A stretch of 64,000 nucleotides of DNA from Tubulanus polymorphus (Eukaryota; Animalia; Nemertea). The DNA is taken from assembly GCF_964204645.1 (NCBI RefSeq), contig NC_134027.1:18562560-18626559 (forward strand). Reading direction: 5' to 3'. Made by a program: the position numbers and the translations under genes. This document shows positions 1 through 64,000 of this stretch, piece by piece. Within the stretch, counting starts at the first letter, position 1. The number at the start of each line of letters is the position of its first letter. Below the pieces are notes generated by a model. That model made no database searches. It was not told the origin of the DNA and saw only the letters and a list, made by a program, of their open reading frames with translations.

Positions 1-241
1 ATGAGCGTCTTGCATGGAATACTTGGTAGATTCCGTCCCTAACAATGTCGGACAAATATTTTATCACCAAAAGTCTTAAATAAAGAAAATTATATTTCCT
101 ACGTAAGTCGGCCGTGTTGTTGATCCGTCGTTAAAAAGAAAAAATAAATCTGTTCGATTCTTTCTCCCTAGCGGGGCCTGTTGCGTGATCACGGCTTAGA
201 CTTAAGACCAGTCTAAGACCAACTTAGTTCTGTAGCCAATA

Positions 242-513
242 GCCGCGATCACACGGACACGATTTGGCCCGGGCCAAATTGGCACGGATCAGGCTAGGGC
301 CAAATTTGGCCCATGCCTAATTAGAGAGCGCGTTCACACGCAAACCATTCACTCGATACTAAACAATGCTAAAATAAAGCGAAGTGGATCATTTCCGGTG
401 TCATTTGCAATTCAAACGCAATCATCTAGTGCTAAAATTTGGCTCGGACCAGTTCCGATGTTTTTGGTCAGGCCAAATTTGGCCCGGGCCAAAAATGCTC
501 GTGTGATCGCGGC
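242..513. mobile_element. MITE with TIR GCCGCGATCACACG, TA-flanked; nested in an older palindromic MITE (~173-592)
   Basis: Perfect 14-bp TIRs and internal AAATTTGGCCCGGGCCAAA palindromes. A second copy lies at 25348-25676 in the opposite orientation. Confidence 0.85.
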
Positions 514-1023
514 TAATGTTACAATTTAAGGCCAGTCTTAAGATTCTTTAAGACTACATTTGAACTTAAGCCACAACTGTGCAGCCAGCCTCAGGTGTTC
601 CTACAACACGTGTTGTTATCAAATCCGTTGACTAGATATGTCTTGCACTTGTTCACCACGGTAAAAAAAAAACAGAATAGAAATAGAAATTAGCAATAAG
701 TAGTCAAAAATATATGATTTTATTTTACGTAATCGATTTACATATTAAAATAAATTTGATTTGCGGAAAGTTAAGAGCATTTTACATCATTAAAAAGTAG
801 ACAAATATATTTCAAAATCTATCGGCATGATTTACACAATGAAAACAGTCAAATGTGAATTCAAACATGGCCTCTAGCATGTAAACTATAAGTTATCGAA
901 TGACGTACGTATTATTCAGTTATATTACGTATATGTGTTAGGGATTAAGCGGGTATTGCCACCAAGTGAGAAGGCGCCCCTCTAGAGCAGTGAATTCCCG
1001 AAGCGTGACGATTATACATCAGT

Positions 1024-4000
1024 TTACCTCCCGAGTAAACCCATATTTCCACCGTGTCCGTTTCTTCGCCCACGCTTATCTGCGTCCATTTCCTCTGCAT
1101 ATGTACTTCTCAATTTCAATGATTTCTGAAGATTGGCGATTAATTGTTGGAACAATGCCAATCTTTCGTTTTCCAGTTCATCTAATTCCTTGTAAATGTC
1201 ACCTTTTTCTGTAATCAATTTGATAGAATACATGTAACACAACATAACGCCATTTTCTTTAAGACGTATTCGTATTATAGCTTTTGAAACATTATCTTTT
1301 CTCGTTAATTCAAACATGCGTGTGATGATGAATGCTGTACTCAAAAACCAAATAAGAAGACTTATAGTGAATAGATATTGAATTAGGGATTTATCATACA
1401 ATGTATTCAGTGTACGTATACAGAAATGAAAACGGCCTATCAAAACAAAGTGATTGATCTGTCTAGTAAAGCATTAATCATTATTCTCTCCTTCGCTCTC
1501 CCTCCGTCACCACTCCTAGTTAATCCATCTTACAAAATCAAATTACGTCTTACCAGGTCTCGAGCGTTGAGACAATTGGTCAATATTGGGATTTTCGCTC
1601 TTTCTAACATCATCTTTTTTTCCAGTGACAAATTTTTTCACCTTTTCCCAAAGGCTTTTTGCTTGAAATGTTAAAGATTTCAACACACATTCAATCTGTC
1701 ATTAAATGATTAAATTGCACAGTCATTAAACGAATTAGTGTCGTTAATAGTTAAACCCCCATTATTATAAGCTAAATGTACAAAAATGTTTATTTTACCC
1801 GTTTCTGATCTCTTCTTATCATCACTGCCCTCGTCACTTCTCTTGTCAGCTGAAATAGAATTATCTGATATCTTAGACTTGTCTTTTCAGGACTAATGGA
1901 GGACACAAGTTATAAAATCAATGATCACATAACTTTCAAAATTCGTCATATATATAAAAATTGTTTAATTACTTTTAGCGAACTGAAGCACACTAAAACT
2001 TTGCCAAAACGAAGTTAATAGCAAAATATCGGTTAAAACGAACAAGATCTAGAGTTCCAACCCACAAACTCATTATTCCTTAGTATATCACTAAGGAGAC
2101 TGCTCGCGACGGATACGTTTGCCTCGGATTATCGTATTCACCGGATAAATCGGCTAATTAGATTTTCTTTTTACTACAATTAATATGTTAATGACCCATC
2201 GTTGCTGCGACTATCTCGGTATTCGATCGCTTTGGAAGATATTGATCGGCCCCACTAGATCCGAGGCAAGCGGAGTTTCCTGTATTTCATGTCGTTTACA
2301 ACGATATTGCCGGTGTAGCAGTTCTAACGATGTTCTACTGCAATCGGATTAGCACTTTCCAAATCAATACCTGTGTGGGTGCCCAGACCTACAAACATTT
2401 GCTTCACTGGGTGTTCCTTCATTTGATACCGGCACATTTTCTACTGGTACGTTTTTATATCTATTTATGAATATTACGTACGTTGTGAATTGTTTCAATT
2501 TCTGTGAAAAACAAAGATTACTATCATAATTACATCAGTACGGCCTACATTTCAGAATTTACTTACAATCTTTATCTGATTCCAGTTCTCTTTCTACAAG
2601 GAAAAAGAAACACATACGGGAATTAACCTATCAACTTGCTTGACTGCGGACTGGCAATTTTCTTCGTGAGTCACTTCAGTGAAATAATCATTAAATTTCA
2701 AACACTACCTAATTCAACAAGTAATTCCTTCCTCAATTCCGGCTTGTCTGATTCTTTTAATTCTAGAATTAAAACAATTTATGCAATTACACATTGCACA
2801 TAAGCAAATTTTGATAGTTCATAGATTTTCATTTACCCTTCTCATCTTCTACTTTTATTGCGGTATTTCTGGAATTACCATCTCCTAAAAGTGATAAGTG
2901 GATAATTTTATTTGATATACGTGAACAGATCTTGGCTATTTGGCTTAGTAGGGCATTGATAATTTCTTTATAGATTTAACCACAAGTCAGTAAATCAGAG
3001 TAAAATAATTTTGATCAACTGCGGGAGTAGAGATCAACCAAAATTATATTCCTCTGAGTTACTAACTTGTAGAAAACTGTAAGAATATAATTCAAGATGA
3101 TCCATAATTAACTTACTTCGCTGTGTGTGTAAAGGCATTTCATTTTTTTCATCTTCAACTGTTGAATATAGAATACGACGTTACTCTTATAATTTAGATA
3201 TTGCATACATCGTTGAGCATGATGTGTAGAATATGCAAATTGCAAAATTAACCAGCATCAAGAAAATGGCTTATTAACTGTAATTAATGAGTGACTGGGC
3301 TCTGGATTGCAAATTGAAGAAGGTGTAGCACTAACCGAACTAGATTAACTAAATAAAACATATCAGGCCATCTGTCAATAATTAATCAATCGAATCAATG
3401 AACTTATACGTAGATAAACCTATGAACCCACGACTTACCAGTTCCACGTTTTAAAATTTCAGATAATCGCATCATCTCATCCTCTGAAAGTAATTTTCAA
3501 TAAGGTAGACATTATTGAACACTGATGAAATTTCTATACACATTGTACCAAAACTTTAGATTTACCGTCACTGGCATGATTCGGTTCTTTCACTGGATCA
3601 CCTTAAATTTGAAAAAAAGAATTATTTCGAAAAATATAATTGACTTTCAAAAAATAATTCTAGTTCAGCATTTTCAATATAACATGATCTACAATACATG
3701 TTTTCAACCATCATTGTACGAAATAACAGTTCGTTGACTTTTCTTTAATTAAATGTTAACCAGTATCTGAATATCTCCCAACACGTGGAGTTATACCATG
3801 ACCGTGATATTCAATGACTGGCCAAGAACCTAACGGCATATAAATGAACCTAAATCGAACTGTTACAATTTATCAACGCGAATTGATTTTCATGAACGTC
3901 ACTTTGAATGAACTCGATATCTTTCTAAGTTTCCGATCTCGCCTTGTCAATTTCTGGCAGTCTACATTGTTTCTTGTTATGATTTCACGTTAATTCATTA

Positions 4001-7000
4001 ATGTTTCAACAATGTAATAGTCTAATTTTGAATTGATTAATCATTATCATACATTCATTTTAACAGAATCAGCTTACGTCTATCAAGAAGTTGTTCGTTA
4101 AGTTTTTCAAATTCTGCTTTGAGAAGTTCTTCGGTTAATGGATCCTTGTCAGCTGCGAGGACTGTAGTCAACACTACATAAAGAATAACAACCTGTAAAA
4201 TACAAACAATTCTTTAATTTTTGAGATCTCTATATTAGCAGGCAATTCTATATTTTACATAATGACGTGTCGAATTGCAAACAGTATTCTATTCTCACTC
4301 CCTGCTGTGCGGACATACTATAGAAATATAGTTTAAAGATATGGGGAAAACCGGGATCTCCCAGCGATGGCACCAATCACTCCAAAAAGACAAGCCAAAA
4401 ACCCACACAAATACCCCACAACCCAAACCCCAACCAAAAGAGATGAACATTTATCAAAGCAGTAAACTAAAAACGTGAGATTTGAGTACATAGGTGCAAG
4501 CCCTACGTCCCCTAATCCCTTAGATACTTCGTGTAAGAGGTACAAGAGAGCGTAAGTTAAATCGGCAGCGGTTACCTGACCAGAGGGCAGGAAAAGCAAC
4601 TCATAATAGTAACCCAAAGTAATCACAATCGTTGAAAATAAAATACACACTCTGAAAAACAAATACCGTACCGTTTCCCTGGGGAACTAAAAGGGAGAAT
4701 ACTAAACTAGCCCCCGCCTCAGCCAGCATGACCATCAAAGCCATGACAACGGATACTAAGAGCCCTCTGCGAAGAGTTGAAAACAGGATGCAGTCAAAAA
4801 AGGGTACGGAATCGATACGTATGTAGATCCATCCGAAAAATACAACAAACGTTGTAGGCAAAAGAATCACAATCTTTGAAAATAGTATCAATATGGAAAT
4901 GGGGGAATACTAAACCAAGCCCAAGGCAGCAAGACCGAAGTCGTGACAAAATATACTAAGAAGGGGACGGAAAGAGAGTTGACAACAGGAGAAATCGCCG
5001 AAACAGATCAGAAAACCGAAATAACATTATCTTTAATACATGTATCTTTATTGTGCAACTCATGATTGTTCAATTACATTATCAGCTTCATACATCGATC
5101 GGGTTATCTGAGTCGATGTCTAGTAGCCTAAGCATGAAACGCTGGACAGGCTAACAGGAAGTGTTTTTCAACTTCAATCACAGAATTAACCTAAGCTCTG
5201 GTCGAGTGGGATTTATTGAATCAGATTCAGATTCAGATTTAATTTATTGCTCCAGTAATTATACAATTTTTTCGAGCACAGGATACAAAAAATAAACAAT
5301 TTACTGTTATTCAATTACGGTTACTCCAGTTACATTTATAATGTACAGTGATAGTTTCTTCTTCTATAGGTATCATTATACACGCAATTAAAACGTGTGT
5401 GCACAGTCAGCGATGGCTAGATGAGGCTATGTGCCTTTTTAATTAATACTGCTAGCTTCCTCAAGGTGTTTGGGTCTCGTGATGTAAAAAGATTCATAAA
5501 TTTTCTTAAGTTAGGGATATTTACTAGTTGTTGCGGTATGTAGCGACTTCTTAAACTTTCAAAAAATTACACTCCATTATGAAATGGTATTCGTCGCCAA
5601 TTTTTTCTAGACGTATCGGCCTCACTCCGCGCGGTTGCCCCACCGCGCGGGATTATCGCGAAGTAGCAAACACAAACATGGCCACTCCCTCAATTTCCAA
5701 TGATAGAAATCGTGTGTGCATTTCAATTATTTCGGCTGTTAGGGCTTTAAGGCACAATATAAGTCGATGATGTGATATGGCGATGTCAATTAATGATAAT
5801 TCCGCAGTGAAGCTAGTCACGAACTGTGCCGATTGAGTGTACAGCTGCCAAAAACGCTGAAATGTGCGTAGTTGCGTAACTATTTGCTGTGAATTGCAGA
5901 CGAAACATGAAGCCTTAACGGCCGTTTAAAAAAAAATTATACCAATCGCAATTGTAAAATAAAAATGAGATAGAACCTAAGTTAAAATTCTGGCCATTTC
6001 TAAAATGTTCCATTTCTAAGATCACACTACACTACCCATTACACACTCCAGTACCCACAGCTTTTATATATCCATCCAAATATATAGAGTGTCTTTCTTC
6101 CTGGGTCACATTTGGTACAGAGTCGTTCATTCCGGGGAATATTTTCATATCTTCCCGTTTCAATCGGTAGGTTATGGTTAGAACAACGGAACCGTATTGA
6201 ATTTGTCCTTAGGTCAAATGGTAATGCTAGTGAACATATTTCCCGCCCCCAATTCAGCTTAATAATTCCATAAGTATCTAGTTTTGTTGAGGCTTTAATA
6301 GTCTGGTGCCATTTCTGTTTAAATTGGTCTTGTAAACGTAATTTAACAATTTCTGACAAATAACGGCAGTTCGGGAAAGAGTGTTCGTACCAAATGTAGC
6401 CAAGACCAGAGTTTTCTAAGATCGACTGGATACAAGTTATCCATTTACTGGTCTTACCATTTACATAATTTCTTAATAGAATGCGATATATTTTACCAGA
6501 ATGAGTGTTGCTCTCTGTAATCAGGTGTCCCCAAAACTTAACCATTCTGACTTTTATTTGTATTTCAAAGGGAAGTCGTCCTAATTCTCCGTAAACCATA
6601 GCGTAGTAGGTTATTTACCTTGACTTTGGACTTGATATGTTGGTACATGTTATGAATCACTCGGAGAATGGGTCCTGTAATTCCAGTTGAAATTGATTTA
6701 TGCCGCAGTGCTTTTCTCCATATTGTGTCGAATGCTTTTTGATAATCAATAAATATACAATAAAGTTTTCGCTTATTACCAGTCAAAATGTCTATAAGAG
6801 AATGCAGTGTGAAAATATGGTCCATGATACTACGATTTTTCCGAAATCCGGCTTGATTTTCATTCAGTAATTGATTTTCCATCAAAAACTACTCTAAACG
6901 TTTATTAATCAGGCTCGTAAACAATTTGCTCATACAGCTCAGTAGGGTAATTCCTCTGTAGTTATCCGGATTGGAAGGGTCTCCCTTATTCTTATAGATC

Positions 7001-10000
7001 GGGGTGATAATACCTACTGCCCACTCTTCCGGAATGCAACCTGTTTTCAATATATTGTTAAACAACGAAACAAGGGTAGGCAGGATTTCATTTTCTGCAG
7101 TTTTGAGAAATTCGTTTAGGATTTCGTCGTTTCCAGGGGCTTTGTTATTCTTGAGGCATTTTATGCATTTGGATAGTTCCCCCTCAGTGATAAGCCTATT
7201 AAGTGCATCATCATTATGATCATGAATGAAGTCACTTACATTGAAAAAATTATGAGTATCATTTTCTCTACTATGGTTTTGGTTAATAGCGGAAAAATGG
7301 TCAAATAGATCATCTAGCGACGCTTAACATCCCTTTGGTTTTTCCTTTCGGAAATATTTCCAAAAAGCTTTCGGATCATCTTTTGCCAACTTTTCTATTT
7401 GGTCATTATGCAATTTAATTCTATTTTGTTTTGACATCTTTATCGATGCCTTATATCTCTTATATGCCGAATTCAGATTATTTCTATTTTGAACGGATCG
7501 ATACCTTTTGTAATTTCTTTTCGCTTTCCTATAGATTCTACGATCTCGTTTCACTTTATGGTCATATAACACTGTTCTTGGTTTGTAAGAGGTAACCCGG
7601 CTTCGGCCCATTGTGGCCCGTATTCAAAATGCCACATATACGCTTGTTTGCACAGGCGCTATCTATTGTACCATTTTGAAGTTCGATATTTATTTTATCT
7701 AGTTTGGTTTGGTTAATCGCCTCTCTAAAAACATGGCTTCGGCCACTGTTCCATTTAATTTTACCTGGTGTGTTAAGAATATTTTGTTCATTGGTATATA
7801 AACTTCTCGCGTGTGAAATAGAGAAGGAACACGTAACAGGGCAGTGTACGTCAGATATCATTTGGTCATAGTCATTTACATTGAAGCTCACGCATTTTGG
7901 CAACAAATAGGGAGACATAATAAAATAATCAATAACATGGTTATTTTCCCCTTTAATGCACGTGTACTCCCCAATTCCTCTATCACTACCTAATCTGCCA
8001 TTTGCAATGAACATATTGTGATTCTTACAAAAGTCCAACAATCGATAACCTCAATTATTGATAAAGGAGTCTTTGTTTTTCCTATTGAGTAAAACTTGTG
8101 TTTTCGTGTGTTTTTAATATATCAAAGTTATGACGGTCTTCCATAGACACTACATCTAGACCTATGAATTCCATGAGTGTTTCGTCATGGGGTAAATAAT
8201 CTAGTAACTGCTTTGTGTAGGCATTGAAATCCCCGCATAGACAATAGTAAGCATCGGTAGAACTCAATCGATTTAAAACGTCAGTGTCAAGTTCATCAAA
8301 TAAGTTAATATTTCCATATCTACTAGTTTCTGGGGGGATATATACTCCTCCAATTAATAAGTGTTTGTCCCACCTTATCAATTTCAATCCACTGAATGGT
8401 ATTGGTTGATTTTTGGATGGTTTTGGAGGATTCCACCGGATTTCCTTATAGCTAAGTTCGATCTGTTGTTCATAACTACTTCATAACCGACACTTCTAAA
8501 ATACCTTTTACCCACAATTCATCAGAATCATCAAGTTTGGTTTCTGAAAAAACTAAAATATCCGCTGACTTGCATAAACAATCAAACTCTACAGTATATG
8601 ATCTTGATTTCAAACCACTAATATTCAGGCATAGGATACTTATTTCTCCTGGCTCTATTCTGGAGCAGATGCTAGCGGTTAGGGTAGGTGTAATCCACTA
8701 AGCGACCTGTAGTGGGAATGTTGATAGTAGTAATATGACCGATAAATCACACAATGTGGGGACTTACGTAATCTAAAGAACACGGAATAGGAGAAGTAGA
8801 TGAATTGCTCCTGGACTAGAACGCATCTTCAGACCAACAACCCCAACCAACGATAGAGTCGGCTGCTGGAGTTGGTGCATTTGCGTATAGCCCCTTTTTG
8901 CATTGGTCGTTGTGTATTTAGAACTTAAATCATTCAACAAAAAATAAAGATTAGGCCACACAAATAAATACCCTTATTTCTCAAGAAATCAAAAACCGCC
9001 CGCGTCATGAAAATAGTCCCTAATAAAAAACAAAAAGACAAATGCGCTCGCCCGCATCGGCAATGCATCAATCGCCTTTTTAATAAACATCAAAACCCGC
9101 TCGCCCGCATAGCTGTAGTGTACGACAGTGATTTTTTCTGCGGCAGTTAATATGCTCATCCTCGACGTACGGGTAATCCACATTTACGGTGACAAAAACA
9201 ACGCCAGATTCGTTTCCTTTACTTCTTTTCGAGGAAGCGTGAAAATAGCTACTGAAAACGAACAATACATCAACACTATCCGTTCTTATTTTCTACAACG
9301 CAGCGCCTAACAAACGCATGCAGATTGATTTGACCACTGAAGTCAAAATAATTCAAAAAGTTGACAGAGGAACGAAAAAAGTGGATGTATGCAGAATGTT
9401 TAATTTGAAGGTTCGGGGCGGCTCATCGAACATAACCTCCAGCGATTAATTACCGGTAGTCTAAATTAGTCAGAACTTTCCTTGAGTTCGTTACGAAACA
9501 CTCGTTTCGACTATATGAGCATTTCAGTTCATAAGCTACGGTTTATTTTTTTCTTCAATCTTTACAACGAAGTATCGGATACAACGATATTTTCATTTTG
9601 CCCCCAGAACTTCGTTGTAACGAGGTTTGACTGTAGTACAGTCGTTCCTCGATTGGACCCTTTTTCACCAAAATCCCCAAATCATCCGGATATCAATCCA
9701 GTCGGCTCCGGCCCATACACAACAGGGCACACAGTCCTAAGCGCCACATAGCTCTCCAGCCCGCACACAGTGGACTCTGGGGCACACAGCCAAGTCGTGC
9801 ACAATACGAGAGAGCGCAGTAACAAAACCAAGCCGTAAACAACCACAACGCAGATAACACGACAGACAGCGAGGAAAACTTAAGCAAAACTGATTTTTCT
9901 CTGTCAATCAGCAGCGCCACTTAGTGAGAAGATATAAAAATTGACAGTTACATATATTCTATAGTTTGGTAAAGCGATGTTCGGTCTTAAAACAACAAGG

Positions 10001-12333
10001 CTGGATCCTTCTGATAAAGTCTTTGAAATTTCATTTTAGTCACCACAAATGGAAAACCAATAGCCCATGAGTTTTGGCGCTCTGTGGCCAATTTCTGAAT
10101 GAATTCTGGAGCGGGACAAGGTCTTCGGTTAATTGGGAGTAATGAAATTGTGCCGTTTGGTCTCGTTTTACTGTCATGGTTGTTAGTAAGAACTGCCCCA
10201 ATTATATGAGCTGATTTAACCAGCGTTGTTTTGCGACATAATTAGCGAAGTGTCATCTCAAGCCGTGGTTTTGAAATAATTCATTTTGAAAAGTCGACCA
10301 ATAGACGAAACTCATATCTTAATGGCGTGAACTAGTCCAACATCCATTTTATTACGTAGTTGGAGTCGATTATTTTCTGGGTTTACTAGGGGACGTACGT
10401 AATTGAGTAGCGTGCCCTCTACAGGGGGATGTAGGTAATTGACTAGCGTGCCCTCAAGAACCCATAAACCGGCCGCCACATCCTTCTGGAACGAAATAGG
10501 GGAGTTCACTGCAAGGACATCGTCGAAGAAATATCCTTCGACAAGCTTCTTCGACAATCGGAAGCATTCTCAAAGAAATTGAAGAAATTGATCCTGAAGT
10601 GGTGGACTACCTTTACATAAAGTGGCTGGGATCGAGGGGCTGGTCGTTTGCGTGGATAACCTATATAAGTGGCTGGGATCGTGGGGCTATTTGTTTGCGT
10701 AGGCCTAGATAGCCCCTATATAAAAGTAGCTGGGATCGAACGACTGGGTGTTTGCGAAGATTACCCTTGTACAAAATGGCTGGGATCGAAAGGACTATAT
10801 GTCGGGATGTTGGATACCGGGCGAGCGGGTTTTAATTTTTACATAACATAAGACGATTGATGCTTTGCCGATGCGCTTTTGGCTTATTAATTTTTACTAG
10901 GGACCTCTTATTACGAGGACGGCATTTGAGCTTTTTTGAGAAACTATGGTATTTCTTCGTGTGGCCTAGGAACCGGTATTGCAGATTCTCCAAATATATC
11001 ATCTGTAAACGGTTATCACTAAATAAACTAAGACACATTAAAAAATTAACATTTATTATGTGATTGTCGGATTGTCGATGGAAATGTTCTCGACATTGCT
11101 CGGTTTCTGATTGTCGGATTGTCGAAGGACATTTTTCCGACAATGCTTCTGATCGTCGAAAGAAGTTCTCCGGACATGGGACAAAAACCGCATTACGCAG
11201 GTTGTCCCTACGACCTCGGCACAATTCAACCAGAAAACGGAGTTGAACCGGCCTACTAGTGTGAAGTTGTACAACAGCTATTTCATTACTTGAAAATAAT
11301 TACGTGGCCTCCATTAAACCCATAAAACGTACGGTACGTATTTCAAGCATATTCTACGGTAGTTTGTTGTACCATACAGCAACTGCATAGACAGTGACAG
11401 TATCTCAGTTGGTACTTGACCGACACTGTATAGATCAGATACGTATTATTTTCCTGCACTTTTTATTCTCAAATACTTTTTTGTTTGATACCTATATAAT
11501 TATGATACCGGTGGCCTTCGCGGTAACAAGATATCTTCCAGTAGGTGGTGACCCGAGGTCACAACACATTCATCATATATCCATACATTCTGAAGTGATC
11601 TACATGTACTAATTTGTGTCTTGAAATGTTTTAAACTCTGAGCCATAAGACGCCCATGGGTATCCACTGGTTTTCACTCGTAATCATGATTCTGAAATGC
11701 TCCTTCCAATAATTCGAAAGGTTTGAAGTTCTGTACAAACAATTCACCACCTTGAATTCACGGATAGAATACTAATAGTTTCATACGTAGTTTCCACGTG
11801 CAAGTACAAGTCACCGTTTTGTTTTTCTTTTACTTTCCTTTCACAAATAAACAATAAACGTCTCTTTCATACTATTTCTTGCTTCCTTGAACACTCCTAA
11901 TTTGAAGAATTATTTTTCAGGACCTTGAAACTCCTCTAATTATGAGAAAATATTTGAAACCACGAAACTGTTTTCGCAAGATCAGCGAAGTTGGTGTATT
12001 CTGTCTGTCTGCGACAATGGTTCCTGGCCTACTCAAGCCAGACACATGATTTATAGAATATTTGATATTACCATGATGTAATTGATTAATCTCTTCGAAT
12101 TTTGTGATCAAATCTTCTTGAATACTTGGATAAGTCCTCAAATTCTGGAATGATTTCATTGAATGAACTCCATTGCCGTACCGATCAAAATATCAACCCT
12201 AGAAATATTGCTACGTATTTTTCCCCTCCTCTTCTCAGGCGGATTCAGCTCGTAATGTATATCTTAATGGAATAAGTAATTATTGGTTTGAATTAGTCAT
12301 ATTGAATAAACTTACCAAGTATCCAGTTTTCAT
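1024..12333 (-). CDS. Gene A: multi-microexon secreted prepropeptide (neuropeptide/granin/linear-toxin-like precursor), ~242 aa, family not recognised
   Basis: Coding exons, all bounded by AG/GT: 12333-12316 (MKTGYL, phase 0), 4192-4078, 3601-3566, 3483-3439, 3158-3117, 2884-2837, 2762-2709, 2593-2567, 1849-1799, 1661-1554, 1208-1024. They total 729 nt in one open frame. Signal peptide MKTGYLVVILYVVLTTVLAA, acidic body, RR/KR/KKR sites, C-terminus ...DKRGRRNGHGGNMGLLGR*. Candidate polyA signal (TTTATT on +) at ~719-724. The link to the distant ATG exon is inferred from phase and signal-peptide fit. Confidence 0.8.
5210..8660 (-). mobile_element. Decayed non-LTR retrotransposon ORF2 (APE endonuclease + RT + C-terminal CCHC), RTE-X-like, inside the first coding intron of gene A
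   Basis: Endonuclease motifs ISILCLNISGL, SETKL, GGVYIPP, LCGDFNA, IDYF. RT motifs NYRGITLLSC, ENQAGFRK, FIDYQKAFD. C-terminal YGELGR, RCSNHNLPIETGRY, C..C / GDEYHFIMEC. Many frameshifts. 3' end AATAAA plus a (TCTGAA)n tail at ~5210-5248. Clade assignment is tentative. Confidence 0.9.
5607..6103 (-). mobile_element. ~0.5-kb insertion splitting the LINE zinc knuckle; Helitron-like 3' end
   Basis: The LINE frame ...CTKCD (~6105) resumes as LEKIGDEYHFIMEC at 5610. On the minus strand the insert ends with hairpin CCGCGCGG-n8-CCGCGCGG about 16 nt before a terminal CTAG. Confidence 0.55.
10620..10795 (+). repeat. Four degenerate ~50-bp tandem units sharing (A/G)GCTGGGATCG
   Basis: Motif at ~10624, 10671, 10728 and 10779, each preceded by a TATAA/ATAAA-like run. 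Confidence 0.7.
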
Positions 12334-12359
12334 GTTTCTTGTCGTTAAGTGTTCAATCC

Positions 12360-14830
12360 CTAAACAATAAATAAACAGAGTTTCTACACACCTTATACCT
12401 GCAGGTCTGTTCGTGTACGTAACACAATAAAAACCTGAAATATTTTCTTCTGCAGAACAGAAGTGAATGCTTATATGGGCCCTATACATACTATGTTTCA
12501 ATCACAATAAATCTCTTAAGCTTTATATCTATGACTATCTATTTATTTGGCCAGAAATATTAATGGAACTTTGATCAATCTATTCGTTAGGGTTCTATTC
12601 ATTTACAACGGATCCACTTTTTACCGACGGGCATTACAGAAAGAATATGAATCTTTGAAAAAATCAGACAATAAAGGAAATTCCGAGGGAATTTATACAT
12701 GACTAAAAAGCCAAAATGATTTACAACTTTTAATAGTTCAAAGCACCACCGAATACTTTTCTTCAGGTAACTCTTCTGAAGAAAAGACGGTGTAGGAATT
12801 ACGAGTGTAGGGATTAATATTGACTAATAAAACGTATGCGCTGTGTGTGGAGTTATTATCAGTATACCTTGGAGCTTGGAGCAATCATTTGATGATTATA
12901 ATCAAATGATTACTCCAAGATTATACGTACTCCTCCGCTTATAGATCCTTATTCTATAGTATCATGAGTACGCGTTTATCGGGGTTTAGAGGATTATGGC
13001 CTGGCCTCATGCAAACGTGATGCCTGAATTGACAGTTAGACGGATACATGGGGTTGATCCTACCATTGGTACCTGTAAAGAACCAATTTGAGGAGTATGT
13101 GAATAGAAGAATCTCACCGACCGGTCGCGGGCGCTCTCGAGTAACGAACGAAATATCGAAAGTCATAATATCTATTGAAATGTAAATTGATATCTATGCC
13201 ATTGTGGGGATGTTAAGTAATAGTCTCCTAATTGTTCAATCAAATTCAATGACGGTCACTTCTGCTTTTTAATGATACGTATGCACGTATATTTTCGTTA
13301 ATCCGTACCGTAGTTATGCTGCCATTTTATAATGCTTTAATATATCAATAATGGTTGAATGAGCAAAGACAGCAATAAATATGCACCCTCGTGTAATTAT
13401 ATTGCTTTTACACATTCATGATAATCCATCGGGACACCCTAGATTTAGCTCGAAGTTAAACGTCGACATACGTATCTAAAAAACTCGGATTTTTATAGTT
13501 TGATGTGAAGATTCACTTACAATTTTTCGTACATATATACATTATCAGTTGAGAAAAATCTGTATATTAGTGTGTGTATTCTAGCTCTATCCTCTCTCCC
13601 TCTGCGTAGGACCTCTAATAGTCTGAGGGCTTTGGGCATTAAATAGAATTCTATAGGGGTGCATTGTATAAATGCCTACCTATAAACACGCGTTATTTAG
13701 GTCAACCTACAAACCTTCCTGAAGCAGCGTCTCTTGTTTAGCAGTTTCTCTAGTTCTCGTCGTGAGAAGAAAGAGAATGGGGGGAGAATTCATCTATAGA
13801 ACATAGAGGCATCAAGTTGCCCTATTCATTCATTCTTCGAGGCGATATTTCTATTCATTATGTAATTATATAAAACACCCAATGCTACCGTATGCATATG
13901 TAGTGTAGATCTCGCCTTATTGGGATTAGTTGGCACTAATAAAATCCATTCAGATTAAACCAAAATCCGGATAAAAGTGATTTGGATCTGAATCCGGAAA
14001 AATGTGATTTTTGTAAAAATGTATTGTCAAAGCCTGGTCTGGCTTAAACAATCATTCGTTTCACATTTGAAATTACTTGTCTCGACTGTGCATCTTCATG
14101 TCTGTATTTTCTAATTAACTACCGGTAATCAGAACTGTTTAGATATCATGCCAGTTTTAATGTTATTGTCCCTGATTTTCTTTAATTCAAAGTTGATTCA
14201 ACGAAATAAATATTAAATTTGCGGATGTATTGTGACAAGGCTTTTGTGATATCGCTCATGATAATTGGTGGAATTCTTTTGATATATATTCTTGTATTTG
14301 TCCAAGATCTACAACATTATGTCACTTCTGTTGGGTCAAGTTTCGAGGTGTGTCTACACGTTGAGGCAAGTTGTGTGTTCAAATACGTATTTCGTGAACG
14401 AAAAAATATCTTCATGTTCTTAAGGTTTTCAATCAGTTGGTCCTCTCAAAAAATGGAAGAAAACCCGAAAACCCGACCCGGCTGATTGCCGTAGTGAATG
14501 ATAGATCACACGTCTCCTCTTCGGGGCGATGTCTTAATAAGATGTTTTTATTCGCTCCAGTTATGAATAATTTACAATCGTTTAGCAATTTTATGAAAAA
14601 TCTATTTTCAAATGCGAAAAAGAGCCCTGTGTATTGATTGAAATTTCGAGGTATGTGATAAACGTATACATATGATAAATACAATAAGACGAGAGGTTCC
14701 CAGACACATTAGGTCGACATAAGTAGGTCTCTTTAGTAAAATAAATTCACAAAAATATGTTAAGTAATGATAAATGCTGTATTTATAAGTGGTTTTATGG
14801 AATGAAGGTGTGGAACTGTTCTCGTTATAC
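12360..14830. promoter_or_regulatory. Divergent intergenic/promoter region between genes A and B
   Basis: Lies between the 5' ends of the two divergently oriented genes. TATA-like motifs on both strands (TTTTATA ~13491, TATAAAA ~13869, TTTATAAG ~14782). TSSs not determinable. Confidence 0.35.
12868..12919. mobile_element. Tiny TIR-only hairpin element (CTTGGAG(C/T)AATCATTTGA)
   Basis: Near-perfect palindrome. Flanks AGTATAC/ATTATAC form a 7-bp TSD with one mismatch. Same family as 33195-33241. Confidence 0.7.
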
Positions 14831-15216
14831 AGTGCATTACAGGACGAACTAGTCTTCTGAACAGGTGAGTTAAACTAAACCTAGTATCAATGAAATCTCT
14901 AAAACTGCTCATTTCCATTGGTAATCATTTCCTATAAACACGTTTTATAAGAATGATAGTGTATCTTATAAGAATAATATCTTGTTCACAAGCATATCAG
15001 TTAGTCATGATGAATGATGGCATAATACATGGATCACATATATGTGCAGAATCGATGTAGCTAATTGCGAAAGAATTTAGTTCATTTTTTCCTTCCACGC
15101 GGCTACTATATCCAACTGACGAATAAGCCTATACATGACGAGAGACGGATGAATATTATTTTAGGAAAGTAGGTTTGTCTATTGCAGAAGTAACAGATAC
15201 GTCGCGCAGGAACAGA

Positions 15217-18200
15217 ATGCATTATAAACTCATCGTAAGTTCCTTTTTCATCTACAAATACATCGTTTATTTCAATGCATTAGTAAGCTGACTTCAGGTG
15301 TCATATTGACAAGGCAGAATCGAAGTGGGATTACGAGAAATTTGATTTGAAGATTTGATAATCCTGCACGGACTTTCTTTCTTCGTTTCTTCCAAATGAT
15401 GGCCGCAATTCTATAGTTATAGTTAGTAGAGGATATATTTGTCAATTGTAAAAGTTTTGACTCGGGATGGTCCATTATTTTGATTAAGGTTAGCAATCCC
15501 GGCGGTAATACATACGTCTTGTTGGATTATGTTTCACATTCACCGAAAAAAACTCGTCAGTTTATACTTAAACGAAAACCAAACCTGACCTATTTAGCGG
15601 AGATGTTTTGTAAAAAATTTAAAAAACTCTTAGAAAAAGTGTCTACCATGGTGGTAACTAATTAGATTGTTCGACAAACTGAAGATATGTGTAGAATAGC
15701 CATAGAAAAGTTTTAAAACCTATATACAAGATTTAAAAGATGTCGTAAATATAAAATGAATTTTACTTATCAAAATATCATAAGATACGAAGTTTCGAAC
15801 TCTGGATATAGTTTAAACTTATGAAAATGTGTGTTTTCGTGATATTTTTAAGATTATTTTCGTGTTGTGTGGAGCTGGAATTTCTGCTGCTCCCGCGAAA
15901 CGTCAAAATCCAGGTACATATTTTCAATTATTGGATATGTACCCGTAATTCCTTCGATGAACGTATAAGTGGAATATATTAAATTTTGTGTCTACTTTGA
16001 AGGCAATAATGACCAATCGGAGGTAGCGGATTTCCGAAGACTGTTGAATATATTTGTTCGACTATTGGAGATTGCATTACCAAAGAAAGGTTAGTCAAAC
16101 CAAGGACGTTCTCTCGCGCCTCCCTGGTGTCTAACACCATGAAGAGCTAGCTCTAGTTCGTCTTCTGATCTGAAAGAATAACGAATTAATCATCGTGCTT
16201 TATACTGTATTGTAGGTGAAAATGGATCTCAATCTCCGACTGCAACTCCTCAGAGGCGCCAGGATGAAGGTTAGTTAGTTTCAACTCCACCCGATAAATA
16301 AACCAAACCCTCCCTGCATGATATCTATTCAAAATAATTCATATGCAGCAAAAGATACATCTAGAGAGAATGACAAAGAAAATGACAAAGATAGCAACTT
16401 AAGGGAGAAAGGAGATACAATGAATAAACATGAGAATCTGAATCTAAATAAATCTACAGAACTCACTGATTCTACAGAATCTAACGCTACAATGGCTGTA
16501 GGCTCCAATGCTACAACCCAGTCTATAAATAAGAGACAGGAAAGTGACGTAAAGCCTACCCAAGACCCTACTAGAACAACCGCGTCACAAGATTATACAA
16601 CTCAGCCGAATTCTGATGATAAAATTGGGAAAGAAAAAAAACAAAATCAGAGATGGAATGATCTTGAAATATATACTAAAACATTTGCCAAACTCTTGAA
16701 GTTGTTGATAGACAGTAAGTGACTATTGCATAAAAGCCAATGCAAACGTATTTTTGACATTAGAATTATATATAGACGTATTTTCACAAACAAATCGCAC
16801 AAACAATACTTTTGAAATTTCAGAAAAATATCCACAATCGGCATTTGACAAACGAATAACTAATGTTGAAGGTAGATAACAATTTATTGTGATGCGACAA
16901 AACTACGAATAATTTATTTCAACTGACTTCTTTTATCTCGCTTTTCAGTGTAATCCATCTTTTTACCAGCTCACTTCACTTGGGGCGTATAACCCCAGCG
17001 GGTTTTGCATTCACTTATCATCCGTTGTCCTTCCGTTCGTCCGTTAGACCAGGGAAGTGTGATGAGATGGAATACGGACGCTTTTAATTGCCGGATGTAG
17101 GCTATTCAATTCAGCCCGTACATCAAAGGTTACCGCAACAGCAGTAAGCTACGCTTATCGAGTGTGTGTTACCATCTGAACACCAGTCAACATCAACTTT
17201 GATTCGGTCGCAGAACAACCCGCAATAGTTACATCAACCGCAATAGCTCATCACACTTCCCTGGTTAGACGGATTCCAGTTATTTTAGAAAGCTTTGAAG
17301 ACGCTTTAGCGGGTTCTCCTGTACATGTAGCATCCCTAGACACGGCTGCACTTTTTACACATTTTTGAATCACAATTTTGAGGCCCATCCATATACCAAC
17401 TATTTCGGTCATAATAGTGTAATATCTGGCCGCTGGGACTTGAGCCGATATGGTTTTTTTAGAATGATCGAAAGTGACTTAAAATTCGTGCCAAATCTCA
17501 ACACAACTTTCATACGCTCGAGATCAATTTCGACAGAAAGTAAACGAATGTAATATGTTCCTCAATATATGCTAATATATTCCAAAGTTCCAATCTTTCC
17601 AACAAAGCCTAAGCCTAAGCTAAGCCTATTTCAATTCAATTTGAAACACCTTCCAGCTCGTATCATGATCGGTTAAGATCGAAAATCGAACATCCTCAAA
17701 ATAGCAAACCCGGTTCAACGGTTTGCGTCAAGTTTAACACAACCATGGCTGCATCCATGTGGAGCTGTTTCTGAAAATTCAAAAAGTCCGAGTGCTCGCC
17801 ATAACACTATGGAATTTCTGATGGTTAGTTTTTGAGCAACTGGTAACAGAATCACCAATTGTATCTGTTGCGGCAATATTTCATTGATGCAATCTGATAA
17901 GTATTGACGGGAGATGAATGAAACTCAAATGCCTGACACTAGAAGACTTATTTCGACTATTTTGACTCTAGAAGACTATTTTGACGATCTTAGATGATTG
18001 TCGGTGTTGGAACAATTATCAAATTATTCACAATTATCAAATAATTGACAATTTACAATTCATCAAATAACTAGGTGCCCTTATTTCCATAGTTACTGAA
18101 AATGTTGATTCTGACAAAGTACGATCGGTTAGATTGTCAAATTTCTTGATATAAATATGCAAACACGATACTTTAACAAAACAAATGCTCAACTATATTA

Positions 18201-20267
18201 TTATGAAAACATACTACAGTGTCAAAGACATTCAGGTGTCATATATTAATTATCTAATTATTTATTCAGAAACATTGTCTCAAAATCATAAGACTTACTC
18301 GCAACAAACTCACTGAGCTGGCACTATATATAACAATGCGTGTTTCTCTTTGTTATTACCAACTGTAATTACAGTGACTCTAATATTGTGTATAAATATA
18401 TTGGAATCTTTGATAGAGGGAGATTTATTTGAGATCTAGCCTTGCAACCTGCGTGACAGGGATAAACTAGCTAGCCGAAAACTATATTTGTTTGCTGAAC
18501 GAAATAAAGCTATATTCGCATCGGAAGTAGAGTTTGTGTTTTGCTGACAGATCTTGAAGTGCTACCTCATATGGAGATATACAGTAACAGTTATAGTTAT
18601 AGGAAAATACTGTAGCTAAAAATACTCTAGAGAACGTGTTTGGGAAGTTTGACAATTTCTTAAAAACTAATGATGATAATTGAAAACGGTAAAAAGCATA
18701 TAAAACCACATATATTGATATATTGATCATGAAAACTTGAAAAATGTAGATGAAAAATTTGTAAGAATTACGAACTTTTGAATGGGATGAGCAGTAATTC
18801 ATGTTATCATTTACATATTTATATCGGTACATAGCTATGCATACGTATTTTGTTACCACAAACAATAGCAAGCTTGAAGATGTTTCATGATTGTTTTGAG
18901 TTTCCTGTTGTTTATAGTATTATCCAAAACCTATGATATGAGTAATATGCATAAGTAGTTTTAGTTTGTGGTTGCGGTTACATGAACTTTTGATCTTTAT
19001 TGTATCATGTGTTTTGTACCACGTGTTCCTGCTTTATCTTTGTATGTGTGAATCCTTACTTATCAATAGAACGTCATATAGTAAACACGTAGTCTCAATA
19101 TTTCTTCTTCCACGCCGTTTTGTGTTGCTTACAAGCTCTGTAACAACATTTCCAGGGGGGGGGGCGCATTATTGAAATGGTGAGATTGCCAAGCATTTCA
19201 CCAATTGGATATGGTATCCCGGGCCACGGTGATGGTTTTTCAGTCTGGTTTCAATAACTTCATGCTTCTCTCCGTCAACAGCTGAAGTCTCGAATACATT
19301 CATTTTGTGATTTTCTGAACGCGAGTAGTGAAAATTATCACGTCTATATCATGTCTTTATAACCTTCAGAACGGATAAATCGCCCATTCGCACTCCAGTC
19401 TGTCTTGTTGATTTTACCGGTAATTTTACAGAAAAACGCTCTGATGAAAAAGGTCTAAGTGAAGCTGAAATGGACGCATGGAATTCATTTCTCTCGTCAC
19501 AAAACGAAGACAACGAAAAACAAGGTATTTAACCCATGACTGGTACTGAGGGCGCAGACATATGGTGCCCCAGCACAGGGTTCGGGTATTAATGGGTTAA
19601 TCAAGAAATCATTATTAGACTCTGATACCACAGTGTAGTTCATTGTCTTACTTCTTTCTTGCAGAAGTGTCTGAGGATACGATCAAACCCGACACATATA
19701 CCCCACTAGAAAGCAAGAAAAAATCAGGTAAACATATTTCCTGCCAGAGACGCTCTCACTATTACGTATCAAAACCTCCCCTTCATCGCATGGGTTTAAT
19801 TCAAACCACGGGTTATCTTCCATTCAGAAGTGATCGAGGAGATGATCAAGCCCGAAACATATAATGCTTTAGGGGGCAAGAAAAGATCAGGTATATATGT
19901 CGCTAACATGCGCGTTGCGTAAATAACTGTGTTCAGCTTTGCTTTTCTTATTCTCAATAGAAATTGTCGAGGAACCGATTATTGAACAGGAATATGCGAA
20001 ACCATTGGGATCAGATAAAAGGGATGGTAAGAGATAATATACACACCGCGCATACATACATACACATACACCACACACGCATACACATACACATAGATAT
20101 CCACCACATCTGGACGCTGGTGACGGAACCGGAAGAACAAATACTTGTAGCAGTCGACCCTAGTTCCAGGACGCGTTAACTACCTTTCAATTTTCGGTTA
20201 AGAAGACACTGCAGACTTAGACTTCATCGAGCCAAGGTCATTACGCATACCTAGACACGCCATATAA
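15217..20267 (+). CDS. Gene B: multi-exon secreted prepropeptide (neuropeptide/granin/linear-toxin-like precursor), ~311 aa, family not recognised
   Basis: Coding exons with AG/GT ends: 15217-15234 (MHYKLI, phase 0), 15853-15913, 16003-16089, 16216-16269, 16349-16714, 19432-19524, 19665-19727, 19828-19890, 19961-20026, 20203-20267. They total 936 nt in one open frame. Signal peptide MHYKLIIIFVLCGAGISA followed by APAKR. Multiple KR/RR/KKR sites. AATAAA at ~20422 and ~20525. Probable 5'UTR exon ending at 14864 (CAG|GTGAGT). The last exon is the least certain. Confidence 0.8.
17050..17263. mobile_element. 214-bp MITE, TIR CAGGGAAGTGTGATGAG, 7-bp TSD GTTAGAC
   Basis: Perfect 17-bp TIRs. GTTAGAC at 17043-17049 and 17264-17270. 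Confidence 0.85.
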
Positions 20268-22056
20268 ACCGGGCCATAAACAAACAACTGTCTGTCCGTC
20301 ACCTCTTTATCATAAACATCTTTTCCCCTCGTGGCTTAATGTCAAATCCTTTTGCAAATCATTGATAGTGATGATGATAAAACCGGAATCAACGTCCTCA
20401 TAGCGCAATCCACCGATGTCCAATAAAAAATGCAACGACAAGCGCTTGTATAATTGGTACTTTATGATTTATTTTCTCTATACACGTACGGGTATATATT
20501 TTTCTCTATAACAAATGGAGTAATAATAAATTGATAAAAAAATCTCTTGAAAATGCATACTTTTTTATTATGTTACTTGAAAGAAATACAGAATTCTTGT
20601 GAACTAGGTATATTTGAAATTTGAATGATAGGAAACACAATAGAATGGTAACATAAGTTATACAGCGCGATTCAAGGTGACCGGCAGCATTTTGATAGCG
20701 TAAACAACCTTGATATGAAATTGAACGCTAAGCATGTGCATCCGTAACCGAAAATTGAAAAGTAGTCAACGCGTCATGGAAAGGGTCGACCACTTAGCCT
20801 GTCGAACCGACCGGGTTAATCATGCCCCAACCATCTATACAACTGACGCTACTTCATCGCACTCGTTTCTACGTGACGTTCTGATGCAATCAAAATAGGA
20901 AAAAGTTGATTGTTTACCTGACCTATGTAAATCAGCTGTTGAAACGGAATTTTACCTTTAAACGTTTTTATCCTAAATGTCCTCCTGTAAATCCACGCCG
21001 TACCGTACCGCATCACGACAGTTCCATTTCGTCACCAAATTCTTCCCAATTATTCAATTTAGAAAACCAAAATATTTCTACTACATGTAGGCCTATAGAA
21101 ACAAAATCAGCGTATGTATATACTAACTGGACATTTATTTCGTAGATGAAAGTGATACAGCGGCGAGAGAACTCCTGGAACTGCGAGCCCTGCAAGCTTT
21201 AAAAAGATTTGCTGAATTAAAGAAGAACTAACGAGTGAAATGAGCCCGCGGCTTTAACTGAATTATTAGTTATCTTATAGAATTGGAAAAAATTCTGGGC
21301 GTTTCTTCCGTACGTAACCTATATAAGATATTGAACCACTTTGAGGAACGACTGTTAAACAAATCTTAGGTTGAAAGCATTATAATCAAGCTTATTTAAT
21401 TACAAGTTTATAATATTTGTTTTGTTCTGTAATCTGCATACACTGTGCCATCTATCGGAATATAAAGATATGTAATCCACAGTTTGGTATCGAACGTTTC
21501 TTTATCCAAAGTTCATTTCAGAGTACTGTACATGCCATATTCGAGTAAATAGATCAGTATTTCATATTGGATATTACTCATAATCAGCAATAAAAGTTTA
21601 CTTCAAGCTTTCATGTCAGCCTAGTTTGTTTTCATTCTACAGAGATCGCAGTCCAAATTACATATTATATGATAGTAATAATTTGATTTTGCAAACTGGG
21701 TCAGAAATCATACATACATACGTACAAGACCTCTGTATAATATCACTTCTATTGTTTGTGTGACAATCACTGAAATCGAAGGTAAGTGATATTCAGTCTT
21801 TAGCTGTTCCATCAATTCATAACCAACATATCATTCAAAACATCGTTGTCAAGTATGATGAAGATATGAAATTAAATTGCTAAGTCGCGGTGCAACCACT
21901 TACGCAAAAGGCCACTTATCGTAGGACGCGTGATTGGATACGAGTCAAAATTCCCATGGAAATTTTTTAAAAAAGTATCATGATTATTGTAGTTTCTCAA
22001 TCAAAATAAACTGTTCGATCCACTAGTTTATATTGTATATTTTCTAGATTTAAGAA

Positions 22057-22623
22057 ATGCCGACAATACAGAAGAAGCTGTTGACAAGCACACCCTCTGC
22101 GATGAATTTCACTAATATAACTAATAGTACAGATGGTTTACCAAATTGGTATCATATATATGGATTAGTGGAGAATTGTCGGTCTGATTGGCCCGTGGGA
22201 TTATGTGTTTGTTTTAATCTATGTGGTTTAACCAGTACGGCTATTTGGTTCTTGGTGATTTTGCCACAACTCTACAAAAACTATAGACACAAATCGGTGG
22301 CAGGTTTGAGTTTAGCCTGGGCCACGATGGATGTCACCGCCAGTTTACTGAATATGTGCTTTGTATACGGATCTGGTAGGGACCCTTTGCCCCTTTATAT
22401 AAAGATCCAGGCGGTATATCTGCCAGTCCTGGGTTTGATATTACTTACGCAGTTTTATAGATACAGCAACAAGGAGCATTACAAATTTAAATGGAAACTG
22501 GTGTACACTGTATCGTGTTTGTTCGTTTGGATTGGAATTCTGGTACTAGATAGTTGTTTAGATGTCTACCGACAATTTCAATGGGTTGCTATAATACTGT
22601 GGTCCACAGAACTTTTTCCACAG
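22057..22623 (+). CDS. PQ-loop repeat membrane protein (PQLC/cystinosin-like transporter family), coding exon 1
   Basis: First PQ motif (ILPQLYKNYRHKSVAGLS) and several TM segments. The exon ends at the second PQ (ELFPQ|GTACGT, phase 0). Upstream acceptor TTTCTAG at 22041-22047 and a 5'UTR donor at 21782. Confidence 0.85.
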
Positions 22624-23153
22624 GTACGTTTTAGTGATGGAAAAATTCAGTAAATCTTATGAAAACATTATACAAGTTTATAACGAGCCTTTGGTTAACA
22701 CGGACATGTTTGGACATTTCCGCAAGCGTTCTTCTATAGCGTTTATCGCTATATAATGCTTATCGCATAGTTAATAAATCGAGAAAGTGTCATAGGCCTA
22801 TGTCTGTTTGATCCGATATGAATGAAATAAAATCACTGTACGTATTATAGACGTTTTATCATAGGGCGAACTTTAGATTTTATTTATGGTCATTGAAAAA
22901 AATTGAGCTGAGATTTTGATTATTCCAGACCTAGCCATGTTAAATCTGGATAAAGTTCACAAAACTAGAAATAGATATTCATTCACACAGTTCACATACA
23001 AAGTAGAACAGCCTATAGTTAATACATGTATCTATATTAAAAGACGCAATAGATATTATGTACGTGTATATGCGATCGTGTTCACTTATAAAAAATGCGT
23101 CTTCCCTTTATTTTCACACGTTACATGAAAGATATTTTAACTTGTTTTTGCAG

Positions 23154-23861
23154 ATAATTCTTAACATTATTCGGAAGTCGACGAGCGGTCAGTCTACTGT
23201 ATCCGTATCACTGGCAGTCGCTGGGCGCAGTACTGATTTCTTGTCCGCATACGGATTGCTAATGCCAATACAGTACGTATCTATGACGTATTTTACGTGT
23301 TCGCTAGTCTATATAAACGCCGCTCAGGTTGTTTGGTTTTGGCGAAATGGTGAGGGAATCATAAATACCCATCATTTAGCTGATGTAGATCTACGAGAGT
23401 TATCGCGGGACCGCACCGAAAGTAATATATCGACCGTATCCGTCGAGTTGTCCGACCCTGATGAAAGGACCGATCGGTCCGGTAGTCAGATATCGCAAGA
23501 TTCTGGTAATGCATTAAACCCTGATCAAATGGAAAATGTTGAAATCGATGGAACTTTTACGGGTAATTTTAACGCTTTGCGCACAATATCCATTGCAGCT
23601 GACGAAGACGAAGTTGTAATTTTCGATGCTCCCGTCTCCTCGCGTCCTGGTGTCAGGTTCCTTCTCAAAATGAACTATAAACGGACGACTTTATTGAGTT
23701 TGATATTTATTGCTTTAACTTTGTTTTCAGTCGGATTTGTTTGGTGCTCCGCATCATTCTTAGCCTTGATAGCTCCATTAATCATAATACTGATAATAAC
23801 ATGCGCAGTTTTTATCATCAACAGACTGCCTAAAACTATTACTTATAAAATTTTCAAATAA
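23154..23861 (+). CDS. PQ-loop repeat membrane protein, coding exon 2 (total ~424 aa)
   Basis: Acceptor TTTTTGCAG|ATA continues the second PQ loop (PQ|IILNIIRKSTSGQS). Followed by an acidic Ser-rich loop and two more hydrophobic segments. Stop at 23859-23861, AATAAA at ~23997. Confidence 0.85.
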   Translation: MILNIIRKSTSGQSTVSVSLAVAGRSTDFLSAYGLLMPIQYVSMTYFTCSLVYINAAQVVWFWRNGEGIINTHHLADVDLRELSRDRTESNISTVSVELSDPDERTDRSGSQISQDSGNALNPDQMENVEIDGTFTGNFNALRTISIAADEDEVVIFDAPVSSRPGVRFLLKMNYKRTTLLSLIFIALTLFSVGFVWCSASFLALIAPLIIILIITCAVFIINRLPKTITYKIFK

Positions 23862-24647
23862 TTCATACTCTTTTGCACCGATTCTACCTTACATAACGTA
23901 TACTTCCATCTGTTGAATTCATTCCAGAAAAGTATGTTACGCAGATTTCAATTTCAAGTTCATTTTATATATGTTTGTAAAATTTAGATTCATGTAAATA
24001 AATTGTATTTTAAGTTGGGTATATGTACTCAATATATGGCAAATTGGAAGATAACATTGACTAAAATGATGTTTTATCTTAGAAAAAGTAACTTGTTTCA
24101 TGTTATATACCGAACAGCATCATTTAACTTTCTGAGAAAACAGCAAGTTTCTCCCCACGCAATACATGGATTACGATAACACAAGAGTAGGCGGGATTCA
24201 AGATACTACAAAAAGCAGTTGTCGCTAGGAGACCTTGTCACTCTCAAGAGTAGTACATTTACATCTATTCATCCATACTTATATATTTTACTGTTTTTCC
24301 CGTTGACTGGAAATTACTAGAGGCATTATCTGAATTTCTTAGCAGTTTTAAGTTTTAATCATATAATATAAAAAATATAATTAATGGTATCATTTACAAG
24401 AACAAATATATAATCAATTAAAATTGCGTGAAAATGAAAATACAATCTGACAAGAATGACAAGATAAGCGCAGCGAGCAAAAATTCGTAAACATTTCGGT
24501 TAGTATATAAAATATAACATCAGTTAAAAACAATACACGATAAGTAGGTAGATTGAACACGTAAAGGAGGCCCGAATTTCACCGCCAAATCGATGATGTA
24601 ATAACCTTTACGCATGGCTGCTCACTGAAACTAATTACGCTGTAAGC

Positions 24648-24887
24648 TTAAACCGATGACGTTTTGTCTTCGACAACTTCGATATCTAGAGTATTTGATG
24701 GAAGTATCGTATTATGATCGTTGAGAGGTGGTGCGGCGGATACAGTAGCTGTTGCAGGCTGGGAGGAGGCCGATTGGCTAGCTAATAAGTAACCTTTGGC
24801 TCGTGAAAATGTAGCATCTCCTGAGAATACATACTCGTACAATATGGCAGCGATAGCCCCTCCCAGCAGCGGTCCAATCCAATAAAC
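24648..24887 (-). CDS. AQP4: Aquaporin, coding exon 3 (TM6 and C-tail; total protein 303 aa)
   Basis: TTTTAG|VYWIGPLLGGAIAAILYEYVF...VVEDKTSSV*. Confidence 0.93.
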   Translation of the reverse strand, partial: VYWIGPLLGGAIAAILYEYVFSGDATFSRAKGYLLASQSASSQPATATVSAAPPLNDHNTILPSNTLDIEVVEDKTSSV

Positions 24888-25347
24888 CTAAAAGTACAAC
24901 AACAGTCAGTTACAATCCTTTCCATTCTAATTTTCACAAGACCTGAGCTCATTGAGCTTAGCGACAGGGCCAGTATTTAACAAATATCTTATTATCCTCG
25001 TCTCATTTGGACTTTTTAATAGACGATTCGGATTTTCCTAGCTGATCAAAGCTGCCATTTTCTACTTTCCTCAAACGACATTAATCTAAAAACGAAACAA
25101 TTACTTTATGGCGATATATATCGCTAATTGGTTGTTTATCACCGGATGTGTGCTAAGGAACACCATTTTAATCCCCGTTTGGTATCAAATAAAATATAAC
25201 CCTGACGGAAGTTGCCTCGGTCCCCAGTGCGCTGACCATTCCACATCACTAGCCAATCTCCTTTTACAGAAACTAATGTTTATATGAGGCGAGGAGCGAG
25301 CGTGTCCAGTCTCCATAGATCCGAACAACGCACTCCCTCACTGTATA

Positions 25348-25676
25348 GCCGCGATCACACGAGCATTTTTGGCCCGAACAACTGTTCACACGGGTGCCAA
25401 ATGGGCCCGAGCCTCTTTGGCCCGGGCCAAATTTGGCCTGACCAAAAACGTCGGACCAGGCACGAGCCTAATTTTAGCACCAGACAAATGATTGCGTTTG
25501 AATTGCAACTGGTACCGGAAATGAACCACTTCGCTTTGTTTGAGCATTGTTATGTTGAGTATCGAGTGAATGGTTTGCGTGTGAACGCGCTCTCTAATTA
25601 GGCACGGGCCAAATTTGGCCCGAGCCTGATCGGTGCCAATTTGGCCCGGGCCAAATCTTCTCCGTGTGATCGCGGC
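25348..25676. mobile_element. Second copy of the GCCGCGATCACACG-TIR MITE (aquaporin intron 2)
   Basis: Same TIRs, TA on both sides. The internal sequence is the reverse complement of 242-513 with an extra ~50 nt. Confidence 0.85.
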
Positions 25677-27754
25677 TAATGTCACGCATTTTATAATTAA
25701 TTCATTTTCATCGGCTCGGTTTTGAGCCGCTCTGGTTATCTCGCACTCAACCAACTATTGAAAATTGATCTTCCCTCAATTATACAATAAAAGGATTCCC
25801 CATCTTTATAAATGCGACACCTGAACACCCCCAAAGTGAAAGGATGACTGTAATGCCCACTCAACCTCCTACATATTACTCAATCTCAGATTACCTTACA
25901 CGGTAGGTACCAGTACCTCTCAGACTAATATCTCAAGATTAATCCTCAGATCATCCAGTCTTGTTTTTACCTCATTTCAATATATATTATTCCGTGTTTC
26001 GGTAGAACGAAGATGCAGAGAAAGGGGTTGAAAACATCTCTCATCCAGTATTCGCAAACAAAAAAAAAATGCAAGTATTGAAATGATAAGAGCAAAAATG
26101 GAAAATAAACCCATGACTGTAAAACTCACACTTCCATGGATTGTCACAGTAGATTTTTTAACCAATGCGGATGGGTGGCTGAGCAACCGTGTTTTGAATT
26201 CTCATTTGCAAAGAATACAGATTAGTTTCAGTAATGAGGTTAACACAGAGCTGATTCGAATAGAAATATACGATTTAATGTTGCAATCATATGATACGTA
26301 AACGTGAAATATCTATTCATAGATCCGATAAATCTGGAAAGCAGCAGTTACATGAGGTAATAATCTATTCATTCCAACTTACCCTCTTAAAATACACCTG
26401 ATAAAATAGCTATATTCTATATGCAAAGGATTATTTATCCTTTGGATATTGAATACGTACACGATTCATATTCTTATTTGTTTTATTGTTTTTCACAAAA
26501 AATCCAATATTCAGCAATGGGCTTTTATGAAAATAGAGGCATATTTATGATGAATTTGAAACAGACTTTCTTACCAAGCCCAAAATAAGATAAAAAGACG
26601 GCCTTGTCAAATATCTACATAAAAGATCCTAAATCCGATCTATGATTTTCATTTCTGTAACAAACACATCTACCTATTTGACTGTCATTTTGAAATGTTA
26701 AGTTTTTTTTATGTCTTAAGGGCAAAATGATATTCTCCAAGAAGGTCGTCACGAAAGTGCACTAGACGTAACAGGTTTGAATTCAGTTTTTAGATAAAAT
26801 GCGCTTGGAAGAGTGTTAATTTCAATGGAAGCGTCCTGGGGACATCGAAAAAAATTTTGAATAAAGATTCCTATTTTCGAATATTTCTTTCTTTTTGCAC
26901 CATCATGACATTGCCCAGAAGGTCGACTCTAGTAGTTCTGAATCGCGTTGACCTTTCAGGTCTTTCAATTTTCGGTTAGGCTAAACAAAAATGAAACCTT
27001 GTTTCTCCGCAGCGGCCGGGTCATTTTTGTAAAATATGATAAAATTTGTAAACAGTTCATTTCTATAGCGACCGAGTCTGTTATGGTAAAATTGATCACG
27101 ATTTAAAAAAAAGTAATGTATAGGGTAGATAGGCGGCCGGCCGGATCAACTTTTAAGCTCAGCAGAGCGGAGAAACAAGGTATCATTTTTTTCAGCCTTA
27201 AAAAAAGCTGCCAACTTAGAACAATAAACAATAAGTTCAGATTCTGAAAAATAGTTCCATTCGTCACATGTGATTTTGAGTTGAAAATGCGAGACGAGCG
27301 ATTAGCATGCATGTGGTGCCGGCGGCCTAGCGACTCAATGTGGAAAAAATTTCTAAAATTGAAAAAGAAATATTTGAAAATAGGATTCTTCATTCAAAAC
27401 AATGATTTCTTTCACATATAAGATTTTTCTGATGGTTATGGGGAAGCCAATAACAGGATTTAGGATTAGACCAATCATTGTTTCGACAAAATGCTAACAT
27501 TTTGAGTAGGAAAGAAATATAAATAACCATCTGCTCACAATCGCCAACATTTAATCACGTGACTATCGTAATTAGAATAATTTCGAATTACAGCGAATTT
27601 ATATTTGAATATTTATCACTATGTGTATTGGCTGCATTATCAACCCTCGAGGGACACCCCGCAACCCATTAGAGTATAATACAGATTCACATTGAAAACC
27701 ATCACGCTATATTACCATTTACATCGCCATTATTCAAAATGTTACAAAACTTAC

Positions 27755-27835
27755 CCAATGGTTACTCCAGAACCCAGTCACTACAGCTGGTCCAAAACTT
27801 CTAGCGGGATTCATACCAGATCCAGTGAAGTTTAC
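27755..27835 (-). CDS. AQP4: Aquaporin, coding exon 2 (81 nt, second NPA)
   Basis: TTCAG|[27 protein letters not shown]|GTAAG, phase 0/0. Matches the conserved 81-nt NPA exon of classical aquaporins. Confidence 0.95.
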
Positions 27836-28572
27836 CTGAATAAGAAACAAATCTTCTTTGTAACATGATCAGGTTGTAGATAGTTGAGACTATTTTCAGT
27901 GTGGGTATATAGTTGTTTCACTCAAAATATAAATTCAACAAACAGTACTTTTGTTCTGACGTTATCATTAAAAATATCACCAATGTTCATGAAAATGAAA
28001 CTATTTGCTAGGATTTGGTTTAAAGCCTACAGCTGGCCTAGAAACGTTCTAGAACGATGTATATGATGATCAAAAATTATCTTCAGTATTAACAATAAAA
28101 AGAGGATCATATACTTTTTAGATTATAACGGTTGAGGAGTCAGGTTTACACGCGGAATAAACACGAGGTTTCATCTGCTTACACATTTGTCTTTTACCTT
28201 GGGCCAACGTTTATGTGCGTGTAAATTGAAGCAAGACCACGTCACCACATCCCAAATTACTCTTACGTCAAAAAATAACAGACTTCCTTCTTGAATAACG
28301 GTTCCAAGGATGATTCAGAAAGAATAATGCAACGGCATGTACATGTATTTCATACAATATAGTGACGGAATTAATGCTGAGGAATGTCTGCATATGTCCG
28401 GACCCTAGACTTGTCAGATCCCCAATCGAAGCAGGTAATAGATGGTTATCTATCCATCTAACACCGTATTAGGTTTCTTTTCTAGGAAATTTCGTTCAAT
28501 ACATTTTCATCTGGATTGTCGTGAATTCAAGTGGAGAACGAGCGCTTGCAGCCTTCATGTATATATTTATAA

Positions 28573-28576
<4 letters not shown>

Positions 28577-28607
<31 letters not shown>

Positions 28608-28766
28608 TGTACGTATGTACATTTTGCATACATACATACATACACACACACATACACACACACACACATACACACACACATACACACGCACATACACACG
28701 CACATACACACGCACATACGCACGCACGCACGCACACACGCACGCACGCACACACACATACATACA
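28577..28766. repeat. Compound microsatellite (TATG)n/(CATA)n/(CA)n/(CACG)n
   Basis: Directly visible. It is the source of six spurious low-complexity ORFs. Confidence 0.95.
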
Positions 28767-29541
28767 TTTGCGAAAGAAAACACGATTTGGGAGTGTTGAT
28801 TACAAATTGACATACGACAATATATCATACGACAATAAATCTTTCTGTATCGTCAGATATCATCTACGAACGGCTTTAACAATTTTATATGTTTTACACA
28901 AGAAATTTGTTCCCAAGTTCTACATTGTACAAAATGTAGGTTTTGCTGAAGGAAGGCACCCGGTGGCGTGACCAAAGAAAATCACCCAAAATATGATAGC
29001 CCTTCGAGCGAATTAAGGGACCCGTGATTAAATTTCAAAAAATCATTTTCTGCGAAAAACAACGTGGGAGTTTGGGAATGTTGATTACATATTGAGAGCC
29101 AATTGTTTTATTGATTACACGAAAATAAATTTTTCTGTAGTTAAAAAACGTCAGATTTCTACATTAAATCTCATGGCTTCAATAGTTTTATATGTTTTAC
29201 ACTAAAGATTTGTTCCTAAGTATTACAACGGGTTGCATGGGTACGGAATTAATTGAACAACGGCATTTTAAATACGGATAATAGCGTATACGAATTTTAC
29301 TCGAAACAGAAAAGGGGAATAACTTTTGAAAAACGGGAGTAAAAACACATAAAGATACGATATGTTAAAAAACGCACGGCATTTTACTCCCACGAGGGAT
29401 TGGCAAAATATTGAGTAAATTATTCATGTGGGTACTTGTGTGGAGCGGGACGGTCATTTTGTAACAGGCGGACTGCGCGGCGCGTTATTCTCCTGGACTC
29501 CACCCTTAGCGATGCTGTGAAAACGGCGCGCTTGTTATTCT

Positions 29542-31935
29542 AAACAAGAGCCCCAAGGGGCACAATGGCCAGCCTGTCAGATTTGCTTTTTATAAATGAT
29601 GTAATCTGTGGGTTATATTTATCAATATACACTCCCTGCTCAATATCATTTACGTAGTAAAATCGTGTGTTAACACAGACAGCAGGAATGAATGTAATAT
29701 AGAAATACTAAGTTATTGTATTGTTCAACGCCCCTGGTGGCCATATACAAAAACCAATGAGCTTGAAACTCACCAAGATCATAGACCATGTCATGAGCTA
29801 CAACTTTCCAATTGATTGTCGTAGCAAAATATGCATAGGTACGAATGTAATATAGAAATACTAAGTTATTGTATTGTTCAACGCCCCCTGGTGGCCATAA
29901 ACAAAAACCAATGAGCTTGAAACTCACCTCGATCATAGAACATGAGCTACAACTTTCCAATTGATTATAGTTGCAAAATATGCTTAAGTATCAATTATGA
30001 TGTGGAAAAACTTTTTTCCACCTACGAATGAGTACTGATGACTCCAAGATGGCCGCCAAGTGCGTCATAATTGCCTGGTCAAAAATACCCTCTCGGATAT
30101 AAAAGATCCCTTTCCAAAGAGTACCCATTACAAATTGCAATGAAACATGGCGCACCATTAGAAAGCTACAGTACTCAGAATTCAGGCCAAAATTGACATT
30201 TTTGGGAACAAAAAAGGTCACAGGACGGCCATCTTGAGTCCGATCGACCCAATTTTTCTCATGCCGATGGGCCCTCGGGGGAAACAAATATATACGAATG
30301 ATCAAGGTTATTGATAAAAGTGTCTTCAAAATTTCCCTCGAAAACTTCAAAAATGTGTAAAAAGTGCTGATTTTGGCGAACAACAATGGCTGCCAGTCGG
30401 CCATCTTGAATCTGACAGGGCCAGTTTTTGGCCTGAAGATGTGTCTAGGGTAGATACACGTATAAACCAAATATCAAGACATTACCTTGAAGCCTCTTCA
30501 AAACTTTGGAACTCTCACGAACTATCTAGATGGTTATCTCTCGACCTCAATAGCTTCAAGACCCATCTCAAAACAACTTTGTTCCATGCAGCATACCATT
30601 AACTCTCGGAAAGCGAATTGTATTTAACATTTTTTTGGCAGAATAAAATTTGATTGAATTTGCAATTCGGGCACATGGCTAATTAGCATATCAAGGTCAT
30701 ACACCCGATTTGGTAAAACCATTTTTTTCGCGAACCTTGCGCAATTGTCAAGGATGAATTTTCTGTAGAGCAAATAAAAATTCCTCCCAAACACCAAATC
30801 AACTAAAGATTTCATAGAAATCGATCTTGAAATACAATTTTAAATCTTAAAATAAAACCCGGAAGTAAAACAGTAGACGACCGCGGGTTCACGTGAACCC
30901 TGATATCTGTAAACGAAATGTTGGTTGTGACAAAATTGTTCAAACGGTTTTAGGTGGTAATAAGTACGGAAACGTAACGACCATCGTCGACTTATTCGAT
31001 GAAATCAGGCCTATCTATGTGATATCCAAATTTTGACTTTTTTATTCTCCAGACCTCCCTGATATAGAAATAAAAAATGTTGGTGGTACGAAAGTGCAAT
31101 CACAGCGCCGACGGGGACAGAGCCGTGTCAGAGATCGGCGGAATGAAAATTGAGGTGGACGAACACGAAGAAGTAGGCTATTGCGCTACTTGAATCACGA
31201 AAACTCCTGGCGCGGCCCCGACGCTTTTCGTTGATTAAGTAATACAAATATCATGCAATGGGTTTTCACAATCTACCGCTGGTATTTACCGGATTTCAAT
31301 ATCACTCCAAAATTCCTCGAAACCTCGAAATATCGAACCGGAACACTTCCGGTAGATATCCGCGGCTGCCCAACCGGGAAACTTATTTGTTTCAATAGAT
31401 ATTGATAGGATCAATCATCTTCACTCGTCAAGGGATTCGAACCCACTAAGCTAAAGCCATGCCAGAATCGGGTCGGGCCAATCACAGCGCTTGTAACAAA
31501 CCACATTAGGCTTCTGTGGAATTTCCCAGTAAATGGGCCAATCAGCGAACACGTAGCGAACGCGGAAGTATTGTCGCGTGTTGATACATGACGTCATGCG
31601 CAAAAGCGCCAGTAATGAAATCGCGATAATTCACGTGAACAGCTGCTGATAATTTCAGATAAACCAATCACAGGGAAGACACAACTTCCTGATTGGCTGA
31701 TAAAAATTGAAATTTTCCCGATTTAACTTTCGTGAAAAATGCAGAAAACATTTTTATGAGACCCTATTTCAAAATTCTGCTCGCTACGATTCCGAGAATG
31801 GATTACGCTTAAATACGTGATTTGTTCGAATATGCCCTCACTTGGCAAGCAAAAGAGCCTTTTGTGTGGAAACCATGTCATTTAAATTCGCTCCATTTGT
31901 ATAGTAATAGGCTCAGCCTACGGCTGGCCTAAAAA
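29542..31935 (+). mobile_element. Mosaic HINE-like element: family B ends enclosing a family A core plus further inserts (aquaporin intron 1)
   Basis: The 5' end AAACAAGAGCCCCAAGGGGCACAATGGCCAGCCTGTCAG and the 3' hairpin end AGGCTCAGCCTACGGCTGGCCTAAAA match 62315-63210. Segment ~29680-30505 matches family A. Segments 30625-30900 and 31630-31935 match family B. Confidence 0.75.
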
Positions 31936-33194
31936 TTCGACCCGTTGCTGAAGGGGACTGTGCTTTTTGCGGGATTCGAATCCAGTCTTCCAATCGGTTT
32001 CTACGGATAAATACGAACTAAAAATAACATTTTTGACAATATTTTGTGAATATTCTTTGTAAATATTCTGAAAATTACACAAAATCATTTTATCCTTCAT
32101 TCACGTATTTTAACTACCCGCGCGACGCGGCCCGCAAGTTTCGACGAAATTCCGTCCGTGACCGTCATTTTCGTCACCGCGATTTAGCCAATGCCCATGT
32201 GTCCCGGATGTAAACTACATTTTTTGAGAAGGACGGTATGGAGAAATATAGAAAATTTGAATTTGCCTCATACGCGCGATTAACTTAAGGAGCTTCCAGC
32301 TCGCGCCTTCGGCGCTCGCTGTGCGCTTATTATGGGATGATAATTCACGGGCATCATGAGTCCTACGAAATACCCTTGATATGAAGCTTTTAAAAGTATA
32401 TCAGAGACTTGTTTTGGAGTAAACCGAATAGCCCTAAAATTCCAATTCCACATGGCTTAACGGTCGGTGTCTATGCTCTGCGAGACAGTAGTAATAGATG
32501 TTTCGCGACAAACGCACGATTTAAATATTTATTATACTTTCTTTCACTCCTCTATTATATTACATAACTGAGTAATTCTTACATTAGATTGCTTAATTAC
32601 AGGTGGAAAGAGGTCAGATGGCATGAAAATCGACTGTGGCTGACTAATTGACGGGCGCAGATAAAGCGTTGAGGTTTCAAAAGATGTCGCCAAAATGCTT
32701 ATCATCAGGGGTAGACAAATTATCCGAAGATAAATGAAAACTCCATCTTGTTGATCGTCAGTTGATTTAGCTGTAATTATTTCGTCTGGATCAATCGACA
32801 CATAATTCATTTCAAAATCTGTGTTCAGTAGAATTTCTTTCAATGAAATAAGAATCTATTTGACTAATTTTTTACTAATGTATTCAGGAGTGAATTTTAA
32901 TTGAGCCAAAAACCAGAGAAAGCGTTCTTCAAAAATTTAGAAAATCCTAGACTCATAGTCAAATTCTGTGTGAAGTCATTTAAGGTCTTTTGCTCGAATC
33001 AAGCCAAGGGCTCAGGTGGCTAAAATTCAATTCCTCACTGTCCGATAATGCCGAGTACGACGGAGTTTACACACTGAAAAACGTTGCGCTGTGTAAGTGT
33101 AATTTGGATAAGTCAGCAATATAATGACGGGCCTGCCCCGCGCGCTCCATCTGAGACATTAACAAGTTGGACTGTATTGCTTCGATGCTTTGAC

Positions 33195-33241
33195 CTTGGA
33201 GTAATCATTTGACTAATGATTAGTCAAATGATTACTCCAAG
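33195..33241. mobile_element. Tiny 47-bp TIR-only hairpin element with 7-bp TSD CTTTGAC
   Basis: CTTGGAGTAATCATTTGACTAAT-G-ATTAGTCAAATGATTACTCCAAG is a perfect palindrome. CTTTGAC on both sides. Confidence 0.8.
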
Positions 33242-33834
33242 CTTTGACAAATGGACTCCTAATATCCACATATCCAGCATAATGTTGACCCAGGTTGCGC
33301 TTCTTGGCAATAGTCATATGTTATGGGCTAGAATTATTTCGATGAAATCTTCGTACGCTTCCCAGTTCGACATATGAACCAATTAGGCAGAAACCCGTCA
33401 TCGCTGCTATGCAGCTATATTTTCTAATTGCCTTTTTCGATGCGCCCGTAGCCAGAATTTTTACAGGATACGCTGTCATACTTTGCCAGAAAAGTACACT
33501 TAGCTAAAACAGATCTCTAATATCTCGCCCATTGGCAAACAAAATTAGAATCAATTTTGCCTTTTTGACAGCGAATTGTTTCCTTCTTTTTTTGAAAAAC
33601 TGTCCTTCGAGGCAGACAGAAAAGGGTTCTCGATATATTTTTACTTTGAATTAATATCCTTCATTCTGATGCCTATCATTTTCAACACATTTCATTCAGT
33701 ACGCTTGATGCCCTTTTCTCACTCTAGGTTGTCCTATGAATTCGTGCGATTGAATATTCGAAACACCATTCAGGTTTTCGAATTTATCTTCCTTCCACGA
33801 AGACCATTTCAAGTCATTTGAGTGCCTCACGTTA

Positions 33835-35068
33835 AGGCTGGCTTAAGGGGCACTCAGGTCGCCCTTACAACTGTAACTGCAACTAGAAGCGACTGGTTCG
33901 AGCAACTGGCAGCGATCGTCAGCGAGTTGAACATGTTGAACTCTCAGCAACGCGTCGCAGCGACTACCACTAGTTGTACAGCGTTTTTGTCGACCTGAGC
34001 GCTACTGCAACCGATTTCCGCGTTGTAGGGAAGTGCTATAGTCATTTTGAACATCACATGATCAATTGAACGTGGGCGGCGCCATTTTGAACAGATCACA
34101 TGATCAATTGAATCGCGCGTTGCAGCGACGGTCGTAGGGCGACCTGAGCGCGCACTGATTAGCGTTGAACGTTTCAATCCCGTTGCTGCCGGTTGCTTCC
34201 AGTTCTAGTTGTAAGCGACCTAAGCGCGGTTACAACTCGTGGTCTTCAGTTGCGTCGCGTCGTAGGGCGACCTGAGTGCTGCTTTATGTCGACAAGCAAC
34301 GCGACGCCTACCGACGCAACTGGGTTTATCGCCGATTAGCGGCAACTAGCGGCCTACGAGAGGCCGCCAGTTGCTCCTCAATCGGTTCGACATAAGCCGG
34401 CTTGCGACGGCAACGCGACGCCTACCGACTCGTCGCAAGCCGTATCCGGCTAGTTGCCCATGTTCTACTCCGGCCTACGGTAGGCGGGCAGTTGCTTTCG
34501 ATCGCAGCCGACATAAGCTCATCTGCGACGCGACGGAACTGGGCGCAGGGGTTCCAGCCAATGAGAGACCGTATATACATAGTACAAATTATCACCGCTA
34601 GTAAGCGTCATTCGTAATTAGTCATAAACTTTCAAATTCAAGTAGTTCAAAACGTAAACCAAACCTTCAGCACGGCAGAGGACTGGACCGAAGATCTAGA
34701 AACGAAATTGGTAGATATATGGTGTGAGCGGCCATCTTTATAGATGTCGCTAGCACGTTGTATTCAAAACTGAATCAGAAACTTCAAAGTCTTAGAGAAA
34801 TAGCTTTTCTAATAGTAGTATATTTCCTAATAATTCAAATTTATTCTCAAAATGCTTATCACGTGACCATTTGAGCCGTTGCAGTTGCTAGTAATCGCTA
34901 CCGACATAAGCAGGGAAGCAAATGGGAGGATCTCATATCCCGCTAGTCGGCCTCAGTTGCTGCGAATCGGAGCGCAGTCGAAATAAGCTGGGCTGCGATC
35001 GCGGTTGCTCTCAGTTGCGTCGGTAGGAGTCGGTAGGCGTCGCGTTGCTTGTCGACATAAGCCAGCCT
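33835..35068. mobile_element. PIF/Harbinger non-autonomous element with MADF (Myb/SANT-like) remnant
   Basis: TIR AGGCTGGCTTATGTCGACAAGCAACGCGACGCCTACCGAC, with the left copy split by a nested insertion. TTA TSD. The + strand at 34681-34805 reads DWTEDLETKLVDIWCERPSL/DVASTLYSKLNQKLQSLREIA, a MADF-type domain with one frameshift. Confidence 0.85.
33846..34283. mobile_element. Harbinger-type MITE nested in the left TIR of the previous element
   Basis: TIRs AGGGGCACTCAGGTCGCCCT / AGGGCGACCTGAGTGCTGCT. TTA duplicated at 33843-33845 and 34284-34286. Confidence 0.85.
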
Positions 35069-38000
35069 TTAGGCTCGTGAGGTACCCTCAGCCACTGCCT
35101 CAAACCTCCTGGCAGAGTAGAAACACTTTCCCCGATACACAATGAACACCTCTGATACACGGAGTAGACACGGAGCACACTTCTCCCGATACACACCTTT
35201 GTGGACATAGTGTAAACCTCTTTCACCGTTGCACACAGGGAGTACGCACGGACTACTAACTTTGTATGGAGACGATGTCAAGTCTGATTCGTCGACTCAT
35301 TCGTTTATGGCTAGTCCGTTCTGATAGGAACAACATAACATATTTATCTGTGAGATTGATATTCCACTTACATTTTTATCATCGTTTGAAGCTACAACAA
35401 AAAGGATTTCCGTCGATGTTTAACTCAAGTGTTGCCTGGGATAACTTAAAGACGATTTCATTTCCGTTAACAATAAAATCATGCACGCGACCCGAAACAA
35501 CATAATAGTTGTTTGTTGCAGATTGATCGATTCTAATGAACCGCTGAGAGTTCTTTGTGGATTGTAATCCTCTGTTTCACCAACGCCCGGTTAAACAAAA
35601 AAGTGGCGGATCCAGTACCCTATCTTGAAGATTGTTCCATAATTTTAAGGGCACAAAATCTTTGAAAAGCAAAAACCATTTTTGAGCCATTCCGGCGGGC
35701 TTTAGAGGAAAGCACAACTTTGCTGCGAGAACCTTGATGAGACTGAAAAGAAAACCATCCACGTATTGACGTACTTTGACACCGGATGTTTTGTTGTAAA
35801 AGTGCCGTTCTTGTTCTTCCATGGACGGATTGACGTAAAAAGTAGCCCCGCATACTGATGTGCCCTCCTGATCTCAGGTAAAAGTGCCATAACTAGAATG
35901 AATCCCATATTAAATGAATATCTAGGTACTATACATTTTATAAAGGGCACTAACAAGTTTCGACCGCGAAAAGGATACCCAACAGAAAAAGCCGATTTAG
36001 TCAATTGTCTATATCTTAGGATTGAATGCACCCATCTCCATCATTCATTCGCAAACGCCTTACGTAGGTTTGAATACAATACGCTCCGACATTCAGGTGA
36101 TATTTCAGTTATCGTATAACTAGTCATTACAATATATCAAAATCTGGCCCGAGTTATATTCAGGTTGCAGGTGAAGTTTATTGTTTTAGAATTTATTCCG
36201 TGTACATGCAACCCAAGGAAAATGCACGTTCTCTCAAGTCTGGTTATACAATAAAATACAATATAAATAGATACGAGAGTAACTAGTACTGGAAACATAA
36301 TCTTATACCTGGTATGCTGGTGTAATTCTATACAAAGAATGAAAGGTCCCTAGAAATCTTCAACATTACTTCAGCCCTGGTTCCCTTAGATAGTTCGTGT
36401 TCTGGAATCCGGCGTCAAATCCAAAATCTGGAGTCCTTAGTGTTCTATCCAAGTATTTTGCCAAATTACGCAAGTACCACTGAATTCGGTCGGGGGAAGA
36501 GTGCGCAGAGCAATTGTCCATAGCTAAAACTACGGTCATCTATAACAGATCGAGGCAGCATGGGGCTCTAGGAGCGCCAAATTACCTCGGTTTTTTTTAA
36601 CCCAAAAGCAAGATGTCTGATTTTTGAGACTGCGCGCTTCACTCTACAACGATATGATGTGAAGGGTCGGTTGTTATATTATATTTTGTCTCTGCATCTT
36701 TAAGACGTGCTGTATTGACCATAATTTTGACTGGGCCCAGGGGCAGATCTAGGGGTGTCCGCGGGGGCCCGGACACACCCTGAAACTTCTTCGTTCCACA
36801 CAGGACGTCCATAGTTTATCCATTTTGGATTTACCAAAAACATTTTAGTTAGAACCACTACAACTACGATGTAATAAGATTGTTTCTAGCAATATTGGAT
36901 AAAAAAGAGTCTCATCAACCCAAGGCCTGATGCTGGTTCGGCATATTTAACAAACCGACTGTCCGTTTTGCCATTCTAAAATAGATCTCACTAGAGGTCC
37001 ATTGACCTTGAGACTTTGTCGCAAGTTTCAGGCAAAATGGGCCCGAAAATGAACAAAAGCCCCCCCCCCCCGGCAGGCTGCCGGACGACGTAGCTAAATT
37101 ATCTAGTATAATTAGCTTGCTGTTTCATGTACCCTTAATATACATGACAAATCATTATACGCGTAATACATGTGTGGCTTATATACATGTACATGCAATT
37201 AATATTTCAAATTACGACCCAGGATTTAAAAACTTGTGATAATCCTTTTCGAAAAATAAAATATTTACTTGTTGCTTTGGTCTAAGTCGTAGTAGCCGTT
37301 GATCGTTGGTCATCTTCGAGTTTACGTCGTCACACACGTCGTCCCAATTTATTGCATGGAATGTTTTAATCCGGACTGGGGCTCAGGTTTACACACTGAT
37401 GGACAATTGTAAGTTCCCCATTTAATGCTAGACTAATCGCATCAATAACTCCTAGAGTAACCAGATTCACAGTTACAGATTGAATTAATCAGCTTACTAA
37501 AGTGGTGGAACATTGTTATCGCCAGTGAGCCCATAGTGGCAAGTACGTAGTACCCTGTCAGACGAAATACAACCGTATCCTTCGGTTTCAATAGGATAAA
37601 GACACAGAATGCATAACTGGGCCCGTCCGGTCAGAAATGGATTGGACATGTAACCCGTTACTTTATTACTATGACTAAAATCATATGTCGTCAATTAATT
37701 TATTAATTGATTTCAAGTAATCACGTAACGATTTTGGCTTCTAACCGAAATCTAAAAATGTTGTTTTCGTTTAAACGTATTGACGCTTTCTAATAATCAA
37801 AGTATAGGCATAATCTTGCAGGGCCATAGTTATCGGGGACAGAAGTTTTGAACTGCTAAAAATGAAAATAACACGCTGGACACATGAGTTATTGTCTGCG
37901 TAAGAGGATCCATTGCCGTGGGTAGTCCTTGTGTTCTATTGTGTTTTTTTCATAATGTAAGGTTAGTATTGTTACCCATCAGCGCATCAAGACGTTACTA

Positions 38001-38145
38001 TACCTTATTCTATTTCATTGAAAATTCTAAACGAAATATGTATTGATAGTTTATTTTTGATATTTTTGATGGTCGAAAATATGTTGATTACTAAGTTATT
38101 TTCTAACAAATGTGTGCGCCATGGACACTTCTCTGGAATACTTAC

Positions 38146-38736
38146 CGCCATCAGATGTCCAGTCACAACAGCTAAACCAACAGCCAGAGGTCCACATCCT
38201 TTCAAATCATTTCGTTTTGTGTCACATGTCGCAAATACTGTAAACACCAGGATAAAACTGATAAGAAATTCAACCCCGAATCCTTGCGCCGGAGTCATAA
38301 ATGTTGCCAAAACCGTGGCTCCGATCTTCTCACTAACTTGATAAGGAGTCACCCCTCTAAGAATCCCAGCACCGACAATAGCTCCCCCGCATTGAGCAAA
38401 CATATACAACATTGTTCGAGCAATACTGATTTTACCAGTAACAACCATGGCCACTGATACTGCTGGGTTAATGTGTCCACCACTTGCGTTTCCCAAACAC
38501 CAAATTAATGTTCCAACGGCAAGTCCGAATGCTAACCCAATCTGAACGGGCGATGAGTTTTCTTTGGTCCAACTGATGCATGAACCACAACCGATAAATG
38601 TTAGGAACATCGTTCCCAAACATTCAGCGACGCAGCCCCTCCAGAAAACCGGGCTGCGTAAATCATCCAAACTGGTGGCCATAGCTGAATTCAGAAATTG
38701 TCTGACTCTAGCCGTGATCGTGTCCAACGCCGACAT
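38146..38736 (-). CDS. AQP4: Aquaporin, AQP4-like water channel, coding exon 1 (197 codons, TM1-TM5)
   Basis: FWRGCVAECLGT, SGGHINPAVS (first NPA), VEFLISFILVFTVFA, GLAVVTGHL. Donor ATGGCG|GTAAG at 38146. ATG at 38736, second in-frame ATG at codon 19. The symbol means AQP4-like; orthology is not tested. Confidence 0.93.
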
Positions 38737-41179
38737 ACCAGTAACACTGAAACGCGAGCGATTGAAAGTAGAGTTGTGCTGCAAGGGAATCCACACGCGA
38801 AGCAATTCTCTGTGCGCGTACGTGCGTCACTATCCGAAACCTACAGTAACTGGAAACTGAACGACTTGATTCCCCGAGCAGCAGACAATTTGACACCGCT
38901 ACCCTAATGCCAGCTGCTACTGCATGTTACCTCCGGATCGCGTAGTCATATCAGCAACATGTTCCACGGTTACATATTACAACACTATAAAGCTTATTGA
39001 ATATTTCTGAATTAATAATCCTTGCTTCACAAACAAACTACCATCTCCACTTCCAACATTCACCGACGCAAGAACGTAGACTCTCGTATTCTTTAATCGA
39101 TCATTTAAATATAACCTTCTGGTAATGACTGTCACTAGAATATTTAGAATAATTTTTACTCAAAGACCTGTGCCTTTCATGATATTAAATATCGGACTAC
39201 AGAAGAATCACACATTACCCGTATATACATTTATTTTTGCACATGAGATCGTTTTCTATTGGCGTCTAGAAATTCTATCTATCCATATAAAACAGATGTT
39301 ACCCGATAGAATAACTGTAGTATATACCACTGTAACTCTAATCGTACAGACCCGGGATTTTATCTCGGTTGTCGTATGTCCACCGACGGAAGTTCATTGT
39401 CCCCTAATCTTTATTCGGGATTAATTAGAAAATTTAAATGAAATGTAGATTTATTATCAATTTTGGGTTTACATGAAATGGCTAACAGAGCAGATAATGT
39501 ACATATGTAGAAGTCTATTGTTGGAATTGTTGCTAGTTACTGTGAATAAATTTTGAAACATTATTTAGCATTTGAATGTTAGTATGAAGGTCGAAAAGGA
39601 GATGTTGCCGTTTAGTAAGAAGTTAATGTTATTGGTTTCAGTGAGATTGGAAATTTGATTAGTTATTCTATTGTTGAATGAGGAAAACAGGGCGTAGATT
39701 TCTGTTTTGTGGCCAGGTGACTGGCAGTTAAACAGGAAGTGTTTTGTTTTAGCTGGTTTGTTACATTATTTGCATGATGGATTACAGACATTGATAAAGT
39801 TGTGAGCATAAACTTGAGATTTTGAGAGGATGTCGCACGTAATCGGCCGAGTGAAAGTTCTTCCTCGCGGTTTATGTCCTTTCATTGTGTCTACTCCGCA
39901 CGCAGTGCGGTGTATGAATGGGTGATGGATTTCGCTATTACACCGCACCCAGGCGCGGATCCAGGGCCATATAGTGACTACAGCACAGTGAAAAAAGGGC
40001 ACCAACTTTGAAAAGGGCCAGTATTAATGCCCAGCGAGCGAGTTTGAGTGCCATTTATTGGTATCATGCACTCAAAGGGTTAACTTAATCAAATTGGTTG
40101 GAACCAGGGCCGGCGGAAGGTATAGACTATCGTACGGCCATCCCCGCCCCCAACCGTACCTTAGAGGCAGAAGTGCGTAGCGCGCTCTGGCTCGTCGCAA
40201 TTAATAATTGCGCGGTAAATCTTGAAAAATTGACTTATGATACGCATTCTGGGAGCATTTCAGAATGCATTTTAATAGTCAATTTTGTTTCCATCAAGCC
40301 TCAATAGCGGTGTCCCGAGGTCAAAATTTGTCGGTTCTATAGCGACACATCAAGAGTACTAATTGTCATGGCCGCCATTGGCATTGTGGCGATTTGTTGG
40401 GGAGATACTTGAAGGTGGTTAAAATTAGGTTAAAATTATAATTAGAAATCTATAGACACAGAACCTGCTTTTTTATATCGTTATGAAACAATGTACAAGA
40501 TTGGGATATGCAAACTTGAAAGTATCGTTAACAGGATTATCTTGAGCTGTTCAATTTCCACGTACGTTTTCGCGCAAAAATAGCATGACCACCGCGTGGA
40601 TTTTTACTAGACTGGTACCCGGTATATTCATTAGACGGATCCCGGTGTACTACATCGTGACGCATTGGCGTTGATGGTGTCATCAACGACGACGACGGCA
40701 CTGGGCCCAGCCTATGTTTACACAGAAAACAAAAACAACATAGATAGACCTGTGGTCGTCAACGCGCCGTAGTGCCCTGTTTCATCCCTTGTGATTTTAT
40801 ATAGAGAGTCACGACCGTCCGATAATGATCCTTAACGACCAATCTTTTATCGGAACTTTATAGCGGATAAATAAACAATATGAACACAAGGTATTTCCGT
40901 GATATTTTGAATTCATTCACAGTTCATATTTAGCGCCATTCTTACCGTATAGAATTATTACACAAATTGAAAACCTACGAATTGGGAATTCTGAATTCAC
41001 TCCTATAGAGAACATTTTAAGACAAGTTTGAAAGATATACTCGAATCGTGAATTAAGCGTCACATTTTGGGGTTTTTAGTGGCCCCCCTGGTTGTTGTGC
41101 ACAATAGCAGAACTTAATAATTGCCTTTTTGGAGTCTCCTGTCATAGATGCAGATATTCCAGCCCTCAAACCTTTTTTA

Positions 41180-41960
41180 CTCGAGATGTGAAACAAATGT
41201 TTCTGGGCTCCCAGACTGTAACGAATGGGGGGGGGGATCCAAGGAAGTCTCAGATTCTGCCCATACAGAATAAGCGTAGCTATCTCTAAACTATCGGCAA
41301 CTCTATCCTCAAACAGATTGCCAGCTCTCCATACCTTGGCGTCCAGATTACTGATAACCTCAAATGACATACCCATATTAACAAAATCACTAGTAGAGCC
41401 AATTGAACATTAGAATTTCTTCGCCATAACCTAAGGTTTTCACAAGAACAGAAACATACAGCCTACATTGCTTTGATTCGCTCAATTCTCAAATATTGAT
41501 CTGTTGTATAGCCTAGGATCCATACAGGAAATCGGACATCGAGCAGTTGGAAAAAATCCACCAGAGCACCGCCAGGTTCATCCTCAACGACTAGCGCTCT
41601 AGAACACCGGGATGCATAACCGAAATGTTAGAAACCGTCGACTTACCAAGCCCAGCTACACGGTGGAGGAACCAGCGCCTATCACTTATGTATGAGATAG
41701 TGGAGGGGTCAGCCCTGGCTTTGCCATATACAGACCAGGTCGAAAGGGCAAAAACTCACTCAGACTTTGTACAATCGAATGTCGTAATCAGATCAGCCAG
41801 AAACAACAGTATATCATTCAAAGTACCGAGTGCAAAAACCAATCACTAAGAACATTCTTTCTTTTTGTGAACCATTATCGACTGGAATAACCTTGAGGAA
41901 GTACTCGTCCAGTCAGAGTCGGTCGAGCAGTTTAAAGCTGTCATCGACCCGCGTGTGCGA
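41180..41960 (+). mobile_element. CR1/L2-group LINE 3' RT fragment, decayed
   Basis: Reads SSPYLGVQITDNLK*HTHINKITSRAN*TLEFLRHNL...AYIALIRSILKY...DPYRKSDIEQLEKIH..ARFI, with stops and frameshifts. Confidence 0.8.
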
Positions 41961-43133
41961 CACTAACTCCGACACCATCGCGGCATCCATAGCGCCTCAT
42001 AAGGACCACAAGCAGCCTAATAATTACAGAAACAGATAGTGGGATTGGAAGCCAGTGCCTTGTCTGACACCGGGTATCCCCAAGGGAAAACCCGCTTACT
42101 ATTCATAGTGAAAGTGAAGAAATTACGTTTAAAAATTTTTTCACGAATCCGTGATTCCGCGGTATGATCATCCTCGCTTGCCAGGGGTCCGGTGTCACTC
42201 CCGAACTCGCTTCCACCTGCCCCCTGGCCTCACGAAGCGTGATTTCATTACTGGCGCTATTGCGCATGACGTCTTATGTCGATTTGCGAAATACTTCCTT
42301 GTTCAGTAAAACATTCGTTGATTGGTCTATTTAACGGTAAAACCAATAGAAACCTAAAGTCGTTTGTTACAAGCGCTGTGATTGGTACGACCGGATTCTG
42401 GTCGGCTAGTAACGACTCCAACGACTCGTGAGGTCAAGGGGTTCGACATGATAACACCACAAAATGAATACTCTTCTTAAAACATTTTCGGAGTAGGATG
42501 GGAAGTTTTTTTGAATTAGTCAACGTCAACGTGAATATCACATCTTGAATGTGAATCTCACCACAATCGATAGGCTTCTTGAGCTAGCCTATATACCATA
42601 CACTGAGTCAAAATGTGTAATACTTTTGAAAATTCATTAGAAGTACCTCGAAGATAGTTACTATTCTGTTTATTTTATAAGGATAGTTTTGCGGTGTTCA
42701 TCCCGAAACATTTATGGGAAACACAACTACACGTCCCTTCATTAACATATTTAGTGCTCGAAACCCAGGCCCGTGCCGAGTTTTTTTGAGGGCAGTACTA
42801 TGGAAAAAGGGCACTTTTTACCATAAAAAGGTGCCATTTCTTATTGAAAAAGGGTAGATCTTAAATATGAAGTACCCGGGTACTTGAATAAATCATTTGA
42901 GAATGGATTACTTATCATTTCCCAAAAAACTATTTTGTATCCAAATTTCGAAAAAATCTTGACCCAAATCTTTTGGGCTGACTTTTCGAAGGGCAGTTTG
43001 AAAATTCTAGGGGCTACACCCGATATCCCAATCGGCAAGGGCCTGAAACTAATCTGTCCAGGACAAAGGATGAACTAAGTTTTTGATCATCGTTATATAT
43101 TTATTCAACTTAGGGCATACAATATGCAACAAT

Positions 43134-43763
43134 CTATTTGTTTTCTTTTTCATAGTATTTCTTAATATCATCAGGAAATGACCAATCAACCGGTTTATCA
43201 TAACCCATCATATGTTTATATACTTCAATATCCCGAAAGAAATTCATGTCCATAAACAGAGGTCGACCTTTGGCAATGGCTGTCGTGAATAATCCAGGAA
43301 TTTCTGGAACTTTGACATCTTCAGCTCTAAATTTAGTTGTCATTGTTCGCATGAAAAATGTCACGGTAAGCGCAGTGAATTCACCAGTATCTCGCTTCAA
43401 ATATAATTGTGTAACGTATTTCTTTGTTATCCAGTGAAGAAGGATTGGAGTACCAAGAATGAAAAAACTGCATATGCCTCCGAAAAGCACAGTAAATTTG
43501 CCCAATTGATCAGCATTTAGGAGAATGTACGGTTGTAAACTGAGTCCCAAAATACTCGTTGATAATGAGAAAAATTTCACACCTCTAACCATTGAAGCGA
43601 TTCCACCTTCGTAAACAAGTTCTCCATACTTATCATCGATAATTAGAGGTACGCTCGATGAAGGCTTATCAACGCAATATCTACGATATGTGATTTTCTT
43701 TGTGGATACAAATCTGTCACCTGCTGGAGCTATGGATCCTGCCCCCACTGAAGTCACATGTCT
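43134..43763 (-). CDS. TMEM70: TMEM70, mitochondrial ATP synthase/complex I assembly factor, main exon
   Basis: Characteristic TMEM70 motifs LVYEG..VRGVKFFSLSTS, TPILLHWITKKYV, DVKVPEIPGLFTT..KGRPLF, YKHMMGYDKP. Acceptor TTTTTAG|AGA at 43763 (phase 0). Confidence 0.92.
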   Translation of the reverse strand, partial: RHVTSVGAGSIAPAGDRFVSTKKITYRRYCVDKPSSSVPLIIDDKYGELVYEGGIASMVRGVKFFSLSTSILGLSLQPYILLNADQLGKFTVLFGGICSFFILGTPILLHWITKKYVTQLYLKRDTGEFTALTVTFFMRTMTTKFRAEDVKVPEIPGLFTTAIAKGRPLFMDMNFFRDIEVYKHMMGYDKPVDWSFPDDIKKYYEKENK

Positions 43764-44699
43764 CTAAAAATAGACAAAATAAAAACAAAAATCAAACTTC
43801 AATAAACAGTCAAAATCCATTTAATTTGGATCAGTTTAATTGGGATTTTGATCTGATTCTGATGCACAGTAGACACTTATGTATATTTATCCTGGAGTCA
43901 GTTGCCTCAGATTCAGCACACATGCCCAGGACTAAGTATTACAATTTTTTTTATTCCAAACTAGCAAATACTCGATGGACCTGATGGATTTAAGCCAGAG
44001 GTCAAACTTTTCGATTTATTTGATAATGTACATGTATGAATAGTATGCATTAAGTGATCTCCGGTTCCCGTAGTAGTAAGTTACCTAATCGTTGGTGTTA
44101 CTTGTAAGCTTTAAAGGGGTCATGAAGAGGTTTTTGAGATGGGATGGAGATGACTGATATAGACATCGCAGATATTTCTATTATCCAGTGCTGGACCATA
44201 AAAGCGTCCTGAAACCATAAGCTTGTCCGTGTAGTATCCCAGCCCAGCCTGTGCCGTCCCGTAAAATAGTAATATGTGCTGCATACGTACAGTCAGTAGG
44301 CTATGTTGTACACACTACAGCAATGTGGGTCACTGGGGAAAGCCAGTACTATATGCGCTGTAGGAACCGTATAAAACAATGCTGATTTATGAGAAAAAAT
44401 ATGTTCCCTTAGCTACTGCGACTGATGTCATTGAGTCATGTTTTGGGTTTATCGGGGGGGGGGGGGGGGCACTGTAATTGTTTTCATAAGAGAGGGTTTT
44501 CCCACCTGTATGTTTTCATCTGTTGCATTGCTCATGCTATTAAAAGCTATCCTGTATATTATATGCAAAATTCCGATGATACATGAAGCAGGCCTAACCT
44601 CCTAGGTTGAATTTGGGTCACCCAAATCTGTAGTCAAAACACTAACAAACTTCGCCAGCTGATGCTCACAGCATGCGATCGTTTGTGTTGACCTGTGTT

Positions 44700-44880
44700 T
44701 GGTCCCCTAACCCTTAACTCTAAACATAACCCTAACCTTCTGGTCCCAGTTCCGCAGTTGTGAGTTACAGTTAACTCTGAGTTAAAGTTACTTCATTTTC
44801 AATGAGTTAACTCAGAGTCAAATTTTAACTCAGAACTGTGGAACTGGACCCTGGACCCTAACTCTATCGAAACCCTAAAG
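44700..44880. repeat. Palindromic MITE (CCAGTTCC.CAGTT..GAGTTA) embedded in degenerate (TAACCC)n
   Basis: Inverted arms at ~44740-44852, flanked by CCTAACCC-like units. Confidence 0.65.
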
Positions 44881-47059
44881 TGAAGTCTAAGCATCAGGTT
44901 AAGTACTTTTGCATAGCCAAGACATTTTAAAATGACTTTGAGCACGGATTCTCCCTCCTCCCATTCTGCAAAATTCATTAAATCTAAAAAAATTCTTTTA
45001 GTCCTTCATGTTTTCACCAGAAAAACATTTTGTAACCGGCATGACTTACAATCGGGCAACTCTGTGAATTCCTCAGTTTTGGGATTTACCAAATGCAGAT
45101 ATTTTTTTAATTTCTCGTAATTCCTAGATCACAATATCCACCCCGTTGTCGTGTTCATGACTCACTACTCGCTACCATCGTACCATCTCTAAATACTTTA
45201 AGGTCCGACCAGCCAGCCAGGGCTGGTCGCCAGATAAACATCCAGACAGCAGGCTCCATTAACGCTACGCTTAGACTTAACCAGAAAGAAACTTTCCATG
45301 ATGGGTTTCTGTGTAATTGTTTCTGTTTCATTCACCGAACTCGCTGTCAAAAAGGCGATTCTCGATATAAATAGTAATGGGTTTTCCCCGCGGGATACCC
45401 GCTTTGGGAAAGGCACCTGAATCGATGCTACGAGTTCGAATCCCAATATTTAGACGTAATTTATTATTCTTTGAAATAAATTCTTAGAATTTCTATTTAT
45501 GATAGGATGTGCAGGTTTTGATTTGGTAATGATGTTAATAAATGTTAACCTCTTAAGGTATTGTTTCCTATCTATTATTTGTGACGGATTAGTTTCGATG
45601 CTCCTCACAACCCGCCCCACCACGCGTCACTTATTCACGGACACGCGGATTGTATCATTTGTAATAGGCCTACCACATGAAAGAGTCCATGGCCTACCGT
45701 AGAATAGTAGGGCCTACCGATCACGCTATGTGCGATGAAAGTAGTGTTTGAATAAAACAAATTTTTAATGAAATAAACATTATTTATCATAATTAATCAA
45801 TAGATCAGGTGCCGCCTAAATAATTGTTTGTTTCGTGAAATTTGTACAAAACTTTGCGACTTCGTCATGTCTTGTGACCCTGAAAATACTAGAAGAATCA
45901 TCGGTAAGCTTATAAAACGGGGAGGTCAACATAGTAACAACAACTTCGGGGATTGAAAAAAAAAACTCGAAAGAATTATTTCTTATACTGATGAGTTATA
46001 CTGATGGGGAGTAGCGACCGTCATTGACACCGATTATTTATCCATTCACTATCAAATGTGACGAGCCCAATAAATGATTGCACATAGATTCGGCCTCTCA
46101 GCATTTAGCACAGCAGTTCCGAGAAGTGTTAAGGTGCTAGTACGATCAATATCTACAGGTATATACGTGTTCAGTATTACACAGCGAGTACCAGTATGTT
46201 GATCGAGCGTCGTCGTAGCAACGCGCTATACAGCGGCTTGAACTAGCGAGTAACGTTAATTATCTTTTAACCAAATTAGAACACTTATAACCATCGGAAT
46301 CAAATATAAAACAAGCTGCACCATCTACATCAAGTAGAGAATACCTGTGTGAAATAACAGAATTGTCGGTCCACACAAACAGCTTAAATCGTGTCATAAA
46401 GAAACATCCACAGACGGACAGACAGACAGACAGACATGACGACGATGCCATAGATGGGTTCGTCTGACGACGAAACCCATCAAAAACTAAGGTCAGTTGA
46501 CATAGTGACAATGGGGTAGGCCTACCCGCAGTGCTACTGTGGCAATCGAGGATTCCACATACATATGGCAGGCGAAGATCCGCCAGGTTCGCTAGTAGAT
46601 AGTTGGTCGTCCGCGTTCAATTTCCTTCTACATTTCAATTAAATTAGAATGTACTTTTCTCTCAAATTAATCAATTTATGAAAACTATAGGCGGCCTACC
46701 GATATCCGAGTAGAAGAATGCAAGTATCGTATATTGTTTGGTTGGTGTTGTGATAATATATGGATTGAGGAGTCTAATAAAGGTCCAATGGCCCTGTGGC
46801 TCACCATCAAATCATTGAGTGTGTATTGTCAAAAATATTATACTAACTATAAATTAATTTGGATTACAATCGAATGTAGAATAGATTACCAAACTCTTCA
46901 AACAACAATCTTTTATTCTAAATCTAATCACTTCATTAATTCTTAGCCCCTTATTAAACGATTAATACATACAAGATATCATTATACTCGCAATTTCCAG
47001 ATTTTATCATCCTTGAATTAAATTAAAATACGCGCCCAACGCACGACTTCTGAAACGAC

Positions 47060-47225
47060 ATTACGAATTACGTTTTACAAATTACGTTTTCCGAATTACG
47101 AGTTACGTTTTACAAATTACGAGTTGGGTTAACGATTTACCATATGAGCTCACTGCATGTCGTATGTCGCGCGAGGTCAAGGTCTTATACAATTACGTTT
47201 TACGAATTATGTTTTACGAACGTTT
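47060..47225 (+). repeat. Short tandem repeat of TTACGAATTACGTTTTAC-type units
   Basis: Directly visible. Confidence 0.7.
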
Positions 47226-48467
47226 TCCATTGAATTATTGGCTACTGCTTCAAAATTTTTTCGGAAAAATACGGGCTTTGCAATGAAGTCGAATCATGAC
47301 GAAGAATGAATCTGACTGAATTTTTTTTGCATTTCGAAATATATACATGTATATATCCGTGAAATTGAGGGAGTTTCGTACGCATTTTTTATTACAAGTA
47401 ATAATGAGACCAAGGAAGTCAAAAAGTGACTTATGATAATTTCAAATGATTAAAAGTATAGAGATTCAGCCTGCATACGCTCGGATTCATTAATTAATAA
47501 ATTACAAACACTGACACTGTCCTGTTTGGCAAGGGCACGACGATTAAGACAATACAAAACTGGAAATTATTCGGGGTTCATGGAGATAAAATGGAATTGG
47601 ACTCCATATCGGTGCGGTTACAATTGTTCAATTGTAACAAATGAATTGAATAGCCTACTCGGTTATATTCGTAACACCGAACAAATTTTAAGCGAACATA
47701 CGATACCTAGTCGAATGAAATGCTCGCCATTTTGTTTTGGGTTCCACATTGGGTTTTCCCAATGGGCTTTCCCAATTACATCAGAAGATCCCGGAATTTC
47801 GCGTATATCCAACAAACAGCTAATCACATTCAGTGTAGCTCAGGTAACAAGGTCAACTCAGATAAATAGAAGCAAGAAAACTTAGGGGGGTTTACAAAGT
47901 GAGGGCCTGTAGGTCGAAAAGTACATCCAGATGAGTTGCACAAAAAACGGCAACACTTCCCGGAAGGATTGAACTTTTAGGAAGGATAAGTCCCTTAAAA
48001 ATAACTCAATCACTATGGAATTTTTGTAGGCTCGAGAACTCGTTAAGCCAAACCATAACACCAAAAATCAACACTATTGGTTCAATAGCCAATGTTCGTG
48101 CCTTGTTGACACACCGGTACTCTATTCATTTTCAATGAAAACTGCTTCACCAGACCGTTTGCATAGGCAAACCTACGGTTCGCCAAAAATCCAGTTTAAA
48201 GTTCTTTGGAAATGAACAACGAACAACCTACTGCTCGTCACGCCATCTGGTGGGATAACTGGTTTTGCGGGTACCCCATTGAAATTTCATTGGTAGGCTA
48301 AAAAAAATTGATACCTTGTTTCTCAGCTCTGCTGAGCTTAAGTCGACCCAGCTAACCGCCTATCTACCCTGTACATTATTTTAAAAAAATCTTGGTCAAT
48401 TTTACCATAACAGACTTGGCAGCTATAGAAACGAACTGATCACAAATTTGATTATATTCAGGCCCAA

Positions 48468-49542
48468 CAACTAGGGGTACAGGGACACCTTGGGAAGTGG
48501 TTTCAAATGCTCAACAATCTAACAATTTCAATATTCAACGATTTTGTAATTAATGTGTGATGACAAAATAAGCCTCGTAACCAATTTAATATGGAATACT
48601 AAGTTATTCCACTATTCAACGCCTCCTGGTGACCATATGCAAAACCCAATAACCTTGAAACTCACCACAATTATAGAACATGTCATAAACTACAACTTTG
48701 TCATAGATCATGGTAACAAAATATGTCTAGGTACCAATCTAATAAGGAAATACTAAGTTATTCTACTATTCAACGCCCCCCTGGTGACCATATAGAATAA
48801 CTTAGGCCTATGTCCTTAAAACTCCCCACAATCATAGACAATGTCATGAGCTACAACTTTGCAATTGATTGTGGTAACAAAATATGCTTAGGTATCAATA
48901 TAATATGGAAAAATTTTTCCCACCTACGAATGAGTACTGATGACAAGATGGCCGCAAATTGCGTCATAGGCAAATTGGCTGATCAAAAATACCTGTCTCA
49001 GGTAGGCCTATAAAAGATCCCTTTCCAAAGAATACACATCACAAATTGCAATCAGAAATGGCAAACCAGTAGGAAGCTACAGGGCTCAGAATTTGGGCCA
49101 AAATTTACATTTTTCGGCACTAAAAAGGTCATAGGACAGCCATCCTTAGTCTGATCGACCCAATTTTTCTTATGCTGATGGGCCCTTGGGGGATTCATAT
49201 AGGCCTATATCGAAAAAATCAAGGTAATTGATCAAAGCGCCTTCAAAATTTTCCTTAATAAGTTCAAAAATGTGTAACAAGTGCTGATTTTGGCGAACAA
49301 CAACGTCTGCCAGTCGGCCATCTTGATTCTGACAGAGCCAGTTTTTGGGCTGAAGATGTGTCTAGCGTAGATACATGTGTAACCCAAATATCAAGACATT
49401 ACATTGAAGCGTCATCAAAACTTCCCAAAATAACTGGATTCCGTCTATGGACGGACAGACACGGATAGGGCCTAAACGAACGGATGGACAACTGATGAAA
49501 AGTGAATGCATGCTGGGACTCGAGTCCCAAGTGGGCTAAAAA
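48468..49542 (+). mobile_element. DINE-1/HINE-like non-autonomous element (family A) with ~154-bp internal tandem units
   Basis: 5' AACTAGGGGTACAGGGACACC. ~154-bp repeats (TTCAACGCC at 48615 and 48769). (GGAC/AGAC)n tract. Terminal hairpin TGGGACTCGAGTCCCA followed by an A-run. Inverted near-identical copy at 58411-59632. Confidence 0.8.
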
Positions 49543-50682
49543 TGACCTGGCCGCTGCAGAGAAATGAGGTAGCATTCTTGTTTAGCCTTACTAGAAGCGA
49601 GTTTAGCAACTCGGCAAACTCATGTTAGACAGCCGCGTATGATCATGTGGTACAAATCGTATTGCCTTAACCCATTAGCACTCAATTTCTTTATGTAGGC
49701 CTAGTGTTAATTACTCCTCAGAAAAAACCAAGGTAAAATCCAAGTTCGTCATGATACCGAATAGCTCATTTGCTGTTTATTTCCATGCATTTACAAGTTA
49801 GTGTTATTTCGTAGTAAATAGTCTAGGCTTTCATTTCACCAAGTACTTTTAAATCATGACTTAAAACCACCAGAAATCCTACCTAAACCGATCATTACAA
49901 ACCTCACACATCGTTTTCTTATTATTTTATTCATTCGGAGGTTCCTTCATCATAGTCCATGCTTGATGCGATTTGAATACAGAAATAGCAAAAATGACAC
50001 CAAGTTTTCACTTTGAAACTAGGCATTGTAACACTGTAGTTCGTAAGCAACAAAACAACTTGAGTGACGCGTGTCTCATCGCTAAACAGCGCATATGTTG
50101 CTTCACTTCAACTGTTTTTTGAGGTGACTAGTCAAAAAAGTTTTGAGTTACTACGATCGTCAAAAGCTACTTAGGATTAAAAATTTATGCACAAACAATA
50201 GTGAAATTCCATCTGATTACAGAACGGTCAATCTGACTGAGGTAAGTTGATGGTTTTTTTAAGGGGTGAAATAGACGCTCAAAGAAAATTAACCTTATAT
50301 GAGCACTTTCGCCCTCGACGGAACGACGGCTAGGTACTAATGTCTATTTCAACCTGACTTGAAAGCATACAGGGTGGCCTAGCTCAGTCAGTTGTGGTGG
50401 TACATACCTGATTAAAGTCTTATTAGGACGAGAATGCATTGGCAGTCGACCAAAATCATCATTTTTTAATCCATTTGAAACTGTATTGAAGGATATCCAA
50501 AAAATATGCATTGAGAGGGGTTCCTGAGAGAAAAGAGACTCCATGATTTGAAAGTTTAACAATATGTCTCCATGCCTATCAACTGAAATTTTATACGTAG
50601 CTATGGAAACATATTGTTAAACTTTCAAATCATGGAGTCACTTCTCTTCATTTAACCCCTATCAGTGAAGACTTTTTGGATA

Positions 50683-51081
50683 GGAAGTGGCTACTCGTAC
50701 GGACCCGTACGAATAATTCCGTAGGCTATTCGTACGCACCCGTCGGATAACTCTGGAATTATGTGTACGGGAAGGGATAGGGTTAGGGTAAGGTGAGGCT
50801 ATATGTAGTTAAAACATTCGACCTACTGACAGCGAGCTCGGTGGCCTAGTGGTATGATGCTGCGCTAGTAATTTACTGGCCCGGGTTCGAGTCTCGCTCT
50901 ATCCGCTATTTTTCTCTAACTCTATTCTCCACACTTTCCTTGAATTTTCTAAGTCGTGCACCTCTGTACGCCTGCGCGGCGTTAATCGGCCAATCAGCGA
51001 TAGTTATTAGCGTACAGATCCTAGTCCCGTACGAATAGCCTCCAGAGTAATCCGTAAGGGGGCGTACGAGTAGCCACAGCG
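50683..51081. mobile_element. TIR element (GTGGCTACTCGTACG) with 9-bp flanking duplication TTTTGGATA, carrying a tRNA-derived segment
   Basis: Inverted repeats at 50687 and 51063-51077. TTTTGGATA at 50674-50682 and 51082-51090. Internal GGGTTAGGG-like tract. Confidence 0.7.
50834..50913 (+). pseudogene. tRNA-derived (Thr-AGT-like) SINE head or tRNA pseudogene
   Basis: A-box TGGCCTAGTGG, anticodon-loop-like CTAGTAA, B-box GGTTCGAGTC, downstream T-run. The stems do not pair as a full cloverleaf. Confidence 0.6.
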
Positions 51082-51407
51082 TTTTGGATATCCTTCAATA
51101 CAGTTTCCAATGGATTAAAAAATGATGATTTAGGTCGACTGCTTGTCCTTTCTGGTCCCATTAAGACCATTATCAGGTATGTACTACCAAAAATGAGGGA
51201 GCTAGGCCACCCGGAATGCTCTCAAATCAGGTTGAAATAGACATTAGCACTAACTGCCATAACCACTGCGAGACATATTGCACTCTGACTCCGTTATATT
51301 TTTAACAGACTCCCATTTACTTTAAATGCCTTAAATGTTCATCCGCCGGTTATCTAACTTTTGAGCAACTGGCCCCAGGAATTTTGGAAATAACTTTATA
51401 TACTTAC

Positions 51408-51563
51408 AGTGGCTAAAACTGAGTCACAGGTCTTTGAGGAAAAATATCTTCTTGTTATTCGGGAGTTAGTGTTGTTGAGGGCTGTCAGTGTCAGGGCCGT
51501 CATTACACCGCGGCCAGGTACAACAAACGGCAACCTACATAGGCCTATTCTTGCTATGTGCAT
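51408..51563 (-). CDS. TMEM70: TMEM70 coding exon 1: mitochondrial targeting presequence
   Basis: MHIARIGLCRLPFVVPGRGVMTALTLTALNNTNSRITRRYFSSKTCDSVLAT|GTAAGT. Arg-rich, almost no acidic residues, phase 0 matching the 43763 acceptor. The spliced product is 261 aa. Confidence 0.75.
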
Positions 51564-51699
51564 ATTCGATGTTGATATTTTCTAGAACCGACCCATACAT
51601 TAAGTAAGAAAGAATGGAAAATGTGTTTTCTAGGACAATAAATTGTTGATTGAAACTGTACTGGAAGGTGGCAGCACCAGACGGTAGGTTTATTCATTT

Positions 51700-53366
51700 C
51701 ATTTAGGTCTGTCTGCAGAGTTTCCAGAACCTGTCATGTTAGGGCCCAAGACCTGACATGACAGGTGGGACCTCAGGTGACAGGTCGATTCGCTAAAATA
51801 AAAATCGCTATGACTGAACCGATGATAGGCGATTAGAAGATATGATAGGCGCGGATTTATAACAAATGATAGCCGATAAGAACACAAAGAACATATCGTA
51901 GTGCTTTCTGAATATATTATTCAAAAACAAAAAAGAAACTATGATGTGTTATGAATTCATTTAAGAATTTATGTTTGTCCGTTTATAAAAAGTTGTTGAA
52001 CTATATCGCCTTATAATAATAAAGATGGAATGATTGTGAATTATTGGAGAACATTGAACGAATTGTTTACAATCAATTTAATTTTTTGTAACACGAAACA
52101 TAAAAATATCAAGATCAGGCAATGATACCAGTAGTTCCTTATGTAATCATAATCAGTATTAATAACAATCATTATACTCATTAAGATCAGGCCCTATATT
52201 ATTATATATTATTATTAATTACTCGCGATATAATTAATAAACCAAGTGTACATACAATTTAAAAACATATCAGTCCAAGCTTGTTGACATAGTTAATCTT
52301 AAGTTACTATAAAACAATAATTATGATGCGAGACCTCATCTGCAACGCGCGCTATTTTGCAGAGCTTCCTTGGGACCTGTGGTGACAGGTCTGCATTAGA
52401 ACTGATGAAATGAAGGAAAAACATTAATTTTATTGTCTCTTTATAGTAATGAGTATAATATCAATAGCTAACCATGGATATAGTTAATCTTAAGTTACTA
52501 TAAAACAATATTTATGAAGTGAGACCTCACACGGCAGCTCGCGCCATTTTGCAGAGCTTCTCGAGACCTGAGGTGACAGGCCTGCATTAGAACTGATGAA
52601 ATGGAAAAAACTTCACTTTTTATGGTATCTTTATAGTAATGAATATAATATAGATTGCTAACCATGGATATAGTTAATATTAAGTTACTATAAAACAATA
52701 TTTATGAAGTGAGACCTCACACGGCAGCTCGCGCCATTTTGCAGAGCTTCTCGGGACCTGAGGTGACAGGTCCGCATTAAAACTGGTATAAATAGAAAAA
52801 AAACTTCATGCTTTAAATTGATGAGTTGATTTAAAATCAGTCTAAATCAGTCTCTATATTGCATTCGGCTCTAATATGTACATCATAAAGACAATGAATA
52901 TATAAATAGTGACACTTCAGGACACTGAGGAGTGTTGCCGAACTGCGATAGTGAGCAGATAATTTTCAGTGTCTTATTGCGGAAACGAAATATCAAGACC
53001 TCGATTCATCTAGCGAAAATATTCTCTTATAATGTGCTCTTACTTCTACATAAATTAATTCATCTATGCCTGAAACTTATTTTTTCCCTTTAATACAGAA
53101 ATAAGTCATAGTTTACACATAAATATTTTCTTCTTATAAATCAACCTTCCAAATGAACTATTTGCCTGAACAATTTCCTTATCGTTATTATTGAATCATT
53201 TTCAATATCAACGACGGGTCAGAATATTCATTCAACTCAAAATGTTCTTCCATTCGTCTAGCACATGCCTAGATATTTCGCCGTTTCGTCAAATATTGTC
53301 ATGAGTTTGGGTTTTTTCGGGACCTGACATGACAGGTTCTGGAAACTCTGCAGACAGACATCAATC
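51700..53366. mobile_element. 1.67-kb TIR element with 8-bp TSD ATTCATTT and internal ~191-bp tandem repeats
   Basis: TIR core GTCTGTCTGCAGAGTTTCCAGAACCTGTCATGT at 51707 and inverted, ending 53359. ATTCATTT at 51692-51699 and 53367-53374. About 2.7 units starting at ~52289, 52480 and 52670. Confidence 0.8.
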
Positions 53367-53812
53367 ATTCATTTCCGGGTTTCATTTTGACAGCCGAAGA
53401 AACGGCAAATATAACGTATGAACGCTTCAATAATTCGGACACGCGCCTATGAGTCACTGATTCAGTCACAACTGGCATGATTATTGGGTACCCACAACCA
53501 TAATTCGGGTGATAGTGACAAGTGTGTAGATCTGCAAGTCAACGCCGACGGCTTGCTTCCTAGTTTTTTTTTACCAAAAAAGGAACAAATCCTAAAACAG
53601 AGACGTAAGTAGGCCCACAGGGGTTTATTGACGGGCTTGGGTTCAACTATATCGTATCACTCACAACCACCTGTTGATGGCTAAAGTCTACTGTCTGTCA
53701 CACATGTTCTCCGTGGGACGTTTTGGGCCGTAATTTCGTTAATAATTGGTTTAGAGGTAGTCTGAATACCGGTCGTTATGGTTCCCTACAATGTCAGACG
53801 CTAAAGCATCAT

Positions 53813-55520
53813 CAAGTCGACTTGCATATGTATTTCTACGGGTATCCCGTAAATTTACGTGACTCACGTAAATATAGGTGACTTCCTGTAGATTAGGCTA
53901 ATGCTTTCTGTCGCAAAGTTTACTTGTGCATAATATCCATATTTTTGATTTTATAATTTGTCATTTCAGGTAGAATATACTCCTATAAATCTGTATTAAC
54001 TGTCTTATTTCATTAATTGCAGTTTCATTAAATAAAACACTGTCTAAGAATTGATTTTGAATGAATCAGTGTTGACTATCCATGTGGTGGCAGCACAAGA
54101 CGGATCCAAATATATGCGGGCTGTTTCTAGCTGAAATAACTAGTAATGCAAATGTATTATTTCGGGTGTATTTTAAGAATATTTAGGCTGAAAACATAAA
54201 TAGCGGTATATAGATATTGAAAATCAAGAACCTAGGTATTCATCACAATTCAAAGTTTATTCAGTAGATTAGAAGACAAAAATTAATTTTAAAAAAAGGT
54301 AATCAAAACAAAACATTCCGGTCAATCAAAAGATCATCGTTTATTCTTTTTTTTTAAATTTCAGTGTTATTTTTGCATTTCATTCAACATACTAACAGCA
54401 TGTATATTATTATTATTATTATGGTATTTTAAGTGCCGGAATCCACTTAAGTGATCAATGACACTTTATTACTGAATAAATCTAATGTGGTGAAAACAAA
54501 TGTATAGGCCTATTAGTTATACATACTGTTAAAAAGTTCGTTTCAGCTTCCACAATCTATGTTTATGGGAAATGGTTCTTAAGAAAAAGGTACTGTACCA
54601 ATTTATTAATTTCAATTATATTTAAAAAGGTACTGTACCAATTTATTAATTTCAATTATATTTAAAATGTGCAAATTATTGATATAAGGCTGATAAAATT
54701 ATAGTAATAAAAGCATATGATTAATTTAAATTGCTTTCTTTGAAAACTTTCGATATTAATGTGAGATTTGCTCCTTCTTCTATGCCCACTCCTGGTGTCT
54801 GTCATTTGCTGAACACTTGAGCCTTGAAGCTCGTATTACTGGAAGACAAAGAAATAATAAATCATTTCGTTGGCGTTCATCAAAAACAAGAAAATTGGAA
54901 ACTGAGATAGGCTTGCTGTAAGAATTTATTTAAAGTCAATAATCTTTTTCTACAATGTCGCGATGATGATTTAATTCGCTCTTAGATATTCAACAGTGAT
55001 ATCTTCACCTAAAAGAATGTTTTTATAGGTTTCCATACCTGCTGTAAGCATAATTTATAACACTCTGAATGAGACTAGCGTACACGGGGCATCGGAGTCA
55101 TCTTTGAAAAATAATTACTCCCAAACGCCACGCAGGAATCTCGTAGTACACGGTGAAATCGTTTGTATACTAGTTTACTTTAACCTAGAAAAGATTCAGC
55201 TTCCCACGTGCAATGATAAAATACCACGGCTCTATTTACTGAAGGAAGGCAAGGCAAAATAATTGTGCGAGTCACTTCAGACAGTTGCAGTGATCGCCAT
55301 CTATGTAGTAACTAACACATCAATATTAAAAAACAAAGAATAAGTTGTTTCTAGCCTTTTTAAACCTTATCCAATCACGAACAACGTAACATAAATGTTT
55401 GAGAGGCTAAATATAATTGGTCAGACTGAGTCAGAAGGTAGTCACGTTTATTTACGGGATTTTCCAGATGTCACGTAAATTTACGGGATACCCGTAGAAA
55501 TACATATGCAAGTCCACCTG
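53813..55520. mobile_element. 1.7-kb non-autonomous TIR element with 5-bp TSD ATCAT
   Basis: ~50-bp TIRs (CAAGTCGACTTGCATATGTATTTCTACGGGTATCCCGTAAATTTACGTGAC and its inverse). ATCAT at 53808-53812 and 55521-55525. Confidence 0.85.
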
Positions 55521-55998
55521 ATCATAGGCCTATAGAGGTTAACTCCTGTTAATTGCAATGCAACAACTGATTTTAGTGTCAAATCAAACCTTTGTACTAA
55601 AATATATTAATCAATCTTGTTGACTTTGAAAATGTGTTTTATAATGAAATATTTGATGATTTAAATCGCGAACCGGAGAATTTATTGATTTGGTTTGAAT
55701 TGAATTGATTGCCACTATCGGGATTTCCAATACGGACTAAATTAATAAAATGTGAAAATTCAATATATATCTCTAAAATTACTCTAAATGTTATTTTTTG
55801 TTGATAAAACGCATCACTTTTGGTCAATTTTAACCATAAGAATTTGAAACAAGAATAATATCTGCATTGGCATCAATGTCAGTCCAAGTTCAAGTCAGAA
55901 TCTGTAATTAACACTCCCACCATGCACCACGAAAAGCCGCCATATTTGTTATGGTGCTTCACTTCAACTGTTTTTTGAGGCGACTAGGCAAAAGTTTT

Positions 55999-56749
55999 GG
56001 CGCTATTACACTTTCGTAACCCCCTCCCAAAAATTTTTATTTCAGCATATCTCTTATCAGGGAGGTCTAGGGATTCAAAATCAATAACTTTTGACCCGCA
56101 TGGTTCCCACAGAACAGGGAAATTGGGAAGAACTTGGGAATTTTGAAATAGTGATTCCCGGTTTGGAAATATTTGGGAATTTGAAAAATTTCCCTCAAAT
56201 AGGCCTAAGGGAAATATTTGGGAATTCATTGCATTTCACATATTGCATTTGCCAATTTCCCTTGTAAATCACCTTTGTCAACCAGTCACCGCTAAAATGT
56301 TGACTGTTGCATGATGATATACTTGTTCATTTGCATTTGGGAAAATTGAGAAATCACCCATGAAATACTTGTGAAAAACTTGGGAATTTTGAATTCATCT
56401 AACTGTGGGAACTATGGACGCGTATGTCTGCATTATTTTCATACTTAGCTATTGATTTAAAGATGTTCTGATGAAGAAAAGTTAAATGCCCAAAAACGAA
56501 ATTTTGTCAATTCAATTAAATTCATTGAGATATATTTATTCAGATGTTTTTAGGTGGTAATTAGTGCGGAAACATGGCCGACCCGTCGGTTTGAATCGAG
56601 GAAATCAGCCCCAAATTATCAGAATTTTGGCTTGGGAAAAAATTTTCTTTTTGTCATAAGTAATTTATTTTGACTCTACAGTCCTTCCTGATTAATAATA
56701 TACAGAAATAAACATTTTTGGGAGGGGGGTTCTAAAGTGCAATAGCGCC
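55999..56749. mobile_element. TIR element (GGCGCTATT.CACTTT..AACCCCCTCCCAAAAAT) with 8-bp TSD AAAGTTTT; contains a nested CATGGTTCCCACAG-TIR MITE (56099-56416)
   Basis: TSD at 55991-55998 and 56750-56757. The host repeat has an uninterrupted empty-site copy at ~50100-50338. Confidence 0.85.
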
Positions 56750-57203
56750 AAAGTTTTGAGCTACTATGATCGTCAAAAGCTACTTAGGATTAAGAATCTA
56801 TGCACAAACAATAGTTAACCTCCATCTGATTACAGAACAGTCAGTTTGAGGTAAGTTAATTGGTGTTTTAAGGGGTGAAATAGACGCTCAAAGCCTCGTC
56901 CCTCATAATGAGGGACGAAAATTAACCTTATATGAGCACTTTCGCCCTAGACGTTGTTTGAGGAACAACGGCTAGGTACTAGACTAGTTTAGAGGTTGCC
57001 TAGTGACCATGGGGATGGAAGGAAGAATGAACATCTAAGCTCCATGTAAATTCTACATATTTAACAGAAACAACATCTTCCTGCCATCTAACTTAGCAGG
57101 ACAATGTTAAATAATACACAGGGATTCTTCTGAATATTGCTTCAACAACTACGATCTTCCCTAAGAAAATCTGTGAGTGTTTAAAAAGTGAAATCTTTCA
57201 TCT

Positions 57204-57690
57204 GTGGGAAATCATCCAAGCAACTTAGCAACCACCAGTCAGCAACCATTTCAGACAAGGGAAACCATGGCAACTAAGGTAAAGGGCTGGGACAAAAAAG
57301 GACAAATTCATGAAGAAGCTCTGAAGTTTGCTGATAGTCTAGCAGAACTGGACAATGATTGTGATTCCACACTAGAAGAAGATGATGAATGGGGAAGCTA
57401 TGTACCATGTTCTAAATGTAACCATCTGTTTAATTTTGAAAAAGAGATTGTTCAGTGTTCCAAGTGCGGTCAGTCAATTTGTAATAACTGCTCCAAGGGA
57501 GCTGAAAATGCAGAGAATCTGCTGGTCAAATATCTGTGTAGTCCATGTTCGACTGATTTTCAAACTTGAGCTGAAGTTTCAACGGATGGAGACCATTAAG
57601 TTGGAAGAACATGAGAGAAATATTCTTGAACGCTATAGAGATTTAGAATCCCAGATAACCAAAATACATCAAGAAGTTTCTGCAAAAGAA
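57204..57690 (+). mobile_element. Probable LINE ORF1 remnant: PHD/FYVE-like Cys finger plus coiled coil
   Basis: CSKC..QCSKCGQSICNNC..YLCSPC followed, after a frameshift, by LELKFQRMETIKLEEHERNILERYRDLESQITKIHQEV. Truncated by the repeat at 57692. No introns. A PHD finger plus coiled coil is typical of CR1/L2 ORF1. Confidence 0.55.
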
Positions 57691-57691
57691 A

Positions 57692-57930
57692 GCATATTTT
57701 GTTACCATGATCAATTGCAAAGTTGTAGTTTATGACATGTTCTATGATTGTGGTGAGTTTCAAGGTCATTGGGTTTTGCATATGATCACCAGGGGGCGTT
57801 GAATAGTAGAATAACTTAGTATTTCCATATTAAATTGGTAAAGGGGCATATTTTGTTATCACAATCAATTACAAAATCATAGCTGCTGACATGTTCTATG
57901 ATTGTGGTGAGTTTCAAGGTCATTGGTTTT
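57692..57930 (-). repeat. Isolated fragment of the ~154-bp family A tandem unit
   Basis: Nearly identical to ~59293-59530. Confidence 0.8.
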
Positions 57931-58224
57931 TAAAGATTTAGTGAGTAAGCAAAATCAGCTGGCTGTTGCTATAGTCACGGCAAAGAGTGGTAGCAAGAGC
58001 AAGAGTTACGAATGAATTCAGATTTGCTTTGCTACCTTGTTGCATTTCTGATATATCTTAGAATTATTTTCAACTCTTGGGATATCCAAGAGTGCAGAAC
58101 TTTTATAAATAGTTTTCATAGGTTTGTTTTGAAGGTGTCACGGGTGTTTTGATGGACCAATTTCCTGGAACCTGCTGGATTTAGAACATACAACACAGCT
58201 GTAGAGGCAATAAGTAAAATGTAG

Positions 58225-58405
58225 AAATCGTCTAGTGTCCTTCATTTGTTTCCGTATATTACGAACTGATCGCTCACTTATCCCTGTTGCCTTTCCAGTT
58301 TTGATATCTACTTTTTCAACCGTTAATTTCTTGTATTTTACACGAAAATAGTCCCAAACTTTCAAAACAATTGTATATTCCTTAGAACTATTCTGAGGCC
58401 CTTTA
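58225..58405 (-). mobile_element. Tc1/mariner-like transposase N-terminal HTH remnant
   Basis: IVLKVWDYFRVKY...TGKATGISERSVRNIRKQ resembles the HTH of Tc1-like transposases. No DDE domain is visible. Confidence 0.5.
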
Positions 58406-58410
58406 GAATG

Positions 58411-59632
58411 TTTTTTAGCCCACTTGGGACTTTAGTCCCAGCGGGCTATTGCGTTCACTTTTCGTCCGTCGTCAGACGGAATCCGGTTATTTTGGGAAGT
58501 TTTGGAGACGCTTCAATGTAATGTCTTGATATTTGGGTTACACATGTATCTACTCTAGACACATCTTCAGCCAAAAAACTGGCCCTGTCAGAGTCAAGAT
58601 GGCCGACTGGCAGCCATTGTTGTTCGCCAAAATCAACACTTTTTACACTTTTTGAACTTTTTGAAGGAAACCTTGATCTTTCGGATGTATATGAATCCCC
58701 CCAGGGCCCATCAGCATAACAAAAATTGGGTCGATCGGACTCAAGATGACCTTTTTTAGTGCCCAAAAATGTCAATTTTGGCCCGAATTCTGAGTCCTGT
58801 AGCTCCCTACTGGTTTGCCATTTCTCATTGCAATTTGTGATGGGTATTCTTTGAAAAGGGATGTTTTATACCTGAGACAGGTATTTTTGATCAGCCAATT
58901 ATAACGCAATTGGCGGCCATCTTCGTGTCATCAGTACTCATTCGAAGGTGGGAAAAAGTTTTTCCACATTATATTGATACCTAAGCGTATTTTGTTACCA
59001 CAATCAATTAGAAACTTGTAGCTCATAACGTGTTCTATGATTATGGTGAGTTTCAAGGTCATTGGTTTTTGTATATGGCCACCAGGGGCGTTGAATAATA
59101 CAATATCTTAGTATTTCTATATTATATTCGTATCAATGCATATTTTGTGACCACAATCAATTGCAAAGTTGTAGCTCATGACATCATCTATGATTGTGGC
59201 AAGTTTTAAGGCCATTAGTTATTCTATATGGTCACCAGGGGGCGTTGAATAGTAGAACAACTTAGTATTTCCTTATTATGTTGTTACCTAGGCATATTTT
59301 GTTACCATGATCTATGACAAAGTTATAGTTCGTGACATATTCTATGATTGTGGTGAGTTTCAAGGTCATTGGGTTTTGAATATGGTCACCAGGGGGCGTT
59401 GAATAGTAGAATAACTTAGTATTTCCATATTAAATTGGTAACGAGGCATATTTTGTTATCACAATCAATTACAAAATCGTAGCTGCTGACATGTTCTATG
59501 ATTGTGGTGAGTTTCAAGGTCATTGGTTTTGGTATATGGTCACCAGGGGGTGTTTAATATTGAAATTGTTAGATTGTTGAGCATTTGGAACCACTTCCCA
59601 AGTGGGCATGGTGTCCCTGGACCCCTAGTTTT
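58411..59632 (-). mobile_element. Family A DINE-1/HINE-like element, minus-strand copy with about 4 tandem units
   Basis: Reverse complement of 48468-49542, with the same termini and ~154-bp period (e.g. 59354 and 59507). Confidence 0.8.
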
Positions 59633-59639
59633 CTATTCA

Positions 59640-62220
59640 TAAGACTGAGGCCAGATGGTGTCGCAGGCATCACGTAGGATAAAAACATGAAATATAGCTG
59701 CAATACAGCGATAAAGGGTTTTCTGCACAGCCTTGTTCATATGATTCTTGATCTTGTCTGGATAATGTGTCGACCAACGAATGCGTGTATGCTGACGCAG
59801 CCCCACTATCTCATGAAAATGAAGGGAATTTAGAATCCTGTTCAACGGTCAACACAGTTTTATAAAAGGAAGGTCTACAGAAGTCAATTGGGTTTACTTG
59901 AAACCATGGATGATCGGACCAGATGGTGTTTTGACTCTGGAAAATTGATTGTTAGGCCTTAAATCTTTATAGATTTCGAAAAAGCATTTGATAAGGTACT
60001 ACATCAGCGATTAATAACAGGGATGAGAATTCCCTGTGGATTTCGGTATTGAAAAATATTAATTTTCCAAATAGTCCAAAAATGATGTAAAAGTATAATC
60101 GATGAAATAAACACCATTTGTTCATCGTATTCACTGACTTACAGCGCTACTCACTTTTAACGATTATCATGTCATATACAACGGTAGCAACACTATACAA
60201 TGGTAAGAGTTTATTAATTCAAATCACTCCCAAAACGATAAAATATTGCATGAAACTGTGAAATGACTGGAAGCTGCGAGCGATTGTCACAGATGACATC
60301 AGAAACACGCACCTGCTAAGATAAACAATAACAGTGAGCACGTGCTGAAATTGCCGATTTAATAGTCATATCACTCAGTAATGGCTGAACTGAAATTCAA
60401 ACCAGTTCCATATTTGATATTTGTGAATACGTCACATTTGAAAATTAATTTTACACAATATTCTATTTTGATGGCATATGCTCTGTAAGAAGGGGTTGAC
60501 AGACTAAACAGATGAATCACATACTAAGACAGGACACTCTTTTTGCCAAATATTCAAACATTCCTAACCACATTTTCATTCAAAATATTTTTCAGATGTT
60601 TGCACCAAGAGTTAAACATACAAAGTTAAAAACTAATCTCAGACTATGTGTACAAAGATTAAAAGTACTGGAAAAGAAAAAAAGTAAGTTTTTATTCCAA
60701 AAAGTTATCCTGCCATTAAGTGTCCCACCATTTAACAGTCCACACATATTGATAATTTCCTAACGCTTCATTTCAGCCGAATTAGCTACTAAAGCTCGAA
60801 AAGAGATTGCTGATTATATAGCAAATGGAAAAGAGGATAGAGCTAAGATAAGGGTAACATACTATTAGTTTTATCGTCACCTGATTGCTTTTGTAACAAA
60901 TAAAGGAAGGGAGGGAAAAAGATGGCGTGATGTGATATTTGAGAAGATTACTATTCACAGGTAGAACATATTGTACGTGAAGATTATTTGGTAGAAGCGA
61001 TGGAAATATTGGAATTATTTTGTGATTTACTGTTAGCTAGATTTGGACTGATTGAAACAATGACGTAAGTTAATACAGAGATGGAAATATTGGAATGATT
61101 TTGTGCGTTACTGTTAAATGAGATAAATGACCTTTTGTCACCTTTTGCATTGTGTTTGGGTGACTAAAGCTTTCATTATGGAACAAGCTCTATGTTTATT
61201 CTTATTGGAGGTCCATTTCTATCATTCTTGAGATTGATGAAGATCCGTTGAGAAAATGATCGGGGGTTAGGGCCTTTTGGAGAGTTTAGATCGTAGCACA
61301 CTTATAGAACAGAACGTAAAAGTGTCTTAAAAAACTAGTACTACGATCTCTGAAATCTTTACATTAACATTGCGACTGTCTGCACTGTTATCTTTTTGAT
61401 CAATCTATTGTGTCCATATTAATCTCTAATTCTTGGATTCTGCCAGTTAAGACTTAAACTATCTTACTGTCTGCCCATCAGAGTGCCATCTACCCATCAA
61501 AAATTGTTGCTGGTTTCCACAATCTCGTAACAAGCCTTTTTCTTCCTGGTACCAGCATTATTAGTTTCTCATGAGGTATATTGTCCTTCCACCTTATTTT
61601 GTGTTTGCAACATAAGCAGTGGTTTATTTCCATTTCTAGCATGCATATATAGGGTATACAAGGGGATTTTCGTTATTGTGGCAATATCTCATTTTGTCGG
61701 TAATTCAACCTTCTTCCCAGAGTAACTACAGATGTTAAGAGATGTATCTATTTTTGTAGAGCTATCGATGATGGATTAAGAGAAGCTATATCTAGCATTA
61801 TATGGGGTGAAGTCAGATTACATGGGGATATTCCAGAGTTTCATCAAGTAAGAAATGCTTACAAACTGCTCATGTTAAAAGTAATAGATGAAGAATGCGC
61901 ATTGGGTTTTGGAAAAGTCATTTAAGTGACATTTGCTGTGCACATGACGTTTCAGTGTCAGCTACAAATATACCGTACTCGTAGTTCCAGTTCTGTCACA
62001 ACTGCCAGCTACGAATGTATTGTAGAGATTCTTCCTATTTACAGTATTTGCACCCTGGAACATGGGAATGTCCCTCATTGGCTGGAAATATGTGCAAACT
62101 CGGCTTCATTCTCAATGGTCATTCGTTGGTCAATTTTGTGAAAAGGCTGACAATGTAACAGCTCCAGTGCCAGCGACCGAACCAAGTATATTCATAGTTA
62201 CAATTGGGGGCAGCACCATT
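59640..62220. mobile_element. Scattered, highly decayed CR1-like RT fragments
   Basis: IFIDFEKAFDKVLHQRLI on + at ~59963-60016. Weaker RT-like remnants on the minus strand at ~59640-59840 and ~60880-62220. Confidence 0.45.
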
Positions 62221-62314
62221 TGATCAAGCTGGCAGCCAATGTGTTAAATGCACACAGAACAAACAGTAAAAAAAAGTGTGTTAGACAATTTTACTATCAA
62301 AATAACTTGACATT

Positions 62315-63210
62315 TTTAGGCCAGCCGTAGGCTGAGCCTATTGCTATACAAATGGAGCGAATTTAAATGACATGGTTTTCAGAGCTAAGGCTCTTTGACT
62401 GTGCAACTGAGCATATATTCATGTAAATCATTCATTAGAACATTATCCATTCTCCAACCCCTATGAAGCTGAATTTTGAAAAAGGGCCTCGTTAAAATTT
62501 ATATGAGCTTTTCCGCGAAAATCTGAACGCAAAAATATCTGTTTTAAAAAGCCAATCAGAAAGCAAAGACTCCTCTGTGATTGGCTTAGCCGCAGAGATC
62601 AGCAGGTGTTCACGTGTGAACCCGTGGTATCGTCTACCGATTTACTTCCGGGTTTTATTTTAAGATCTAGAATTGTATTTCAAGATCGGTTTCTCTGAAA
62701 TCTTTAGTTGACTTGATTTTTGGAGGAATGTTTCTATTGGCACTACAGAAAATATCAGTCATTTATGCAAAGTCTTGGAAAATAGCTTTTTCTCAGATTG
62801 GATGGATGACCTTGATAAGCTAATTAGCCATGTGCTCAAACTGCAAATTCAATCAAATTTTATTCTGCAAAAAAATATCAAATCCAATTCAATTGTATTT
62901 TGTTGGGCAAATTAAACATCAAATCCAATTCAAATCCAATTTTTTTTTATCGAGCAAATTTTAGAAAATTCAATTCTATTCCGCATTCAAATCGATATAC
63001 CAAGGGAAAAGATTAATCTGAGGTATTTGTTCCTGCCAGCTCCAGTTGCTGTCTGTGCTACTTATGAAAACCCGATTGTTTTGTAAATTATAGCGGGTAT
63101 TGACTCGGAGCTGGGCCCAGTGAATTTTGACAAATATAACCCACAGAATGCATCATTTGTCATATTCATGAAAAGCTGATAGGCCATCGTGCCACTTGGG
63201 GCTCTTGTTT
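62315..63210 (-). mobile_element. Family B HINE-like element, compact copy
   Basis: Termini are the reverse complement of those at 29542 and 31935. Inverted relative to the copy starting at 63624. Confidence 0.75.
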
Positions 63211-63623
63211 TCAAATTTCCCTGCGTACGCACAGGGGATGCAAGCGCTTACGCTGTGAATGGGCTAGTACTGGTTCAAATGGCTTTTAGATAGTATTATA
63301 CAGGGTGTCTCAGAAAATGTGTTGCCCTTTGCCTTAAGGTTTACAATTCATTAACTATGAATTTATTTATTATTTTGGGAGGTAAAGTTGGTAGACCTGG
63401 ATGTCTAGTTGAGAATGAAATGTTGAAATGTAGAAATAAATCATGCATGGCTGAGCACTAGCATGTTTATGAATCGCCATTAATATGTTGTCGAACCAAA
63501 TTTGCGGATTGTTCCATTGTGTACGTCTATTGTTAAATGACCACCTGCCTGTTGGAAAAATTGATTTAAAATAAAAAAATTATTGAATTTCACTTCTTGT
63601 GACCTTTTCCTGTTGGGAAATGT

Positions 63624-64000
63624 TAAAAGAGCCCCAGGGGGCACTATGGCCAGCCTGTCAGCTTTTCATAAAATAGCAAATAATGATGCATGCTATGGGT
63701 TAAATTTGTCAAAATACACTCCCAGCTCAGAGTCAATATCTAATAATTTACACAATACAATCGTAGAATACAAAAGTAGCACAGACAGCGACTGGATATG
63801 GCAGGAACAAATACCTCAGATAAATCTTTTCCCTTGGTCTTATTGATTTTAATGCGGAATAGAATTGAATTTTCTGCAATTTGCTCAATAAAACAAAATT
63901 GAATTGGATTTGATGTTTTTATTTGTTCAATAAAGTAAAATTGAACTGGATTTGATATTTTTTTGCAGAATAAAATTTGATTGAATTTGTAGTTTGAGCA
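63624..64000 (+). mobile_element. Family B HINE-like element, runs off the window end
   Basis: AAAAGAGCCCCAGGGGGCACTATGGCCAGCCTGTCAG... aligns as the reverse complement of ~62835-63210. Confidence 0.75.

Follow-up and report, generated by a model that had tools for sequence, protein, structure and literature searches.

Known modular precursor and micro-exon genes in nemerteans and schistosomes

Among the described systems closest to the genes analysed here is the DMF peptide precursor (MS-peptide 2), which is listed in seven heteronemerteans, Tubulanus polymorphus not being among them (Thiel et al., 2021; PMC8557429). In each of four species, between 4 and 16 isoforms of the DMF precursor occur, and cleavage at KR has been shown for the Lineus precursor (PMC8557429). 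Because the mass spectrometry was done on entire larvae, it demonstrates that the precursor is processed but says nothing of a neuronal source (PMC8557429). The AGEamide precursor (MS-peptide 3) is likewise heteronemertean and unlisted for T. polymorphus, for which pedal peptides 1–3 are already listed (Thiel et al., 2021; PMC8557429). Among flatworms, to which they are described as restricted, schistosome micro-exon genes combine 10–20 exons per gene with exon lengths of 6–81 bp, mostly 15 bp (PMC4350168, PMC10526429).

A divergent gene pair in Tubulanus polymorphus

We identified two divergent multi-exon genes in a T. polymorphus window of 64,000 nucleotides (contig NC_134027.1). Gene A (LOC141901996) lies on the minus strand and gene B (LOC141902896) on the plus strand. 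The first-pass annotation had called the pair hidden, but both genes already have RefSeq locus identifiers and are annotated there as uncharacterized. Both genes are real: exons 12333-12316 and 4192-4078 through 1208-1024 of gene A yield exactly the final 242 aa of annotated protein P0053, and the ten exons of gene B (15217-15234 to 21146-21231, with the annotated junctions) yield exactly P0054 (318 aa), whose cluster has two members.

Our main reading, to which we give a probability of about 0.6, is that the products of A and B are acidic proteins, each with a predicted signal peptide and built from skippable same-phase exons, likely cut at Lys-Arg and Arg-Arg in secretory cells to give sets of signalling or granule peptides. 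Under this reading B is likely related to the DMF peptide precursor of heteronemerteans, from which it has diverged in the palaeonemertean line, and A is a gene of the same design with no relative detected. Present evidence does not make the pair a new class of system.

Gene A has more than one candidate start. The part of the first exon that the annotation uses as coding (13521..13542, minus strand) has a gtaagt donor; residues 1–7 of P0053 map there, although it may be 5′ UTR. An in-frame ATG lies upstream at 13542, within this exon, which ends at 13521. The annotated second exon (12316..12359, 44 nt) carries the six codons MKTGYL from the ATG at 12333 and a phase-0 donor, and has no cover in read run X3, the sole spliced run. 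X3 instead joins 4192 to a piece ending at 12072 (depth 342), with cover nil over 12129-12500. About 30 nt of this alternative upstream exon are seen (12072..12101, candidate acceptor 12144), and its final codon is an ATG with A at −3 and G at +4. The suggestion that each gene starts with exactly six codons thus fits B and one start choice of A; the MKTGYL exon is second in A's annotated model, and X3 uses the other upstream exon.

The remaining joints of gene A are all spliced in X3. The signal-peptide exon (4078..4192, 115 nt, phase 0 to 1), found in both X3 and the annotation, also encodes the first amphipathic helix. Eight symmetric phase-1 exons follow (1554..3601), every joint being present in X3: 3601-3566, 3483-3439, 3158-3117, 2884-2837, 2762-2709, 2593-2567, 1849-1799 and 1661-1554, the last encoding a basic amphipathic helix with Gly-Lys-Lys at its end. 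The last coding exon (1024..1208; X3 and sequence) encodes a long helix, a KRGRR site and a predicted amidated decapeptide followed by Gly-Arg-stop. The 3′ UTR (719..1023) has AATAAA at 724-719, and the X3 contig extends to 759. X3 carries all nine phase-1 joints after the signal exon, with CT..AC ends and a depth of 156–342; runs X1, X2 and X4 show none of the nine among the joints listed (15 of 39). A candidate 24-nt exon at 2501-2478 is skipped in X3 and missing from each of the two annotated isoforms, and is rejected for now.

In the annotated model, gene B begins with an exon (15188..15234, plus strand) that encodes the six codons MHYKLI (ATG 15217, coding 15217-15234) and has a phase-0 donor. 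In the annotation it is followed by the signal-peptide exon (15853..15913, 61 nt, phase 0 to 1), which contains the first KR site, and by symmetric phase-1 exons at 16003-16089 (an amphipathic helix), 16216-16269, 16349-16714 and 19432-19524. The third of these, 366 nt long, is Ser/Thr-rich, ends in a helix and accounts for all but one of the four N-glycosylation sequons in the protein. Three repeat exons come next (19665-19727, 19828-19890 and 19961-20026); the first two are tandem duplicates in the exon-pair DNA comparison (z=11.6). From sequence, 16824-16871 is a candidate optional exon that keeps the frame and is absent from P0054.

The end of gene B had been placed at 20267. That point falls within a MITE-like terminal-inverted-repeat element of about 640 bp in the last intron (20153..20789, arms 20164-20209 and 20736-20781, 85% complementary, extended by flanks). 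The annotated last coding exon is 21146..21231, with AATAAA at 21589. We do not accept the 20267 end as that of the principal final exon; gene B likely ends at 21231. The 8-kb intron of gene A contains fragmented ORFs (6039..8480, minus strand), which by eye look LINE-like.

A 1.65-kb spacer (13543..15187) separates the known exons of A and B. Scanning it revealed a TATA-like TATAAATG at 13667 (plus strand), a candidate donor at 13762 and a candidate 22-nt UTR exon at 14843-14864. A shared promoter near 13.6–13.7 kb is possible from these signals and could drive both genes.

Exon phase, symmetry and skipping

Each gene opens with a phase-0 coding intron, and every intron after the signal exon is phase 1 (9/9 in A, 8/8 in B), a pattern that holds in both annotated models and, for the phase-1 joints of A, also in X3. 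The chance of 17/17 phase-1 introns is about 7e-9, assuming independence and a base rate of 0.33, and duplicated exons are not independent. The one phase control comes from the window, where two aquaporin introns are both phase 0. The best explanation for uniform phase 1 is that the genes grew as phase-1/phase-1 exons were duplicated. Exon junctions have no clear tie to basic pairs (B 5/8, p=0.06; A 4/9, p=0.42).

All 15 internal exons are multiples of three, and 14 lie within 27–108 nt, as first described; the smallest is 27 nt and four exceed 81 nt. 'Microexon-built' suits gene A, where six of eight internal exons are at most 51 nt, and not gene B (0/7, 54–366 nt). Like schistosome micro-exon genes, A and B combine a predicted signal peptide with short symmetric exons that permit skipping, and the schistosome products are also disordered, some with amphipathic helices (PMC4350168, PMC10526429). 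A and B differ in having 7–8 internal exons of 27–366 nt per gene and dibasic processing sites. Although symmetric, their exons do not follow the micro-exon gene pattern of coding sequence mostly in symmetric exons of about 15 bp and at most 81 bp.

Exon skipping does happen in gene A: one event is seen, in which annotated isoform X2 lacks exon 3601-3566. Combinatorial skipping, as seen in the DMF isoform series, could alter the peptide mix. In our own reading of the DMF isoforms, junction residues appear to change as phase-1 skipping predicts.

Predicted secretion and processing

Both products are acidic (pI 5.28 for A and 5.32 for B) and lack Cys after the hydrophobic N-terminus, in keeping with the original description. 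By hydropathy alone, residues 4–18 form the strongest hydrophobic stretch in each protein, and the 11-residue windows further on all fall well short of it. The predicted signal peptides would direct both proteins into the ER, where convertase and carboxypeptidase processing at dibasic sites may follow along the secretory route. B has an excess of KR/RR pairs (8 versus 2.85 expected, p=0.002); in A the excess is not clear (7 versus 4.15 expected, p=0.09). The proposal that these are secreted precursors of the convertase type, with symmetric exons that can be skipped, is supported by dibasic enrichment in B and one skipped exon in A, and less clearly by the dibasic sites of A.

Gln follows three of the eight KR/RR sites in B, which suggests pyroglutamate ends in B peptides. 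Amidation is predicted for the C-terminal decapeptide of A and for one B repeat. Expression may be in neurons or neuroendocrine cells.

Single-sequence structure models are mostly disordered and of low confidence (pLDDT 45–46, pTM 0.23–0.25). Amphipathic helices are only marginally over shuffles (best p about 0.035–0.038 per protein). No match to a Granin family arose when A (E up to 1 and 10) and B (E up to 10) were scanned against Pfam; Pannexin_like, HSP9_HSP12, Histone and other matches fell below cut-off, and we read them as composition or helix effects. Vertebrate granins have in common with A and B an acidic, largely disordered chain, a signal peptide, scattered dibasic sites, short helices and possible Tyr sulfation. 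This granin likeness is one of analogy only. The best reading we can offer is that A and B are signalling or granin-like precursors, processed by convertases and subject to exon skipping.

Gene B resembles the DMF peptide precursor

The likely kin of gene B is the heteronemertean DMF peptide precursor, which mass spectrometry has validated. Scored against the repeat consensus of DMF precursors, the three repeat exons of B agree at 8/13 (19665-19727, residue 228), 10/13 (19828-19890, residue 249) and 7/13 (19961-20026, residue 271), and the 10/13 and 8/13 matches begin at the first residue past the exon junction. Among 20,000 shuffles of B, none reached 10 and 0.11% reached 8, figures that are optimistic because the consensus was written with B already known. 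The best of 53 other proteins scored 6, and the best of 115,200 six-frame windows 7. These same matches show C-terminal repeat modules that, as in DMF precursors, start with Val after the junction residue.

The order of modules also agrees by eye. Both seem to begin with a short leader, signal, helix and spacer ending [KR]RQDE, and to continue with a long spacer with an FxKLL helix end, an acidic AE[LM]D core after KR, repeats and a KK terminal helix. Further likenesses are a signal-peptide Cys in an [FV]VLC stretch, acidic modules, amphipathic helices and KR sites. Unlike the DMF precursor, gene B has repeats that carry Tyr and basic clusters at the repeat ends. The name-giving peptide of the DMF precursor is acidic, KR-bounded and ends in D-M-F ahead of a basic cluster; where it was sought in B, we found an AEMD core after KKR, then neither D-M-F nor a closing basic cluster. 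A word search with the long exon of B matched B alone.

Relatives and origin of gene A

The first-pass annotation recognised no family for either product; this gives way for B, a likely DMF-precursor relative, and stands for A. No relative of gene A was found at E 0.001 among 1.84 billion representatives. In an Atlas search the top match and several of the ten listed were neuropeptide precursors, all below 0.9, which is a lead only. By eye, A resembles DMF precursors at the N-terminus alone; it lacks the D-M-F peptide and the DMF repeat modules, its best consensus match being 6/13, a score attained by 16% of B shuffles.

The AGEamide precursor is acidic and 250 aa long, with a signal register similar to that of A and a few short colinear matches by eye. 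These matches (5 of 8–9 residues) are estimated to be common by chance and provide a lead only, and the AGE-Gly-Lys-Lys peptide is absent from P0053. Some copies in pedal peptide 2 precursors (phoronid examples) end in GLL-Gly-Arg, as does the last peptide of A; those precursors are multi-copy with Asp near the start, and A has a single copy without that Asp. Of the motifs taken from the window, NGHGG, YNALGG, WEKVKKF, ELRALQAL, APAKRQ, IKPETY, LERELE and six 5-mers had no matches in the supplement of Thiel et al. (PMC8557429). MGLLG has 3 matches there and GLLGR 14, which among the passages listed fall in receptors and pedal peptides. GxGH, AxxxDF, ND, PSLamide and prohormone-2 precursors, compared by eye, gave no fit.

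Whether A and B arose from one another by inverted duplication, as a conserved co-regulated cassette, is a question of origin that is compatible with any of the functional readings. We consider such an origin possible but on balance unlikely. The genes are alike in their phase-0 then all phase-1 introns and six-codon leader, and their known exons lie no more than 1.65 kb apart; a colinear 135-aa local alignment (p=0.023–0.030 versus shuffles) and the N-terminus of A, DMF-like by eye, point the same way. Against this, BLASTP between them gives E=0.66, none of 171 exon pairs stands out at the DNA level (best A–B z=3.0), no inverted similarity was found across the A–B spacer, and A matches the DMF repeat consensus no better than many B shuffles. 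If A were an AGEamide relative, Notospermus identifiers would place DMF and AGEamide on different scaffolds. The EMDA and KRSDE motifs do occur in both proteins, but they are generic among the precursors of nemerteans. In the supplement of Thiel et al. (PMC8557429), EMDA appears 13 times and KRSDE 28 times, FMRFamide spacers included. Homology between A and B is borderline on sequence grounds.

Alternative functions

Another account, which we think improbable, is that A and B are skin or proboscis defence precursors, in which linear amphipathic antimicrobial or cytolytic peptides are freed from acidic spacers. In gene A an acidic spacer leads to KKR, then to an amphipathic helix of basic character (moment 0.67) and on to Gly-Lys-Lys, which is the layout of frog-skin and scorpion linear peptides. 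The helices of gene B have moments of 0.92, 0.82 and 0.65, and the lineage restriction of gene A fits fast-evolving secretions. Nemertean skin and proboscis secrete peptide toxins, but those highlighted in the abstract of the study that reports this are cysteine-rich (PMC12846013). The predicted fragments are mostly acidic (net charge at most 0 in 7/8 for A and 6/9 for B), and none exceeds +1. The basic helix of A is not beyond shuffles (p=0.27), and the DMF relative is classed as a neuropeptide candidate (PMC8557429). Use of the Gly-Lys-Lys site in A would give one candidate cationic amphipathic peptide.

Least probable is a role in the granule matrix or in mucus or tubes, as disordered proteins that contain short helices and whose basic pairs are mostly incidental or only spacer-trimming: the disordered low-confidence models, lack of a repeated amidated motif, Ser/Thr-rich 122-aa block and four sequons of B, and best B–DMF conservation in the repeat/helix scaffold would suit this, but the KR/RR enrichment in B, the final ten residues of A between KRGRR and Gly-Arg, and the KR cleavage of the Lineus precursor (PMC8557429) weigh against it.

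Implications for nemertean peptide biology

In a broader and doubtful extension of the processed-precursor reading, A and B would represent an ancestral nemertean family of modular prohormones, of DMF type and perhaps partnered by genes of AGEamide type. Every phase-1 exon would serve as a cassette for a peptide, the cocktail would be tuned by combinatorial skipping, and one bidirectional promoter would serve two genes. A family of this kind would parallel the micro-exon genes of schistosomes in free-living, convertase-processed form and would be the invertebrate answer to granins.

The findings bear on nemertean neuropeptide and secretion biology. Gene A offers an orphan predicted amidated decapeptide that is testable, and the genomic model would supply an exon basis for the DMF isoform series. 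If B is a DMF relative, a precursor listed from heteronemerteans alone would extend to palaeonemerteans; the conserved part would then be the repeat/helix scaffold and not the named peptide, which calls into question which product is active.

Gene models and splicing

A head-to-head pair of microexon-built secreted peptide precursor genes had been proposed in the first-pass annotation, and this was largely right: both models match annotated proteins, while the gene ends needed correction. Gene A occupies the minus strand with 11 exons, from an ATG at 12333 to a stop at 1024, and encodes the last 242 residues of isoform X1 (P0053) of the uncharacterized LOC141901996. Among 46 candidates, its last exon matched just two, isoform X1 of 258 aa and isoform X2 of 246 aa; isoform X2 lacks the 36-nt exon 3601-3566, the one skip on record. 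Gene B, on the plus strand, comprises 10 exons (15217-21231) that reproduce its annotated protein (P0054) exactly. Isoform X2 (318 aa) of the uncharacterized LOC141902896 was the sole match of its long exon among 47 candidates. Neither LOC identifier is mentioned in the literature searched.

Spliced reads were found for gene A. Sequencing run X3 (no RNA label on record) contains each of the nine joints downstream of the signal exon, with CT..AC ends and depths of 156-342; none was seen in runs X1, X2 or X4 (15 of 39 joints displayed), and run X1 spans 500-4319 as a single unbroken contig. The 1661/1799 joint occurs in run X3 in two versions one base apart near 1800 (depth 156 and 193), likely both alleles of an expressed synonymous variant. 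Very high-copy repeats (5700-6100 and 10600-10900; summed depth reaching 81,000 in run X1) lie inside the first long intron.

Gene A had been taken to start at the exon encoding MKTGYL. The annotation adds an upstream exon ending at 13521, followed by 12359-12316, which puts an in-frame ATG 16 codons ahead of the MKTGYL start. Run X3 joins 4192 to another piece of ~30 nt, which ends at 12072 in an ATG; 12129-12500 has no coverage in this run. With either start, a Met stands ahead of the same hydrophobic core. If exon 13542-13521 were joined to a candidate acceptor at 12144, the upstream ATG would open a seven-codon upstream ORF before ATG 12074.

Gene B junctions derive from annotation rather than reads. 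In the annotated model, every intron downstream of the signal exon (8/8) is phase 1, and the internal exons measure 87, 54, 366, 93, 63, 63 and 66 nt. Tandem duplication produced the pair of 63-nt exons, the lone outlier among 171 exon pairs (z = 11.6); this points to growth through duplication of symmetric exons; the phase would be uniform because such duplication alone preserves it. The end first assigned at 20267 falls within an element with terminal inverted repeats (about 20153-20789; no second copy in the compared parts of the window), and the annotated model runs on to 21231.

Neighboring features

Directly downstream of gene B is a PQ-loop membrane protein gene (22054-23861, plus strand; two long ORFs, Pfam accession PF04193, E = 6e-16 and 0.0015). 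The minus strand carries an aquaporin spread over ~14 kb (38826-24870 and beyond; MIP, E = 3e-47; both located introns phase 0) and a two-exon TMEM70 homologue with a 7.6-kb intron (51563-43134), whose exon 43134-43700 matches a T. polymorphus protein with 100% identity across 188 aa (second match 57%). Two opposite-orientation copies of a MITE-like element (237-522 and 25346-25685) have internal palindromic repeats and are 88-100% alike in blocks. Mutually related tandem units of ~154-161 bp occur at 48543-48911, 58957-59559 and 29684-29995, a 190-bp array at 52289-52801, and a short, unassigned plus-strand ORF with a Cys-rich zinc-finger-like pattern at 57192-57569.

Relationship between genes A and B

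For genes A and B as possible paralogues, BLASTP between the two proteins gives E = 0.66. A colinear local alignment of 135 aa scores 84, against ~63 for shuffles (p = 0.023-0.030); reversed sequences score 62. No DNA likeness was detected between exons of gene A and those of gene B, or across the spacer. The EMDA and KRSDE motifs, earlier read as a bond between the genes, are common spacers: they occur 13 and 28 times, respectively, in the Thiel et al., 2021 supplement (PMC8557429), FMRFamide cases being among those shown. Known exons of the two genes lie at most 1.65 kb apart. A sequence scan found a TATA-like box (13667), a candidate donor (13762) and a possible UTR exon of 22 nt (14843-14864), given which gene B would start within ~200 bp of the first exon of gene A.

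Predicted processing and function

The two proteins have pI values of 5.28 and 5.32, and in each the strongest hydrophobic stretch lies at the N-terminus, with no Cys beyond it. Gene B has 8 KR/RR pairs (2.85 expected, p = 0.002) and gene A has 7 (4.15 expected, p = 0.09). Gln directly follows 3/8 of the gene B sites, and one repeat has a Gly end just before KKR. At the C-terminus of gene A, KRGRR is followed by ten residues and then Gly-Arg before the stop; under the established rules of convertase, carboxypeptidase and PAM processing, an amidated decapeptide is predicted.

Convertase-processed signaling or granin-like precursors are the most likely reading (probability roughly 0.6). That genes A and B encode skin defence peptides comes next and is unlikely; matrix proteins are more improbable still. 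Low-confidence single-sequence structure models give helix chains plus disorder for both. Schistosome micro-exon genes share a signal peptide and symmetric exons with genes A and B, but their exons are mostly 15 bp in the portions of PMC4350168 and PMC10526429 available, which places our pair outside that class. Skippable modules are not confined to the pair, as the T. polymorphus GxGH precursor has them, with two isoforms.

Relatives and exon modularity

The first-pass annotation recognized no known family, which stands for gene A and probably fails for gene B. For gene A, phmmer found no match besides its own isoform among 1.84 billion representatives, and Atlas leads, several neuropeptide precursors among them, all score ≤0.83. 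Gene A shows no more than short by-eye likeness to available DMF N-termini and AGEamide, and kinship with these heteronemertean precursors is doubtful; the name-giving peptides of both are absent from gene A. Besides PMC8557429, no paper in the literature searched mentions any two of DMF peptide, AGEamide and nemerteans together.

The lead for gene B is the DMF peptide precursor, from which KR-bounded peptides have been detected, according to the parts of the paper at hand (Thiel et al., 2021). A 13-position consensus from the available DMF C-terminal repeats gives 10/13 and 8/13 matches to gene B in exact register with the starts of two repeat exons, plus a 7/13 match one residue into a third. 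None of 20,000 shuffles reaches 10, a significance overstated because the consensus was composed after gene B had been seen; 53 other proteins score ≤6 and 115,200 six-frame windows ≤7. The exon-start register lends extra weight, as does the order of the other modules, which agrees by eye with the DMF precursors shown. Gene B is probably homologous to them. Since the name-giving peptide is absent, it is likely a diverged relative rather than a DMF-peptide gene.

The available main text of PMC8557429 does not comment on exon skipping behind the DMF isoforms. In the available isoform lists of Thiel et al., 2021, heteronemertean DMF isoforms swap modules, and their junction residues vary among codons with a common first base. 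We read these lists as implying the skipping of phase-1 symmetric exons in heteronemerteans, from which such junction changes would be predicted.
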